A DNA stretch of 63,048 bases, counting the filler, from Candidatus Aminicenantales bacterium (lineage in GTDB: Bacteria > Acidobacteriota > Aminicenantia > Aminicenantales > Saccharicenantaceae), in the NCBI GenBank assembly GCA_049512315.1. It is 3 parts of 3 records of this genome, joined end to end, with 100 filler letters (N's around TTAATTAATTAA, not from the genome) between each part and the next. Parts side by side here need not be neighbours in the genome. Positions count along the whole stretch, not along the records: positions 13,200 to 41,719 come from JBEKXF010000034.1; 2 more parts are not named here. The stretch is one strand, 5' to 3'. Below the pieces are notes generated by a model. The model ran no database searches. It saw only the letters and a list, made by a program, of their open reading frames with translations, and was not told the DNA's origin. Shown in pieces: positions 1 through 63,048 of the stretch. Each line of letters starts with the position of its first letter. Within the stretch, counting starts at the first letter, position 1. The position numbers and the translations under genes are program-made.

Positions 1-14
1 ATCGATAAGCTGGG

Positions 15-866
15 ATGACCATGAAGAGGACGAGAGCCCTCAACGCCGCCAAGACCGAAGCCAGGGAGTTCCAGACCCCGGCGTCGGGGATCTTCTTCAC
101 CGTCAAGAAAGTCCTATACAGCGGGAGATCGCGCTTCCAGACGATCGAGATCATCCGTAACAAGGACTACGGCCGGGTCCTGCTCCTCGACGGCCTCGTC
201 CAGACGACCGAACGGGACGAGTTCTACTACCACGAGATGCTCGTCCACCCGGCGATGGCCTCCCACCCGGGGCCAGAGCACGTCCTGATCATCGGGGGCG
301 GGGACGGCGGCGCCCTCCGCGAGGTCCTCAAGTACGGGGTGAAAAAGGCCTGGATGGTGGAGATTGACGGCCAGGTCATCGAGGCCTGCCGCGAGCATTT
401 TCCGTGGCTGCGGCCCGCCTTCCGGGACAAGAGGGCGGAGCTCGTCGTCGCCGACGGGAACGTTTTCATCGATAGGACGGCCCAAAAATTCGACGTCATC
501 ATCGTCGATTCGTCGGACCCCGTCGGGCCGTCGACGGTCCTCCACGAAGAGGCTTTTTACCGGAAGCTCGAATCCAGGCTCAAGGCCGGCGGCATCATCG
601 CCGCCCAGGCCGGCTCCCTCATGCTCCATCAGGATTCGCACGCGAGGAAGAGCGTTTTCCTGAGGCGGATCTTCCGCCATTCGGAGCTCTATCTCGGCCC
701 GGTCCCCACCTACCCGGTCGGTATGTGGTGCTACAATTTCCTCTCGGACAGGATCGACCCTCGCTCGGTCAGGAAGCTGCGGTTCCCGAAGGGGCTCCGG
801 TACATCAACGAGGACGTGATGCGGGCGTCCTTCGCCCTGCCCAACTTCCTCAAAGAGAAGCTTTAG
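15..866 (+). CDS. speE: Polyamine aminopropyltransferase (spermidine synthase)
   Basis: LLLDGLVQTTERDEFYYHEML, VLIIGGGDGG, VEID and FDVIIVDSSDPVGP motifs. Confidence 0.95.
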   Translation: MTMKRTRALNAAKTEAREFQTPASGIFFTVKKVLYSGRSRFQTIEIIRNKDYGRVLLLDGLVQTTERDEFYYHEMLVHPAMASHPGPEHVLIIGGGDGGALREVLKYGVKKAWMVEIDGQVIEACREHFPWLRPAFRDKRAELVVADGNVFIDRTAQKFDVIIVDSSDPVGPSTVLHEEAFYRKLESRLKAGGIIAAQAGSLMLHQDSHARKSVFLRRIFRHSELYLGPVPTYPVGMWCYNFLSDRIDPRSVRKLRFPKGLRYINEDVMRASFALPNFLKEKL

Positions 867-1825
867 GCGGCGAAGCGCTTGCCGAGCTCGGCGAGCATGT
901 CGTCGGTCATCCGGGCCAGATCGTAATTAGGGCGCCAGCCCCACTCGCGGCGGGCCGCCGAATCGTCGATCGAGGCGGGCCAGGAGTCGGCGATGGCCTG
1001 CCGGAAGTCGGGCTTGTATTCGCAGATAAAAGAGGGGACCCGCGTTTTGATCTCGGCGGCCAGCTCTCCCGCCGTGAAGCTCATGGCGGTGACGTTAAAG
1101 TTGGAGTGGTGCCGGAGCTTGGCGAAGTCGGCTTCCATCAGGTCGATCGTGCACTTCAGGCAGTCGGGCATGTACATCATGGGCAGGCGCGTGTCCTCCC
1201 GAAGAAAGCACGTGTAGCGTCTGTATTTCACGGCCTCGTAGAAGATGGCGACCGCGTAATCGGTCGTCCCGCCGCCGGGCAGGGTCTGGTGGCTGATGAT
1301 CCCCGGATAGCGGCAGCCCCGGACGTCGAGCCCGTATTTCTGGACATAGTAATCACAGAGGAGCTCGCCCGCGACCTTGGTCACTCCATAAATCGTTTTC
1401 GGGTCGAGGACCGTGTCCTGGGGAGTGTTTTCCCGGGGGGTCGCCGGGCCGAAGACGGCGATCGAGCTCGGCGAGAAGACCCGGACGAGGCCCAGCCCGC
1501 GCGCGGCCTCGAGCACGTTATAGAGCCCGTTGATGTTGACGTCCCAGGCCTTCTGGGGGTTTTTTTCCCCGGTGGCGGAGAGGAGAGCGGCCAGGTGGTA
1601 AACGGTGTCGATCCTGCATTTCCGGATGAGCCCCTCGAGGGCCGGCCGGTCGAGGATGTTCAACAGCTCGAACGGCCCGGATTCGACGAGCGGTCCCTCG
1701 GGCCTGACGACGTCCGTGACGAGAACGTTGTCGGCGCCGTATCTCGACCGGAGAGCGTTGGCCAGCTCCGAGCCGATCTGGCCGGCCGCGCCCGTCATCA
1801 GGATCCGTTTCGTCTCTTTCGCCAT
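863..1825 (-). CDS. NAD-dependent epimerase/dehydratase family, L-threonine 3-dehydrogenase-like
   Basis: TGAAGQIG, HLAALLSATGE, YGVTK, PGGGTTDYAV and RQAIADSWP motifs of SDR-type threonine dehydrogenase; ATG at 1825. Confidence 0.85.
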   Translation of the reverse strand: MAKETKRILMTGAAGQIGSELANALRSRYGADNVLVTDVVRPEGPLVESGPFELLNILDRPALEGLIRKCRIDTVYHLAALLSATGEKNPQKAWDVNINGLYNVLEAARGLGLVRVFSPSSIAVFGPATPRENTPQDTVLDPKTIYGVTKVAGELLCDYYVQKYGLDVRGCRYPGIISHQTLPGGGTTDYAVAIFYEAVKYRRYTCFLREDTRLPMMYMPDCLKCTIDLMEADFAKLRHHSNFNVTAMSFTAGELAAEIKTRVPSFICEYKPDFRQAIADSWPASIDDSAARREWGWRPNYDLARMTDDMLAELGKRFAA

Positions 1826-1997
1826 GAAGTATTCTCCGTCCGTTGAATCGTCGGCTAGATGAAGCGATATTAATAGCACAGGCCGCCGGCCGAAAGCAAC
1901 AAACCGCAGCGCCGCTCAATCTGCGTCCAGCGGGTCCGTGGCTTCCGCGATTGTATCACCGGGAAGTGTAAGTGGTTATCCGGGCGGCGGATAGCTC

Positions 1998-2040
1998 GGG
2001 GTCAGGTCTCAAAAAAGTGCAAGAATGAAGATTTGACCCC
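1998..2040. repeat. REP-like inverted repeat GGGGTCAGGTCT...AGATTTGACCCC
   Basis: 12-bp imperfect inverted repeat with a 19-nt spacer in the divergent intergenic region. Confidence 0.5.
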
Positions 2041-2127
2041 ATCTTGTCCCTCTTGCCTTGCGCGGCGTCTTCCGCTAAAGTGATAATCCTCAGTCATGAC
2101 GAAGCCGAAGATCAACCCGGAGGAGAC

Positions 2128-3657
2128 ATGACCATGCCCATCGTCCTCAACGGAGAAGGACTGACCATCGAAAAAGTCGTCCAGGTCGCCCGCGGCGGTG
2201 AACCCATTGCCCTCGCCTCCGAGGCCAAAAAGCGGATCAAGAAATGCCGGGCCCTTCTCGAAGACAAGATCCAAAAGAAAGAGATCATGTACGGGGTCAA
2301 CACCGGCATCGGCGAGCTGGCCAACGTCGTTCTCACCCAGGACCAGGTCGAAAAATACCAGCGTTACCTCGTTTACAGCCACGCCGCCGGCTACGGCAAG
2401 CCCATGCCCGAGGAGGTCGTCCGGGCCGCCATCCTCAGCCGGATCAACTGCCATTGCCACGGCCACTCCGGACTCCGCCTGGCCGTTGTCGAAACCCTCG
2501 TCAACATTCTCAACAAAGGCGTGACGCCCGTCATGTGCGAGAAGGGCTCGGTCGGCGCCTGCGGCGACCTCGCGCCCATGGCCCAGATGGCCCTCGTCCC
2601 CATGGGAGAGGGCGAAGCCTTCTATCGCGGCGAGCGCCTCCCCGGCGCCGACGCCCTCCAGCGGGCCGGCATCAAGCCCGTCGTCCTCCACGCCCGGGAC
2701 GGGCTGGCCATGATCAACGGCTCGAACGTCATCACCGGCATGTCGGCCCTCGTCATCCAGGACGTCCACCGCTGGCTCAAGATGTCCGAGATCGCCGCGG
2801 CCATGACCCTCGAAGTGCTCAACGCCAACATGAAGGCCTACGACGAGCGCCTTCACAAGACCCGCGGCTATCCGGGCGCCATCGAATCGGCCGAGAACGT
2901 CCGCCGGGTCACCGAAGGGAGCGCTCTCCTCGCCCGGCCCGGCAAGAAGGTCCAGGACGCCTACAGCCTCCGGAGCACGCCCCAGGTCGTCGGCGCGGCC
3001 CGCGACGCCCTCAAGTGGGCCCGCTACATGATCGAGATCGAGCTCAACGGGGCCGCCGACAACCCCGTCTTTTTCCCCGATGAACAGCTCGTCCTGACGG
3101 GCGCGAACTTCCAGGGCGTGCCCATGGCCTTCGCCCTCGAGCTCCTGGGCACGGCCGTGACCACGGTCGCCGTCCTTTCCGAGCGGCGCCACAACCGCCT
3201 CATGAATCCTCACCTCAGCGCCGGCCTGCCCGCCTTCCTCACCAAGGGCGCCGGGATGTTCTCGGGCCTCATGCTGACCCAGTACACCGCCGGAGCCCTC
3301 GTCTGCGAGAACCGCGTCCTCTGCCACCCGGCGGCCACGGGGTCTATCCCGGCCGCGGCCGACCAGGAGGACTTCGTCAGCATGGGCATGACGACGGCCC
3401 TCAAGACGCGCCAAATCATCGACAACGCCCAGGCCGTCCTGGCCATCGAGCTCATCGCCGGCGCCCAGGCCGTCGATCTCCGCAAGCCCGTCAAGCCCGG
3501 CAAGGGCGTTCAGGCCGCCTACAGAGTCATCCGGAAGCACGTCAAGTTCCTCGAGGAAGACAGGCCCCTGTTCGACGACATCAACAGGCTCAAGGAGGTC
3601 GTCCAATCCGGCGAGATCCTCGAGGCGGTCGAGGCGGCGGTCGGGACGCTGAGCTAA
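2128..3657 (+). CDS. hutH: Histidine ammonia-lyase (aromatic amino acid lyase family)
   Basis: YGVNTGIG, SHAAG, GSVGACGDLAP (MIO motif), QDAYSLRSTPQV, GANFQG, QEDFVSMG; GGAGG RBS before ATG 2128. Confidence 0.85.
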   Translation: MTMPIVLNGEGLTIEKVVQVARGGEPIALASEAKKRIKKCRALLEDKIQKKEIMYGVNTGIGELANVVLTQDQVEKYQRYLVYSHAAGYGKPMPEEVVRAAILSRINCHCHGHSGLRLAVVETLVNILNKGVTPVMCEKGSVGACGDLAPMAQMALVPMGEGEAFYRGERLPGADALQRAGIKPVVLHARDGLAMINGSNVITGMSALVIQDVHRWLKMSEIAAAMTLEVLNANMKAYDERLHKTRGYPGAIESAENVRRVTEGSALLARPGKKVQDAYSLRSTPQVVGAARDALKWARYMIEIELNGAADNPVFFPDEQLVLTGANFQGVPMAFALELLGTAVTTVAVLSERRHNRLMNPHLSAGLPAFLTKGAGMFSGLMLTQYTAGALVCENRVLCHPAATGSIPAAADQEDFVSMGMTTALKTRQIIDNAQAVLAIELIAGAQAVDLRKPVKPGKGVQAAYRVIRKHVKFLEEDRPLFDDINRLKEVVQSGEILEAVEAAVGTLS

Positions 3658-4374
3658 GTGAGCCTGCGCATCGCCCTCGTGACCGGAGCCAGCCGCGGCA
3701 TGGGCCGGGCCATCGCCCTGCGGTTGGCCGAGGACGTCTCCGGCGTCGCCGTCCACTATTTCAGCCGCCGGGAGGAAGCCCAGGAGCTGGCCGCCGCCAT
3801 CCGCGAAAAAGGCAAGCTCAGCGCCGTCTTCCGGGCCGACCTCACCAAGAAGGCCCAGGCCGCCGGTCTCATCAAGAAGGTCGAGGAGAAGTTCGCCCGG
3901 ATCGACATCCTGGTCAACAACGTCGGGCCCTTCCTCGTCAAGCCCTGGGACCAGCTCGAGGTCTCCGACTGGGAGCGCGTCCTCCGGGGCAACCTCCTCG
4001 GCTCCTACTTCTGCATCAAGGCGGCCCTGGCGGGGATGAGGAAGCACCGCTGGGGGAGGATCGTGAACATCGGCTACAGCCGGGCCGAGCAGCTGATCTC
4101 CTTCCCGACGATCGTGCCCTACGCTGCCGCCAAGACGGGCCTTCTCATCCTGACCCGGACGGCCGCCGTCTCCGAGGCCCCGAACGCGATCACGGTCAAC
4201 ATGGTCTCGCCCGGGCTGATCAAGGGCGGCGTCCTTCCCCAGGCCCGGGACCTCTCCGAGTCCCACCTGGGCACCTTCGCGGATGTGGCCGAGGCCGTGG
4301 CTTTCCTGGCCTCCGACAGGGCCGCCTCCATCACGGGCACCAACCTCATCGTCGCCGGCACCTGGAAGATGTGA
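3658..4374 (+). CDS. Short-chain dehydrogenase/reductase (FabG-like)
   Basis: TGASRGMG, DILVNNVG, YAAAK; starts immediately after the hutH stop. Confidence 0.9.
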   Translation: MSLRIALVTGASRGMGRAIALRLAEDVSGVAVHYFSRREEAQELAAAIREKGKLSAVFRADLTKKAQAAGLIKKVEEKFARIDILVNNVGPFLVKPWDQLEVSDWERVLRGNLLGSYFCIKAALAGMRKHRWGRIVNIGYSRAEQLISFPTIVPYAAAKTGLLILTRTAAVSEAPNAITVNMVSPGLIKGGVLPQARDLSESHLGTFADVAEAVAFLASDRAASITGTNLIVAGTWKM

Positions 4375-4498
4375 ACCGGCCCTGGCGGGGCGCTCCGCCG
4401 GGGACAAAGAGGGGGCGACGTGCCCCCGGGCTCATTGACTTCCCCAGGGGCCCGAGCTAACATTGGGGAAATCGAGAATCGTCCCAAGGAGGGTTCAT

Positions 4499-5356
4499 AT
4501 GACTGTTCTGCTTTGGATCGCCATCGTCCTGATCGTTCTTTTTCTCTCCGGCATCCGGATCATCCGGCCCACGCATCGCGCCCTGGTCGAGCGCCTCGGC
4601 CGGTATAACCGGTTCGCCAAGGCCGGCTTCCAGTGGATCATCCCCGTCGTGGAAACCCTGCACAGCGTCAACATCACGGAACAGATGGTGGACGCGGCGC
4701 CCCAGGAGATCATCACCTACGACAACCTCAACGCCCGGGTCGATGCCCAGGTCTATTTCAAGGTCAAGGACGACGAGGAGAGCGTCAAGGCCTCCCAGTA
4801 CAACGTCAACAACTACCAGTGGCAGATCGTCAACCTGGCCCGGACGACCCTCCGCAACATCATCGGCACCCTGACCCTCAAGTCGGCCAACAGCGAGCGC
4901 GGCAAGATCAACGAGGAGCTGCTCAAGACCCTGTCCACCGAGACGGCCCGCTGGGGGATCGACATTGTCCGGACCGAGCTCAAGGAGATCGACCCGCCCA
5001 AGGACGTCCAGGAGACCATGAACAAGGTCGTCAAGGCCGAGAACGAGAAGGTCGCGGCCGTCGATTTCGCCACGGCCCGCGAGACGGTCGCCGACGGCGA
5101 GCGCCGGGCGGAGATCAAGAAGGCCGACGGCATCCGGCAGGCCAAGATTCTCGAGGCCCAGGGCGAGGCCGAGGCCATCCGCCTGGTCAACGAGGCGGCC
5201 GAGAAGTATTTCGTCGGGAACGCCCAGGTCCTGCGCCGCCTCCAAGCGCTTGAAACGGCCCTCCAGAATAACGCCAAGATCGTCCTTCCGTCCGATAAGG
5301 ACATCGTCAACGTCATCGGGGAGATGGCCGGCGTCCTGCCGCTCAAGAAATCGTAG
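4499..5356 (+). CDS. SPFH/Band 7 (stomatin/QmcA-like) membrane protein
   Basis: N-terminal TM helix, LVERLGRY, QEIITYDN, ELKEIDPP, coiled coil; AGGAGG RBS before ATG 4499. Confidence 0.92.
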   Translation: MTVLLWIAIVLIVLFLSGIRIIRPTHRALVERLGRYNRFAKAGFQWIIPVVETLHSVNITEQMVDAAPQEIITYDNLNARVDAQVYFKVKDDEESVKASQYNVNNYQWQIVNLARTTLRNIIGTLTLKSANSERGKINEELLKTLSTETARWGIDIVRTELKEIDPPKDVQETMNKVVKAENEKVAAVDFATARETVADGERRAEIKKADGIRQAKILEAQGEAEAIRLVNEAAEKYFVGNAQVLRRLQALETALQNNAKIVLPSDKDIVNVIGEMAGVLPLKKS

Positions 5357-5452
5357 GGGGATTGTCCTGCTTACAAAAAAGCGGGACAGATCTACTTCTT
5401 TCCAATTTTCTTAGCAGAAAGCAGACTCAAGCCCTTATTGTAAAGGCCGGGT

Positions 5453-6646
5453 TCAGTCGATCCCGACGAGCTGGACCTTGACCGGACGCGATTTCCCGTC
5501 GCGGTCGACGGTCAGGGTCACCGTATCCCCGATCTTATAGTTGTCGAGCGCGCTGAAGAGGTCGTCATAGGACTTGACCTTCGTCCCGTCGATGGCCTTG
5601 ATGACGTCGCGGACGTAGAGCCGGCCGAAACTGTCCCGGCCGAGGCCGCGCAGCCCGAGCTCGTAAGCCGGGCCGCCCCGCGGCACGTCGAGGATGACGG
5701 CGCCCTCGATGTCGGTCCGGCGGGCGTATTGGTCCTTGAGGAACGTCAGCCCGCCGATCCCCGGCCGGGTGACCTTGCCGAACTGGATGATCTGGGGCAC
5801 GATCTTCTTGATCATGTCCACCGGCACGGCGAAGCCGACCCCGCTCGAGGTCCCCGACGGGCTGATGATCATCGTATTCATCCCGACGAGCTCCCCGGAC
5901 GAATCGAGGAGCGGCCCGCCCGAGTTCCCCGGGTTGATCGAGGCGTCGGTCTGGATCATGTCGCGGATCGTCACCCCGCCGGCGCCGGGCATGTTTCGGC
6001 CGAGAGCGCTGACGATGCCCTTGGTGACCGTATGGTCGAACCCGAACGGGTTGCCGATGGCGATGACCTTCTGCCCGACCTCGAGGTCCTCGGATGTCCC
6101 GATCCGGACCGGAAGAAGGTCCGGCACCCGTTCCTGGAGCTGCAGGACGGCGATGTCCTTCGCCGGCTCGCGGCCGATGAGCTTGGCCTCGACCTGCTTC
6201 TGGTTGGACAGGCTGACCATGAACTTGACCCCGTCCTCGATGACGTGGAAGTTGGTCACGATGTGCCCCTGGTCGTCCCAGACGAAGCCCGAGCCGCTGC
6301 CCCTGGCCACGGGCTGGTCCGAGGTGAAAAAGAAGTCCTGGACGTACTGCATGTTGGTGATGAAGACGACAGAGTTCCGGGTCTTCTTGACGATGTCGAT
6401 CGTGTTCTGCTCGTCCTCGGTGAGGGCCTTCGGCGACGGGCGCCGGATCTGGGACGTTGATATCGCCGTCTGGGCCGAGCCCGGCTGGGGCGGGGATTGC
6501 GGCAGGGCCCCGTTCGTGACGCTCGCCGGTTGCCCACGGGACGGATCCGGCCGGGTCTGCCTGTCCGAATTGTCTGCGCAAGCAGAAAGGGTCAAACCCA
6601 AGACCAATGCCAAAAGCATGGAACCTTTTTTTCTCATGGCGCTCAT
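5453..6646 (-). CDS. HtrA/DegP-like trypsin serine protease with PDZ domain, probable lipoprotein
   Basis: GSGSGF, TNFHV, IQTDASINPGNSGGPL catalytic motifs; LSAC lipobox; C-terminal PDZ. Confidence 0.93.
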   Translation of the reverse strand: MSAMRKKGSMLLALVLGLTLSACADNSDRQTRPDPSRGQPASVTNGALPQSPPQPGSAQTAISTSQIRRPSPKALTEDEQNTIDIVKKTRNSVVFITNMQYVQDFFFTSDQPVARGSGSGFVWDDQGHIVTNFHVIEDGVKFMVSLSNQKQVEAKLIGREPAKDIAVLQLQERVPDLLPVRIGTSEDLEVGQKVIAIGNPFGFDHTVTKGIVSALGRNMPGAGGVTIRDMIQTDASINPGNSGGPLLDSSGELVGMNTMIISPSGTSSGVGFAVPVDMIKKIVPQIIQFGKVTRPGIGGLTFLKDQYARRTDIEGAVILDVPRGGPAYELGLRGLGRDSFGRLYVRDVIKAIDGTKVKSYDDLFSALDNYKIGDTVTLTVDRDGKSRPVKVQLVGID

Positions 6647-6789
6647 CCTTTATTCAATGCATGACGGGCGAAAAACTCCTTTCCTCCCCCCATTATACAG
6701 GACAGCCCGGAAAATGGAATGAATCCGGGACGGTTTGGCGGCGCGATGGGAACGTGGTATAGTTGGACGGAAAGTGATTCGAGGATGCC

Positions 6790-7230
6790 ATGAAGATTGA
6801 ACTGACCAAAGAACAACTGGGGAGCCTGAGCAAGCTCGTCTTTCTCGGCAACTGGCTGGCCAACAGCTGGCGCGACGACGACGTCATCGAGGATTATGAC
6901 GAGGTCGAAAGCCTCGTCCTGGCGGAGGCCGCGAAGCACGGCTTCGAGGATTACGTGGAGTTCGACGAAGAGGAGAAAAAGGCCCTCCCGTCCCATGAGC
7001 TCGAGGAGAAACTGACCGAGACGGTCGATTTCTACAACGACAACACCTTCTGGGACCAGCTCATCTACCGCATGGCCGACCGCGACTACGTCCGGAAATA
7101 CGGCGAAGAGGCCTTCGACGACCTGACCACCGATAAAGGCATGGAGAAGGAGCGGCCGCTCGTCGAAAAATACGAAAAGGAATTCAACGAGCACGGTCTC
7201 GAGCGGCTCGAGCTCCGCAGGGACAACTGA
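6790..7230 (+). CDS. Hypothetical acidic protein
   Basis: 146-aa ORF with GAGG RBS and host-like codon usage. Confidence 0.7.
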   Translation: MKIELTKEQLGSLSKLVFLGNWLANSWRDDDVIEDYDEVESLVLAEAAKHGFEDYVEFDEEEKKALPSHELEEKLTETVDFYNDNTFWDQLIYRMADRDYVRKYGEEAFDDLTTDKGMEKERPLVEKYEKEFNEHGLERLELRRDN

Positions 7231-7426
7231 ACTCAGTCCTGTCCCATTCGGAAAATCGCGAATCAAAAAGATGTCCGGTTTCGACCCGGACCTCTTTAGG
7301 CTAAGGAGCGGCGATTTCCGGGCCTACTACAGGATCCGGGACGAAGAAGTCGTCATCCTGGCGGTTACGCATCGCAAAGACAGCGTAAAGCGCCTCAGAA
7401 GGATCGCCGAGGATCCCGCGTTCTGA
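7229..7426 (+). pseudogene. 5'-truncated RelE/ParE-family toxin remnant
   Basis: Frame reads ELSPVPFGKSRIKKMSGFDPDLFRLRSGDFRAYYRIRDEEVVILAVTHRKD..., matching the RelE C-terminal RLRxGDYR...V.HRK pattern; N-terminal helix missing. Confidence 0.65.
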
Positions 7427-7557
7427 TACGCCCGCGTCTGAACAGCCCCATCCGTCCAATCCGAAGCCCCGCTGAGAGGGGAATCCTATAAGCCCTGAGA
7501 AATCGGGATTCCAAGGGCGTTCTTCTTTTAGGAAAGAAGGCTCGTTGTGAAAAATAG

Positions 7558-7595
7558 TTGACAGAAAGGGGCATTCGTCTTACAATGTATTACAT
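7558..7595 (+). promoter_or_regulatory. Sigma70 promoter with overlapping palindromic operator for the TA operon
   Basis: TTGACA(7558)-17 bp-TACAAT(7581); inverted repeat ATGTA-T-TACAT at 7585-7595. Confidence 0.75.
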
Positions 7596-7815
7596 GAAGA
7601 CAGCGACATTGACGATCCGCCTGGACAAAGAGCTCGAGGAGCTCTTGTCCAAAGCGAGCCGGAGGACTGGGAAGAACCGGAGTGAAATCGCCCGCGAAGC
7701 TCTCCGCAGACAGATCCGCCTCGAGACATTTGAGGAGTTGAGGAAGCGGATTATGCCCTTCGCCGAAGCCCGCGGCTACCTGACGGACGAGGACATTTTC
7801 TCCAAAATCTCATGA
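7594..7815 (+). CDS. CopG/ribbon-helix-helix antitoxin
   Basis: TLTIRLDKELEELL...NRSEIAREALRR RHH pattern; ATGA overlap with the PIN gene. Confidence 0.88.
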   Translation: MKTATLTIRLDKELEELLSKASRRTGKNRSEIAREALRRQIRLETFEELRKRIMPFAEARGYLTDEDIFSKIS

Positions 7816-8219
7816 GGGTTTTCCTCGACACGAACGTCATCGTCAGCGCCGTGGCCACACGAGGGCTTTGCGCGGACGTTTTCCGCGAAGTCCTGGTCCG
7901 TCACCGGCTGGTCATTTCCGAGATACTGATCGACGAAGTCAAGGCCGTTCTCCGAGGCAAGATTGGCATTCCCTCGGAAATCGTCTCGGACGTCATCGCC
8001 ATGCTCCGGGAAGGTTCCATTCTGTCTAGACCGTCCCGGTCAGCCGATCTTCCCGTCCGCAATCCCACGGACAAAGCCCTGGTCTCCTCGGCCCTCAACG
8101 GAAAAGCCGACCTGTTTGTAACGGGAGACCGGGAACTTCTCGATCTTGCCGGAGTTGGCGATCTGGACATTGTCTCCCCCAGGATTTTCTGGGAAAGGTT
8201 GAAAGTGCAACCTCGATAA
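7812..8219 (+). CDS. PIN-domain toxin (VapC-like)
   Basis: MRVFLDTNVIVSA and LFVTGDRELL PIN motifs. Confidence 0.9.
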   Translation: MRVFLDTNVIVSAVATRGLCADVFREVLVRHRLVISEILIDEVKAVLRGKIGIPSEIVSDVIAMLREGSILSRPSRSADLPVRNPTDKALVSSALNGKADLFVTGDRELLDLAGVGDLDIVSPRIFWERLKVQPR

Positions 8220-8287
8220 TTCAGGCCGTCCGATTCAATCCCGATTCCCTGTTTGATCGGGGGAGCCGCGCGCGGCCGCGGGTCCGC

Positions 8288-8851
8288 CTATTTCCAGAAG
8301 ATGATCTCCGGGGGATTCCTCTCCATGGTTGAGAACCCCGCGGCCGGAAAGCCGAGGGCGATCGGCGCGACGACCGCATGGTCCTCCGGGATGCCGAAGC
8401 GCTTCTTTCCCTCGGGGGTCTCGAGATACATTCCCACAAAACCCATCCAGCAGGTGCCCAGGCCGAGGCCGCGCGCCGCGAGCATTAGGTTCTCGGCGGC
8501 CAACGCGCAATCGGTGTCGGCGGTGGGGCCGGAGTTCGGCTTTGAGCATATGAGGACCAGAGTGGGGGCGCCATAAAAGACACTGAACTTGGGATCCTCG
8601 AGCGTCTCCCGGTAACTCGCGAGGGGCGGCATCTTATCCATCATCCCGAGCAGGTGCGACTTGGTCCGGCTGGAGAGGTCGGCGAGGATTGCGGGGTCCT
8701 GGATGACGGCGAACGTCCATGGCTGAAAGTTCATGGCGCACGGTGCCTGCACGGCGGCATCGATCAACTGCTGGACCAGGGCCCGGTCGACAGCCTTCCC
8801 CTGATAAGCACGGATCGATCGGCGGGTATAAATGGCTTCTTTAAGGTCCAT
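8288..8851 (-). CDS. Nitroreductase family protein
   Basis: [33 protein letters not shown]. Confidence 0.93.
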
Positions 8852-9014
8852 GGTTTTCGGCCCTCCTGCGTTAGCGGATTATCCAGCGCCGAATATTATC
8901 TGATAACGGATCAGGGAGTCAAGGTTGGCCACATCCGAACTTGATAAGGAATTTATAAAAAAGTTCGGATTGCAGGCTGAGCCGGCGACCCCGGACGGGT
9001 CTTTCGGCGGGCAT

Positions 9015-9914
9015 TCACCGCCGGGACTTGGGGGGAGGGGTGACCTTCCCTTCGGCGACGATCGTGACCGGGGCGCCGTCGGGGACGAATTCGTAGAGCT
9101 CGCGGATGTCGGGATTGAACAGGGCGACGCACCCGTCCGTCCAATCCTCGAACTCGCTCACCGTGGCCGGGTCCGCGTCGCCGATGCGGAGCTCCGGACG
9201 GAGAGTCTCGGGCCGGGCTCGCTGGGCCCTCGCGAATTCCGCCGTGTCTTCTGGCAGCTGGCCGTGCACGAGGAGATCCCCGCCGAGCCTCGTGTCCTGG
9301 GGCGGGCAGGCCCCCTTCTCGAGGGCCGCGGCGATCGCCTCGTATTCCTTGCCCGTGATCAGGCCCGATTCGAGTCCGCGGCGCGCGTCCTCGAGGTTCG
9401 GGTATGAGATCCAAAGCGCCATGTGGTAGGTCGAGGGCAGCCGGGCACAGATGAAATACGTGCCCTCCGGGGTTTTCCGGTCCCCCTGGCGTATCTTGGG
9501 GCCGTGGGGATTCCAGCCGAGCTGAACCCTGTAGGCCTTGACCATTCTCCGGCGGACCCATAACTCCAGGCGCCGCTGGGATTTGTTGACGATGAGCAGG
9601 GGGTTTTTCAGTTTTCCCGCGTCCAGGGGCAGACGGTATTCCTTGATGAGCTCCGCGAGCGGCCGCTCCGGCCCGAACAATGCCGGGTCATAAAGAGCGA
9701 TGGTGAGATCCCACGGGGCGAGACGCTCCGCCGGTAGAGGCGGGGCGGGAAGAGATCTCTGGACCCCGGGTCCCGCCGCGCAGGCGGAAGCCAGGATCGC
9801 CGCCGCCAGAAGCACCGCAACCTTTAAGGGGCACGACCTTCCTGGCGATAACACTTTTTCCCGCATGAACTTCGGCTGCGCGTTTATTCCGATTTTGATG
9901 GGAGTTCCTAACAT
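9015..9914 (-). CDS. L,D-transpeptidase (YkuD) family lipoprotein
   Basis: IVNKSQRRL, K.RQGD.KTPEG.Y, ISYPN, VHG...WTDGCVAL; ASAC lipobox; start uncertain. Confidence 0.85.
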   Translation of the reverse strand: MLGTPIKIGINAQPKFMREKVLSPGRSCPLKVAVLLAAAILASACAAGPGVQRSLPAPPLPAERLAPWDLTIALYDPALFGPERPLAELIKEYRLPLDAGKLKNPLLIVNKSQRRLELWVRRRMVKAYRVQLGWNPHGPKIRQGDRKTPEGTYFICARLPSTYHMALWISYPNLEDARRGLESGLITGKEYEAIAAALEKGACPPQDTRLGGDLLVHGQLPEDTAEFARAQRARPETLRPELRIGDADPATVSEFEDWTDGCVALFNPDIRELYEFVPDGAPVTIVAEGKVTPPPKSRR

Positions 9915-10135
9915 GCTGATATAATTATAAAATAAGGGGGCCGGAGTATCAAATCCTTGACGGGGGAAGAACCATCGGGTAGGGGGTTGGCAAAAGGGGA
10001 GTGGCTTTTACCCGGCACGCCGGGCCAAGGTATATATTGTCGAAAGACGACTCTGTATCAGAGGCTACTTTTTAAGGAAGATTGAGCCGCCAATCATAGG
10101 CCGTTGAGCAAGGTTCGGATCTCATCCTTGTGAGC

Positions 10136-13099
10136 TTATCTTTTTGACTTCTTATTCGGAACGATTTTCAGGTGAGAATTTATTACCCTTAGGCTCCCTG
10201 CAGCAGTGACGGTAATAGCGAGCGATTTGCTGTTGGTCGCGCTTTTGCTATCGGTGACGGTGAGGGTAGCGGTAAAGCTTCCGGCAGACGAGTAAGAGTG
10301 GGACGGATTCCGGGTTGTGGAGGAGCCGCCGTCCCCGAAAGTCCATCTGTAGGTGTAAGGAGATGTGCCTCCGCTGGCGCTTCCCGTGAAATTCACGGCC
10401 AGAGGAGCCTGTCCTGAAGCCGTCGATCCGGACGCCGAAGCAACCACGGGGGTCGGCGCAGCCGTGACGGTAATAGTGAGAGATTTGCTGTTGGTTGCAG
10501 TTTTGCTATCGGTGACGGTGAGGGTTGCGGTATAGCTCCCGGCGGACGAGTAAGAGTGGGACGGATTCTGGGAGGCGGAAGAGACGCCGTCACCGAAAGC
10601 CCAGCTGTAGGAGTAAGGAGAGGTGCCTCCGCTGGCGCTTCCCGTGAAATTCACGGCCAGAGGAGCCTGTCCTGAAGCCGTCGATCCGGACGCCGAAGCA
10701 ACCACGGGGGTCGGTGCAGCCGTGACGGTAATAGTGAGAGATTTGCTGTTCGTTGCGCTTTTGCTATCAGTGACCGTGAGAGTAGCGGTATAGCTGCCGG
10801 CAGACGAGTAGGTGTGGGATGGATTCTGAGAGGTGGAAGAGCTACCGTCACCGAAAGTCCAGCTGTAGGAGTACGGAGAGGTGCCTCCGCTGGCGCTTCC
10901 GGTAAGATTCACGGCCAGAGGAGCCTGCCCTGAAGCCGTCGATCCAGACGCCGAAGCAACCACGGGGGTCGGTGCAGCTGTGACGGTAATAGTGAGTGAG
11001 TTGCTGTTGGTTGCGCTTTGGCTATCAGTGACGGTGAGGGTAGCGGTATAGCTGCCGGCAGATGAGTAAGTGTGGGATGGATTCTGAGAGGTGGAAGAGC
11101 TACCGTCACCGAAAGTCCAGCCATAGGAGTAAGGAGAGGTGCCTCCGCTGGCGCTTCCCGTGAAATTCACGGCCAGAGGAGCCTGTCCTGAAGCCGTCGA
11201 TCCAGACGCCGAAGCAACCAGGGGGGTCGGTGCAGCCGTGACGGTAATAGTGAGAGTGTTGCTGTTGGTTGTGCTTTTGCTATCGGTGACCGTGAGGGTT
11301 GCGGTATAGCTGCCGGCAGATGAGTAGGTGTGGGATGGATTCTGGGAGGCAGAGGTGACGCCGTCACCGAATGCCCAGCTATAGGTGTAAGGAGCGGTGC
11401 CTCCGCTGGCGCTTCCCGTGAAATTCACGGCCAGAGGAGCCTGTCCTGAAGCCGTCGATCCAGACGCCGAAGCAACCACTGGGGTCGGTGCAGCTGTGAC
11501 GGTAATAGCGAGTGAGTTGCTGTTGGTCGCACTTTTGCTATCAGTGACAGTGAGGGTAGCGGTATAGCTGCCGGCAGACGAGTAGGTGTGGGATGGATTC
11601 TGGGAGGCAGAGGAGACGCCGTCACCGAAAGCCCAGCTATAGGAGTACGGAGAGGTGCCTCCGCTGGCGCTTCCTGTGAAATTCACGGCTAGAGGAGCCT
11701 GCCCTGAAGTGGGCGAAGCAACGATACCAGCGCTAAGTGGCACATTGGCAGTAACGCTAATGTTCACCGTCGAACTGATAGTTGCAGAAGGGTTATCGGT
11801 GACCGTGAGAGTAGCGGCATAGCTGCCGGCAGACGAGTAGGTGTGGGAGGGATTCTGGGTTGTGGAGGATCCGCCGTCACCGAAAGTCCAGCTATAGGAG
11901 TACGGAGAGGTGCCTCCGCTGGCGCTTCCCGTGAAATTCACGGCCAGAGGAGCCTGCCCTGAGGTGGGAGAAGCATAAATATTAGCGCTAAGTGACACAT
12001 TCGCAATAACGTCAATGTTCGCCGTCGAGCTGGCAGTTGCAGAGGCGTTATCGGTAACGATGAGGGTTGCAGTATAGCTGCCGGCAGACGGGTACGTATG
12101 GGACGGATTCTGAGTTGTAGAGGATTGGCCATCACCGAAATTCCAATTAAAACTGTAAGGGGAAGAGCCTCCGCTGACGCTTGCCGTGAAATTCACGGCC
12201 AAAGGAGCATCTCCCGTTGTAGGGGAAGCGGTTATGCTCGCTGCCAAGGGGATAGAGCCAGCTTCGAATTCTACTGCTCCCACATCAACGCCGTTTCCAA
12301 ATGGCACTGGGTCTCCGTAAAAATCTTTCTTCAGCCCCAGATTTATTCCGGCATCGATACAGGGGGAATCTGATCTTAGATGAAAATCCTTTTTGGAAAC
12401 GTCGGTGAATTTGGGGTCTGCGCTTCTGGAATACGAATCTTGAGCAGTAATAGTCTTCCAATTTGCGAAATTACATCCTGAATAATTCCACACAAACATA
12501 GATCCAGTATTTGGATAATATGTATTGAAGTTGAAGTCGGACCCTGTCACGCCTGCCCAAACTCCAATATGGAACGTGATACTACCCAAAAATATGTTAT
12601 TTTTGATAGAACAGTAATTGGCTTGGGGAACTAATAAACCTACCGCTTCTTGGTTGTTATAAAAAACGTTATTAAAAACTGATACAGATGCCCCCTCTAT
12701 ATAAACGCCCCTTCCCCTATCCGGAGAGGTCCTGATATGGTCATAGATCAAGTTGTAATATATCTGTATGCCCGTACAGACGGCTCCGGCTCCGCCATAA
12801 TTGATTTGAACCCCTACCATGTCAATGGCCGTGTTTTTCCCGTTTCCGTGGATGCGGTTGTAACGGACAATATCGTTGGTGGACGGCTGCAATACTTCAT
12901 CGCAAGCTATCCCTATTCCCCGTCCCCAATTGTCATAGATGTCACAGTATTCGACAATTATATTGTCACCATTACAAATTCCTACTCCGTATCCCTCGCC
13001 GCCGGCTACGCTGCCATAGAGAGTGCTATGGGAAATTACCCCATCGTCGGCCCGGTTGAAATAGATATTATCTCCATTTCCGTACGCCGTGACATTAGA
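10136..13099 (-). CDS. Parallel beta-helix protein with 8 tandem PKD domains (5' end cut by contig boundary)
   Basis: The frame stays open upstream of 12892 (IIVEYCDIYDNWGRGIGI) toward the gap; DFHLRSDSPCIDAG motif; eight PLAVNFT...W.FGDG...NPSH.Y...G.Y units. Confidence 0.88.
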   Translation of the reverse strand, partial: SNVTAYGNGDNIYFNRADDGVISHSTLYGSVAGGEGYGVGICNGDNIIVEYCDIYDNWGRGIGIACDEVLQPSTNDIVRYNRIHGNGKNTAIDMVGVQINYGGAGAVCTGIQIYYNLIYDHIRTSPDRGRGVYIEGASVSVFNNVFYNNQEAVGLLVPQANYCSIKNNIFLGSITFHIGVWAGVTGSDFNFNTYYPNTGSMFVWNYSGCNFANWKTITAQDSYSRSADPKFTDVSKKDFHLRSDSPCIDAGINLGLKKDFYGDPVPFGNGVDVGAVEFEAGSIPLAASITASPTTGDAPLAVNFTASVSGGSSPYSFNWNFGDGQSSTTQNPSHTYPSAGSYTATLIVTDNASATASSTANIDVIANVSLSANIYASPTSGQAPLAVNFTGSASGGTSPYSYSWTFGDGGSSTTQNPSHTYSSAGSYAATLTVTDNPSATISSTVNISVTANVPLSAGIVASPTSGQAPLAVNFTGSASGGTSPYSYSWAFGDGVSSASQNPSHTYSSAGSYTATLTVTDSKSATNSNSLAITVTAAPTPVVASASGSTASGQAPLAVNFTGSASGGTAPYTYSWAFGDGVTSASQNPSHTYSSAGSYTATLTVTDSKSTTNSNTLTITVTAAPTPLVASASGSTASGQAPLAVNFTGSASGGTSPYSYGWTFGDGSSSTSQNPSHTYSSAGSYTATLTVTDSQSATNSNSLTITVTAAPTPVVASASGSTASGQAPLAVNLTGSASGGTSPYSYSWTFGDGSSSTSQNPSHTYSSAGSYTATLTVTDSKSATNSKSLTITVTAAPTPVVASASGSTASGQAPLAVNFTGSASGGTSPYSYSWAFGDGVSSASQNPSHSYSSAGSYTATLTVTDSKTATNSKSLTITVTAAPTPVVASASGSTASGQAPLAVNFTGSASGGTSPYTYRWTFGDGGSSTTRNPSHSYSSAGSFTATLTVTDSKSATNSKSLAITVTAAGSLRVINSHLKIVPNKKSKR
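10205..12250 (-). repeat. Intragenic tandem repeat, 8 units of 255-258 bp (PKD domains)
   Basis: TTCACGGC motif recurs near 10392, 10650, 10907, 11166, 11424, 11681, 11937 and 12192. Confidence 0.92.
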
Positions 13100-13199
13100 N
13101 NNNNNNNNNNNNNNNNNNNNNNNNNNNNNNNNNNNNNNNNNNNTTAATTAATTAANNNNNNNNNNNNNNNNNNNNNNNNNNNNNNNNNNNNNNNNNNNN
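13100..13199. other. Artificial contig linker (N-run/TTAATTAATTAA/N-run)
   Basis: Six-frame stop sequence embedded in Ns. Confidence 0.97.
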
Positions 13200-13319
13200 C
13201 TTATTTCCCGGCAGGGCTGGATCAGCGTGCCCTGGCTAAGGATGGACCCACGCTGGCGCCCGCTACAGGGGAACTCGAGCTTCGAGACGCTGCTGGCTAA
13301 GTACGAGTTGAAGAAATAG
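13200..13319 (+). CDS. 3' end of a gene, probably a TPR-type Ser/Thr kinase (truncated by contig start)
   Basis: Reads ISRQGWISVPWLRMDPRWRPLQGNSSFETLLAKYELKK*, resembling the LR.DP.W.PL....F..LL tail of kinase/TPR proteins. Confidence 0.6.
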   Translation, partial: LISRQGWISVPWLRMDPRWRPLQGNSSFETLLAKYELKK

Positions 13320-13337
13320 CATGGGGGCCGTCAGGAT

Positions 13338-13383
13338 ACTCCGGATCCAAAGGTCGGAGGTTCGAATCCTCTCAGGCACGCCA
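13338..13383 (+). tRNA. 3' fragment of tRNA-Arg(CCG), att-like and not a functional tRNA
   Basis: ACTCCGGA-TCCAA-AGGTC-GGAGG-TTCGAAT-CCTCT-CAGGCAC-G-CCA; similarity begins at the anticodon loop and the 5' half is absent. Confidence 0.85.
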
Positions 13384-13386
13384 CGT

Positions 13387-13416
13387 TTGACTTCCCGCCC
13401 ATCCCTCTGTTAATCT
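13387..13416 (+). promoter_or_regulatory. Sigma70 promoter of kinase gene 1
   Basis: TTGACT-18 bp-TAATCT with extended -10 TG; identical copy at 21191-21220. Confidence 0.7.
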
Positions 13417-13444
13417 GAGGCCAAGCTGGAAAAGGGGAGTTCGC

Positions 13445-16400
13445 TTGGCCAACAAGTGCCCGACCTGCCATTCTGACAATCCTGATACCCTGAAATTCTG
13501 CGGGGAGTGCGGCACCCAGCTTCCTCCGCCCCAAGGTCATCCTCCGGTCGTGACCGAAACTCTCCAGACACCCGTCCGCGAACTGACGACAGGCTCCACA
13601 TTCGCCGGCCGCTACCAGGTCATTGAGGAACTCGGCCACGGCGGCATGGGCCGGGTCTACAAGGTCCAGGACACGGACATCAAAGAGAAAGTCGCCCTCA
13701 AGCTGCTGCGTCCCGAGATCACCCTGGATAAAGAAGCGGTCGAGCGGTTCTCGAACGAGCTTAAGCTCGCCCGGAAGATCAGCCACAGGAACGTCTGCCG
13801 GATGTTCGACCTAGGCAGGGCCGAGGGCACGACTTTCATCACCATGGAGTTCGTGCCGGGAGAGGACCTGAAGAGCTTCCTCCATAGGGCAAAACAGCTC
13901 AGCATAGGAACCGCGGTATCCATTGCCAGGCAAGTATGCGAGGGGTTGGAGGAGGCGCACAGGCTGGGGATTGTTCACCGGGACCTGAAGCCCGGCAACA
14001 TCATGATCGACAAGGACGGGGATGCCAAGATCATGGACTTCGGGATCGCCCGGTCGCTCTCGGGGAGAGGCATCACGGGCGCCGGGGTGCTGATCGGGAC
14101 GCCCGAGTACATGAGCCCAGAGCAGGTCGATGGGAAAGAGGTCGACCAGAGGTCTGATCTCTATTCGCTAGGGGTCATTCTCTATGAGATGGTCACGGGG
14201 CGGATTCCGTTTTCTGGCGATACTCCGCTCAGCGTTGCCCATAAGCAGAGGTATGAAGCGCCCGAGGACCCGAAGAAGCTCAACGCCCACGTATCCGATG
14301 ACCTTGCCGGGGTCATCCTCAAATGTCTGGCTAAGGACAGAGACAAGAGGTTTCAGAGTGCGGCCGAGCTCGGGGCGGAGCTCGGACGGATAGAACAGGG
14401 CCTCCCCACAACGGATCGAATCGTCTCTAAGAAAAAAGCCCTGACATCGAAGGAATTCACAGTCAAATTCACGCCGAAGAAGCTTCTTCTCCCTGCCGCT
14501 GCTCTCATAGTCATTGTCGTCCTCGCAATCCTCCTCTGGCACCCTCCCTCTCATAACAAGGGTCAACTCGTTTTATCCGGGAAACCTTCTCTCGCCGTCC
14601 TCCCCTTTGTAAACTACTCAGGCGATGCCAGCCTCGAGAACTGGCGCGATGGTTTTCCGATGCTCCTCACCACCGGCCTCTCCGCATCAAAATACCTCAA
14701 GGTGTTGCGGCAGGACGAAGTGAACGGTGTGCTCAAGAAACTGAACCTCACCGAAGGGAAAGCCCTGACTTCCGATAACATCAAGAAGATCGCCCAGGAA
14801 GCCGAGGTGACGAGCCTTCTTGAGGCGAGTTTCGTCAAGGCCGGCCCGAATCTCATCATCACAGCCGTTCTGGTCAATGGCCAAACCGGCGAGACGCAAG
14901 CCACGCTCTCGATGAAACCGCAGACTATAGAGAATATCTTGGGAGGGGGGCTGGATGGCCTCGTCAAGGAGATCAAGCAAGGCCTGAACATCACTCAGGA
15001 GCAGCTGGCCTCGGACATCGACGTGGAGATCGGGAACGTGATGACCAGGAACCCCGAAGCTCTGAAATACTATGTCGAGGGCGAAAGGCTTCATCTGGCT
15101 ACTAGACAGGCCGAGGCAATCGAGCCTTTAAAGAAGGCCGTCGAGCTCGACCCCGATTTTGCCATGGCTCACAGGCTGCTCGGAGTCCTCTATGGGAACC
15201 TGGGACAATCTGCCAAGAGCAAGGAGAGCTACGAGAAGGCCTTCCGGCTCAAAGACCGGATGCCGCCACGGGAATACTACATACTCCAGGGCGATTATTA
15301 CAAGCAGTCCGAGGAGACCTATCCCAAGGCGATCGAGATGTATAAGAAAGTCCTGGACATCTACCCGGACGACTATCTCGGGAATCACCTGCTCGCTTGG
15401 GCATATCACTGGTCAGGCGAATTGAATCTGGCCATAGAGCAATACTCTAAGATATTGAAGAGCAGGCCGAGGGATCTGATGATCTACACCAATGTCGCTG
15501 ACGAGTATGCAGAGCTAGGGGAATATGAGAAAGCGACGCAGACCATGAAGGAATTTGTTGCCAATAACCCGGGAAACGATTTAGGCCATGCCTGGCTCGG
15601 TTCATGCTACATAATGCAGAGAAGATTTGACCTGGCAACGCAGGAAGTGGATCAAGCGATAACTATTCGTCCAGATAAAACGATATGGTCAGGGTGGAAA
15701 GGAGATATTTCATATTGCAAAGATGATCTTGAGGAGGCCGTCGGATTCTATCGGACCTGGCTGGATAACACAAAAAGTGATAGAGAAAAAACGAGGGCCG
15801 TGTGGAGACTTAATTGCATAGACATCCTGACGGGAAAACCCGAAGAGGCCCTGACTCGGTTCAAATCCTATCAGGAGCTGTTTGAAAAGATAGATCCGCT
15901 TACTTTTCATTACGATAGAGGTCATGTTTACATGGCAAGTCAGATGGCTGAACTAGCGCTCGAAGAATTTAAGAAAGCAGACGCCCTTGTCCCGGAAAGC
16001 GGAGCCCGCAACAAGAGAGAGAGCTATTTTTGGGAAGCCGTCGCCCAATTGGAAAAAGGGGACTTTCCTGAAGTTGAAAAGCTTTGTGGGGAGATTGATC
16101 GCCTTCTTCCCAGGTTCTTGAGGAATAAGGAAGAGAACACTCCCTACCTTCTGGGAAGGTTGACGCTGGCCAGAAAGAACTTGCCTGATGCTCTGAAGCT
16201 CCTCGACGAAACCCTGGCTAATTGCCCAAGAGACTCCATTGACGGATCGGGTAATAATGCACTTTATCTTGACAGCCTAGCTTCAGCCTGCCTCGAGATG
16301 GGAGACGTCGACGATGCACTCAAGAACTATGAAAAGATCACCCTCTTGACTACCCTCCGGTTTGCTTGGGGAGATCTCTACGCTAAGAGTTTCTATAGCC

Positions 16401-16540
16401 TGGGCAAGATCTACGAACAGAAAGGATTAAAGGGCAAGGCAGCCGAAAACTTCGAAAAATTCATCAGCCTCTGGAAAGACTGCGAGCCCCGGTTCCGGCC
16501 GCTCGTCGACGACGCCAGGAAACGGCTGGCCGGTCTTTAG
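13445..16540 (+). CDS. Zinc-ribbon Hanks-type Ser/Thr kinase with TM helix, TolB-N-like domain and TPR array
   Basis: CPTC...FCGEC ribbon; LGHGGMG, VALK, HRDLKPGN, DFG, GTPEYMSPEQ; hydrophobic TM; SLAVLPF; TPR repeats; TTG start after AAGGGGAG. Confidence 0.93.
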   Translation: MANKCPTCHSDNPDTLKFCGECGTQLPPPQGHPPVVTETLQTPVRELTTGSTFAGRYQVIEELGHGGMGRVYKVQDTDIKEKVALKLLRPEITLDKEAVERFSNELKLARKISHRNVCRMFDLGRAEGTTFITMEFVPGEDLKSFLHRAKQLSIGTAVSIARQVCEGLEEAHRLGIVHRDLKPGNIMIDKDGDAKIMDFGIARSLSGRGITGAGVLIGTPEYMSPEQVDGKEVDQRSDLYSLGVILYEMVTGRIPFSGDTPLSVAHKQRYEAPEDPKKLNAHVSDDLAGVILKCLAKDRDKRFQSAAELGAELGRIEQGLPTTDRIVSKKKALTSKEFTVKFTPKKLLLPAAALIVIVVLAILLWHPPSHNKGQLVLSGKPSLAVLPFVNYSGDASLENWRDGFPMLLTTGLSASKYLKVLRQDEVNGVLKKLNLTEGKALTSDNIKKIAQEAEVTSLLEASFVKAGPNLIITAVLVNGQTGETQATLSMKPQTIENILGGGLDGLVKEIKQGLNITQEQLASDIDVEIGNVMTRNPEALKYYVEGERLHLATRQAEAIEPLKKAVELDPDFAMAHRLLGVLYGNLGQSAKSKESYEKAFRLKDRMPPREYYILQGDYYKQSEETYPKAIEMYKKVLDIYPDDYLGNHLLAWAYHWSGELNLAIEQYSKILKSRPRDLMIYTNVADEYAELGEYEKATQTMKEFVANNPGNDLGHAWLGSCYIMQRRFDLATQEVDQAITIRPDKTIWSGWKGDISYCKDDLEEAVGFYRTWLDNTKSDREKTRAVWRLNCIDILTGKPEEALTRFKSYQELFEKIDPLTFHYDRGHVYMASQMAELALEEFKKADALVPESGARNKRESYFWEAVAQLEKGDFPEVEKLCGEIDRLLPRFLRNKEENTPYLLGRLTLARKNLPDALKLLDETLANCPRDSIDGSGNNALYLDSLASACLEMGDVDDALKNYEKITLLTTLRFAWGDLYAKSFYSLGKIYEQKGLKGKAAENFEKFISLWKDCEPRFRPLVDDARKRLAGL

Positions 16541-17100
16541 ATAAGTGCCGTTCTCCTCATATGCTTTTTTTACTAGCGCAGATTAGAGAGGGGGTAACGT
16601 CCTACATAAATACTCATTGGGGGGAGATGGGTATGTCTTTGTCTTGGAGCTATGTGGGCGTAGGAATATCAAGAGAAAGAAACATCAGTAACTCATATCC
16701 TTGGTTCTTGTTATCTTTTTGTTATCCCATTCCCGTCTTCGTACCTTGGGCATAGTGGGGGATAGTGCCTGAGGGCTTATCGCCTTGGGGATCCGCCTGA
16801 TGGCGATCGAGCTTCCCTGGTATTGCGGACCAGGAGAGCTTGAAGATCGCACTTCACGGGTGGCACATTGAGCGGGGGGGAAGGTCATGATGCTGATCGA
16901 CGATAACGGAAAGGTCTGCGCCAGCCCCACGGAACTCTCAAGCTCCTGTTCAATGGAATCTATTACGGCGGCGCCGAGACCTTCGATTTGAGGTAGAATT
17001 ATGTTAGAAACGCGAAGCTGCGGCGGATATCTATCCGGAGGTAACGCCTGGCTCTCCTCGAAGGATAGATATCCTCCGGGGTTCGCGGCGGGGGAGTGAC

Positions 17101-17967
17101 TTGAAGGCCGTTGCCGTTTCCGATTTGCATGGACTGGAAACCAGGTTCGTGCTCATTGGGAGGCTTCTCGATGAGGGCGTTGATACTCTTTTCATCGTAG
17201 GGGACATCGCGGCATCGGCAAATCCCGAAATTCAACAAGCCGGTGTCCGGAGAAGCTTCAGCAAGCTCCTGAAAGGCCGAAGGGGAGTCCGCATCTTCGC
17301 CATTCCGGGAAATGACGACTGGGCCATCGTGGAGACGGCTCTCCGGGAATTTTCTGAGGTCACGGTTCCCACGGATCACGCCTATGCTCTAGCCGCCGGC
17401 ATTTCGATCGTCGGGTATCCCTTCGTGCCGATCACGCCGTTCCTCATGAAAGATTTTGAAAAATGGGACAAGGAAGACGAGCCTGTCCTTCCGGATGATC
17501 CGGGGGCGATCGAAGCGGCCCTGCTAGCGAATCGGTTGAATGTCCTGGGGCTGAGGTCCAGCGGCGCGGACCTTTTGGATTATGCCTTCGATCCCGGGGA
17601 CCGGAGAGATAACATCAGCCGGGACCTTGAGAGAATCTCCCGCTTCTCTGACCCTCGGGAGACCGTTTATCTATTCCATTGCCCTCCGCACGGGTTCATG
17701 GACGGCGGGATTTCTATCGACTCCCCGATTCATATCGGAAGCAAGGCGATCCGGGCGTTTATCGAAAAAAGCCAGCCGCGGGTGACCGTGCATGGCCACA
17801 GTCACGATTCTGTCGACCAGGCGGGAGGGACCTTCCAATTTTCTCTAGGATTTTCGAAAGGGCTAGCCGTCGGCCCTGGAAATGATCCGAACATCCTGAA
17901 TTACCTTCTTCTAGACCTCGAAAACGAAGTCTATACACGGCGGCAAATGGCAGATCATAGCCGCTGA
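17101..17967 (+). CDS. Calcineurin-like metallophosphoesterase (Icc-related)
   Basis: SDLHG, VGDI, PGNDD, FHCPP, HGHSH motifs. Confidence 0.88.
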   Translation: MKAVAVSDLHGLETRFVLIGRLLDEGVDTLFIVGDIAASANPEIQQAGVRRSFSKLLKGRRGVRIFAIPGNDDWAIVETALREFSEVTVPTDHAYALAAGISIVGYPFVPITPFLMKDFEKWDKEDEPVLPDDPGAIEAALLANRLNVLGLRSSGADLLDYAFDPGDRRDNISRDLERISRFSDPRETVYLFHCPPHGFMDGGISIDSPIHIGSKAIRAFIEKSQPRVTVHGHSHDSVDQAGGTFQFSLGFSKGLAVGPGNDPNILNYLLLDLENEVYTRRQMADHSR

Positions 17968-18070
17968 AGGTCTAGTGCCGCCGTCCGTGACTCGAACGCA
18001 CTTGCCGGTGTAGGTCTCTCTGGTGAGATTTTATCGAGCATTGAGAGGGTCATGTTGCGCCTAGCTACGT

Positions 18071-18099
18071 TTGACTTCCCTCCCTGACGGCGTTATCCT
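18071..18099 (+). promoter_or_regulatory. Sigma70 promoter of kinase gene 2, related to those of kinases 1 and 3
   Basis: ACGTTTGACTTCCC shared with 13383-13396; TTGACT-17 bp-TATCCT. Confidence 0.65.
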
Positions 18100-18126
18100 T
18101 AGGCCAGCAAAGAAAAGGGGGCCAGC

Positions 18127-20994
18127 GTGGCCATCAAGTGTCCCAAGTGCCATTCTGACAACACCGATACGGCCCGGTTCTGTAGCAACTGTGCGACTTC
18201 GCTGGGTGCCCCCCGCGATCATGGACCGTCCCTCACGAAAACTCTGCAATCGCCCGCATATGTTGTAGCCCCCGGGACTGTTATCGCCGGCCATTATGAA
18301 GTCCTAGAAAAGCTCGGCCAGGGTGGGATGGGCGAGGTTTATCAGACTCTGGACAAGAATCTTGGCCGACAGGTGGCCATCAAGATCCTGCCGGAGGAGT
18401 TTTCGACGGACCCTGAGAGACTGGCGAGGTTCGAGCGGGAAGCCAAGCTCCTGGCGACGCTGAATCATCCCAATATCGCCGCCGTCTATGGTTTCGAAGA
18501 AGCAAAGGGGCTGCGGTTTCTGGTTTTGGAGCTGGTCGAAGGGGAGACGCTCCAAACGCATCTGGGCCGAGGCGTCCTGCCCATGGATGAGGCGCTGGAG
18601 ACTTGCCGGCAGGTCGCCGAGGGACTCGAAGCCGCCCATGAGAGGGGAGTCGTCCATCGGGATCTGAAGCCTGGGAATATCATGATCACCCCCGAGGGCA
18701 AGGTCAAGATCCTGGACTTCGGGTTGGCCAAAGCTTATACGGGTGAGTCCACGGGCATCGACATCGCTAATTCTCCGACGATCACGGCTCAGATGACCGA
18801 GCCGGGGGTCATCCTGGGGACCGCGGCATACATGAGCCCCGAGCAGGCCCGCGGGCGGTCCGTGGACAAGCGGGCCGATATTTGGGCCTTCGGTTGCATC
18901 CTCTACGAGTGCCTGACCGGGAAGAGGGCATTTCAGGGAGAAACAGTGTCCGATACCCTGGCCCATATCCTCAAGGGTGAACCGGATTGGAGATCGCTTC
19001 CAGCCGATACGCCTGCCAACGTGCGGGCTGTCCTGCGCCGGTGCCTTGAGAAGGATCCCAGGGAACGCTTTCACGACATCGCCGATGCCCGTATTGAAAT
19101 AAGAGAATCCGCGACCTTCCCTTTCGAAGCAATAAGCGTTTCCCGCCGGCCCTCACTTCTGTGGCTGGCTGCTTGTACCGCTGTTGCGCTTCTCGCGGGA
19201 ATCCTCATCGGGCCAGCGCTTATGAGGTATTTTCGGCCCGCCCCTTCCTCTTCGGTTGTCGCATCAACAATCAAGGTCGAGCCGAAACACTGGCTGGCCG
19301 GCATGCCCGAGGTCGAGGATCTGGGGCACCCGACCCGCACGGCTATAGCTATTTCCAGCGATGCCAGGTTCGTTGTCTATAGTGCAACAGAGGAGAATCC
19401 CGGCCCCCAGACGATGCCTCGGTTATACCTGCGAAGAATGGACCAATCGGAAGCTAAGCCCATCACCGGGACAAATGGTGGCATCAATCCCTTCTTCTCG
19501 CCTGACAACAGTTGGGTGGGATTCTGGGCGGACGGCAAGTTGAAGAAAGTTCCTATTGAAGGTGGTGTCCCGGCTACTTTGTGTGATGTTTCATTGCTCT
19601 TTGGCGCGAATTGGGGTCGTGATAACAGCATCGTGTTTTCAGACGGATCTTCCGCCGGGCTTTCGAGGGTTTCGGCTGAGGGCGGGAAGCCCGAGACCTT
19701 GACCAAGCCTGACCCGAAACGGGAGGAGGCAAGCCACCGCCTGCCATCCTGGCTTCCCGATAGGAAGGCCGTGGTGTTCACCGTGATGAGACAAGCCGGG
19801 GACCAACAACCCTGGCTTGCTCTGCTCAGACTGGATAAACGGGAGTGGCATGTCCTGTTACAGGACGGTGCAGATGCTAGGTACGTTCCCTCAGGACACC
19901 TGGTTTTCCTGCGGCAGGGGACGCTCATGGCCGTCCGATTTGATCTGGCCAGGTTGGAGGTCATCGGACAACCCTTCCCCCTCGTGGAAAACGTCGTGCA
20001 AGCCTTCAGCATAGATGGCAACAAAAACACTGGAGCCGGTCAAACCGGGATCTCAGATACCGGATCGCTCATATATGCACCAGGTGGCATTAGTCCGGAC
20101 CCGAGGAATTCGCTCGTGTGGGTGGATCAGAGAGGAGTAGAACAGCCGGTCACGGCCTTGCAGGCAGCTTTTTTCGCTCCGCGTCTCTCTCCTGACGGCC
20201 AAAGAATTGCCTATACCACTTATAGGCGAGAGAGGCCAGTCTGGGTTTATGACTTAGGCACGGGCACGAACTATAAGCTGACTGGCGAGGGAAGGTCGAG
20301 TTTTCCGATCTGGACTCCCGACGGCAAACGGCTTCTTTTTCCATGGCGAAAATCCCTGGAGTCGAACCTGTTCTGGCAGCCCTACGATGGAAGCTCCCCG
20401 ATGGAGCGCCTTGCCACAAATGAATCGGGCAAATCCCCGGGATCCTGGTCTGCAGATGGGAAAACGCTAGCTTTTGTGGAATTTCACCTAGATACCGGGA
20501 CGGATATTGGTATGTTGGACGTCGGCTCGGGCCGCGTGACGCCGTTCCTGAATTCACAATTCAATGAGATGCACCCCGAATTCTCGCCCGACGGCCGCTG
20601 GATAGCCTATGCATCTGATGAGTCAAAGCGCTACGAGGTCTACGTCCGGGCCTTCCCCGGCCCAGGAATGAAACAGCAGATATCGACCGAAGGGGGCGAC
20701 GAGCCGCTGTGGGCAAGAAACGGCAAACAGCTTTTCTATCGATGGGAGAATCAGGTGTGGGCCGTGAATGTCCGGACAGACGGCGGGTTCGCGACCGGCA
20801 AGCCGCGGCTGCTTTTTGAGAAACCCGGATACCTGGGCGGCGCGCCCATACGTGGCTATGACCTGTCCCTCGACTCGCAGCGATTTCTCATGGTCAAGCT
20901 CGACCAAAGAAAGCCTACGCCTGTCACCGAAATGATCCTTGTCCAGAACTGGTTCGAGGAACTCAAGCGGCTTGTCCCGGCTAGCAAGAAATAG
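18127..20994 (+). CDS. Zinc-ribbon Hanks-type Ser/Thr kinase with TM helix and PD40/TolB-like beta-propeller
   Basis: CPKC...FCSNC; LGQGGMG, HRDLKPGN, DFG, GTAAYMSPEQ; TM; repeated (F/W)SPDG motifs. Confidence 0.93.
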   Translation: MAIKCPKCHSDNTDTARFCSNCATSLGAPRDHGPSLTKTLQSPAYVVAPGTVIAGHYEVLEKLGQGGMGEVYQTLDKNLGRQVAIKILPEEFSTDPERLARFEREAKLLATLNHPNIAAVYGFEEAKGLRFLVLELVEGETLQTHLGRGVLPMDEALETCRQVAEGLEAAHERGVVHRDLKPGNIMITPEGKVKILDFGLAKAYTGESTGIDIANSPTITAQMTEPGVILGTAAYMSPEQARGRSVDKRADIWAFGCILYECLTGKRAFQGETVSDTLAHILKGEPDWRSLPADTPANVRAVLRRCLEKDPRERFHDIADARIEIRESATFPFEAISVSRRPSLLWLAACTAVALLAGILIGPALMRYFRPAPSSSVVASTIKVEPKHWLAGMPEVEDLGHPTRTAIAISSDARFVVYSATEENPGPQTMPRLYLRRMDQSEAKPITGTNGGINPFFSPDNSWVGFWADGKLKKVPIEGGVPATLCDVSLLFGANWGRDNSIVFSDGSSAGLSRVSAEGGKPETLTKPDPKREEASHRLPSWLPDRKAVVFTVMRQAGDQQPWLALLRLDKREWHVLLQDGADARYVPSGHLVFLRQGTLMAVRFDLARLEVIGQPFPLVENVVQAFSIDGNKNTGAGQTGISDTGSLIYAPGGISPDPRNSLVWVDQRGVEQPVTALQAAFFAPRLSPDGQRIAYTTYRRERPVWVYDLGTGTNYKLTGEGRSSFPIWTPDGKRLLFPWRKSLESNLFWQPYDGSSPMERLATNESGKSPGSWSADGKTLAFVEFHLDTGTDIGMLDVGSGRVTPFLNSQFNEMHPEFSPDGRWIAYASDESKRYEVYVRAFPGPGMKQQISTEGGDEPLWARNGKQLFYRWENQVWAVNVRTDGGFATGKPRLLFEKPGYLGGAPIRGYDLSLDSQRFLMVKLDQRKPTPVTEMILVQNWFEELKRLVPASKK

Positions 20995-20999
20995 TTCAG

Positions 21000-21081
21000 G
21001 CAGACCTCTCCCCGTGTCACAGCCATGTCACAAAAAATGCGTAAACGCGCTTAATTCTGACTAAAGGTGCGTAAAGGAAAA
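21000..21081 (+). repeat. Att-arm-like repeat, copy A
   Basis: GCAGACCTCTCC..TGTCACA-N4-TGTCACA..TGCGTAAACGCGCTTAATTCTGACTAA.GGTGCGTAAAGGAAAA; near-identical copy at 24311-24393. Confidence 0.9.
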
Positions 21082-21130
21082 CAAGACGTTTCCCCCTGAA
21101 AATGGGGTTTCCCCCATATGCACAGGAGGG

Positions 21131-21187
21131 TAGAGCGTTGGACTCCGGATCCAAAGGTCGGAGGTTCGAATCACCTCAGGTGCACCA
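21131..21187 (+). tRNA. 3' fragment of tRNA-Arg(CCG), att-like and degenerate
   Basis: TAGAGCG-TTGGA-CTCCGGA-TCCAA-AGGTC-GGAGG-TTCGAAT-CACCT-CAGGTGC-A-CCA; perfect anticodon stem, mismatched T-stem, no 5' acceptor strand. Confidence 0.85.
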
Positions 21188-21247
21188 GGTTTGACTTCCC
21201 GCCCATCCCTCTGTTAATCTGAGGCAAATTAGAGGAGGGAAACTCGC

Positions 21248-24088
21248 TTGGTCATCACGTGCCCGACCTGCCACTCTGAGAACCCTGATACCTCCCAGTT
21301 TTGCGGGAGCTGTGCGGCACCGCTTGGTGGGGGAGAGCAAAGTCCTTCCTTACTAACGAAAACTCTCCAGACGCCTGTCCAAGGGTTGACCAAGGGAAGC
21401 CTTATCGCCGGAAAATACAGGATCATCGATGAGACTGGCCGTGGCGGGATGGGAATCGTCTACAAGGCCGAGGACATCAAGCTCCAGCGCGCCGTCGCCC
21501 TGAAGTTTCTGCCAGAAGAGCTGGCCCACGACCACCAGGCCGTCGAGCGTTTCCAGCGCGAAGCACGGGCCGCCTCCGCACTGAATCATCCCCATATCTG
21601 CATCATCTACGACATCGATGAACATGAAGGAAAGCACTTCATCGCGCTCGAGTTTCTGGAGGGGAAGACGCTACGGGAATATCTGCTAGGCAAGCGGCTG
21701 GCCGTTGACCAAATCGTCGACCTTGCGATACAGGTCGCCGGGGGGCTGGAGGCCGCCCACGCCAAAGGGATCATCCATCGGGATATCAAGCCGGACAATA
21801 TTTTCATGACGGATTCGGGGCAGGCTAAGATTCTGGATTTCGGACTGGCCAAGCTTCTGCATGAGTGGAGGCCGAAAGCGGAGGAAAAGGTCGCCCTTGC
21901 CATGCCGACGATGACAGCGGAGGAATTCCTAACCAGCCCCGGTACCGCGGTCGGCACGGTGGCCTACATGTCGCCCGAACAGGCGCGGGGAGAAGAACTG
22001 GACGCCCGCACCGACCTCTTCTCCTTCGGCGTCGTCCTTTATGAGATGGCCACCGGCCAGCAAGCCTTCAGGGGCAACACGTCGGCGGTCATCTTCGACG
22101 CCATCCTCCATAAGGCGCCGACCTCCCCCGTCCGGCTGAACCCGGACCTTCCTCCGGAACTGGAACGGATCATCAATAAGGCCTTGGAGAAAGAACGCAA
22201 GCTGCGCTACCAGAGCGCCGGCGACCAACGGGTCGATCTCGAACGGCTGAAACGGGATTCCACGTCGGCCAGCATAGCTGCCATCGCTGAGGAACGAAAA
22301 GCATCGGCGCTTGACCTGGTGCCCGCGAGGCCGGGAAGACGCAAGTGGGTTTGGCGGGGAGTTGCAGCCGTTGCTGTCATCGCGCTCGCGGCAGTCGCGG
22401 CCGTGTTCCTGACTGGCCCAAAACATGCACGGGAGGGTGGGCCTCCCCGCGTGGCCAACGTGGTCAAGGTGACCACGGCCATGGGCGCCAAGGACTATCC
22501 GAGCTGGTCGCCCGACGGCCGGACTCTCGCTTATCAGTCGGACCAGGCCGGCAACTGGGACATCTGGGTCACCCAGGCGGGGAGCGGCCAGGCGGTCAAC
22601 CGGACGGCCGACAGCACGGCCGATGATCTCATGCCGGTCTGGTCGCCCGACGGCCAGTGGATCGCGTTCTTTTCCGATAGAGAGGGCGGGGGGTATTATG
22701 TCATGCCGGGGATGGGAGGGGTAGCGCGCAAGATCACCTCGTGGGATCCCGGCTCCTATTATCCCGATCCGGCCCAATGGTCTCCCGACAGCTCGCAGTT
22801 GGTGTTCGCGCGAGGCCAGCATGTCGGGCCGTGGCTCGAGTTCCTGACTTTGACCAGCCGGGCATCGAAAAGGTTGACGCTCCCGATTAGACCGACCAAT
22901 AATACGATCCTCGATATCAGCTGGTCCCCGGACGGCCGCTGGCTCGCCTACGGGCGGGCCCTCAGCCCCATCGCGGCGACCTCCGAGCTCTGGCTAACCT
23001 GCCTCTCTGATGGGCAGAGCTTCCAGCTCACGGACGGCACCAAGTGGGATCGCAGCCCGAGTTGGTCGCCGGACTCCCTCGGACTCTATTTCGTCTCGGA
23101 TCGCGGCGGGACGCCGGATCTGTGGAGGCTCACTCTCAGCGAGGACGGCCGGACCGGGACTGCGCCGCAGCAGGTCACCGCCGGGATCGAGATGACCCAT
23201 GCCGTGTTATCCGCGAACGGCAGAAAGCTGGTTTACATAAAGGGGCGGATCGTTCGGAACGCGTTTCGCGCTCCGCTACTGTCGAACCACCCGGTGACTT
23301 GGGCGGATACATCCCAACTGACCTATGACGAGGCACAGATCGAGTCCATTGATGTTTATCAGGACGGCCGAATCCTCGTCAGCTCGGACCGGTCGGGGAA
23401 CTGGGACGTGTATTCATTGTCCTCGGGCGGGGGGGAGCTCCAACAGCTCACCACCGACCCGGCCATCGATGCCGGCCCCAGGTGGAAGCCCGACGGAAGC
23501 GAGATCGTGTTCTATTCCTCCCGGACGGGGCATCGAGAGACCTGGATCATGGGTGCCGACGGTGGCCAAGCCAGGCAATTAACTCGCGGGGAAGCGGAAA
23601 GCTATTACCCGGCATGGTCGCCCGACGGGACGGAGATCGTCAACGAGGAGAACGGTCTTTCGGTCATCCCCGCTCAGGGGGGTCAGGGGCGACGGTTGAC
23701 GACCGAACGCAGGGACCTGCACCCGGACTGGTCGCCTGACGGCCGGTGGGTGGCGTTCGACTCGGGTCGCGACGGCATCCAGCGCCTGTGGCGCATCCCC
23801 GCATCCGGCGGGTCGCCGGAGCGGCTGACGGAAGGGCCGGGAACCCATCCCCGATGGTCGGCCGATGGGAAGCGCATCTATTTCATCGGGATAGGGAACC
23901 GATTGAACAATATCTGGGCCTTGTCTCTCGGCAACCGGGAGGAACGGCCCGTGACGGCTTTGACGGGCCGGAGAGGTGCGCTCGGGACCATCGGCCTGGC
24001 GGTCGACGATCGGTCCATCTATTTCACCTGGGAGGAAGCGCGCGGCGATATCTGGGTCGCGGATCTCGTTCCATCAGCGATGAAATGA
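21248..24088 (+). CDS. Zinc-ribbon Hanks-type Ser/Thr kinase with TM helix and PD40/TolB-like beta-propellers
   Basis: CPTC...FCGSC; GRGGMG, HRDIKPDN, DFG, GTVAYMSPEQ; TM; many PxWSPDG repeats. Confidence 0.93.
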   Translation: MVITCPTCHSENPDTSQFCGSCAAPLGGGEQSPSLLTKTLQTPVQGLTKGSLIAGKYRIIDETGRGGMGIVYKAEDIKLQRAVALKFLPEELAHDHQAVERFQREARAASALNHPHICIIYDIDEHEGKHFIALEFLEGKTLREYLLGKRLAVDQIVDLAIQVAGGLEAAHAKGIIHRDIKPDNIFMTDSGQAKILDFGLAKLLHEWRPKAEEKVALAMPTMTAEEFLTSPGTAVGTVAYMSPEQARGEELDARTDLFSFGVVLYEMATGQQAFRGNTSAVIFDAILHKAPTSPVRLNPDLPPELERIINKALEKERKLRYQSAGDQRVDLERLKRDSTSASIAAIAEERKASALDLVPARPGRRKWVWRGVAAVAVIALAAVAAVFLTGPKHAREGGPPRVANVVKVTTAMGAKDYPSWSPDGRTLAYQSDQAGNWDIWVTQAGSGQAVNRTADSTADDLMPVWSPDGQWIAFFSDREGGGYYVMPGMGGVARKITSWDPGSYYPDPAQWSPDSSQLVFARGQHVGPWLEFLTLTSRASKRLTLPIRPTNNTILDISWSPDGRWLAYGRALSPIAATSELWLTCLSDGQSFQLTDGTKWDRSPSWSPDSLGLYFVSDRGGTPDLWRLTLSEDGRTGTAPQQVTAGIEMTHAVLSANGRKLVYIKGRIVRNAFRAPLLSNHPVTWADTSQLTYDEAQIESIDVYQDGRILVSSDRSGNWDVYSLSSGGGELQQLTTDPAIDAGPRWKPDGSEIVFYSSRTGHRETWIMGADGGQARQLTRGEAESYYPAWSPDGTEIVNEENGLSVIPAQGGQGRRLTTERRDLHPDWSPDGRWVAFDSGRDGIQRLWRIPASGGSPERLTEGPGTHPRWSADGKRIYFIGIGNRLNNIWALSLGNREERPVTALTGRRGALGTIGLAVDDRSIYFTWEEARGDIWVADLVPSAMK

Positions 24089-24310
24089 ATCCATAAGGTT
24101 CCAAGCTACTGGCAAGAACGACAGCGCGGCCTTATAACCACGAAAGCCAGTCCGCCCCCCATTCACCACAGCCAGTTCCAGCACTCCCATCGTGGCGCCA
24201 TCCACGGGCCGCGCGTCTCAGCCGACCATAAGGCTCGGGAATGATGTCACCCATTACAAGATGACGATATCGCCGGCCGCCACCCTGGCCAAGAGGAGTG
24301 GGCTAGTGGA

Positions 24311-24393
24311 GCAGACCTCTCCATTTTGTCACAGATTTGTCACAAATTGTGCGTAAACGCGCTTAATTCTGACTAATGGTGCGTAAAGGAAAA
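24311..24393 (+). repeat. Att-arm-like repeat, copy B
   Basis: Homologous to 21000-21081; lies downstream of kinase 3 as copy A lies downstream of kinase 2. Confidence 0.9.
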
Positions 24394-24480
24394 TCGCAAA
24401 TCATATGGGGAAAACGTGGTTTTCCCCTGGAGGATGCCAGTTCTCGGATCGCATTCCTAATCCATGCCGGCCTTGCCAGC

Positions 24481-24526
24481 ACTGCCGAAGGCGGTGTGTC
24501 GCCTGTTCGAGTCAGGCCAGGGGCAC
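24481..24526 (+). tRNA. Degenerate tRNA 3' remnant (identity uncertain)
   Basis: ACTGC-CGAAG-GCGGT stem, GTGTC, perfect T-arm GCCTG-TTCGAGT-CAGGC, acceptor strand CAGGGGC-A. Confidence 0.65.
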
Positions 24527-24566
24527 TTGATACTTTCCCTAATAGCGACCGCAAGGATAAGCGGCC

Positions 24567-24770
24567 TTATCGCTTTTTTAATGAAGGGTCCGACAAGGGC
24601 AACCGCCAGATGCCGCCCTGCATAGTGCCCGCAAAAAGATAATCCCCGCTCACCGTGAGCGCATAGACCTGAACATATTTCAAGCCTGAATTGACCATGA
24701 CCCAGCTCTTCTTTTGATTCGAGGACATGAAAACCCCCGCGCCGTCGGTGCCGGCAAAGACTGGCGGGTT
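24567..24770 (-). pseudogene. C-terminal fragment of a BNR/VPS10-like beta-propeller protein
   Basis: VFAGTDGAGVFMSSN..SW...NSGL...VYAL...LFAGTMQGGIWRLPL pattern with no N-terminus. Confidence 0.6.
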
Positions 24771-24873
24771 CTCGCGGCTGACCTCGCCGCATTCATGAAG
24801 CAGGGGAGACACAGGAAAAAGAGCCGATGAACATTTGGCTGAGCCGGGCGCGGCAAGCGACGGGGAGGATATC

Positions 24874-25962
24874 ATGAAGGGTGTTTATCAGCGTGGCGAT
24901 CGGTGGTGGATTCGCTATCGATTCAACGGCAAGCTCATCCGTCAGCCCATCGGAGACCGGGTCCTGGCCGAGCGGACGATGGAGGAGATCCGTCGGCGCA
25001 TCGAATCAGGCCGGCATGAGGTCAAACTCAAGGACGAGCGGCGGACGTTCGCCGAGATGGTCGACGAATATCTCGCTGAGAAGGCGGACAAACGCTCGCT
25101 GGCGCGGGACAGGGCGAGTTTCAAGCACCTCGCGCCGTTCTTCGGGACCTCCTTCCTTCACAAGATCGGGAGGGGCGACGTCAAGGTCTACCAGACGAAA
25201 CGGAAGAAGGAGGTTTCGGGCGCGACCTCGAACCGAGAATTGGCGCTTCTCCGGCACCTCTTCAACATCGCCATCGAGAAGGGCTACACGCGGGACAACC
25301 CCGCCCGCGGCATCAAAATGTTCAAGGAGCGGAAATGCGAGCGGCGGACTTTTGTCTTCTCCGAAGACGAGCTCCAATCGCTTATGAACGCTACGGCATC
25401 CCACCTCCGGCCGATCCTGGCCGTGGCCGTCGGCACAGGGCTCCGGAAGGGGGACATCCTTGGCCTCCGCTGGAACCAGATCGACTTCGAGCACAATGTC
25501 ATCACGCTATTCATGCAGAAGACCGAGGACAGTATCGAGGTCCCCATGCTGCCGATGGTCCGCGAGGTTCTGTGGCGGATGAAGGGGACTGCCAGCGAGA
25601 CGCACTTCGTCTTCACCTATCACAAGGGTAAGAGAATCGGCGACATCAAGACGGCCGTCCGCGGGGCCTTGCGGCGCTCCGGGCTGGCTGCGAAAGGCTA
25701 CCGCTTCCATGACATCAGGAGGACGTTCGCGACGATGCTCCATATCCGCGGTGTCGATTTGACGAAGATCCAACGGCTCCTTGGCCATCAAAGCATTATC
25801 ACGACAGAAAGATACTTGGGAGTCAAATACGAGGAGACAGCTCAGGCGATCTCGGTACTCGACATTCCCTCGTTAAAAGCGCTTGCGGCACCACAAGTAG
25901 TCACATCGAGTGCAAAGCAGATCGCCACTCCAATAGAAACCGACGTATCAACAGTCAGTTGA
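24874..25962 (+). CDS. Phage-type tyrosine recombinase/integrase
   Basis: N-terminal arm-binding-like GVYQRGDRWWIRY; catalytic TGLRKGDI, RFHDIRRTFAT, LLGH, TTERY all intact; GGGGAGG RBS. Confidence 0.93.
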   Translation: MKGVYQRGDRWWIRYRFNGKLIRQPIGDRVLAERTMEEIRRRIESGRHEVKLKDERRTFAEMVDEYLAEKADKRSLARDRASFKHLAPFFGTSFLHKIGRGDVKVYQTKRKKEVSGATSNRELALLRHLFNIAIEKGYTRDNPARGIKMFKERKCERRTFVFSEDELQSLMNATASHLRPILAVAVGTGLRKGDILGLRWNQIDFEHNVITLFMQKTEDSIEVPMLPMVREVLWRMKGTASETHFVFTYHKGKRIGDIKTAVRGALRRSGLAAKGYRFHDIRRTFATMLHIRGVDLTKIQRLLGHQSIITTERYLGVKYEETAQAISVLDIPSLKALAAPQVVTSSAKQIATPIETDVSTVS

Positions 25963-26369
25963 AAAGCCAGACCGTTAGACTACGGAAGCGAAAGACCGGT
26001 TTCTCTTAACCTCCATAAAACAAAGTAGTAGTCAATCTTATCAGCAAGTTATAATTGATTTCTGGCGATGTGGAAGTATGCCAAAATATATAGAAATGTG
26101 CCTACTTTGGTCACAATTTGGGCACAGCTCGCCGGCAAAAAAACTATTCCTCCCAATGGGCCAAGATCTGTGGAGCAGATCATCCAAGGTCGGGTTCCCT
26201 TTGCTCGAACACCTTATCCGAGGCTGAACGTCTGTGTGGAATGGCTGCCGGCCGATGTTGCCTGATCATGTTTTCCCCGGTACCGGAATGGATTCATGAC
26301 TTATCTCCCATCTAAGCCCTACTCTAACAGGTTTCCCGGTTCCGGACAAAGTGAGCAAGCCCGCTCATC

Positions 26370-28643
26370 TCATCGGGGCCGGGGGCCGGGAGGCAGGTTT
26401 TCGACGAGGAACCGGGTGAGGAGCGTGTAGAGGTGGATCGTCGTCCCCTTGCCCTCGTAAATTCCGTGGGAGCGGTTCGGGTAGGCCATCATCATGAACT
26501 TCTTATTGTTGGCCACGAGCTCGTTGACGAGCGTCTCGAATCCCTGGTAATGGACATTGTCGTCGCCGGTGCCATGGATGATGAGAAGGTTCCCCTTCAG
26601 ATCTTTGGCGAACGTGATAGGGGAGCCGTTCTTGAACCCCTCCTCGTTGTCCTTCGGCAGGCCCATATACCGCTCCTGGTAGATCGTGTCGTAGAAGCGC
26701 TGGTTGGGGACCGAGGCGACCGAGATGCCCGTCTTGTAAAGGTCGGGGTAACGGAACATGGCGTTCAGGGTCATTGATCCGCCGCCGCTCCAGCCCCAGA
26801 TCCCGACCCGGTCGGGGTCGGCGTAAGGCCAGGCGGCGAGGGCCGCCTTGGCCGCTGCGGCCTGGTCGGCCGAGGCCAGGATTCCGATCTGCCGGTAGAT
26901 GCTCTTCCGCCAGGCTCGGCCGCGCGGCGCCGGTGTCCCGTGGTTGTCGAAGCTGGCAACGATATAGCCCTGCTGGGCGAGCATCAGGTGCCAGAGGTAG
27001 CCGCTCCCACCCCAACCGTCCTGCACCGTCTGACCCGCAGGCTCGCCGTAAACGTAGATGAACAGCGGATATTTCTTGGCCGGGTCGAAATCCGGCGGCA
27101 GGATCCGCCAGCCGTCCACCTGGACCCCGCCGCCAATCGCGAGCTTGAAGAATTCCGCTGGCCTGCGCTTGAGGGCCCCAACCTTAGCCTTGAGGGCTTT
27201 ATTGGCCGCGAGGGTTCGCACGACATCCCCTTTGGGGAGGCGAACGAGCTCGGTCACGGGCGGCGAGTCCAGCCGAGACCAGGTGTGAAAAGCCCAGCGG
27301 GCCGACGGAGATACGTCGATGCGGTGAACGCCGCTTTGATTCATTGGACCGACGCGTTCGGGTTTCCCCTTGCCGTCCAGACGGACACGGTAGATGAAGC
27401 GTTTGGTCGCGTCTTCTGGAGACGCCGTGACATAGAGCCATCCGCCCTTCTCGTCGACGGCGTCGACGCTCACGATATCATAATCGCCCGGCGTTAGGAG
27501 CCTGACATCTGGGCCGTTTCGAGAGACATCATAGGCATGCTTCCAGCCATCGCGCTCGCTCAGCCAGAGGAGTCCCTTGCCGCCGCGGAGCCAGACGAAA
27601 TCGTCCATGATTTCGACCCACGTCTCGTCCCTGTCCGTGAAGACCGGCCGGACCTCGCCCGTGCCGGCGTCGCCAATATAGACCGTGTTCCTGTTCTGGA
27701 GCCGGTTGAGCTGCTGGAAGATGATTTCCTTCGAGCTGCCGGCCCATTCGAGGCGCGGGATATACATGTTTCGCGGGTCGCCCGTGGCTTTCATCCAGAC
27801 CGGGTAGCCGCCGGCGACGAGAACGACGCCAACCCGGACGGCCGAGTTCGTCTCCCCGACCTTGGGGTACTTGAAGCTGAGAATTTTCGGATAGAGGCCG
27901 TCCGTGTTGTTGATCATCGAGAAAACGGGGACGCCGCGGGTATCGAACTGCCAAAAAGCGATGGCCGCGCTGTCCGGGCTCCAGCGGAAGCCGTCGCGGA
28001 CGTTGAACTCCTCCTCGTAGACCCAGTCCGAGGTGCCGTTGACGGTCTCCTCATTGCCGTCGAACGTCAATTGCCGGACCTTCCCCGTGGCCAGGTCCTC
28101 AGCGTAGATGTTGTTTTTGACGACATAGGCGGCCAAGCGGCCGTCGGGCGAAAGCTTGGCGAACATCAGCGTCGACGGCTCGAAGTTGGCGCCGAGCTTG
28201 CGGAGGCGGCCGGAATGGAGGTCATAGGTCCAGAAATCGCCCCGCGTATTCTGTCTCCAAACACGCTGGGACTTCGTGAAGACGATGAGGACCCGGCCGT
28301 CGGGCGACCAGGCGTAGTCTTCGATGGCGAGAGGGTCGGAGGCGCCCGGCGGGATGAGTCCGACCGCCGGAACCAGGACTTCTCGTTTTCCGGTCTCTGC
28401 CCCGTAGAGGACGAGGTCGCGGCCGCCCTTGGTCGAGGCGCTCGGCTCCAGGGTCGTATAGGATTCGCCATCCCGCAGCCAGCGGGCCGGGCCGAACCGT
28501 TCAGCGGAAAACTCGAGGGTGCCGAAGATGCGGTCGAGCGTCAGGACGGGGTCCGCGGCCTTTCCCTGGGCGGTGGAAACCGCGGGCACGGACAGAACGA
28601 TCGTTAGGATGACCCAAACAACCAGCGTCAAACGGACTTTCAT
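26370..28643 (-). CDS. Dipeptidyl peptidase IV (S9B family)
   Basis: Signal peptide, DWVYEEE, GIWGWSGGG, HGTGDDNVH, YPNRSH. Confidence 0.95.
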   Translation of the reverse strand: MKVRLTLVVWVILTIVLSVPAVSTAQGKAADPVLTLDRIFGTLEFSAERFGPARWLRDGESYTTLEPSASTKGGRDLVLYGAETGKREVLVPAVGLIPPGASDPLAIEDYAWSPDGRVLIVFTKSQRVWRQNTRGDFWTYDLHSGRLRKLGANFEPSTLMFAKLSPDGRLAAYVVKNNIYAEDLATGKVRQLTFDGNEETVNGTSDWVYEEEFNVRDGFRWSPDSAAIAFWQFDTRGVPVFSMINNTDGLYPKILSFKYPKVGETNSAVRVGVVLVAGGYPVWMKATGDPRNMYIPRLEWAGSSKEIIFQQLNRLQNRNTVYIGDAGTGEVRPVFTDRDETWVEIMDDFVWLRGGKGLLWLSERDGWKHAYDVSRNGPDVRLLTPGDYDIVSVDAVDEKGGWLYVTASPEDATKRFIYRVRLDGKGKPERVGPMNQSGVHRIDVSPSARWAFHTWSRLDSPPVTELVRLPKGDVVRTLAANKALKAKVGALKRRPAEFFKLAIGGGVQVDGWRILPPDFDPAKKYPLFIYVYGEPAGQTVQDGWGGSGYLWHLMLAQQGYIVASFDNHGTPAPRGRAWRKSIYRQIGILASADQAAAAKAALAAWPYADPDRVGIWGWSGGGSMTLNAMFRYPDLYKTGISVASVPNQRFYDTIYQERYMGLPKDNEEGFKNGSPITFAKDLKGNLLIIHGTGDDNVHYQGFETLVNELVANNKKFMMMAYPNRSHGIYEGKGTTIHLYTLLTRFLVENLPPGPRPR

Positions 28644-28749
28644 GGAAATCGGCCTCCTCCTTTTTGATCTTCAGGCCGCCCGCCCGGACATGCCGGAAGG
28701 ACGGCTCGCCATCTCGAGAATACCATTCCCAACGCAATCAACCAACGGG

Positions 28750-28962
28750 CGAGGGACGAGGAAATCGAGGAAAAACTCCGCGCTTCCCTTCATGACCGGG
28801 TAGTACCGCTTTAGGAATTCCCTGTCGCCGATGAACAAGTAATGCTCCCAGAGGTGAGTCCAGAGCCAAATCCCTCCCGTCGTGAAGGTGCCTCAGCTCG
28901 GGCCGTCCATCGGCGCGGCCACGCGCCAGATGTCCGTATTCTGATGGAAGATCCAGCCGCGA
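28750..28962 (-). pseudogene. Internal fragment of a GH95 alpha-L-fucosidase with a nonsense codon
   Basis: Minus frame reads RGWIFHQNTDIWRVAAPMDGPS*GTFTTGGIWLWTHLWEHYLFIGDREFLKRYYPVMKGSAEFFLDFLV. Confidence 0.75.
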
Positions 28963-29221
28963 GGTCGCCGGCCCGGCCATGCTCGACGAGGTCGGCCAGG
29001 CGGCCCTTGTCGGCCGTCCCCCAGACGGGCTCGTCCCGCTTGGCCCCTTTCATGACCCCGGCCGCCACCTAGAATTCACCCAGCTGATCATAGACCCTAT
29101 TATCCACGATTTCCCCAGTGACTGCCAGGATCAGATCGGGTGCGCCCCTTTCTTTCCTCACCCGGAATAGATGAAGCCCCCCGGCAAAAGATTGCCTGGG
29201 AAAAACAAGGGATATCGGGCG

Positions 29222-30772
29222 TTACTTCAGACGGGGAAGGGAGAGTGCAGAGGGAGTCATGGCGATCCCACCCAGGGCCGTGCAGCGGAGTTCAGCCGGA
29301 AGCATCTTCCCCGAAGAATAGACGGCGTCGATGGTCTCATCGAGAGGAATCGGATTCCGGTAGCCGCCGAGTATCAAGTCGGCACAGACAAATGCGCTCG
29401 CTGCGGCCACGGCGTTCCGGGTGTGGCAGGGAATTTCGCATATCCCCTGGACCAAGTCGCAAACAGACCCCATGGTGTTCTGCAGGGAAACGGCCGCGGC
29501 ATCCGCGGCCTGCGCCGGGCTCCCGCCGACCGCCTCGACCACGGCCGCGGCGGCCATCGCTCCCGCCGCGCCGATTTCGACCTGGCAGCCGGCGACTTCG
29601 GCGGCAAAGGTCGCCCGCCTGGCGATGATGAGGCCGATCGCGGAGGCGGCCAGAAGGGCCAGGGCTGTTTTCTCTCCATCGAGCTTCTTCTCCTCGACCA
29701 ACGTGACGGCGACGCCGGGGAGGACGCCCGCCGAACCGCCCGTCGGGGCCGCGCAGACAATACCCAGGCTGTTGGAGACGTGCAAAGCGGCCATGGCCCT
29801 GGCCGCGGCCCTCGTGTGGAGGCCCCCGGCCGGGAGCCTTGCATTCGCCTCGGAGCGGAAGATCCTCCCGGCCGTAGGCCTCAGGAGCTGCATCCGGATC
29901 CCGCGGCCAGAAAGGCCCTGGCGGACAGAATTCCGCATGATCTCGAAGCGCCGCCGGATCTCCCCGATGACTTCTTTTTCGGATATCCCCAGAAGCTTCG
30001 CTTCATAGGCCAGCACGGTTTCTCCTAAAGAGAAGCGCCGCGCGCGGGCCACGCGGATCATTTCCGTCCCGGTCGAGAAAAGGGGCGTCCCTTTTTGGAC
30101 ATAAAAAAGAGGAGAGGCCAACCAAGTCTCCCTGACACCCCTGAGTCGGTCAAGTTGGGCCCGGGTTTCTTGACTCAGGGGGGCTTTCCGTTTGAAAGAG
30201 AGAAAGACTCCCTTGTCCCTGACCTGCCGCACGGGATCACCGACCAGCTGACCGTCTGAAGAGATGATGCTTTGAAGGAGGCGGCCCTGGCGCTTATCGG
30301 CAAAGACAATAACCTCGTAGCTTTTCCCGTCGAGAGCGACCGGCCAGCCTTCGAGCTCGGTGAGAACGATCATTCCCCCGCCGACCGACTGGGCCGTGGC
30401 CTTAAGGCTCTTCCCCCGTTTGGAGGCCAACTCGATTTTCACGGTATTCGGATGATCCACCCTTTCGAGCGGGGCGATCCAGAAATCGAGTCTGAGACCT
30501 TGCTTGGGGGCAATGGTGAGAGCTTTGGCGAACCGGCCGTCGGTGATCGGCCAGCCGAGGAGCCCCGAGGCGAGGGCTAGGTCGACGCCCTGCTGGCGGT
30601 AGGTCTTGGCATAAGAGCCGTGTGGGTCAAAAGTGAACGCGGCCGCGGCGGGTTCCTCGCCCAGCAGGGAGCGGACGAGCCGGCCGATGTGATATGAACC
30701 GGCGGTGTGAGAGCTGGACGGCCCGCGCATGACCGGTCCGAGGACATCGTTGAGGATGCTGATGAATTCCAT
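29222..30772 (-). CDS. Fe-S-dependent L-serine dehydratase, fused beta-alpha subunits
   Basis: GPVMRGPSSSHTAG, HPNT and SVGGG (beta); AAPTGGSAG, GCQVEIG, CD...CEIPC (alpha). Confidence 0.9.
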   Translation of the reverse strand: MEFISILNDVLGPVMRGPSSSHTAGSYHIGRLVRSLLGEEPAAAAFTFDPHGSYAKTYRQQGVDLALASGLLGWPITDGRFAKALTIAPKQGLRLDFWIAPLERVDHPNTVKIELASKRGKSLKATAQSVGGGMIVLTELEGWPVALDGKSYEVIVFADKRQGRLLQSIISSDGQLVGDPVRQVRDKGVFLSFKRKAPLSQETRAQLDRLRGVRETWLASPLFYVQKGTPLFSTGTEMIRVARARRFSLGETVLAYEAKLLGISEKEVIGEIRRRFEIMRNSVRQGLSGRGIRMQLLRPTAGRIFRSEANARLPAGGLHTRAAARAMAALHVSNSLGIVCAAPTGGSAGVLPGVAVTLVEEKKLDGEKTALALLAASAIGLIIARRATFAAEVAGCQVEIGAAGAMAAAAVVEAVGGSPAQAADAAAVSLQNTMGSVCDLVQGICEIPCHTRNAVAAASAFVCADLILGGYRNPIPLDETIDAVYSSGKMLPAELRCTALGGIAMTPSALSLPRLK

Positions 30773-30781
30773 CGTTATTCT

Positions 30782-31723
30782 TCAGCCTAGGACCAGACAG
30801 GCGATCGCCAGGTCCTGGGCCGCGTTGCCCACGGACTTGAACAACGTGATGTCATCGCCGGAGATCCGGCCGGGCTTGAGTCCAGCCAGGACTTCGCCGA
30901 TCTCCGCGCGGATATGGCCCTCATCAATCAGGCCCTCGCGGAGGGGGATGATCAGGTCCCCGGCTTCCTCGAGGCAGGCCTGCCTCTGATCGACGTAGAC
31001 TTTGGCCCGCATGACGGTTTCGCCCGGGATCTCGCGGATATGAGGCTTATAAGACCCGATGGCGTTGATGTGGACACCCGGCTTCAGGTCCCTGTCCAGG
31101 AAGATGGGCATGATGGAGGTCGTTGCCGTCGAGATGATGTCCGCTTCCCGCAGCGCTTGGGGCGAGGCGGCCGGCTCCACATCCAAGGACAATTTTTTCC
31201 CCATTTCCATGGCGTAGTTCGCCGCGGCCGAGGGGTTGATGTCAAAAATAAAGGCCTTTCGGATCGGGCGGACTGCGGAGATGGCCTGGAGCTGCGTTCG
31301 ACCTTGAACACCGGCGCCGAAGATGGCGGCCACCCGGGCATCCCGGCGGGCCAGCACGTCCGTGGCGGCCCCGGAGGCCGCCCCTGTCCGAACGGCAGTG
31401 AGATAAGCCGCCTCCATCACGGCCAGCGGCGTTCCGCTCTCAGCATCCATGATGATGGCTATAGCCTGGGCCACGGGAAGCCCCTTGGCCGGATTGTCCT
31501 CGCACAACGAAATCAGCTTCAGGCCGAGCCGCTTGCTTTGAGGCAAATAAGCGGACATGACCAGAGCCGTTGTCCGGAATCCGGGGATTTCGAGGCGGGT
31601 CCTGGGGGGGACGACGGCTCGGCCGGAAGAGAGCTCGATAAAAGCCTTTTTGACCGCCCGGATAGCGTCGGGCATGGCCAGGCTCCTCTTGATCTCTTCA
31701 TCCGTGACGTATCTCATCGACAT
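30782..31723 (-). CDS. Ornithine cyclodeaminase/mu-crystallin family protein
   Basis: LTAVRTGAASG, IFGAGVQG, GVHINAIGS, FKSVGNAAQD. Confidence 0.92.
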   Translation of the reverse strand: MSMRYVTDEEIKRSLAMPDAIRAVKKAFIELSSGRAVVPPRTRLEIPGFRTTALVMSAYLPQSKRLGLKLISLCEDNPAKGLPVAQAIAIIMDAESGTPLAVMEAAYLTAVRTGAASGAATDVLARRDARVAAIFGAGVQGRTQLQAISAVRPIRKAFIFDINPSAAANYAMEMGKKLSLDVEPAASPQALREADIISTATTSIMPIFLDRDLKPGVHINAIGSYKPHIREIPGETVMRAKVYVDQRQACLEEAGDLIIPLREGLIDEGHIRAEIGEVLAGLKPGRISGDDITLFKSVGNAAQDLAIACLVLG

Positions 31724-31929
31724 CCCATGACCGGATGATGATATCGCCTGCCTGGGATCGCTGTCAAGAAAACGGCGGGCGCGAAAAGAGGGAAGACGAG
31801 GAGAACGAGAAAAATGGACAGGAAGCGCTTTCGGGTTTTATCGGTCATATCGGCAATCACCCTTTATGCCTGACGTTAATACTTTGATTCATTTATAACT
31901 TATTTTTCCAGGATAATTAACCTTGGGCA

Positions 31930-33130
31930 CAGCCCGTTCATTTGATGGCCGGAAAGATGTCCTGCTATCCTTTGGCCGCATCCCTAGGAAGGGGTTTTGT
32001 CGATGAAGAAGTCGAAGTTCACGGAGGAACAGATCGAGGCGGAGACGGGGACGCGGGTGGCCGAGGTCTGCCGGAAGACGGGCATATCGGAGCAGACGTT
32101 TTTCCGGTGGAAGAAGAAGTACGAGGGTCTTGGCGTTTCAGAGTTTCGTCGTTTGAGGCAGCTTGAGGAGGAGAACCGGCAACTTAAGCGCCTGGTGGCG
32201 AACCTAACGCTCGACAAGCAGATGCTCCAGGATGCGCTATCAAAAAAAACTCTAGCGCCCGCCGGGAAGCGGGACCTTGCAGATGTGATGAAGATGGCTT
32301 ACAAGGTCTCGGAACGGCGGGCTTGCACAGCTTTTGAGTTTGCCCGTTCTGTCGTCCGCTACGAAAGCAAGGCAGATCCCCATACGGCACTTCGGATGCG
32401 TCTTCGGGAGTTGGCGATGGCCCGTGTCGGCTACAGCTATACCCGCCTTTACGTCCTCCTTTAGCGAGAGGGTTGGCAGGTTGATCACAAGTGCGTGTAC
32501 CGGTTGTATCGCCAAGAAGGTTTCGGTCTGAGGAAAAGGACTCCCAGGCGGCATAGCGCCTCTTTAAAACCGGATCTGCGGCCGTGGCTTTTGAGAAGAA
32601 CGAATGTTGGAGAATGGATTTTATGTCGGACGAGCTTTTCGACGGCCGGCGAATCCGGGATTTAACGTTAGTGGACAACCATACCCGTGAGAGTCTGGCC
32701 ATTCATGTGGCTCAGCGCATCCACGGCATGGAAGTCGTGCAGGTTCTCGAACGGGTTTCCAAGGACCATGGAAAGCCTAGAACGATCCGGGTTGACAAAG
32801 ACCAGGAGTTCATCTCGAAGGAAGTCGATCTGTGGACCTACTGGAATCACGTCACCTTGGACTTTTCCAGTCCGGGCCGCGCCGACGGACAACGCTTATA
32901 TCGAGTCCTTTAATGGGCGGTTCTGGCAGGAGTGCCTGAATGAACACTGGTTTTTGAGTTTGGAGGATGCCCGGGAGATAATAGATAAGTGGCGCAAGGA
33001 TTATAAGGAGTTCCGGCCACACAGCTCGCTTGGAGACTTGACGCCATGCCAATTCGTTGATAAATACAAGAGCAGCTTAAGAAGCCAAAAAACTCCATTT
33101 TTGGCTGGACCAGTTTTGGGGTGAGGCTCC
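31930..33130 (+). mobile_element. IS3-family insertion sequence, decayed (ends approximate)
   Basis: OrfA MKKSKFTEEQI...CRKTGISEQTFFRWKKKY from 32003; A8 tract near 32242; OrfB W.MDF.SD, DNAYIESFNG..ECLN, RPHSSLG split by stops and frameshifts. Confidence 0.88.
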
Positions 33131-33174
33131 TGGTCGATCGACCGAGTGATTGCCGGCGGAAAGAAATAGGAAAG

Positions 33175-34746
33175 CTACCTTAACGTCCCTCCGACGTCAT
33201 CCGTGACCTCCAGGTCGACGTCGTAGTAGACCGCGGACATCGGCTTGGCCGATATGGGGTCCGTATTGTCGAGCCTCACGACGGCGTGATAGAGGCCCTT
33301 CTTTAGGCCGGCCGTAGAAACCGTATTCGTGACCGTCTGGCTCCTTCCGTTCTTTGCCACGGACACGGAAAGCCAGTCCGGAATGTCTTGGCGCACCTTC
33401 CAAAGAGATAGCTCCGAGCTCCCTTTGTTCGTGAGAGTGATCATCCCGTTGAGCTCTTGAGGAGAGGAGCCGCCCGCCCGCAGGGAAACGCGATAGGTAT
33501 TGGCCACGATAATGGGCGGCAGCGGGAAGTCATTGGATCTGGAGATCCTGAAAAACCTAGCATCATTGGGTTCGACTCGGACGGATATGGCACTGTTCGA
33601 ACTGATGGAGGGCCCCGCGGTTGTATGTCGCCACAGATCACGCACATAGAAGGCCGTCTTTTGGCTGATCCCGATCTCCGAAGGCTGGATGGCCACGGCT
33701 TCCCAAGACGTTCCCTGGTTGAAAATGAGCACGGCCTGGCTGCCGTCGAAGAGTGGCTTGCCTGCCCAGATGCTGACCTTGCCGTCCATGCGGATGATAT
33801 GCCCCTGGACACCCAGAGGGTCCTGGTTGACCGCGATGGCCTCAGGGTTGGTCAAGATCCGGATTGTCGATGTCGACATATCCCGCAGATCGTTCCCGGC
33901 CATGAGCGGCGCTGCCATCATACACCAAAGACTGAAGAACGCGCGGTTTTGGACCGCGCTCAGCCCCGGCATTCCGGCGATCAGCATGTCGGGGTCGTTC
34001 CAGTGGCCGGGCCCGGCCCATGGGAACAACTTTTCGTTAATCGCGGCGATATTCATGGCCAGATCCCAGTCCGCCTTGCCGGGGGCGCAGATATCCGTCG
34101 TAGTCCTCCAGAGGTGCCCGACCTGGGCGGCCCACTTCCACGGCTCTCCGTCGCCCCATGAGCAAAGACTATGGACGATGGGGCGCCCGGAGGCGCGCTG
34201 GGCGTCTCGGAGCGTCGTGTAAGTTTTGACAATGTCCTGACCTTCCGTGTTACACCAGTCGATCTTGATATAGTCCGCCCGCCACTCGGCGAACTGTCGC
34301 ATGTCCTCGAACTCGTGGCCCTTCGTTCCCGGCATGGCCCCGCTGCAGGTATGGGTCCCGGCGTCCGTGTAGAGCGCGTATTTCAGGCCTTTTTGGTGGA
34401 TATAGTTACCGAGGCCGAGGAGCCCCGACGGGTACCGTTCGAGGTTTGTCGTGATCCTGCCGTCGTTCCCGCGCAAGAAACAGATGCCCTCGTCGGGGCC
34501 GACGTAGGAGTAGCCGGCGTCCTTCAAGCCGCTCGAAACGAGGGCGTCGACGATCTCCCTGATCAGCTTTTCGTTCTGCGGGTCCTGGCCGAAGATGTTC
34601 CATGGATACCAGCCCATCGGGGGAGTGAGGGCCAGCCCGTCGTCCGCGGCATGGATCGTGGGGACGGATTCTTGAGCGTGGGGGATTATCGCGCAGAAGA
34701 CGATGGCCACCCCTACGGCCGCGATGAATATTAGGATTCTTTTCAT
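33175..34746 (-). CDS. Secreted GH27 alpha-galactosidase with C-terminal beta-sandwich/BACON-like domain
   Basis: LALTPPMGW, DYIKIDWC, WRTTTDI, AGPGHWNDPDML, IAVNQDPLG. Confidence 0.92.
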   Translation of the reverse strand: MKRILIFIAAVGVAIVFCAIIPHAQESVPTIHAADDGLALTPPMGWYPWNIFGQDPQNEKLIREIVDALVSSGLKDAGYSYVGPDEGICFLRGNDGRITTNLERYPSGLLGLGNYIHQKGLKYALYTDAGTHTCSGAMPGTKGHEFEDMRQFAEWRADYIKIDWCNTEGQDIVKTYTTLRDAQRASGRPIVHSLCSWGDGEPWKWAAQVGHLWRTTTDICAPGKADWDLAMNIAAINEKLFPWAGPGHWNDPDMLIAGMPGLSAVQNRAFFSLWCMMAAPLMAGNDLRDMSTSTIRILTNPEAIAVNQDPLGVQGHIIRMDGKVSIWAGKPLFDGSQAVLIFNQGTSWEAVAIQPSEIGISQKTAFYVRDLWRHTTAGPSISSNSAISVRVEPNDARFFRISRSNDFPLPPIIVANTYRVSLRAGGSSPQELNGMITLTNKGSSELSLWKVRQDIPDWLSVSVAKNGRSQTVTNTVSTAGLKKGLYHAVVRLDNTDPISAKPMSAVYYDVDLEVTDDVGGTLR

Positions 34747-35584
34747 TGTCGAACTCCCTTCTAGTGGACTGGAACAATCTCAGCCCGGCCGGGGATGAGC
34801 AAACGGAAGGGGAAAAAGAAATGGCTCACCTGATCCTTCGTCATTCCCCAAAATGCTTTTCTGAATCCTGCGGATGACGATACTTGGGATTTTTCCATGG
34901 GCTTATCGAGGACCTCTAATGTTTCCAGGCTCATGCGGTGTCGAGGGGACTCCGGCCACAGGGCGGACTTCCCGAGATAGAAGCAATATGCAGTCTAGGG
35001 GGCAGTCCGACCCCGCTGGTTTCACCAGTAGGTCGCTCAGGAGCTTGGCAGGATAGCGGCCACCTGGCGCCTGCGCCCCCTTCTTCTCCCTCGGTGTGCA
35101 TCTTTCCCTCAATCCGGTGACTTCCGGCCCGGTCTCCTGATTTTCTTCATGGCCGGTGCTCAGCGGGCTTTTCGTGAGGAAAATCCTGGAGCGGCCCAGA
35201 ATACTATCATTTCGCGGAGAGCACATATCCTGGCTACAAGCTTCGGAACCAATGGCTCTCATCGCGAAATGATAGTATTCCGGGCCGCTGGTCGGAGTCA
35301 AACCGCCGAAACCAAAAAGGGCGGAGGACCTTTCCGGGTATCCGCCGTTGGCCTTCGAATAAAGGTCGACCGCCGGCACATGCGGGAATTCATCACCTCC
35401 CGGCAAAAGCTCATTCCTATCATTCTTGACCCATCAACATCGAAGGCGAGTCCCATTGACAGCATCAGTCAGCCGACGCTATAGTTCAGGAATGGCGAGA
35501 AGGATGGATTCATCACCACGAACAGAAATCCAACCCGCCGCGGATAAAGGGGATTCCTGTTTTTTAAAGAATTGAGGTGGAATC

Positions 35585-37306
35585 ATGGTTTCAAAGTCCC
35601 TCCAGAAAAACCTTTGCTTCTTCCTGATGGTTTCGGTCACGGGGATCTTATGTCTGTCCACTAACGGATCTGCAGAAGTCAAGGCCAACGGTCCGCTGAC
35701 CTCTTCCAAGAAAGTCGCAACTCCTCACGGGGATCACGAATCGGATTCAAAGGGTCAATTCCTTGGCGATGGTCTTATGGGATACATTTCATCTCGGGCA
35801 TCACAGCCGTCCTCCGGTTATGGCGCCGGCGTGGGGTTTTATGTGGCCGTTTACCCGATTCTGCCGGAGCCTATTGATCACTTCCAGATCGGTCTTGCAT
35901 CGACCTGGATTGTCCCCAAAAACTCCGATAATTCCGATACGCCTCTTTGTCCTCCCGGCACATATGCTCGGGATAACTGGCCGGAACGTGCCCCAACTTA
36001 TGGGGCGGTCTTTCAAACCATTGAGGGTGGCCTTGGCATTTGGGGAAGTACTCAATTCCGATCCGGCTATCAACCTCCCAAATTTCAGATCGTCGGTGTG
36101 CCGGATTGTTATTCCGGGAATTATCTCATCTCGCCCGGCTGGCCGGATACGACGACAGTCACCAGCGATGACAAAATGGGCATCGCGCAACTCAGCAACC
36201 ATTTCCTCCTTCCACCGGACGGGCTCACGTTCCAGAAGAACCCCCATGGAGAATTGTTCGGATACTCCTGGATGGCCTTGCCTCTCGCGGACGAGAAGAA
36301 GGGGCCTCCACCGACCGGCAACCAGCACTGGACTCTTTTTCTGGCCCTGGCCAACTTCAAAGGGCCGGTCGCCTTTGTCATCCCCGAATCGTGGAGCAAG
36401 ATCTCGGCCGGTTACACCTTTGATTACGGACGCGGTCTCGACGCCCGGGAGGGGGAGGCGGGAGGAGGTGCGCAGGAATTCAACACCGTACCGTATTTCG
36501 AAGTCAAAGATGATCAGGGAACAACGTATTCAAAGATCCCCAATTTTATCTACCCGGTGGATAAACAGGGGAGAACGGCGCTGATGCAGGAGGTGCGATA
36601 CTATTCAAAGAAAGCCCTGGCCGATGCTGTATTGAAATGGCGTCAAGGAGGCCCTGAGTGCCCCGGGCGTTTCGACATATCTCCCGATGCCTGCGTGATG
36701 GCAGAGATTAGAGCATCGCCCATCAATTTCCGTCAAACAAAGGAAAGAAAGCCGTTGACCGGCATTGACAAGGTTGTCCAAACGGCTGTCTTTGATTCCT
36801 ATACCTTTGGCCTGCAATGGAACGACAGCCCTCTGAGTCCCAACGGAGAATTCCCCCGGTACTATAAGGAAACGGGCTCGAGCCGGGTTGCGGTTGGCGC
36901 CTTAGAGGTGCCCAGACCGTTGAGAGCCAAGGAATTCAGCCCCGCCGTCAACGGAAATAGCTACACGTCCCCGGCGACCGGTTCCTGGGCAAATCCCGGA
37001 CCGGCAAAAGGCCCATATTATGCCCATTTGGCTGACGGCTCCAGAGTCACCTATTATTGGTATCGTTTTATCGATCAGCCCTCTTTGCAGCAATATAAAA
37101 ACGTCTGGAGCGATTCGATGAAAGCGGAACTGCAAACGCTCATTGAAAAAATCCAAAAGAGCTGGAAAATTGACAACGAATATATGCCACCACCTAGAGA
37201 TGGGAAGCCGCTGGTCTCCATAGATCCGGCTCTCATCGTGACACCTCCGGCGGGTTTGGAAGTCGGTTATGTGCCGATCGTGACACGTCAGGAGATTATG
37301 AAGTAG
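35585..37306 (+). CDS. Secreted hypothetical protein
   Basis: 573-aa ORF, GAGGTGG RBS, signal peptide, rich in Trp/Pro/Gly; no family recognised. Confidence 0.8.
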   Translation: MVSKSLQKNLCFFLMVSVTGILCLSTNGSAEVKANGPLTSSKKVATPHGDHESDSKGQFLGDGLMGYISSRASQPSSGYGAGVGFYVAVYPILPEPIDHFQIGLASTWIVPKNSDNSDTPLCPPGTYARDNWPERAPTYGAVFQTIEGGLGIWGSTQFRSGYQPPKFQIVGVPDCYSGNYLISPGWPDTTTVTSDDKMGIAQLSNHFLLPPDGLTFQKNPHGELFGYSWMALPLADEKKGPPPTGNQHWTLFLALANFKGPVAFVIPESWSKISAGYTFDYGRGLDAREGEAGGGAQEFNTVPYFEVKDDQGTTYSKIPNFIYPVDKQGRTALMQEVRYYSKKALADAVLKWRQGGPECPGRFDISPDACVMAEIRASPINFRQTKERKPLTGIDKVVQTAVFDSYTFGLQWNDSPLSPNGEFPRYYKETGSSRVAVGALEVPRPLRAKEFSPAVNGNSYTSPATGSWANPGPAKGPYYAHLADGSRVTYYWYRFIDQPSLQQYKNVWSDSMKAELQTLIEKIQKSWKIDNEYMPPPRDGKPLVSIDPALIVTPPAGLEVGYVPIVTRQEIMK

Positions 37307-37775
37307 GACGTCTCTTTCATTTGGACCTGCCCTCTCATTTTGTCCATTTTTTATGTTAGAGAAATATTTTGCGGGGCCTAAACCAAAAACTCACATCATT
37401 GATGAACTATTTTTCAGGGATGAGGTCCTAATATCGTAAATGGGTATTGTGTCCCCCTTTTCGCATCAGTTCCGGATGAGCCGTGACACGAATTCCATTG
37501 GGGTCGCCTGTTTGCTATAATAACGTTTTGGAGCGGCTCCGAACATGCCCGACCTGTTTTTTCGGAAAGAATTTGTGATTCATGCCTAAGAATAGGACTT
37601 CGAGGCCTTGGCCCGGTTCGCATCACTTATCAATTTTTCCAGGACGCGGCCGGCGGCCATGCCCGCCAACTGGGTGGTCAGTGTCCGGGCCCATCTTTAT
37701 TCAACAGATCGTCAACGCGGGGTCGGGTGCGGCGCTCACCCGTCTCAGAAGCAGCTGGAAGTGAGGGGTTTTTCC

Positions 37776-39836
37776 TTGAAAAAGCTATCGCCCGCCGCAA
37801 ACGCTTTCCTTGTTTTCGCCGTCCTCCTCGGCGTCGCCGCCGCGGACAAACCCAGGCTTCCCGAGCGTTATAAAAAATGGCTCGACGAGGAAGTTGTCTA
37901 TATCATCACCCGCGTCGAAAGAGAGGTCTTCCTGAAGCTCCAGACGGACCACGAACGGGACCTTTTCATCGAGGCCTTCTGGAAACACCGTGACCCGACC
38001 CCGAACACTCCCGAAAACGAGTTCAAGACGGAGCATTTCCGGAGGATCGACTATGCCACCCATTATCTCGGCCGGGAGGCGCCGATCCCCGGGTGGAAGA
38101 CCGACCGGGGCCGCATGTACATCCTTCTCGGCGAGCCCCAGGAAATCCAGAGGCTCCAGGGGAAGCTCGGTATTTACGATTGCGAGGTTTGGTTTTATCA
38201 GGGCAAGACCGACCAGGGCCTGCCCGCGGGGTTTAACCTCCTGTTCTTCAAGGAACGGGGACAGGGGATGTACAAACTCTACAGCCCCCTCCGCGACGGG
38301 CCCCAGGCGCTGCTCTCGACCACGACCGGAGACCCGAGCGATTACACGAGCGCCTACCAATCTCTCACAGATATCGATCCCGAACTGGCCGACGTCTCGA
38401 TGAGCCTGATCCCTGGCGAAGAGACGAACCCCATGGGCCGTCCGTCCATGACCTCGGACCTCCTGATCCAACAGATCGAGACTCTCCCGACCCGGGCCGT
38501 CGAAGATCGCTATGCCCGGAAATTTCTCGAATACAAGGACCTTGTCGAGGTCGAGTACTCGGCGAATTACCTGGACAGCGATAACCTCGTCAAAGTCTTC
38601 CGCGAGCCGTCCGGGCAGTACTTCGTTCACTATGCCATCGAGCCCCAGAGGCTGTCCGTCAATCAGTACGAGAGCAAGATGTACACGGCCCTGAAGGTCG
38701 ACGGCCGGGTGACGACGCTCGACGGACGTCTCGTCTACCAATACCACAAGAGCGTTTCCCTGGACATGCCGGAAGCGCAAATGGCGACTCTCAGCCATTC
38801 CCCTTTCAATTTTCACGACATTTTCCCCCTCATTTCAGGGGACTACAGGCTTTCGGTCCTCATGAAGAACGAAACGTCAAAAGAGTTCGTGTCTTTCGAC
38901 CAGGCGGTCCGCATCCCGCAAAAAGGGACGGCCGTCGAGCTCACTCAACCCGTTCTCGGATATCAGGTGACCCGCCTGGACAAGTCGCCGAGGAAGATCA
39001 GGGCGTTCCAGGTCGGCCCCTTCCAGATCTTCTGCCAGCCGGGGAGGATTTTTACGGCCAAGGACACGCTGGCGGTTGCGTTCCAGGTCAACAACCTCAC
39101 CGAGGACATGGCCCGGACAGTGGAGTTGAAGATCCGATTTATCAGGGACGGCCAGACGTTCCGCGAGATCACGCGGAAGCCTTCGGAATACCCTGACCTG
39201 CCCGACGCGCTCGAGCAAGTGGCCCTGAACGATTTTCCTCCGGCGCACTACAGGGTCCAAGTCTCAGTCTATGACTCCGGCAAATTGGTCGTGACGGCGG
39301 AGGACGAATTTGACCTGACCTATGCGGCCGCGGTGTCGAGGCCTTGGTTCTCGTCTCGCGTCCTGCCTGAGACGGGCGACCCGATCTACGACCAGATCAC
39401 CGGGCTCCAGCTCTTCAATCTGGGCCGGTACGCCGAAGCCCGGGTCGTTGACGAGCGGGCCTTTGGCCGCCTGCCGGATTCATCGGGCGTGGCCGCCAAC
39501 CTGGCCCAGGCTTGTCTGGCCCTTGGCGATTATCCCAAAGCCGTCCAGGTCTTGACGCCGTTTCTAGGCCGGCCGCAGGCCGCGCAGTATGAGATTTACA
39601 CCCTGGCCGGAGAAGCCTACCTCAAATCGCACGATTTCGCTGGCGCCGTCGCGGTGCTCGACCAAGCCGTATCACACTATGGGATCAATGCCACGCTGCT
39701 CAACGCCCTCGGCGAAAGCTATCTGGGACTCGGAAAACCGGCCGAGGCGCTGGCGGCCTTTGAGAGATCTCTCCAGGTCAGCCCGGACCAGCCGAAGATC
39801 AAGGCCAAAGTGGACGGGCTGAAGAAGAAGAAATAA
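37776..39836 (+). CDS. GWxTD-domain protein with C-terminal TPRs
   Basis: WLDEEVVYII, FIEAFWKHRDPTP, GWKTDRGRMYI; TPR tail; TTG at 37776 precedes a signal peptide. Confidence 0.88.
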   Translation: MKKLSPAANAFLVFAVLLGVAAADKPRLPERYKKWLDEEVVYIITRVEREVFLKLQTDHERDLFIEAFWKHRDPTPNTPENEFKTEHFRRIDYATHYLGREAPIPGWKTDRGRMYILLGEPQEIQRLQGKLGIYDCEVWFYQGKTDQGLPAGFNLLFFKERGQGMYKLYSPLRDGPQALLSTTTGDPSDYTSAYQSLTDIDPELADVSMSLIPGEETNPMGRPSMTSDLLIQQIETLPTRAVEDRYARKFLEYKDLVEVEYSANYLDSDNLVKVFREPSGQYFVHYAIEPQRLSVNQYESKMYTALKVDGRVTTLDGRLVYQYHKSVSLDMPEAQMATLSHSPFNFHDIFPLISGDYRLSVLMKNETSKEFVSFDQAVRIPQKGTAVELTQPVLGYQVTRLDKSPRKIRAFQVGPFQIFCQPGRIFTAKDTLAVAFQVNNLTEDMARTVELKIRFIRDGQTFREITRKPSEYPDLPDALEQVALNDFPPAHYRVQVSVYDSGKLVVTAEDEFDLTYAAAVSRPWFSSRVLPETGDPIYDQITGLQLFNLGRYAEARVVDERAFGRLPDSSGVAANLAQACLALGDYPKAVQVLTPFLGRPQAAQYEIYTLAGEAYLKSHDFAGAVAVLDQAVSHYGINATLLNALGESYLGLGKPAEALAAFERSLQVSPDQPKIKAKVDGLKKKK

Positions 39837-39847
39837 CGGAGGATCGT

Positions 39848-40849
39848 GTGAACGGTGCTCTTCATAAAATTATCATCCAGAAAACCGGCCTGCTGTTCAT
39901 GGTTCTGACCATGACGGCGGCTGTCCCTTTCATTCTGGCCGCTCAAGACAACCTCGGGCGGGGCAGGATCACCGGCCAGGTCGTGGACGGAGCCGGCGTC
40001 CCCGTCGAAGGGGCGAAGGTCGTCGCCGAGAGCCTTCAAGGCACCGGCAAGCTGGACGCCCTGACCGACAAGAAGGGGCATTTCGCGATCGCGGGGCTCG
40101 GCACAGGGAGGTGGAGGGTTACGGCGGGCAAGGAAGGCTACGTCAACGCCTTCTCCGAGCTCAACGTCGCCCAGCTCAAGGCCAATCCCCCCGTCGCCTT
40201 GACGATCCAGAAGCTCGCGGGGGTTCAGGGACTTCAGGCCGATAAGGCAAGCCTGTCCCTCGTCGACAAGGGAAACGCCCTGCTCGACCAGGGGGACTAC
40301 GACGGGGCCATCGCCGTTTTTACGGAATTCCAGGGGAAATACCCGGATGTTTATCAGATCAGGCTGAATATCGCCACGGCCTATCTCAAGAAGGGCGATG
40401 TCGATAGGGCCGAGGCCGAGTTCAAAGGGACCCTCGACAAGATTCTCCAGGTCCGCGGGGATTACAAGAATGAAAAGGCGATTTCCATCCGGGCGCTATC
40501 CGGGCTTGGAGAGCTGGCCGTCAAGAAAGGAGACATGGCCTCGGCCCAGAAATATTTCAGCGACGCCCTGTCCGTCTCGCCAGAAGACGAGGCCGCCGCC
40601 TATAATGTCGGGGAAATGCTGTTCTCGAACCAGAAGTCCGATGAGGCCATCAAATACCTCGAGCTGGCTATCCAGATCAAGAAGGACTGGCCGAAGCCTT
40701 ACTACAAGCTTGGCTTCGTTTATCTCAACAAGGGCGATTACGCCAAATCCCTGGAATGCTTCAACAAGTTCATCACCCTCGACCCGGAGAATTCCGAAAC
40801 TCCTAACGTCAAGAACATGATTGCAGCGATCGAAAAGATGAAGAAATAG
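39848..40849 (+). CDS. Carboxypeptidase-regulatory-like domain plus TPR protein
   Basis: Signal peptide, GRITGQVVDG.G.PVEGA.V...TDKKG.F, multiple TPRs. Confidence 0.85.
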   Translation: MNGALHKIIIQKTGLLFMVLTMTAAVPFILAAQDNLGRGRITGQVVDGAGVPVEGAKVVAESLQGTGKLDALTDKKGHFAIAGLGTGRWRVTAGKEGYVNAFSELNVAQLKANPPVALTIQKLAGVQGLQADKASLSLVDKGNALLDQGDYDGAIAVFTEFQGKYPDVYQIRLNIATAYLKKGDVDRAEAEFKGTLDKILQVRGDYKNEKAISIRALSGLGELAVKKGDMASAQKYFSDALSVSPEDEAAAYNVGEMLFSNQKSDEAIKYLELAIQIKKDWPKPYYKLGFVYLNKGDYAKSLECFNKFITLDPENSETPNVKNMIAAIEKMKK

Positions 40850-40906
40850 ATCGCGCGGCGGCCACGGACGGCCCTGGGGCCACTTCCGGTGAGAGAAAAA
40901 AAATCC

Positions 40907-40953
40907 TTGACTTTTTGCTTTTAGAGATATTACTTTATTAACAAATGAAATAA
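40907..40953 (+). promoter_or_regulatory. Promoter and NagC/ROK-type operator upstream of the ROK gene
   Basis: TTGACT at 40907; TTATT-N9-AATAA palindrome at 40935-40953. Confidence 0.55.
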
Positions 40954-40979
40954 TATCTGTAAGAAAGGCTGCCCAACAC

Positions 40980-41719
40980 ATGGATGGGGGGGTCCACAGG
41001 AAAATGCAGTTCAAGGCCGGCAACGCCAAGTTCATCAGCGAAATCAACAAAGTCAAGATCATCAACCTTATCCGCGACAGTGATGGAGTTTCGAGAGCGG
41101 AGCTGGCCAAAATCAGCGGATTGAGCGCCCCGACCATCTCCCGGATCGTCGAGAGGCTCATCCGCGAAGGGCTGGCGACAGAGATCGGGGCCGGTGAATC
41201 CAGGGGGGGCCGAAAGCCGACGCTCATCAAATTCTCCGGCGTGAACAGCTTTATCATAGGCATTGACCTGGGCACGACAAACATCTACGGCGTGCTGACC
41301 GACCTCGATGCTAAGGTTATCGCCGAGATCAAGCGGCCGACTCAGGTCGAAGAAGGCTTCAATCGGGTCATGGAAAGGACGTCGGGCATCATCGGCGAAC
41401 TTCGGGACCGCCTCGGGTCGAAAGAGGCCGGGGCTTGCGATGGGATTTGCGGGATCGGCATGGCCATCGCGGGCCTAATCAACCGCGAGCGGAATATCGT
41501 CGAGTTCTCGCCCGATTTCCATTGGCACAATGTCGATGTGCGGGCCGCGCTTGCCCAGGACGTCGATATCCCCGTCGTCTTTGATAATGTCACCCGAGTC
41601 ATGTCTTTGGGGGAGATGTGGTACGGCGCCGGCCGGGATTTCCGGAACTTCATCATGATCAACGTCGGCTACGGAATCGGTGCCGGGATCATCATCCAGG
41701 GAAGCCCGCTCTATGGGCT
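40980..41719 (+). CDS. ROK-family transcriptional repressor (3' end cut by contig boundary)
   Basis: HTH SRAELAKISGLSAPTISRIV, GGRKP, IGIDLG, GYGIGAGII. Confidence 0.92.
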
Positions 41720-41819
41720 NNNNNNNNNNNNNNNNNNNNNNNNNNNNNNNNNNNNNNNNNNNNTTAATTAATTAANNNNNNNNNNNNNNNNNNNNNNNNN
41801 NNNNNNNNNNNNNNNNNNN
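41720..41819. other. Artificial contig linker
   Basis: Same N/TTAATTAATTAA/N structure as 13100-13199. Confidence 0.97.
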
Positions 41820-42096
41820 TCGAGGAACGCCTTGCTCCACTTGTAGTACATCGTGGGATGGATGTCTTCCTTCCGGCAGAGGTCCGAGATGCCGGCCTCG
41901 CCCCGCAGGCCCTCGAGGACGATCCGGATCTTTTCCTCGGCAGTGAACTTCCGGCGGGTCTGGCGCTTGATCTCCCGGACGATCGATTCCGCTGAGCTTC
42001 CCTGTTTCCCTGTCATTCATTCCTCCTCGTATGGTTTTGTTATTGGAAACCATAGCTTAGGAGAAATCAATCCCTGTCCGAATTTCGCTGACGTCA
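41820..42096 (-). mobile_element. Left end of an IS3-family element with transposase OrfA (cut by contig start)
   Basis: RRKFTAEEKIRIVLEGLRGE...LCRKEDIHPTMYYKW; terminal TGACGTCAGCGAAATTCGGACA on the minus strand ending at 42096. Confidence 0.85.
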
Positions 42097-42411
42097 AGCA
42101 GCGCATTCCGTAGCATGGATTTGGGTGCTCGCATGCACGCAGAGTTGGTAAAGATCGATCCCTCTTTTGCAAACGAGGAGCCTCTTCATGCCTTTTTCGG
42201 TACCTCCGATAAGATGTTCCCGTTGAAAGCAGGCGACGAGCTCTTTATCGACGCCTCTGATGCTGAAGTGATTGAGAATATGCAATTCCGCTTAGAGATT
42301 GCGTTTGGCGAACCTGGGATTATCGAGGGTGCGCCGCTGATCGAAACGCTTCACGGCATGGCGGACCTTGTTGATCAGTTGTTGACCGATTTCATTCCTC
42401 TACTGGTATAA
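42097..42411 (+). pseudogene. Probable 3' remnant of a hypothetical gene interrupted by the IS
   Basis: Frame is open from the IS boundary to the stop at 42411; no RBS. Confidence 0.45.
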
Positions 42412-42584
42412 CCTCGTCATTACCTTTTTGAATTAGCCCCTCGCACCCCAAATCCCTCCTTCTTGACAAATAGCCCACTAGGGATCTATAAAATCAGGCA
42501 GGAAGGGAGAAATAGGCCCTAATTCTGCGGCTGTTCGATGGGCTCTCTTTTTCCCTTTCCGACACTGAAAAAGGGAGGGGTTCT

Positions 42585-43139
42585 ATGAAACGCATCACTA
42601 TTGCGGTCGGCCTAGTCCTCTTGGTTTTCGCGGTCTCGCTTTGGGCACAAACAACGGCTCCAAAGCCCGATCCTGAGATCAAGAAGTTCGACGTCTTCTT
42701 GGGCCATTGGACGTATACAGGAGAATACAAGGCCGGCCCGTTGGGGCCCGCCAACAAGGTCACCGGCGAAATGGCCACGAAGAGGATTCTCGGAGGCTTC
42801 TTTGTCCAGAACCAATTTACAGAAAAGGGACCTATGGGAGAGTCACACGCTCTCGAGATTATCGGGTACGACCCGGCTAACAAGACCTATCCCAGCACTA
42901 TGTACGGAGATGACGGGGCTTCAGCCTTAGGGGCTTATGTACTCGATGGAAATATATTTAATTACTCAGGGAAGTTAATCTTCGGGGGAAAACAGTATCA
43001 GTGGAGGATTACCGAAGTATTTGCTGCAGACCTGATGAGTTTTATGCAAAAGATTGAAATTTCTGCCGATGGCAATACGTGGACACCTTTTTTCGAGGCT
43101 AATATACAAAGGGTCCCCAAGCCCGCACCAAAGAAATAA
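42585..43139 (+). CDS. Secreted DUF1579-like protein
   Basis: Signal peptide, FLGHW, ILGGFFV, GYDPANKTY, S.DG.TW; GGAGG RBS. Confidence 0.7.
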   Translation: MKRITIAVGLVLLVFAVSLWAQTTAPKPDPEIKKFDVFLGHWTYTGEYKAGPLGPANKVTGEMATKRILGGFFVQNQFTEKGPMGESHALEIIGYDPANKTYPSTMYGDDGASALGAYVLDGNIFNYSGKLIFGGKQYQWRITEVFAADLMSFMQKIEISADGNTWTPFFEANIQRVPKPAPKK

Positions 43140-43287
43140 CTGACTGCCTACAGGGGCGAGAGAAAGACGCCAAGCGCGGTAGCCCAGGCCGGAGTGTATC
43201 CGGCAACTGCACACCTACAGCACAGTTGCCGGGGATTAGGCCAGGAACCTCTTTATTATCAACCTATTAAAAAGGCCGATAGGCGCC

Positions 43288-43330
43288 CTTCGAATCCAAA
43301 GGTCGGGGGTTCAAATCCCTCCGGGCGCGC
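43288..43330 (+). tRNA. 3' fragment of tRNA-Arg(TCG), att-like
   Basis: CTTCGAA-TCCAA-AGGTC-GGGGG-TTCAAAT-CCCTC-CGGGCGC-GC; starts exactly at the anticodon loop. Confidence 0.85.
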
Positions 43331-43576
43331 TCTCTTTTCTCCCCAAGAAATCTGCCACTTAGTCCACTTCCCGACTGCCCTCGGGGTGTGACCATTTTAT
43401 ACCGGAAAACGCACGAATTAGGCCTCCGCTGAGCACAATTTGAGCACAGTCTTTTTAGCCCCCCAACACGTCATGAATCTTGACGGCGTTTTTCCCAGAG
43501 CCAACACGAACTTGACAGGACCATTGTTGGGGTTTACGTTTTAGTTAGTTATAAAAAACAACGGGGGGAGAAGAAA

Positions 43577-44698
43577 ATGGGCCAACGAAGAGCAGAAACA
43601 ATCGGAGAAGAGTTATTGTCCCTCGCAGGAATTACCATTAATGGAAAAAATCCTTATGATGTCCAGGTGCACAACAAGGACTTTTATCAACGTACCTTGG
43701 GGGGTGGAGCTCTTGGCCTGGGGGAATCATATATGGATGGATGGTGGGATTGCCAGGCGCTTGATCAATTCATTTATAAAATCTTACGCGCCAACCTGGA
43801 AGACAAAGTGAAAGGCAGCTTGAAGCTCACGTGGCACGTCCTCAAATCCAAAATGTTCAATCTGCAGAGAATAGGCCGCGCTTATCAGGTAGGGGAACGA
43901 CACTACGATATTGGAAACGATTTATACAAAGCCATGCTTGATAAAAGGATGCTTTATACCTGCGGCTACTGGAAGAATGCCACGAACCTGGATGAAGCGC
44001 AAGAAGCCAAACTCAGGTTGGTTTGCCAAAAAGTCAATCTTGGGCCTGGCATGAAAGTGCTGGAACTGGGATGCGGGTGGGGCTCCTTTGCCAAATATGC
44101 GGCTGAAAATCATGGTGCTGTTGTGACGGCTGTGACAGTTTCCCGACAACAGGTCGAGCTCGGTCGGGAACTCTGCAAAGGGCTTCCGGTGAACATTGAG
44201 CTTGAAGATTACCGTAATGTCAGTGGAATCTATGACCGGGTCATTTCTATCGGGATTCTCGAGCACGTGGGCTATAAAAACTATCGAACCTACATGGAAA
44301 CAGCGGATCGCTGTTTGAAAGACGACGGTATTGCTTTTATCCACACAATTGGCGGCAATATCAGTGCGACTACGGCCAATGCCTGGACCACCAAATATAT
44401 TTTCCCGAATGGCTTGATTCCCTCCATTGCCCAGATTGGGGAAGCCATGGAGAACATATTTGTCATGGAAGATTGGCACAATTTTGGTCCGGACTATGAC
44501 AAAACACTCATGGCCTGGCAGGCAAACTTCGAAAAGGCCTGGCCCGAGCTAAAAAACAAATACAGAGAGCGTTTCTATCGGATGTGGCGATTCTACCTGC
44601 TCAGTGCGGCGGCAGGATTCCGCTCAAGGTCTAATCAGTTATGGCAAATTGTGATGACCAAACAAGGAAGGGATCAGCCAAACTGTCGCATCAGCTAG
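43577..44698 (+). CDS. cfa: Cyclopropane-fatty-acyl-phospholipid synthase
   Basis: LGLGESYMDGWW, HYDIGNDLY, YTCGYW, VLELGCGWG, EHVG, KYIFPNG. Confidence 0.93.
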   Translation: MGQRRAETIGEELLSLAGITINGKNPYDVQVHNKDFYQRTLGGGALGLGESYMDGWWDCQALDQFIYKILRANLEDKVKGSLKLTWHVLKSKMFNLQRIGRAYQVGERHYDIGNDLYKAMLDKRMLYTCGYWKNATNLDEAQEAKLRLVCQKVNLGPGMKVLELGCGWGSFAKYAAENHGAVVTAVTVSRQQVELGRELCKGLPVNIELEDYRNVSGIYDRVISIGILEHVGYKNYRTYMETADRCLKDDGIAFIHTIGGNISATTANAWTTKYIFPNGLIPSIAQIGEAMENIFVMEDWHNFGPDYDKTLMAWQANFEKAWPELKNKYRERFYRMWRFYLLSAAAGFRSRSNQLWQIVMTKQGRDQPNCRIS

Positions 44699-44712
44699 AG
44701 GAGCCTGATTAA

Positions 44713-45687
44713 GTGATAAATTCGGAAGTCATCGTTGTCGGTGGAGGCCCGGCCGGTTCCAGCTGTGCCTGGAAACTGAAACAGGAGGGTATGGAAACGA
44801 TAGTTCTCGACAAGAAGACATTTCCGGGTCAGAAAGTCTGTGCCGGCTGGATTACGCCGAAGGTGCTCAAAGACCTCGAACTAAAAAAAGGGGATTACCC
44901 TCACAGCCTTTTGACCTTCGAGAAACTTCATTTTAGTTTTAACGGAAAGAAACTTGCGATTCGAACCCGGCAACATTCTCTACGAAGATCTGAATTCGAC
45001 CACTGGCTGTTGGAGCGAACTGATGTGCCGGTGCATCACCACTCGGTGAATCATATTCGAAGAGAGCATGGCTTTTATGTTATTGATGATATGTTTCGCT
45101 GCAACTATCTGGTGGGAGCCGGTGGAACCACCTGTCCCGTCTACCGGACTTTTTTCAAGGAAGTTAATCCCCGAGCCCAGGAACTGTGGATCATCGCGAT
45201 GGAAGAGGAATTCTTATATAATTATCAGGACAAAAATTGCTACCTCTGGTTTTATGAAGAGAATTTGCCCGGATATGCTTGGTATGTTCCCAAGGGTGAT
45301 GGCCATTTGAACGTTGGAATTGGGGGGAAATTTACCCTCTTAAGGGACAGAAAAGAGACGATACGGAATCACTGGAATCATTTTGTTCAGAAGCTTGAGA
45401 GCCTTTCCTTAGTGAAACATCATTCATTTAATCCTCGGGCGGCCAATTATTACCTTAGACAAAAAGTAGAGGTTGGCCGGTTGGATAATGCATTCATAAC
45501 CGGCGACGCCGCAGGCCTGGCCACCCTTGATATGGGAGAAGGAATCGGTCCCGCCGTGGAAAGCGGGATACTGGCGGCCAAGGCAATTGTCACCGGAAGC
45601 CCATACTCGCTCAAGTCCATCGCAAAATATAGTTTCATGAGAATCTTATTTCCCTGGTGGAATGGCCGCCGGCCTTGGCCTGCCTGA
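44713..45687 (+). CDS. Geranylgeranyl reductase-family FAD oxidoreductase
   Basis: VVGGGPAGSS, KVCAG, GYAWYVPKG, GDAAGL...GEGI. Confidence 0.88.
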   Translation: MINSEVIVVGGGPAGSSCAWKLKQEGMETIVLDKKTFPGQKVCAGWITPKVLKDLELKKGDYPHSLLTFEKLHFSFNGKKLAIRTRQHSLRRSEFDHWLLERTDVPVHHHSVNHIRREHGFYVIDDMFRCNYLVGAGGTTCPVYRTFFKEVNPRAQELWIIAMEEEFLYNYQDKNCYLWFYEENLPGYAWYVPKGDGHLNVGIGGKFTLLRDRKETIRNHWNHFVQKLESLSLVKHHSFNPRAANYYLRQKVEVGRLDNAFITGDAAGLATLDMGEGIGPAVESGILAAKAIVTGSPYSLKSIAKYSFMRILFPWWNGRRPWPA

Positions 45688-46262
45688 TCTCGGGGTTGCC
45701 AGCAAGCGGCTGGCCGGGCTGACGGGGGATTGATTCCCCACCACGGCCAGCGATAACCGGCAAAGCATATGGCGCCCAACCAGGGGCCAAGTCCAAATGC
45801 TGATCTGCTCCCCGAATCCTGGTCCATTGGGAGGAGCAGTTTTTTTGCCAGAAAACTCACATGATGTCTGGACCATTTTTCAAGGATGAGGTCCATTCGG
45901 GAATGTTCAGGAAAACAGTTCAGCCCCGAGCTGACGCCAATATTCTTGAAGATCGTGGAGAAAGAGGACGAACTCACTATCATGACACCATGCTGAGGTT
46001 GAAATCATGCCCAACTTGCAGGTAAAATGCTCTTTTATAGAAAATGGGCTGTTTTATAGGACAATTACTTAGAAAGAAGCCAGCTCAACTCGTATGGCCG
46101 GGCGACCCTTGGTCTAAAAAGCGTGATTCTCAGCCTGCTGAGAATATGGAAAGAATTTGGCATGAAAATAGCATTAAAACTAGTGGCCACTTCCGAGTCC
46201 ATCGCGCCATCCGATAACCGAAGGGCGCGGGACGGGGAGGGCAAAAAAAGGAGGATCACAAA

Positions 46263-46427
46263 ATGAGAGAGCTTAGACTACCAAAGAACCTGGGGATGAC
46301 CTTGCTAGGCATCTGGCTCATCATGAGCGGGCTGATCCCATTGCTCCATTTCAGCTTTCGGGGGCTGCCCTTGGTCATGGCGATCTTCGCTATTGCGACC
46401 GGTGTTATAATCCTGCTCGGCCGGTAA
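46263..46427 (+). CDS. Small two-TM membrane protein (54 aa, not in the ORF track)
   Basis: AGGAGG RBS; MRELRLPKNLGMTLLGIWLIMSGLIPLLHFSFRGLPLVMAIFAIATGVIILLGR*. Confidence 0.75.
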   Translation: MRELRLPKNLGMTLLGIWLIMSGLIPLLHFSFRGLPLVMAIFAIATGVIILLGR

Positions 46428-46616
46428 GCCTGCGGATTCAGTCTGTGCTGTTTTTATAAGCGGCTCGACTAGCCCCTTGCAATCAGCGCCCGGACAATAG
46501 ACACCTGTGTTTCCCGACAACTGGCCGGGCTCACGAGCCGGGTCTCATCCCTGAAAAATGGACCGAATCATGGGGCAAGTCCGACTTCGAGGATTTTCCA
46601 ATCCTATGAGGGGGCA

Positions 46617-47660
46617 GTGGGCGAGATGTTGGTGAAGAAGAGCAAGACCTGGGCCGCGGCTTTCTTGCTGCTGGCCAGCCTCCCATTTCAGCTCGCCGCA
46701 AGGGATCAGGCTTCCGAGGTGCAGGAGAACAGCTTGTCGCGGCCTTTCTCGCTATCGATTTGCGGGAACCCCTCCGCTCAACCGACTCTCAGCCCGGCCG
46801 TCCCACCAACGCTGCTTCCATCAACTCCCCAGGCGACCGGTCCTTCTCTTCCGGCCGCCCCGCCTCGGGGCGGGGAATTCTCGCTCAGATCCATTTCCCG
46901 CGATTTCTTGAAAGACGCCGGGCAGATCTGGAGTTACCCGGTCCACATCCGGGCCCGCGATATCCTCCCTATCGTGGGCTTGGCAGCCCTCACCGGATTC
47001 CTGATCGGGAACGATGAGGCCATTTACCGGGGCTTCAGGGATTACCGGGACACCCATGCCTGGGTCCGCGGAGTCAGCCCGGTCATCACCCAGATGGGGT
47101 CCTACGGGGCCTGGGGGACAGCGGCGATTTTCCTGGGCGTCGGCCTGATCGCCCAGGACGCCAGGTCGAAGGAGACCGCCGTCCTGGCCTCCAGTGCGAT
47201 GCTGCAAAGCGAGATCCTGGTCCTCTTCCTGAAGGGGATGTTCGGGCGGCAGCGACCGGAGTATGAGGCCGGCGTCGACCACTGGTCCGGGCCGGTCGGA
47301 TTTTTCAAGATGTTCGAACCGGGGCAGTTGGGGAGATACGATTCCTTCCCCGGGGGCCACTCGATCACGGCTTTCAGCCTGGCCACGGTCGTAGCCATGC
47401 AATACCGGGAGAGCGTCTGGGTGCCCATCCTGGCATATACGACGGCCACGGGCGTAGCGCTGTCGCGGACGACCGAGAACAAGCACTGGCTCTCGGACTC
47501 GCTGGTGGGCGGCGTCCTCGGCTACGTCATCGGCCGCCTGGTTGTGCGCAATCACCGCAGCCGCTACCACATGACGCCCACGGTCGGTGTCGCCCACGGC
47601 TCACGATCCTTCGCCTTCACCTTTTCCTTCCGTTTAGCGAGTGTCAGGAAAACTGTGTAA
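46617..47660 (+). CDS. PAP2-family phosphatase
   Basis: K...GRQRP, SFPGGH, SR....HWLSD motifs. Confidence 0.88.
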   Translation: MGEMLVKKSKTWAAAFLLLASLPFQLAARDQASEVQENSLSRPFSLSICGNPSAQPTLSPAVPPTLLPSTPQATGPSLPAAPPRGGEFSLRSISRDFLKDAGQIWSYPVHIRARDILPIVGLAALTGFLIGNDEAIYRGFRDYRDTHAWVRGVSPVITQMGSYGAWGTAAIFLGVGLIAQDARSKETAVLASSAMLQSEILVLFLKGMFGRQRPEYEAGVDHWSGPVGFFKMFEPGQLGRYDSFPGGHSITAFSLATVVAMQYRESVWVPILAYTTATGVALSRTTENKHWLSDSLVGGVLGYVIGRLVVRNHRSRYHMTPTVGVAHGSRSFAFTFSFRLASVRKTV

Positions 47661-47832
47661 GCCCGTGAATAAGTCAGTTGACTGCACAATAAGGCAAGCG
47701 ATATCATCATCTCATGATAGGGGGACTCAGTTCCGAGCCTTGTGGCCTGGGTTCGCGAGCGGCGGGAAAAAGGACATTCCTATCTATGAAAGAAGATCCT
47801 TGGTTTCCCGGACGCAGCAAACGGAGGAGATT

Positions 47833-48828
47833 ATGAAAAGACATCCCTTACGGCATCCACCGGCGCTGGCTACTGCCGCGCTCTTCCTGCTCCTGGGCGT
47901 TCTTAACAGTTGCGCGTACCTCGCGCGGTCGGCGACGACCGTCTACCTGAACGTCAATGCCATGTTCTCTTCCAAGGAAATCGAAATAGACCTCGACAAG
48001 TCCTTCATCGAGAGGTACAAAGACAGGGTCAGCATCACTGCGACCTTCACCGTGGACAAGGCGAGGCAGAACCCCATCGCTCGCATGTTCGATGGTGATT
48101 TCCACATGGCGGGCCGAGCCCCCGAGATCGCCCTTCCCGTCGTTGCGGAGATCGCGAATGGCGCTTCCGCGAAGAAGGCGATGGATCTCGTCCATGGCGC
48201 CGAAGGCACGGGCAAACCATTGAAGATCTCCGGCGTGTGGAGGATCTGGCCGGAGCACGGAGGAGGCACGAAACAGGAGCAGGGAGAGCCACTCCTGGCC
48301 ATGGAATCCGATAACCCCAGCCATGTCTTCGAGATTCATCCGGTCACCAGGATCAACGATGTCGAGGTTCTCGATACCTTCAGGCCCATCGAGGGATTTA
48401 TGGGCGGGGACGCTCGGGCCTGTTTCGAAATCTATGAAAAAGTCGAGTGCACGCTCAAGGTCAAACCGAAGACGGTTTCTATTGTCACCCGGAAGGGGCT
48501 CCGCAATGACGTGGAGTTTCTCATGGAGATCACCGATGGGCGACAGATCGAGGTGCCCGGGGGCCGGTTCGTGATCGCCTCGGCGAGGGACCTGAAGGGC
48601 AACTTGCTCGTGGAACGGCTTCGCATAATCTTCGCGAAGGACACGCCTCCCGAGAGAGCGGTAAGGCACCTCAAACGAGGAGCCCGCCTGCATGTCTTCG
48701 GACTGCCGAGGGTGGATTTTGCGGAGGTTTCGCGGCGGGTGAGGAGCTCCCAGACAAACCCTGCCCTCCTCGGCAAGCCCTTGCCGTACGAGATCATCAT
48801 CCAGGGCGTTTACAAGGATGCAAAATAG
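47833..48828 (+). CDS. Hypothetical lipoprotein
   Basis: GGAGGAG RBS; LNSC lipobox; DGDFH and FEIHPV motifs; family not recognised. Confidence 0.75.
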   Translation: MKRHPLRHPPALATAALFLLLGVLNSCAYLARSATTVYLNVNAMFSSKEIEIDLDKSFIERYKDRVSITATFTVDKARQNPIARMFDGDFHMAGRAPEIALPVVAEIANGASAKKAMDLVHGAEGTGKPLKISGVWRIWPEHGGGTKQEQGEPLLAMESDNPSHVFEIHPVTRINDVEVLDTFRPIEGFMGGDARACFEIYEKVECTLKVKPKTVSIVTRKGLRNDVEFLMEITDGRQIEVPGGRFVIASARDLKGNLLVERLRIIFAKDTPPERAVRHLKRGARLHVFGLPRVDFAEVSRRVRSSQTNPALLGKPLPYEIIIQGVYKDAK

Positions 48829-49029
48829 GCCGACGAGTCCGGCCCACGGACATCGCCAGGCTTGATTGTCGAACCGGCGATGGCATTGTCGCCCGCGCCG
48901 CCAAGCTGGAATCAACAACCAGGGCCATCAGGTCTTCATCGTTAGTCGCCTGAGACGCTAACGGTAAAGATGTGATCCCACTTCCGCATTTTCTTCGTGG
49001 AGCACACGGCTTGTCGAAGACATGAGGAA

Positions 49030-49135
49030 TTCAGAGGACGAAGGCGGACAGCAGCTCGGGGCCGTATCTCTAGATGAGCTCGGGCATGACGACCGAGCCC
49101 ACGAATCCCGTCGCCCCGGTGACCAGGACCTTCAT
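49030..49135 (-). pseudogene. N-terminal remnant of an NAD-dependent epimerase
   Basis: MKVLVTGATGFVGSVVMPELI*RYG..., directly after the CPBP gene. Confidence 0.7.
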
Positions 49136-49139
49136 CGGC

Positions 49140-49841
49140 TCACGCGTCCCGACCGCGCTTATGGTGACGGTAATAGAGGAAAGAGTCGTTCCCGATTCCG
49201 ACTGCGGCATGAATGATGACCGTGTACAAGAATGAGCCCGTGGTGTAGGCGATGAGCCCGAAGATGAGCCCCCCGCCCAGGGCGGCGAAAATCTCCGAGT
49301 CGGGGTGGCCGAAATGGTAGACTGTGGAGATAATGGTCTCGACGGTCAGGGCTGGGATCAGACCGACCGCCGCGACCAACGGAAAAAATAGGATCCCGCG
49401 GAAAAGGAACTCCCAGGACAGATAGTAGAAGAAAAGATAGGATGTTTCATAGAGGATAAATTTTTTCAGGCCGGCGCAGGCCTCTTTGGAGAAAGGATAC
49501 TGGCCTTTCATGGCCGGGTCCCGAGAACCGACGAAGGCCGCGAGGAGCGCGACCGGGACGGACGCGGCCATGATCAGAAGGCCTCTTCCCGCCCGGCCGG
49601 CGGCGAGCCCCACGGACGCCAGGAAAGCCCGCGGGTCCGGGGCGGCGATGAGGATGATCAGGACAGGGACAGCCAGGAAGAGGGCGAAGAAGGCCGTGAA
49701 ATAGAGGAGGAAGGCCCGGTAGTCTCCGCGCTTCTTGAGGAGGGTGCGGTGATGAAAGACGGTCATCATCAGGGGGAAGGCTGCCGCGAGGTAGAGGTAA
49801 AGGACGTTCCGGACCGCTCCGGCGCTACTTAATAAACCCAT
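49140..49841 (-). CDS. CPBP (CAAX/Abi) intramembrane metalloprotease
   Basis: WEFLFRG, YHFGHP, IIHAAVG; multiple TM segments. Confidence 0.88.
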   Translation of the reverse strand: MGLLSSAGAVRNVLYLYLAAAFPLMMTVFHHRTLLKKRGDYRAFLLYFTAFFALFLAVPVLIILIAAPDPRAFLASVGLAAGRAGRGLLIMAASVPVALLAAFVGSRDPAMKGQYPFSKEACAGLKKFILYETSYLFFYYLSWEFLFRGILFFPLVAAVGLIPALTVETIISTVYHFGHPDSEIFAALGGGLIFGLIAYTTGSFLYTVIIHAAVGIGNDSFLYYRHHKRGRDA

Positions 49842-50826
49842 CCTCTTTTTCCTTCAGGTACCAGGCTACGATCTCGCGGATTTGCAGGTCCGTCCGGTCG
49901 TCCGGCCGGTAGCCGAGGTCCTCGATCGTTTTCGAGATGTCGTATGTCGTCTCCGAGGTGACGCGCTTGATCCGATAATAGTTGCCCCTGGGCACGAAAC
50001 TGGGCCGCAGCTTTTGGACGCCCTTGAAGATCCCGGCCAGGGCGAAGGCCGACCAGACGGGGACATAAACCCGCTGCTTTCGCCCAACCCCTCTCTGCAT
50101 GCCCGTTAAAAACTCCCGCCATGTCGGGAGGGATCCGTTGGTCACCGTGTAGGCACGGCCCTCGATCCCCTCCTTGGCCAGGGCCAGCTCGGCGGCCTGG
50201 CAAAGGTTGCCGCTGTAGCAGTAGCCGAACCGGTGACGGCCTTTCCCCACGATCAGGGGGACGCCGCGTTCGCAGGCCTTCAGCAACTCGACGCTCGAAA
50301 CCCGATCGTGCGGGCCGAAGACGTCCCCCGGCCGGAGGATGACGACCGGCAGGCCGCGGGCTTTCCACTGGTCGAGAAAAAACTGCTCGGTCTGAAGCTT
50401 GTACCGGGTGTAGGCGAAAAAGAGGGCGGGCTTGCCGGGCTTTTCTTCGGAAATGTCCGCGGCATCGAAACCGAGCGTCAGGGCCGTCGAGATGTGGACC
50501 AGCCGCCGCGGCGGCCTTGGCATCTCCTCGATCTTCCGGGCCAGGTTGACGGCCAGCAGGTAGATGTTCCGGCGGCAGGTCTCGTCGTCGGCCCTGTCGG
50601 AGACGATCGAAGCCGAATGGATGATGTTGTCGATGTCGGCCGGGATCCGGAATGTTTCCGGATCCTGAAGCTCTCCGAAAATGAGCTTGACGTCAAGGCC
50701 CTTCAGACTGTGGATGTCCGACGTCTTGCGGACCAAACCGTGCACGTCCCAACCGCGGGCCAGGAAATGCCGGCAGAGATTCGCGCCGATGAACCCGTTG
50801 GCGCCCGTGATCAGCAGCTTCCTCAC
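49825..50826 (-). CDS. NAD-dependent epimerase/dehydratase (3-beta-HSD-like reductase)
   Basis: ITGANGFIG, YTRYK, ILRPGDVFGP; GTG at 50826 overlaps the upstream stop. Confidence 0.88.
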   Translation of the reverse strand: MRKLLITGANGFIGANLCRHFLARGWDVHGLVRKTSDIHSLKGLDVKLIFGELQDPETFRIPADIDNIIHSASIVSDRADDETCRRNIYLLAVNLARKIEEMPRPPRRLVHISTALTLGFDAADISEEKPGKPALFFAYTRYKLQTEQFFLDQWKARGLPVVILRPGDVFGPHDRVSSVELLKACERGVPLIVGKGRHRFGYCYSGNLCQAAELALAKEGIEGRAYTVTNGSLPTWREFLTGMQRGVGRKQRVYVPVWSAFALAGIFKGVQKLRPSFVPRGNYYRIKRVTSETTYDISKTIEDLGYRPDDRTDLQIREIVAWYLKEKEDGFIK

Positions 50827-51773
50827 GCCTTCCTCCGGGGCCGCGCGGCCGCGTTCCAAGCCCTAGGGAACGCCGGGGCGACGATGATCACAAGCAACGC
50901 GGTCAGAATTCCAGCCACGGTGTCCGAGAGATAATGGAAGCGGAGGAAGAACGTGGAGACGTAAATGGAGATGACGATCGGCGCCAGAACATAGAAGGCC
51001 GTCCGGACATAGCGATGGGCCATGAGCCACATGACTGTCGCGATAGCGCAGTGGGGGCTGGGGAGATTGCTCCCGATCTCGTGGATATGGGTCCGGATGT
51101 GTTCGCCCCAGGCCGTGAAGAAGCCGCCCTTGAGGGGGACTGAATAGGCGTCTGCGATCTGGTGCATGGGGCCGGCGATGGGGAAGATCATGAACCCGAT
51201 GAAGCAGGCGAGGTTGGCCAGGGCCAGGGTCAGCCAGTAATCCTCGAGAGCCCGTTCGCCCTGCTTGAAATAGATCAGGGCGCCGAGAACGGGATAGATG
51301 AAAGCGTACATCACGTAGGCGAACATCAGCCATTCCGTGAGGGGCGGCGAGATGAACCTCTGGAGCCAGACCGTGGGCTGGACTCCGAAAATGGCCTTCT
51401 CCCAGCCGAGAAGGGCTTCGTCCTGCCAGTTACGGACCCATATCAGCTGGAGGCGCTGGCAGATCAGGAAAAGCTCGTAGAGCACGATCTGGACTGCGCC
51501 CGCCCGGACCAGGAAGTACAGGATACGGTTCTTCAGCAGGGGGAGGAGATAGATGGAACCGACGTAGACAGCGGCCCACAACCCCGTTCTGGCGAGCAGG
51601 ATCATCGGGTTGGGGATCCGGTCGTGAAAAACGGCGATCAGGATCGCGAACAGGAGGAGGGATCCCAGGAGGACGGCGTCGGTAACCTGGAGACCGGCCT
51701 TGAGGAAAGAGATGCGCGTGCCGTAGAGACCGGAGATGCGGAGGTTTTTCCCGGTCGATGTCGTCTCCGTCAT
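50823..51773 (-). CDS. PAP2 superfamily membrane protein (IPC-synthase/Aur1-like)
   Basis: D..L..WEKAIFG, FPIAGP, LPSPH, RFHYLSD; multiple TM segments. Confidence 0.82.
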   Translation of the reverse strand: MTETTSTGKNLRISGLYGTRISFLKAGLQVTDAVLLGSLLLFAILIAVFHDRIPNPMILLARTGLWAAVYVGSIYLLPLLKNRILYFLVRAGAVQIVLYELFLICQRLQLIWVRNWQDEALLGWEKAIFGVQPTVWLQRFISPPLTEWLMFAYVMYAFIYPVLGALIYFKQGERALEDYWLTLALANLACFIGFMIFPIAGPMHQIADAYSVPLKGGFFTAWGEHIRTHIHEIGSNLPSPHCAIATVMWLMAHRYVRTAFYVLAPIVISIYVSTFFLRFHYLSDTVAGILTALLVIIVAPAFPRAWNAAARPRRKA

Positions 51774-51825
51774 GCTATTTTCCGCCGGCGTGCCACTTCT
51801 CCTGAATCTCCCTCAGGCGCCGCGA

Positions 51826-52593
51826 TTAGACATCGGCCCGGCCGTGGACGGTCCTGATCAGTTGCCTATTCAACAGGGCGATGGAAAGCCACATCTTCTC
51901 TTGGAAAAGCGAACGTACCCATATGCATCGGCTCGCCATCATGGGAAACCGCACCAGAGCCTTTCCTGATAAGCATACTGTAAAGACATCCCAGCCGTCC
52001 TTTTCTGCAGCCGATGGATAGACACAGATGTGCCGCGGATCCACAAGATGGAATGCGCATCCCAATGCCTTGACAGCAGCTTCCTTGACAGACCAGAGCA
52101 GGGCGGATGCTTTTTTCAAATCTCCGCTTGTCAACCTCAAGGCCTGCTGAAGCTCTTGGATATGGAAGACCCGGTGAAAAGGATACTCTTTTGGGAATTC
52201 ATCTGTCCCTGCCGCATCGATACCAATATCTGAGGTATCTCCGGAGAGGGCGGCCCATATTTTTCCGCCGCCCTCGCTAAAAGAAATGGCCGGCCCCTCA
52301 CATTCTCCCAGAAGGAGTTGCGGCCTGCCAAGCGGGTCGAGGACCACCTGAATTGGCAAATCCGCTCTATTGGAGAAACGACAGTCTGTCCAGGGAGAAC
52401 CTTCCATCCCCACAAGATGCTCCCGCAGAATAGACACCAAATGAATCTTATCTGCCGTCCGGCTTGCTCTGTGACCTGCGGTAGTCTCAGCCTCAGATGG
52501 CGAGTACGCGTATAAGACGGTTCCCCTTTGATGAGGGAAACTTACGGCTTTGACGGTTATCTCCTGGCCATCCATGATCACATCCGCTCTCAT
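51826..52593 (-). CDS. 4'-phosphopantetheinyl transferase
   Basis: GRP, ISFS, IGIDAA, LWSVKEAAVKALG; directly downstream of the PKS. Confidence 0.85.
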   Translation of the reverse strand: MRADVIMDGQEITVKAVSFPHQRGTVLYAYSPSEAETTAGHRASRTADKIHLVSILREHLVGMEGSPWTDCRFSNRADLPIQVVLDPLGRPQLLLGECEGPAISFSEGGGKIWAALSGDTSDIGIDAAGTDEFPKEYPFHRVFHIQELQQALRLTSGDLKKASALLWSVKEAAVKALGCAFHLVDPRHICVYPSAAEKDGWDVFTVCLSGKALVRFPMMASRCIWVRSLFQEKMWLSIALLNRQLIRTVHGRADV

Positions 52594-52610
52594 TTTTTCT
52601 GAACGACGCT

Positions 52611-55600
52611 TTACTCCGAAACTTTCTGCATGCGCAACCCATAAACCTGCATGATGGTGCGGCCTTGATCGTCAATTCCTCTGGCGTCCCAGACGTAGCC
52701 TTTCTCATCCTCCATCCGCATTCGAGCCTCTACAGTGATCTGTTCTCCCTCTCGGCATTTTCGCAAAAATCTCATCTCGCCAACTCCTACGGGAATCATG
52801 GCCTGTTGCTGCGTGGGGGCCATGGCAGCCATGGAGAAGCCAACCAGCTGCATAAGCGCCTCGAAAAGATAAGGTGAGTATTGGTACTGGGCGTTTTGCA
52901 GATGTGCGAAATCACTCATCTGCCGGTAGGTGGTTTGGCCCCGCACCACCCCTGGACCTGCGCCGTCAAGAACGTCTATCACACGGTACCTGCCCTCGAA
53001 TCCAGAGCCGTCTGCGTACCATTGAAGGACCTTGCGATGATCCATGGGCGGCGTCTGCAATTCGTCCAGCCGGACTGGGAAATCAGAGAACCCCTCCCCT
53101 AAATGGCCTTGGCCGCCATCGAGGATGACCTGGCCCATGTCGTGCGGTGTAAAGCGGTCTGTCAATCTTCCTGTTGAAGACATCTCCTGTGCCGAAAGAG
53201 TCACTTCGCACATCGCCTCTCCAGGCAAAGCATCGACTCGCCGACAGGATATCCTGCAAGGCCGTGGAATCCCCGGGGGACATAGTATCATTTCCATAAA
53301 TCTCATCTGGCGAACCCCGCGCACCTGCAGATGAGGATACATAACCCTTGCGGCTTCCATGGATGTCTCCAGAACCATCGCCGCTGAAACCAGAGGATGC
53401 TTGACGAACTTGAAAGGCTTGTGGTCCGCTATCCAAAGGTCCTTCTCCAGAGAAAACGTCCTCACCGCCTCCAGCTTCCCTTGACGCATGTCTAGGCTCG
53501 TGATTCCCTCTATCATGGGTAAATTCTCGCAGCTAGAGGCCACGGTACCTCCCTCCAGTTCCCCGCCGGGTAGAGGATTGATGGTATCATTGATCCGCGC
53601 CGTCTTCAGGGCCGGCAGTCTCCTCATAAACATCACCCAATCGTCGTCGGCCGAGGCCACAAAAAGCTCTCTGCAGAAAAGCCCGGCAAGCTCATTGACG
53701 TGGATGTACCCCACACCCTTTCGCTGCAAAATTTCGCGGACTTCCGGATCCTCGGCCATGCCAGCCCCCTCGACGGGGGGAAGCATCAAAGCCTTGAACC
53801 GCACGGCTCCATGTTTGATGCCCAGGTATCTGATGAACGCCGACATCATCCGGTTGGCTGCAGCGTAATTGGTCTGGCCGGGATTGCCCTGGATGGCGGC
53901 CACCGAGGACAGGCCCACAAAAAACTTCAAGCCCGCCTTTTCTGTCGCCAAAAACAAATTCCGGGCACCGAGGAACTTGACATCCGCGACCATGGAGAGG
54001 TCATCTGGCGTCATTTGGTCAAGGAAACCATCCCTTAAAACCCCGGCGCCGTGAATGATTCCATCGATCTTGCCATAACGCTTGGCCACCTCACCCATAA
54101 CAGCGTCAACCGCCTTGGGGTCCGTGACATCGCAGGCATAGTATGCGGCCTCGATTCCCGATGAGTGTAAATCCGCCAGTGTCTGAGCCATCTCCGATGT
54201 TCCGTGGCCGGAAGTATTCGACTTAGAAAGCAGCGGCCCCGGTGCCGTCTTTGCAGAATGGATCGCTGGACCTATAGGAGTCCTCCCCAGGAAAACTATC
54301 CGTGGCCTGAAGGGCGCAAGGCTGCGAGCCAGGTGAGCGCTGATACCGGATGCACCCCCGGACATCACGACAATGTCTCCAGGATTGAGATTGAGACTTG
54401 AAAGATTTCTGAAGATCGAGGGAGCCACATATCCCTCCGAGGTGAAGACCCGTCCATCACAATGGATCATCTCCACCGCGGTGTATCCTCGGTCCAGAGC
54501 GCCGCGTAAGGCAGCGCGAAGATCGCCAGCTCTGTCGATTTGCAGTGTGCGAAACTGGACCGATGAGTATTCCTGTGATGCGCTCAGGAACATTCCGAGC
54601 ATTCCCTCTGCCAGCAGCCGACCGAGAGTTTCGGCATCATCACGGCAATGAATAAGCACGACGAACTTCTTCGCCGGCGACCGAAGAAATGCCTTCAGCG
54701 GCAAAAACAGTCCCCTCAAAAGCCGCGAAACATCCGCTAGGCCTTTTATTTTTCTCGACCAGCCCTTAGGCAAGCTGATAACCATCCCGGCCAGGGACGC
54801 TAAACTCGATATTCTCTGGGATACCTGACAAGACCCTTCATCCGTCAAAATATCATGACCTTCTTGTCCGGTACCTTTGGCCTGCATAAATAGCAGGGGA
54901 ATCGTGTCAACCCCGTAATCCCGTCGGAAGATATCTCCGACATTTTTGGCCATTTCGTCATGTCTGTTAGGTGAGAAAACAAGCACCGACTCGCCTGGAC
55001 TCAATTTAATGGGGGCCGAGACCGGTAGCTCCATAGGAACGTTTTTGAATAAGAGCCGCTTCAAACTCGCCTCATCCTGTAAGGGCTTCAGGGTTTTATC
55101 TCGCCCTAAGCCGGTTTCAGCCGCCTTGGCGGCAGGCCGGAAGCTGGCACCTTCTTTCCTGGCGACGATCTCGGAAATCTTCAGGGCGATGTCCCTCACG
55201 GTGCGGACATGGATGAAATCCTCAAGTTCGATGGTGATTCCGAAATGGCGTTCCGCGGCATCCATGATGACCGGGAGACGGCTGGAGCGGATGGAGAGAT
55301 CCCTCCGGAGATCCATATCGGGTCGAATCTCATCCCTGTTGAATCCTGTCGCGCCCATGATGATTTGAATAAGCGCCTCTAGATCCTCCTGGCGCTCAGA
55401 GGTCTTGGCGAGGGCAGGGGAGGCCTGTCCGTCCGGGATGGCAGAGCCCAAATGATCCGCCTCGGTGGCAGGCCGTAATCCGGTACCTTTATTCCTGGCG
55501 ACGACCTCGGAAATCTTCCGCGCGATGTCCCTCACAGTGCGGACATGGATGAAATCCTCCAGTTCGATGGTGATTCCGTAATGGCGTTCCGCGGCATCCA

Positions 55601-58600
55601 TGATGATCGGGAGACGGCTGGAGCGGATGGAGAGGTCCCTCCGGAGATCCATATCGGGTTGAATCTCATCCCTGTTGAACCCTGTCGCGTCCATGATGAT
55701 GTGAATAAGCGCCTTTAAATAGTCCTGATGCTCGGACGTCTCAGCGAGGCCAGCGAGGGCCTGTCCGTCCGGGGTGTTGCGGATAGATGCGGGAGCCTTC
55801 CTGAATGCAGAGAGGATGACTATCCTCGGTTCTCTGCGAACCTTCAGGTGCCCTTGAACGAAGAGTTGAGCAAGGGCGGTATTGTACGTGATGCACTCTG
55901 CCGGGGGGATGCAGGTCTGGATGCACACGGAGTCAGGGAGCGTGTCGGTGATGAGATTGCTTAATATATCGCCAGGGCCTACCTCCGCGAAGAGCCGGAT
56001 TCCGTAGTCGTTCCAAAGGGTCCGAACGTTATTCTCCCAATGGACGGTAGACTCGAGGTGGGCCATGAGGATTCGCCTGATTTCACCGGAATCTGATGGA
56101 TACGGCGCCATGGTCGTGTTGGAGATGACGGGGATCTTTGGAGAATGGAACGGAATGGAGGCCACATAGGCCTCGAGTTCGTCATGGATGACCCGCATGA
56201 TAGGAGAGTGGAAGGCCATGCTCACCCGCAAGAGGGTACATCGGTACCCCATCTCTTTCAATTTTTTGCCAAGATTCTTGACCGTCTCGGTGTTGCCGCT
56301 CAGGATGACCTGGTTCGGTGAATTGATATTGCCAATATGGATATTTTCCTGTCCCTTCATCATGTCTTTCAGCATTTCGATAGGGGCATCCACGGCCGCC
56401 ATGACACCGGGATCAATATTCATAGCGGCGGCCTTGTCCATGCAGAGGGCTCTCATGTTCACGATTCGGAACCCATCTTCCATGGAAAATACGCCGGCCA
56501 GGCACAAAGCTGTCAGTTCGCCCAGGCTGTGGCCGGCCACACCCGCAGGATGAATGCCAAGAGAAACAAGATATTGAGCCATGGCATGTTCCAGGGCGAA
56601 CAGGGCAGGTTGCTGCCAGCGGGTCTTCTGAAGGTTCTCCTCTCGATCATGAAACAGCAAGCGCAGGAGGTCGAAGTCCGCTAACGCTGCCGACCGATCC
56701 AGCCACTCTTTGATGACGGGGAAGGACTCGTAGAGTTCCCTCCCCATTCCCATATAGTGGGCCCCCTGTCCGGGAAATACAAAAGCCAGCGGCGGCACCG
56801 GCAAATTCTCAGGGCTGATAAAGATTCCCTGCTGCGCCAGAGACCTCGATGTTTTGGGTGCGGTGATTCCGGCTTCGATAAGAGAGGCCGACTTCTCTAT
56901 GGCCGTGATCGCCTCTTCTTCGGATTCTGCCACGATAGCCATCCGGCAGGACCCGCCGTCAACCTGAGTGCGGAAGAAAGAGACGCCTTGGAGCGCCGAA
57001 TGGTCGCCCTCCGTTTGAGCCTCTTTCCCCAGGGAGATCAATACCTGATCCTCTCCATTCAAGGCCTGTTCCAACTGGACGACATAGTTGGACCCTCCAA
57101 ACCCGAAGGCATTGACCTCAAACCTTCTTGGCTGGCCGGCCCGACGCTTCCAATCAAGCGGCTCCGGGGCGACAAAAAGCCCAGACCCTTCCAGACCAAT
57201 CTGCGGGTCTGGATGCGTATAATTGAGGGTAGGCGGTAAAACCCCCGCCTTCATGGCCGTGACTCCCCGAATGAGACTGATGATGCCCGAGGCACCCAGG
57301 GTGTGTCCGATCTGGGATTTGAATGCGGTCAGCATGGTGTGATTGGAGGACTTGAAGAATGTCTTCAGAGCCCGAACCTCCTCGACGTCTCCCTGCCGAG
57401 TACTTGTGGCATGGCATTCCACCATGTCCACGGCATCGGGTCCATAGGATATCCCGCGGAAGGAGTTGCCGATGGCTATTTCCTGGGTGACACTTGATGA
57501 TTCCACCATACCCAGATGATTATTGCTCGCTCCCATATTGGTAATAATGGCGTGGACCGGCACTCCTCTTTTACGCGCCAGACTCTCCCGCTCAATCACG
57601 ATCATTCCCCCGCCTTCGCCGAGGACCATGCCATCTCTTTGGGCATCGAAGGGACGCGAGCATTCGTGAGCGGGTCTTTCCCGTCCGGATAGTCCGTAAA
57701 GTGCGCCCAGCGCGGAGAATTCGATAAAATGAATGTGGGTGAGCTTCTCCTCACCCCCTCCGACGACGGCGGCATCGATGATTCCGTTTTGTATCATCTG
57801 GATGGCGCTGTGAAGTGCGACCAGTGAGGACGCGCAGGCCGCGGAGACTGAGAAGCTGGGACCCATAAACCCATGCCGGTTACAGATGAAGCCGGCCGCT
57901 GTGCAGCTGAGTCTGCCCAGAAGCGTGGTGTCGTCCGGGGCCATGAATCTGGACTTCAACTCTTTTTCGATGGCTTGCTCCTGCTCCGGCGTTACAGGAA
58001 CCGACTGTCGGATAGCCGCAAGGATATTGTGAACATTTTCTCTGATGATCAAAGGTGTCAGGGTTGCCGCCGACTCTCCCGAGTTCTGGGAGATAAGGAC
58101 TCCGATTCGCTCGGGGGGGATGCCTGACTCCAGGATGCCGGAGGTCCGGATGGCATTTTCAGCCAGCCACATGGTGATCCTTGTGGCGTCGGTCATCGTT
58201 CGAAAATCATGGGGCGGGATCCCGAGTTCGCCGCGCGAGGCATGAAAATCTATAAAGGCAGCGACATTGCAATAGGTTTTATCCATGATGTGCGGCCGGG
58301 GATCATAAAAACGCTCCTGGTCCCACCATGAGGACGGAATACGCGTAATTCCGCTCTTCATGGCCAGACTTGCCGCCCATGTCTCCTCCGGACTCTTCCC
58401 CAGGGCATTAACGATGCTCATCCCAGTGATGGCAACTCTTTCATGATCGCCTTTGCGCACGTCCGCCCGGCCAACACCGAAGGATGGAGTTGTTATCGGC
58501 AGCGAGACGCTAGAGGTCATTTCTTCGCTGGTCCCTTTGAATGGCTGATGCAGGTCAAGAGCCCCTTCGGCTAACTCACGGTGAAAGGACTCCAACTTCT

Positions 58601-60614
58601 GTGCTTTACTGATAAGTCCGGCACTGGCGCCGCTCATGAATTGCCCGCGTTCCATGCAGGTCCGTTCAGACAGAGGCTTGCCTTGCTTGTCCATACCTCG
58701 GGCGGCAACGAAGAGACTTCCCGCCGTCATCTCCTCCATCTTCGTCCGGAAGGAGGTCTCATCCTGGTGACCCGCCGCAAATTTTCTCTCCAGAGATAAT
58801 ACAGCGGCTATCCTCAGTGTCCTCAAAGACCGCACCCGGAGTCCGGTGCTTCGACCGGTAACGACGGTCCCCCCCGGAGACGATTCCAGAACCATCTGCT
58901 GGTAGAGCGCCGTCAGAGCGCCCGTTTCAACGATCTCCTGTGTGGCCAGATAGGCGGTGCCCATCTGGATGGCGTCTGCGCCGAGCATGGCGGCCATGAA
59001 TGCTGTTTCGCGATTGAAGATCCCCCCGGCAAGGACCACGCGACAATTTTGGAACAAGGTTGGCTTTTGCCGTTTGAGGTCCAACACCATTTGGGCAAGG
59101 GTCAGGGTACTATGTTCCCCCACGTGGCCGCCTGCCTCATACCCCTCGCAGACCACGTACCGCACGCCCGCTTCCAGCGCGAGCTTCAGCAGGGCCTCAT
59201 CTGGGGCGATATAAGCCACCTCGATGCCATCTTCCAGCAATTCTCTTATGGGAGAGATGTCCCCTCCGGCGATCCAGACAAAACGGGGCTTCGTTTTCTT
59301 TATCCAGTCCAGCTGAGTCTCCCGGAAAGGATTCTCCGCCAAAGAAATGATATTCACGGCATAAGATCGCTCTCCCATAACTTCCGGCAGACGACCCAGT
59401 CTCCGATCTAGAGCCTCCGCATTCATCAGACCAAGGGCGATCGTCGGCAATCCTCCGGCATCAGCAATTCTCGCGGCAAACTCCGGGATATCGGTGATGG
59501 AGGACATGGCGCCCTGGATAAATGGATATTTCGTTCCCAGCTCCTTGGCGGAAGGGCTGTCTAAAAAGCCATCTTTTTTCACCTCAGCCGAGCGGCATAC
59601 GTTTCGAATCTCTTCGATGAAGGCGTTCACGGCCTTTTCAGTTCCGGCCCCGAAACGCTCAGCAAACGACGCCGCAAAGGCCGCTTCAACCCCCAGAGGG
59701 ATGACCTCATCTTTGGTGAACTGGCTCTCCAGAGGTTGTCGGGACAGGGAATTCACGTGGTCGACGAAGCGGCGTCGGCTTTCCTCCGTAATATCTGTTT
59801 TGCACAGCGAGTCCTCGAACGTTTTGATCTCCTGGAACGCCACCGAGTTTCCCTTATTGAAAAGTCGACAAGGAACCTGAATGTCTAAGCCAACCAATGA
59901 GGTCGAATCCGTGCGGATTTTGGCGAGTTGCTGGCGTTGGGGGTTATCAATGGCCACAAGGTCCGTCAGCCAATGGACGCTCTCGAAGACGATCCCTGCT
60001 GCTCCTGTGGACAAAAATGCCGCTGCTGCCTCAGGCGTCCACACGCCGCCCCAGATGAGGATGTCCGGAAATCTCGCGGAATCGCGCACCATTTCCTTGG
60101 CTGCCGAGTAGAGAAGTCCGATTGTTTCACCGCTCACGAATCCAGAGGCCTCGCATCCTTTCAGGACGATGCGTCCAATTCCCGAACTATCCTTCAAAAT
60201 CGCTGCCAGGATATCCAAGTCTCCAACGATCGGAAAACAACGGGTGTTTTCCGACAATTCTCTCAATCTCTGGAGAAGGCCGGACGTATCCCCCCGGAAA
60301 GACTGGGGGTGGCATTCGACCCATATGTTCTGGACCCCTATTTCCTTTAGTAACCGTCCCAAAGATGGATCCATGAAGGTGACAGCAGAGATCTTGATAT
60401 CGGTAACGCGACAAGCAGGGGCCGCCTTTCGTAAGAAAGAAGGCAGGGCTTGCGTCTCCATCGTTGAAAAATCGAAGATCGCACGGCTCCCCGTTCGATG
60501 AGCCATTTGGGTTACCGGTGGGATGATCTCCTCAGGCCGCCAGACGAAAGCGATGATGGGACCGCGAGACTCAGCCACCATGTCCCGACCTCTGTTTCGA
60601 CTCTGTGCGTTCAC
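52611..60614 (-). CDS. Iterative type I PKS/FAS: FMN enoyl reductase-like (x2)-KS-AT-ACP-ACP-KR-DH
   Basis: KGCEASG, QGAM, EGYEAGGH and QMGT (NMO/FabK-like); KS AACASS, ECHATST, IGHTLG; AT GHSLG, AFHS; two ACPs; KR SGGASGI, YAAAN; DH WIADH and EALMQ. Confidence 0.92.
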   Translation of the reverse strand: MNAQSRNRGRDMVAESRGPIIAFVWRPEEIIPPVTQMAHRTGSRAIFDFSTMETQALPSFLRKAAPACRVTDIKISAVTFMDPSLGRLLKEIGVQNIWVECHPQSFRGDTSGLLQRLRELSENTRCFPIVGDLDILAAILKDSSGIGRIVLKGCEASGFVSGETIGLLYSAAKEMVRDSARFPDILIWGGVWTPEAAAAFLSTGAAGIVFESVHWLTDLVAIDNPQRQQLAKIRTDSTSLVGLDIQVPCRLFNKGNSVAFQEIKTFEDSLCKTDITEESRRRFVDHVNSLSRQPLESQFTKDEVIPLGVEAAFAASFAERFGAGTEKAVNAFIEEIRNVCRSAEVKKDGFLDSPSAKELGTKYPFIQGAMSSITDIPEFAARIADAGGLPTIALGLMNAEALDRRLGRLPEVMGERSYAVNIISLAENPFRETQLDWIKKTKPRFVWIAGGDISPIRELLEDGIEVAYIAPDEALLKLALEAGVRYVVCEGYEAGGHVGEHSTLTLAQMVLDLKRQKPTLFQNCRVVLAGGIFNRETAFMAAMLGADAIQMGTAYLATQEIVETGALTALYQQMVLESSPGGTVVTGRSTGLRVRSLRTLRIAAVLSLERKFAAGHQDETSFRTKMEEMTAGSLFVAARGMDKQGKPLSERTCMERGQFMSGASAGLISKAQKLESFHRELAEGALDLHQPFKGTSEEMTSSVSLPITTPSFGVGRADVRKGDHERVAITGMSIVNALGKSPEETWAASLAMKSGITRIPSSWWDQERFYDPRPHIMDKTYCNVAAFIDFHASRGELGIPPHDFRTMTDATRITMWLAENAIRTSGILESGIPPERIGVLISQNSGESAATLTPLIIRENVHNILAAIRQSVPVTPEQEQAIEKELKSRFMAPDDTTLLGRLSCTAAGFICNRHGFMGPSFSVSAACASSLVALHSAIQMIQNGIIDAAVVGGGEEKLTHIHFIEFSALGALYGLSGRERPAHECSRPFDAQRDGMVLGEGGGMIVIERESLARKRGVPVHAIITNMGASNNHLGMVESSSVTQEIAIGNSFRGISYGPDAVDMVECHATSTRQGDVEEVRALKTFFKSSNHTMLTAFKSQIGHTLGASGIISLIRGVTAMKAGVLPPTLNYTHPDPQIGLEGSGLFVAPEPLDWKRRAGQPRRFEVNAFGFGGSNYVVQLEQALNGEDQVLISLGKEAQTEGDHSALQGVSFFRTQVDGGSCRMAIVAESEEEAITAIEKSASLIEAGITAPKTSRSLAQQGIFISPENLPVPPLAFVFPGQGAHYMGMGRELYESFPVIKEWLDRSAALADFDLLRLLFHDREENLQKTRWQQPALFALEHAMAQYLVSLGIHPAGVAGHSLGELTALCLAGVFSMEDGFRIVNMRALCMDKAAAMNIDPGVMAAVDAPIEMLKDMMKGQENIHIGNINSPNQVILSGNTETVKNLGKKLKEMGYRCTLLRVSMAFHSPIMRVIHDELEAYVASIPFHSPKIPVISNTTMAPYPSDSGEIRRILMAHLESTVHWENNVRTLWNDYGIRLFAEVGPGDILSNLITDTLPDSVCIQTCIPPAECITYNTALAQLFVQGHLKVRREPRIVILSAFRKAPASIRNTPDGQALAGLAETSEHQDYLKALIHIIMDATGFNRDEIQPDMDLRRDLSIRSSRLPIIMDAAERHYGITIELEDFIHVRTVRDIARKISEVVARNKGTGLRPATEADHLGSAIPDGQASPALAKTSERQEDLEALIQIIMGATGFNRDEIRPDMDLRRDLSIRSSRLPVIMDAAERHFGITIELEDFIHVRTVRDIALKISEIVARKEGASFRPAAKAAETGLGRDKTLKPLQDEASLKRLLFKNVPMELPVSAPIKLSPGESVLVFSPNRHDEMAKNVGDIFRRDYGVDTIPLLFMQAKGTGQEGHDILTDEGSCQVSQRISSLASLAGMVISLPKGWSRKIKGLADVSRLLRGLFLPLKAFLRSPAKKFVVLIHCRDDAETLGRLLAEGMLGMFLSASQEYSSVQFRTLQIDRAGDLRAALRGALDRGYTAVEMIHCDGRVFTSEGYVAPSIFRNLSSLNLNPGDIVVMSGGASGISAHLARSLAPFRPRIVFLGRTPIGPAIHSAKTAPGPLLSKSNTSGHGTSEMAQTLADLHSSGIEAAYYACDVTDPKAVDAVMGEVAKRYGKIDGIIHGAGVLRDGFLDQMTPDDLSMVADVKFLGARNLFLATEKAGLKFFVGLSSVAAIQGNPGQTNYAAANRMMSAFIRYLGIKHGAVRFKALMLPPVEGAGMAEDPEVREILQRKGVGYIHVNELAGLFCRELFVASADDDWVMFMRRLPALKTARINDTINPLPGGELEGGTVASSCENLPMIEGITSLDMRQGKLEAVRTFSLEKDLWIADHKPFKFVKHPLVSAAMVLETSMEAARVMYPHLQVRGVRQMRFMEMILCPPGIPRPCRISCRRVDALPGEAMCEVTLSAQEMSSTGRLTDRFTPHDMGQVILDGGQGHLGEGFSDFPVRLDELQTPPMDHRKVLQWYADGSGFEGRYRVIDVLDGAGPGVVRGQTTYRQMSDFAHLQNAQYQYSPYLFEALMQLVGFSMAAMAPTQQQAMIPVGVGEMRFLRKCREGEQITVEARMRMEDEKGYVWDARGIDDQGRTIMQVYGLRMQKVSE
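55157..55772 (-). repeat. Tandem duplicated ACP-coding segments (336-bp period)
   Basis: Near-identical DNA; TCCCTCAC occurs at 55192 and 55528. Confidence 0.9.
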
Positions 60615-60623
60615 CTGTTTAGA

Positions 60624-61745
60624 CTATAACGACTTTCTGAAGATGCGATATTTCTTATAGGCCCTTGCGCCGGCTTCCTCTATTAATGAATTGATCGCCT
60701 CGTTATCCTCCAGCGTCCAGCCAAGCTCCGCATAACGATATTTCTTTTTTTCCCTCACGACCTCAACGACGTGGTGGAAGGCTAATAGGGGGATGCCCAT
60801 CTGCCGGTACTTGTCCTTGATCCCGAACATCAGCAATCGTATTCCCTTGATTTCCCGCCGATACAGGAGCGCCTTGAGCAAACCCATCCCGCCGATCCGC
60901 CCGTTGAGACGCTTGAGGAGAGGATTCATGTCGGGAAAGATCACACACACCGCTGCGGGTTCGTTCTCATAATAGATGAAGAAAGCCAGGTCCGTGTCCG
61001 CAAATTGCATAACGTTCCTTTGAATGTCCCGCATCTCATTATCGCTCAACGGGACAAAACCCCAGTTCCCCGACCAGCTGTCATTGTAGATCTCCCTGAT
61101 CAAGGCAAACTCGGCGTCCACATCCTTTCGATTGATGCGTTTGATGTGGATGCCCTTTTTCCGGGCGATACGTCCGGCCAGGCTATCCATCCACTCGGGA
61201 AGATGATAATCGCCCTCTATCAAGAAGGCCAGCAGGTCCTTCTCTTTAGCAAAACCGCACGATTCGACCAACCTTGAGTAGTACGGCGGGTGGTATGGCA
61301 TCTCCACCGCAGGCGGATAATCGAATCCTTCAATGAGCAACCCGAGCTCGTAATTGGTGGACGGGTTGAGAGGGCCTCTGAGGAAGGTCATCCCCTTCTG
61401 GCGTGCCCACGTCTCCACGGAAGAGAAGAGGGCCGCCGCGGCCTCTTGATCATCAGCACATTCGAAAAATCCCCAAATGCCCATCTTTTCACCGTGGAAC
61501 TGGTTATAACGATGGTCTATGATGCCCGCGATTCTTCCCACTTTGTCCGAACCGCGTCGGGCTAGAAAGAGGACGCGCTCGGCAGATTCCCAAAAAGGAT
61601 GCTTGGCGGGGTCCAGCAGCCGGCGAACGTCCTTCTTAAGGGGAGGAACCCATTTGGGGTACGCAGCATAAATCCTCCATGGAAGATCGATGAAGTCCTT
61701 CCATTCCGATTCTCTTTCGACGGTGATGATATTTATGCCGGCCAT
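60624..61745 (-). CDS. YghO-like GNAT acyltransferase (bacterial ceramide synthase-like)
   Basis: FIDLPWRIY...WVPPL, VGRIAGII, WGFFEC, RGPLNPSTN, WSGNWGFVP, ELGWTLEDN. Confidence 0.82.
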   Translation of the reverse strand: MAGINIITVERESEWKDFIDLPWRIYAAYPKWVPPLKKDVRRLLDPAKHPFWESAERVLFLARRGSDKVGRIAGIIDHRYNQFHGEKMGIWGFFECADDQEAAAALFSSVETWARQKGMTFLRGPLNPSTNYELGLLIEGFDYPPAVEMPYHPPYYSRLVESCGFAKEKDLLAFLIEGDYHLPEWMDSLAGRIARKKGIHIKRINRKDVDAEFALIREIYNDSWSGNWGFVPLSDNEMRDIQRNVMQFADTDLAFFIYYENEPAAVCVIFPDMNPLLKRLNGRIGGMGLLKALLYRREIKGIRLLMFGIKDKYRQMGIPLLAFHHVVEVVREKKKYRYAELGWTLEDNEAINSLIEEAGARAYKKYRIFRKSL

Positions 61746-62037
61746 GATCTATATCCTCCGAGAGGTTATCACCAAAACATTAGCTCATGGGAATTTTTTG
61801 CGGCCGTACGGCAGGGGGTACAAAACCCCCGCAACACCGCAGCAACGACCGCTGTCACAAACACCCTGCTCATCGTCCTTTAAGGAAGCCGATAGCCATC
61901 GGTTAACCTGTCCCGCGTCAATATACCACTCCTGAAATGAGATTTTCAAGTTTTGAGGCTGCCCCCTGGTTTGGTCCATCTTTCAGGGATGAGGTCCTCC
62001 CTTCCGAATCCGACCTACGCATCCTGGGCCGCCCTTG

Positions 62038-62340
62038 TCAGACAATCGATCGTTGTCGGTCTTCTTCCAAGAAATAGGCGAACTCCCCTCCCACGACAAG
62101 AATCGTCGACGAATAATAGATCCACAGAACAAAAAGGACCAAGCTATTTAATGAGCCATAAAGATTGGAATAGCGTGCGATATGGACGACATACCAGGTG
62201 AAAAGATGTTTGGTCAGTTCCCAAAGCAGGCCCGTGACGAGAGCCGCCTGAAGGGCGGATTTGACGTGGACCTTCTGATCAGGGATAATTTTGTAAATCA
62301 AAAAAAACATACAAAAGGTGAGGATAAATTGGACAACATA
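62038..62340 (-). pseudogene. C-terminal fragment of a YihY/BrkB-family membrane protein
   Basis: IYKIIP...LWELTK.LF.WY...LYGSL...LWIYYS....GGE; N-terminal part absent. Confidence 0.75.
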
Positions 62341-62459
62341 TGATACGGCTTCAGCGTCCAGGCCGAACCGATCGACTAGGGCGATTACGATCCGCGCTGG
62401 ACCGCGCTGGAAGTTCTTAGAATTGCCTGGAGAACTCAGCCGCTATACTTGCTCCCGAT

Positions 62460-62747
62460 TTATCTCCAAGAGCCGCGCCGGAAGACCCAGTTCCGTCCCC
62501 TCTGTTCCCATCGGCCGGGCACCCAGGCCCTGCCCGCCCTGGCTCTGGTCCAGGATCCTGAATTCCAGGAATAACGTCCCCCCGACCATCCCCAGTAGCC
62601 GCCAATCCAAATGTAGCCGGGTCCCGGGCGGCCGACCATGACTTCTTCCCTTAGCGGGGGAGGGCCGAACGTCGGATAGGCGACCACGCAGTCGGCCACA
62701 AAAACCGAGATAAGTCCCAAAAGAACCAATAAAGCTGCATTTTTCAT
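62460..62747 (-). CDS. YXWGXW/WXXGXW-repeat small lipoprotein
   Basis: GAGGAGG RBS; PPP..E...RPGPGYIWIGGYWGW, WVPGRW, WVFRRGSW. Confidence 0.85.
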   Translation of the reverse strand: MKNAALLVLLGLISVFVADCVVAYPTFGPPPLREEVMVGRPGPGYIWIGGYWGWSGGRYSWNSGSWTRARAGRAWVPGRWEQRGRNWVFRRGSWR

Positions 62748-63048
62748 CTTCCCTCCTCGAACTCGTTTGGTGCTTTGTCCGAAATGGCACCGATCCTAAT
62801 CGATGGAATCATTTCCTCTGCTTCAACTTTAGTCGATTCCGGCCTATTTTTCAATTTAACGCATCGGCATTCAATGATTTGACAAATTACACGCACGGAC
62901 TTGTATAGTTTGAGGGGACCATAATAGCCCTGGAGGTTGCGCCACGCTCGCAGGATAAAATGCTCACCAAAGGGGGTCAGTCAGTAAACCAACTCATAAC
63001 TTTCCTGCGCTACTCCCCCCAGGGCGCAAAACTCAAGGCGCTGGGCGG

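What the first reader, a model, noticed from the sequence alone, without database searches (positions are those of the whole stretch)
13200..26130. Candidate tRNA-Arg-anchored integrative cassette array of receptor Ser/Thr kinases
Seen in sequence: three complete, co-oriented zinc-ribbon kinase genes and a probable fourth (truncated) lie in tandem. Junctions carry tRNA-Arg 3' fragments (13338-13383, 21131-21187, remnant at 24454) directly followed by a shared promoter. Kinases 2 and 3 are each followed by the same ~82-bp arm-like repeat. An intact tyrosine integrase closes the array. No phage or conjugation genes are present. Established knowledge: tRNA-targeting tyrosine integrases duplicate the tRNA 3' end, often cross over in the anticodon loop, and tandem integration leaves attP-like junctions. 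Inference: each kinase is a one-gene, self-promoted, non-autonomous cassette mobilised by the integrase. That would be an integron-like collection system for signal receptors that uses tRNA att sites instead of attC.
Basis: partly seen in the sequence, partly recalled or inferred. Interest (0 to 1): 0.9.

Follow-up and report, generated by a model that had tools for sequence, protein, structure and literature searches.

The report
Receptor kinases between tRNA-fragment scars
Three receptor kinase genes and an integrase lie in a strain-specific stretch of a peat bacterium's genome, stitched together at leftover pieces of arginine tRNA genes; this looks like repeated insertion of small mobile elements, not a proven new gene-collecting machine.

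Summary
The sequence features are real, with corrections. The window is three MAG contigs joined by N linkers, and the array starts at a contig edge. Three zinc-ribbon/Pkinase/one-TM receptor kinases and an intact tyrosine integrase are present. 13338-13383 and 21131-21187 are tRNA-Arg(CCG) 3' fragments. The 24454 remnant derives from tRNA-Arg(CCT), not CCG. A fourth junction was missed: the integrase stop codon lies inside a decayed tRNA-Arg(CCG) 5' half.

The pattern is genome-wide. The genome holds 63 partial tRNA copies, 26 of them matching one tRNA-Arg. A conserved arm module with GTCACA and TGCGTAAA repeats occurs 11 times. The kinase leader precedes 20 genes, and 8 of these abut tRNA-Arg remnants. 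Two same-genus genomes have an empty site beside the DPP-IV gene, with no tRNA there.

Best reading (0.6): a strain-specific additive island built from tRNA-Arg-targeting integrative elements and integrase-less derivatives. This resembles tandem tRNA islands and tycheposon-built islands.

The integron-like cassette idea is only partly supported (0.2). K1, the phosphoesterase and K2 form one unit. K3's two ends carry different tRNA cores. The integrase is not IntI-like, and no excision was seen.

Novelty: new variant of a known kind.

The parts
13100..13199 (.). Contig linker (N44-TTAATTAATTAA-N44). The array's contig, G000:C34, starts at 13200.
13201..13323 (+). 3' end (40 codons) of a gene cut by the contig edge. 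Its homologue in G006 is a TPR-repeat protein. This is the possible 'fourth kinase', but that identity is unproven.
13338..13383 (+). Junction 1: tRNA-Arg(CCG) 3' fragment, positions 32-77, 46 of 46 bases identical to G000:C11:94677-94753. It starts at the anticodon loop.
13386..13444 (+). Conserved leader (TTTGACTTCCC..GTTAATCTGAGGCC..GGGGA..TTG start). It is promoter-like. The same leader precedes 20 genes in the genome.
13445..16540 (+). K1: zinc-ribbon, Pkinase, one TM segment, TPR receptor Ser/Thr kinase (1031 aa)
17101..17967 (+). Metallophosphoesterase (288 aa), lying between K1 and K2 with no tRNA fragment on either side
18069..18126 (+). K2 leader variant (TTGACT-17-TATCCT). No tRNA remnant lies upstream.
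18127..20994 (+). K2: zinc-ribbon, Pkinase, one TM segment, PD40 propeller kinase (955 aa)
20997..21130 (+). Arm module 1: GCAGACCTCTCC, TGTCACA-N5-TGTCACAAA, TGCGTAAAC..CTTAATTCTGACTAAAGGTGCGTAAAGGAAAA, then a G/C hairpin spacer. It starts 3 nt after the K2 stop codon.
21131..21187 (+). Junction 2: tRNA-Arg(CCG) fragment. Positions 21-62 are 42 of 42 identical; the 3' end is then divergent (ACCTCAGGTGCACCA). This is a hybrid core.
21190..21247 (+). K3 leader. With junction 2, it forms an 87-nt stretch (21142-21228) that is 92% identical to 13338-13424.
21248..24088 (+). K3: zinc-ribbon, Pkinase, one TM segment, PD40 propeller kinase (946 aa)
24311..24452 (+). Arm module 2 (same arm repeats, CCT-type spacer). 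With junction 3 it is 92% identical to G003:C27:4582-4810.
24453..24526 (+). Junction 3: tRNA-Arg(CCT)-type fragment. It has positions 33-46, a 28-nt insertion (24467-24494), then positions 45-76 at 32 of 32 bases. A terminator-like hairpin lies at 24559-24575.
24874..25962 (+). Intact tyrosine integrase (362 aa from the ATG). It is not an integron-type integrase.
25952..25986 (+). Junction 4 (new): decayed tRNA-Arg(CCG) 5' half, about positions 5-39, overlapping the integrase stop codon. It breaks at the anticodon loop (..CGGA|AGCGAAAG), the same point as in G006.
25987..26127 (+). P'-type arm, A+T-rich, ending in GGTCACAATTTGGGCACAG (26109-26127). It is 85% identical to G006:C8:78792-78949 and to G000:C24:28081-28237.
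26217..28757 (-). Conserved flank. The DPP-IV/S9 peptidase gene (26370-28643) and its 3' intergenic segment are 78-86% identical in six same-genus genomes. Synteny with G002 and G003 starts at 26217.

Best explanation
Window 13200 to about 26216 is the sequenced part of a strain-specific additive genomic island. It was built by repeated site-specific recombination of small integrative elements whose attachment sites derive from tRNA-Arg genes.

Shown:
- Four tRNA-derived junctions lie in one orientation.
- Two junctions carry a conserved arm module with paired GTCACA and TGCGTAAA repeats, the layout of integrase arm-binding sites.
- The fragments begin or end at the anticodon loop.
- The integrase gene is fused to a tRNA-Arg(CCG) 5' half followed by a conserved arm.
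- Relatives have an empty site.

Inferred:
- Complete elements of this family read leader/cargo, integrase, arm, tRNA core.
- The K1-phosphoesterase-K2 block and the K3 block read leader, kinase, arm, core. They are integrase-less derivatives, either decayed or dependent on an integrase supplied in trans, that were joined head to tail.
- The integrase with its 5'-half junction is the right end of another element of the same target specificity.
- The receptor kinases are cargo. They belong to a family of about 39 paralogues whose conserved leader sits immediately after the tRNA 3' end on the element side of the attachment site. Each integration therefore places a self-expressed kinase gene behind a tRNA or tRNA fragment.
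- Recombination among paralogues then shuffles kinase and sensor halves.
For: Genome-wide pattern:
- Of 112 non-overlapping tRNA-like matches, 63 are partial, and 54 of those are 3' type.
- 26 partial copies match one tRNA-Arg(CCG) and 11 match Arg(CCT). The genome has only 13 PF00589 matches.
- Fragments cluster. There are 47 neighbour intervals of 8 kb or less, 40 of them co-oriented. Of 57 ORFs inside co-oriented intervals, 39 run the same way. Of 10 one-gene fragment-to-fragment intervals, 8 are co-oriented.

Arm module:
- It has 11 copies in G000.
- Among 12 aligned copies from G000, G003 and G012 (two genera), the stretch TAATTCTGACTAA.GGTGCGTAAAGGAAAA is almost entirely invariant.

Integrase family:
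- In 15 of 19 homologue loci, a co-oriented tRNA gene or fragment lies within about 150 nt of the integrase stop.
- The arm after the window's integrase is preceded by a tRNA-Arg 5' half in G006, G021 and G033.

Kinase leader:
- 8 of 20 loci bearing the leader have a significant tRNA-Arg 3' remnant directly upstream (p<0.01 against 3000 random 60-mers).
- Homology among paralogues mostly starts at 13381-13387, the tRNA/leader boundary.

Comparison with relatives:
- G006:C14 shares 13201-13383 (89%) and then diverges.
- G002 and G003 join DPP-IV directly to a block that lies at G000:C23:7189 onward, with no tRNA, kinase or integrase between them.
- The cargo of a similar array on C55 has no nucleotide match in 7 of 7 same-genus genomes.

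Published models (passages read):
- Additive tRNA-proximal islands with scattered partial tRNAs (10.1101/2020.12.28.424599).
- Tandem tRNA islands (PMC4383910).
Against: - No recombination event was observed. Public runs are available only as short unitigs that break at the repeats.
- K3's two cores derive from different tRNAs, and arrays elsewhere mix Arg, Lys and Thr fragments. Serial integration into one tRNA gene does not predict this.
- The empty site has no tRNA, so how the island reached this locus is unexplained. A 118-nt intergenic segment is present at both borders, about 70% alike.
- 12 of 20 leader loci, K2 among them, show no significant tRNA remnant.
- The window's integrase has no close relative: the best are 55% and 44% identical, with matches in 30 of 121 genomes of the order.
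- The tRNA half beside the integrase is decayed, so the enzyme may be inactive at this site.
- The contig order across 21071-21535 and 24476-24500 rests on the MAG assembler; no listed unitig bridges these stretches.
Confidence: 0.6

Rival explanations
1. A dedicated integron-like collection system exists. Each unit (leader, one gene, arm, tRNA core) is a live, non-autonomous cassette. An integrase acting in trans excises it as a circle and re-inserts it at any site that carries the tRNA-Arg anticodon loop. Arrays of receptor kinases are thus assembled and reshuffled.
For: - Junction 2 is attP-like: arm, core, leader.
- The kinase abuts the arm in four places. These are K2, the K2-like gene on C26 (arm 6 nt after its stop), K3, and a kinase in G012:C1.
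- Arms (87-94% identical) are better conserved than the adjoining kinase genes (67-83%).
- Many fragments are 100% identical to the tRNA, which suggests recent events.
- One-gene co-oriented units occur on C26, C55 and C28, and in G021.
- Both 5'-type and 3'-type fragments meet at positions 32-39, so one integrase could in principle use all of them.
Against: - K1, the phosphoesterase and K2 share one unit.
- K3 is flanked by CCG-type and CCT-type cores.
- Most fragments (52 of 63) have no arm module within 220 nt.
- No integrase sits at a fixed primary site. Neither the intact tRNA-Arg(CCG) on C11 nor its counterpart in G018 has one upstream.
- The integrase is not IntI-like (62.8 bits against a cut-off of 265).
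- There is no attC-like fold.
- The orientation bias is weak (8 of 10; 39 of 57).
- No circles or precise deletions were seen.
Confidence: 0.2
2. This is passive paralogue duplication. An ancestral kinase gene lay just downstream of a tRNA-Arg gene or scar. Segmental duplication and gene conversion then spread kinase copies together with pieces of that scar. The fragments at the kinases are inert passengers, and the neighbouring integrase is a coincidence.
For: - The genome has 39 kinase paralogue matches.
- The kinases are mosaic, with a breakpoint at the TM segment (window about 14469). The N-terminal half is 87-88% identical to copies on C43, and the C-terminal half 83% to C28:35355-37413.
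- Remnants upstream of the leader decay to different degrees.
- Homology among copies often starts at the leader, not inside the tRNA fragment.
Against: - The fragments at K1 and K3 are 46 of 46 and 42 of 42 identical to the living tRNA, while the proteins are about 42% identical.
- K3's fragment is a hybrid, and its left part continues into an arm module that is shared with loci lacking any kinase.
- The fragments' 5' ends fall at known integrase crossover positions.
- The same kind of fragment delimits unrelated genes.
- The integrase itself is fused to a tRNA-Arg half.
Confidence: 0.12
3. This is an assembly artefact. The repeats (tRNA fragment plus leader, and the arm modules) caused the MAG assembler or binner to join segments that are not adjacent in any cell. 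The 'array' would then be chimeric.
For: - Unitigs from all four runs end at 21071 and 24476 and restart at 21535 and 24500.
- Depth in run X3 differs between the integrase piece (75.8) and the K1-K2 pieces (about 44).
- Many contigs of this MAG end in repeats.
Against: - Unitigs with 0 to 2 differences link K1, the phosphoesterase and K2 (14729-18399).
- They also link K2 to arm 1 (18645-21071), K3 to arm 2 (23166-24476), and junction 3 to the integrase and DPP-IV (24500-26882 and beyond). This holds in runs from different studies.
- Depths of the unique parts are otherwise even in X1, X2 and X4.
- The same junction types recur inside other contigs and in near-complete genomes of relatives.
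Confidence: 0.05

Closest known systems
Tandem genomic islands in tRNA genes made by tyrosine integrases (Islander signature; PMC4383910, passages read)
   Same: - A tyrosine integrase is present.
- Displaced tRNA fragments lie in one orientation and mark element ends.
- Fragment ends fall at the anticodon loop or the T-arm region.
- Tandem junctions look like attP.
   Different: - The units are much smaller: 3.3 and 7.8 kb here, and about 1 kb elsewhere in the genome. Islander discards candidates under 2 kb or without an integrase.
- Most units have no integrase.
- There are far more fragments per genome: 63 partial copies. Islander's maximum was 19 islands in any of 2168 genomes, and only 4 tandems of three or more.
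- Arrays mix fragments of different tRNAs.
- The locus is not at an intact tRNA.
Tycheposon-built additive islands of Prochlorococcus (Hackl et al., bioRxiv 10.1101/2020.12.28.424599; sections 3 and 4 part 1 read)
   Same: - These are islands at conserved loci that grow by integration of tRNA-targeting integrase elements.
- Partial tRNAs and degenerate elements are scattered through the island.
- Most island DNA is cargo left behind.
- Content is strain-specific.
   Different: - No replication module (primase, helicase) was found in 13200-26130.
- Whether the integrase belongs to that clade was not tested.
- The cargo is a paralogous receptor-kinase family whose own leader abuts the tRNA core.
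- A conserved arm module accompanies integrase-less units.
- The host is a peat bacterium, probably of the Acidobacteriota (weak inference).
CIMEs and site-specific accretion with ICEs/IMEs in streptococci (recalled; of PMC5704250 only the search listing was seen)
   Same: Elements bounded by att sites lack their own recombinase. They are joined in tandem with an integrase-bearing element, which could mobilise them in cis or in trans.
   Different: - No conjugation or mobilisation genes are present.
- The att cores of the K3 unit are heterologous.
- Mobility is untested.
Integrons (IntI, attI, attC cassettes)
   Same: Small, mostly one-gene, co-oriented units are separated by short recombination sites, with a tyrosine recombinase nearby.
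   Different: - The integrase fails the integron model.
- The sites derive from tRNAs and carry arm repeats. They are not folded attC hairpins.
- The units carry their own leader.
- There is no fixed integrase-attI-Pc platform.
pdif/Xer modules of Acinetobacter plasmids (recalled, no call)
   Same: Single-gene modules are bounded by short recombinase sites and occur in varied contexts.
   Different: Those modules use XerC/D sites in inverted pairs. Here the sites are direct tRNA-derived cores with lambda-type arms.

Membership tests
Integron | IntI-type integrase (NCBIfam TIGR02249, cut-off 265 bits) | tested here: not met
   62.8 bits. The XerC, XerA and XerD models score higher, but all are below their cut-offs.
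Integron | attC sites: imperfect inverted repeats that fold as single-stranded hairpins | tested here: not met
   20997-21190 folded as DNA gives -26.2 kcal/mol and z -0.96; 34 of 200 shuffles fold as well. The sites are tRNA fragments with direct arm repeats.
Integron | Integrase next to a primary attI site with a common promoter, and promoterless cassettes | tested here: not met
   Each kinase has its own conserved leader. The integrase lies at the far end, in the same direction as the genes.
tRNA-targeting tyrosine-integrase island | Tyrosine recombinase catalytic domain (PF00589) | tested here: met
   E 6.3e-32, 111.2 bits against a cut-off of 27.1, residues 175-333
tRNA-targeting tyrosine-integrase island | End fragments of a tRNA gene, co-oriented, marking the junctions | tested here: met
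   46 of 46, 42 of 42 and 32 of 32 identical stretches at junctions 1-3, and a 5' half at junction 4
tRNA-targeting tyrosine-integrase island | Intact cognate tRNA gene at one end of the island | tested here: inconclusive
   There is no tRNA in the window. tRNA-Arg(CCG) lies on C11, 1.4 kb from a contig end, next to IS110 ORFs. The empty site in G002 and G003 has no tRNA. The island's left end is off the contig.
Non-autonomous att-bounded element (CIME-like) | The same att core on both sides, with no recombinase inside | tested here: inconclusive
   The K1-phosphoesterase-K2 unit has CCG cores on both sides (13338 and 21131) and no integrase. The K3 unit has CCG on the left and CCT type on the right.
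Non-autonomous att-bounded element (CIME-like) | Excision or integration when an integrase is supplied | not testable with these tools
   Only Logan unitigs were available, and the joints seen are short-sided repeat artefacts.
Tycheposon | Integration module plus a replication module (primase, helicase or polymerase) | tested here: not met
   No such Pfam family was found among the ORFs of 13200-26130.
Tycheposon | Integrase inside the tycheposon clade | not tested
Hanks-type receptor Ser/Thr kinase | Pkinase domain, a single TM segment, and an extracytoplasmic repeat domain | tested here: met
   Pkinase E 1e-45 to 1e-58 with TPR or PD40 repeats. One hydrophobic 19-mer (Kyte-Doolittle above 1.6) lies at aa 342-385 in each protein.

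The most novel reading that the evidence does not exclude
An order of peat/sediment bacteria runs a cassette system based on tRNA-derived att sites. Integrase-less units (leader, one gene, arm module, tRNA core) are excised and re-inserted in trans at any site that carries a tRNA anticodon loop, including earlier scars and other tRNAs. This builds arrays of mixed tRNA fragments. It also drives the expansion and domain shuffling of a receptor Ser/Thr kinase family. Functionally it would be an integron analogue that uses tRNA-derived sites with lambda-type arms.
Probability: 0.2. Interest if true: 0.85.

Novelty: new variant of a known kind. Interest (0 to 1): 0.6.

Why it matters
If the reading holds, tRNA-targeting integrases do more here than park a few large islands. 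They pepper a 3.5-Mb genome with dozens of very small, often one-gene, insertions, and they are physically linked to the growth of a large receptor-kinase family.

This gives a concrete mechanism for paralogue expansion and sensor-domain diversification in uncultured soil and peat bacteria. It extends the 'additive island' model, described for marine cyanobacteria, to another phylum and to much smaller units.

The conserved arm module and the family of small integrases with different tRNA cores could also serve as a set of related site-specific recombination parts.

The integron-like version would be of wide interest, but it needs direct evidence of mobility.

Tried and rejected
1. A tRNA 3' remnant downstream of the integrase at 26130-26260 was suspected by eye. 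Its best local score against all the genome's tRNAs is 11. Random 131-mers have a median best score of 13 and a 95th percentile of 16. Rejected. The real junction is the 5' half at 25952-25986.
2. Circular junctions or excision in public data. Four runs labelled peat metagenome hold 54-94% of the sampled words. They are served only as short unitigs. The joints (for example 13384 to 21140, or 24539 back to 13339) have 20-46 letters on the shorter side and sit in repeats that recur elsewhere in the genome. No verdict is possible.
3. The search for related loci with the integrase in genome contigs found no relative. The genome search was used instead.
4. The search for related loci with the DPP-IV protein gave only distant named MAGs. 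The best segments were 68% to an Acidobacteriota MAG and 60% to a Candidatus Aminicenantes MAG. This is a weak hint for taxonomy and gave no help with synteny.
5. G007:C45 as a K3 orthologue in another context. It is the closest copy of K3 (77%). But the truncated kinase at G000:C55:1-273 is 95% identical to it. It is therefore better read as that gene's orthologue, and it was not used as evidence that K3 moved.
6. A sigma-70 scan supports only K2's leader. The promoter function of the K1 and K3 leaders stays inferred.
7. Rfam found no known RNA family in 13201-26400 apart from the sub-threshold tRNA hit and a chance sRNA hit.
9. Literature searches found no description of this arrangement in Aminicenantes or Acidobacteria. 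The terms covered tandem tRNA islands and tRNA fragments, Aminicenantes with integrase, tRNA and mobile elements, and integron-like with tRNA and cassettes. PMC5900883 was seen only in the listing. Supplements were not consulted.


Full report
**What the window is.** The 63-kb window is not one molecule. Runs of 44 N around TTAATTAATTAA lie at 13100-13199 and 41720-41819. Positions 13200-41719 are contig C34 (28,520 bp) of a 3.55-Mb, 77-contig genome bin, G000. The finding therefore starts 138 nt from a contig end. Nothing to the left of 13200 belongs with it.

**Genes.** Three co-oriented genes lie at 13445-16540 (K1), 18127-20994 (K2) and 21248-24088 (K3). Each encodes an N-terminal zinc-ribbon motif and a Pkinase domain (E 5.8e-58, 2.5e-56, 3.2e-45). 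K1 then has TPR repeats; K2 and K3 have PD40 propeller repeats. Each has a single hydrophobic segment at about aa 342-385. 'Receptor Ser/Thr kinase' is therefore a fair description. A metallophosphoesterase gene (17101-17967) lies between K1 and K2. An intact tyrosine integrase follows K3; its likely start is the ATG at 24874, and it ends at 25962. No phage or conjugation family was found. The piece at 13201-13323 is the last 40 codons of a gene cut by the contig end. Its 89% homologue in the same-genus genome G006 is a TPR protein, which is also cut by a contig end. A fourth kinase is possible but not shown.

**Junctions.**
- ARAGORN finds no tRNA gene in the window.
- The genome has an intact tRNA-Arg(CCG) at C11:94677-94753 and an intact tRNA-Arg(CCT) at C24:45426-45501.
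- Junction 1 (13338-13383) equals positions 32-77 of the CCG gene, 46 of 46 bases.
- Junction 2 (21131-21187) equals positions 21-62, 42 of 42 bases, and then has a divergent 3' end. It is a hybrid. Rfam's tRNA model gives 22.6 bits there, below its gathering score of 29.
- Junction 3 is not CCG-derived. 24453-24466 and 24495-24526 match positions 33-46 and 45-76 of tRNA-Arg(CCT), the latter at 32 of 32 bases. A 28-nt insertion separates the two parts.
The integrase stop codon lies inside a decayed tRNA-Arg(CCG) 5' half (25952-25986). This half breaks at the anticodon loop and is followed by an A+T-rich arm (25987-26127) ending in GGTCACAATTTGGGCACAG.
- In G006:C8 the same arm (85% over 158 nt) follows positions 1-39 of the tRNA at 100% identity. 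A sequence resembling the upstream region of the G000:C11 tRNA gene precedes it there.
- In G021 and G033, arm homologues are likewise preceded by tRNA-Arg 5' halves.

**Repeats.**
- 13338-13424 and 21142-21228 are 92% identical over 87 nt. K1 and K3 are only about 42% identical as proteins.
- This shared stretch is the tRNA fragment plus a leader that begins TTTGACTTCCC about 58 nt before the start codon.
- K2 has a variant leader and no tRNA remnant.
- K2 and K3 are each followed by an arm module (21000-21081 vs 24311-24393, 86.7% over 83 nt).
- Twelve copies of the module from G000, G003 and G012 were aligned. The alignment shows TGTCACA-N5-TGTCACAAA, two TGCGTAAA repeats, and a stretch (TAATTCTGACTAA.GGTGCGTAAAGGAAAA) that is almost entirely invariant. 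A spacer and the tRNA part follow.
- This is the layout of integrase arm-type binding sites. That function is inferred, not tested.
- As single-stranded DNA the module does not fold better than shuffles (z -0.96).

**The pattern is genome-wide.**
- Searching all 49 tRNA genes of G000 against the genome gave 112 non-overlapping matches. Of these, 63 are partial and 54 of those are 3' fragments.
- 26 partial matches come from the C11 tRNA-Arg(CCG) query and 11 from Arg(CCT). Smaller numbers come from Thr, Asp, His, Lys, Leu and Arg(TCT), and there are 5' fragments of tRNA-Sec.
- The genome has only 13 matches to the integrase domain.
- For scale, the Islander survey reports at most 19 islands in any of 2168 genomes and four tandems of three or more. 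It discards candidates under 2 kb or without an integrase (PMC4383910, passages).
- Fragments cluster. There are 47 neighbour intervals of 8 kb or less, including true tRNA clusters, and 40 are co-oriented. Of 57 ORFs inside co-oriented intervals, 39 run the same way. Of 10 one-gene fragment-to-fragment intervals, 8 are co-oriented.
- On C55 and C26, co-oriented fragments separate an ABC transporter, a methyltransferase, an amidohydrolase, DUF1579 proteins, an ORF with no Pfam match, and kinases.
- The phenomenon is therefore not specific to kinases.

**Link between kinases and tRNA-Arg.**
- The genome has 39 kinase-domain matches.
- Twenty loci carry the leader: 19 kinase genes and one amidohydrolase.
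- In 8 of these 20, the 60 nt upstream are significantly similar to the tRNA-Arg(CCG) 3' part (p<0.01 against 3000 random 60-mers). A few more are borderline, and K2 is not similar.
- Homology of K1's 5' region to paralogues and relatives mostly begins at 13381-13387, the tRNA/leader boundary.
- I infer that the leader and kinase form the element-side flank (P') of an attachment site whose core is the tRNA 3' part.
- The kinases are also mosaic. K1's kinase half is 87-88% identical to two copies on C43 and to G003:C7. Its TPR half is 83% identical to C28:35355-37413 and 82% to G004:C38. The break falls at the TM segment.

**The integrase family.**
- Homologues at E<=1e-40 occur in 30 of 121 genomes sampled from the order, G000 included. 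The best are 55% (G082, at a contig edge) and 44% (G001) identical.
- In 15 of 19 homologue loci, a co-oriented tRNA gene or fragment lies within about 150 nt after the integrase stop. Two loci have one in the opposite orientation, and two have none or too little sequence.
- Complete elements therefore read cargo, integrase, arm, tRNA core. GTCACA-type pairs are visible between integrase and tRNA in G006 and G034.
- K2 and K3 occupy the integrase's place. The arm begins 3 nt after K2's stop, 6 nt after the stop of a K2-like gene on C26, and 223 nt after K3's stop. A kinase in G012:C1 is also followed by the module.
- The integrase is not an integron integrase: TIGR02249 scores 62.8 bits against a cut-off of 265.

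**Comparison with relatives.**
- Among the listed matches from 30 relatives, none showed the array; 183 further matches were not listed.
- K1 and K2 have full-length 80-81% matches on two different contigs of G027, which belongs to a different family. Neither match has a fragment or leader nearby.
- G006:C14 shares 13201-13383 and diverges exactly after the tRNA fragment.
- The arm-plus-CCT module (24311-24539) recurs at 92% in G003:C27 with no kinase or integrase nearby.
- To the right, conserved synteny begins at 26217. In G002 and G003, DPP-IV and its 3' intergenic segment run directly into a block that lies at C23:7189 onward in G000. No tRNA, kinase or integrase lies between them.
- G006 has about 2.5 kb of other DNA at this spot.
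- A segment of about 118 nt of that intergenic region is present at both borders in G000 (C34:13018-13135 and C23:7189-7306, about 70% alike).
- The array is therefore part of a strain-specific insertion of at least 13 kb at a variable locus that is not a tRNA gene. How it entered is unexplained.

**Independent assemblies.** Four runs labelled peat metagenome hold 54-94% of the sampled words of 20500-25000. Their unitigs confirm four links with 0 to 2 differences:
- K1, the phosphoesterase and K2 (14729-18399);
- K2 and arm 1 (18645-21071);
- K3 and arm 2 (23166-24476);
- junction 3, the integrase and DPP-IV (24500-26882 and beyond).

The unitigs stop at the repeats. The listed joints are short-sided and uninformative. 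The order across 21071-21535 and 24476-24500 rests on the MAG assembly.

**Mechanism proposed (confidence about 0.6).** Small integrative elements target the anticodon-loop region of tRNA-Arg. They, and integrase-less derivatives that keep only leader, cargo, arm and core, have been joined head to tail and partly decayed.
- Unit 1 runs from 13384 to 21187 (K1, phosphoesterase, K2, arm, core).
- Unit 2 runs from 21188 to 24526 (K3, arm, CCT-type core).
- The integrase with its 5'-half junction is the right end of a further element.
- The 25987-26127 arm is the stump of the next element.

This matches the additive-island model described for Prochlorococcus, in which integrase elements at tRNAs leave cargo, degenerate elements and partial tRNAs behind (10.1101/2020.12.28.424599; sections 3 and 4 part 1 read). 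It differs in four ways: unit size, the absence of replication genes, the conserved arm module, and the kinase leader built into the attachment site.

Three observations are not explained. Cores of different tRNAs are mixed. A hybrid tRNA-Asp/Arg(CCT) fragment lies at C28:37879-37923. The locus is not a tRNA gene. These leave room for heterologous-site recombination, or for capture of scars as passengers.

**Verdict.**
- The interpretation overreaches on four points: one gene per cassette, anchoring at a tRNA-Arg, receptor-specific collection, and integron likeness.
- Mobility is unproven.

Noticed in passing
window 13100-13199 and 41720-41819: N44-TTAATTAATTAA-N44 linkers lie at these positions. 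The window is three MAG contigs laid end to end, so features must not be read across these points.
   Followed up: yes
G000:C28:37879-37923 (L011): A hybrid tRNA fragment lies here. A tRNA-Asp anticodon arm and variable region are joined at a shared GTCGC to the T arm and acceptor end of tRNA-Arg(CCT). This suggests recombination between att sites derived from different tRNAs.
   Followed up: partly
window 24467-24494; also G000:C27:3144, C28:1230, C28:10689, C28:12333, C28:32956; G003:C27; G009:C5: The tRNA-Arg(CCT)-type fragments carry the same 28-nt hairpin-like insertion in the variable region. This variant recurs in at least 6 copies in G000 and in relatives. Its origin (an element-borne tRNA variant?) is unknown.
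   Followed up: partly
window ~14469 (K1 aa ~342): The kinase genes are mosaics. The kinase half and the sensor half of K1 have different closest relatives (C43 and G003:C7 vs C28 and G004:C38). The breakpoint is at the transmembrane segment.
   Followed up: partly
window 13454-16536 and 18114-20978 vs G027:C15 and G027:C12: K1 and K2 have full-length 80-81% nucleotide matches in a genome of a different family. This is better than any full-length match in the same genus, which suggests horizontal transfer of whole kinase genes.
   Followed up: no
window 26217-26334 (C34:13018-13135) and G000:C23:7189-7306: A ~118-nt intergenic segment is single-copy between DPP-IV and the next gene in G002 and G003. 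In G000 it is present at both borders of the strain-specific region, about 70% alike. This may reflect Campbell-type or site-specific insertion at a non-tRNA site.
   Followed up: partly
G000:C55:11003-11125 and ends of C4, C12, C26, C36, C54, C62: A ~122-nt repeat with 98-99% identical copies sits at many contig ends. It is an unresolved repeat that fragments this assembly.
   Followed up: no
window 16541-17100: The K1-phosphoesterase intergenic region contains short repeats with copies on C12, C20, C26, C28, C36, C59, C66 and C67 (42-248 nt, 72-88%). Their nature is unknown.
   Followed up: no
G000:C11:94677-96171 (L016): The intact tRNA-Arg(CCG) is followed by a flank shared with the fragments on C66 and C14, then by IS110-family transposase ORFs, then the contig end. 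On C66 an integrase C-terminal fragment ends 4 nt after the tRNA fragment on the opposite strand.
   Followed up: partly
G000:C17:48439-49588, C17:4086, C26:27285, C1:257: An integrase lies directly upstream of tRNA-Sec, and three tRNA-Sec 5' fragments occur elsewhere. This is a second family of elements that displaces the tRNA 5' end.
   Followed up: no
window 32687-33124: An rve_3 integrase-core (transposase) fragment lies among metabolic genes on the same contig. The blocks to the right of DPP-IV (serine dehydratase, ornithine cyclodeaminase) lie elsewhere in G002 and G003, so the right flank is also rearranged.
   Followed up: partly
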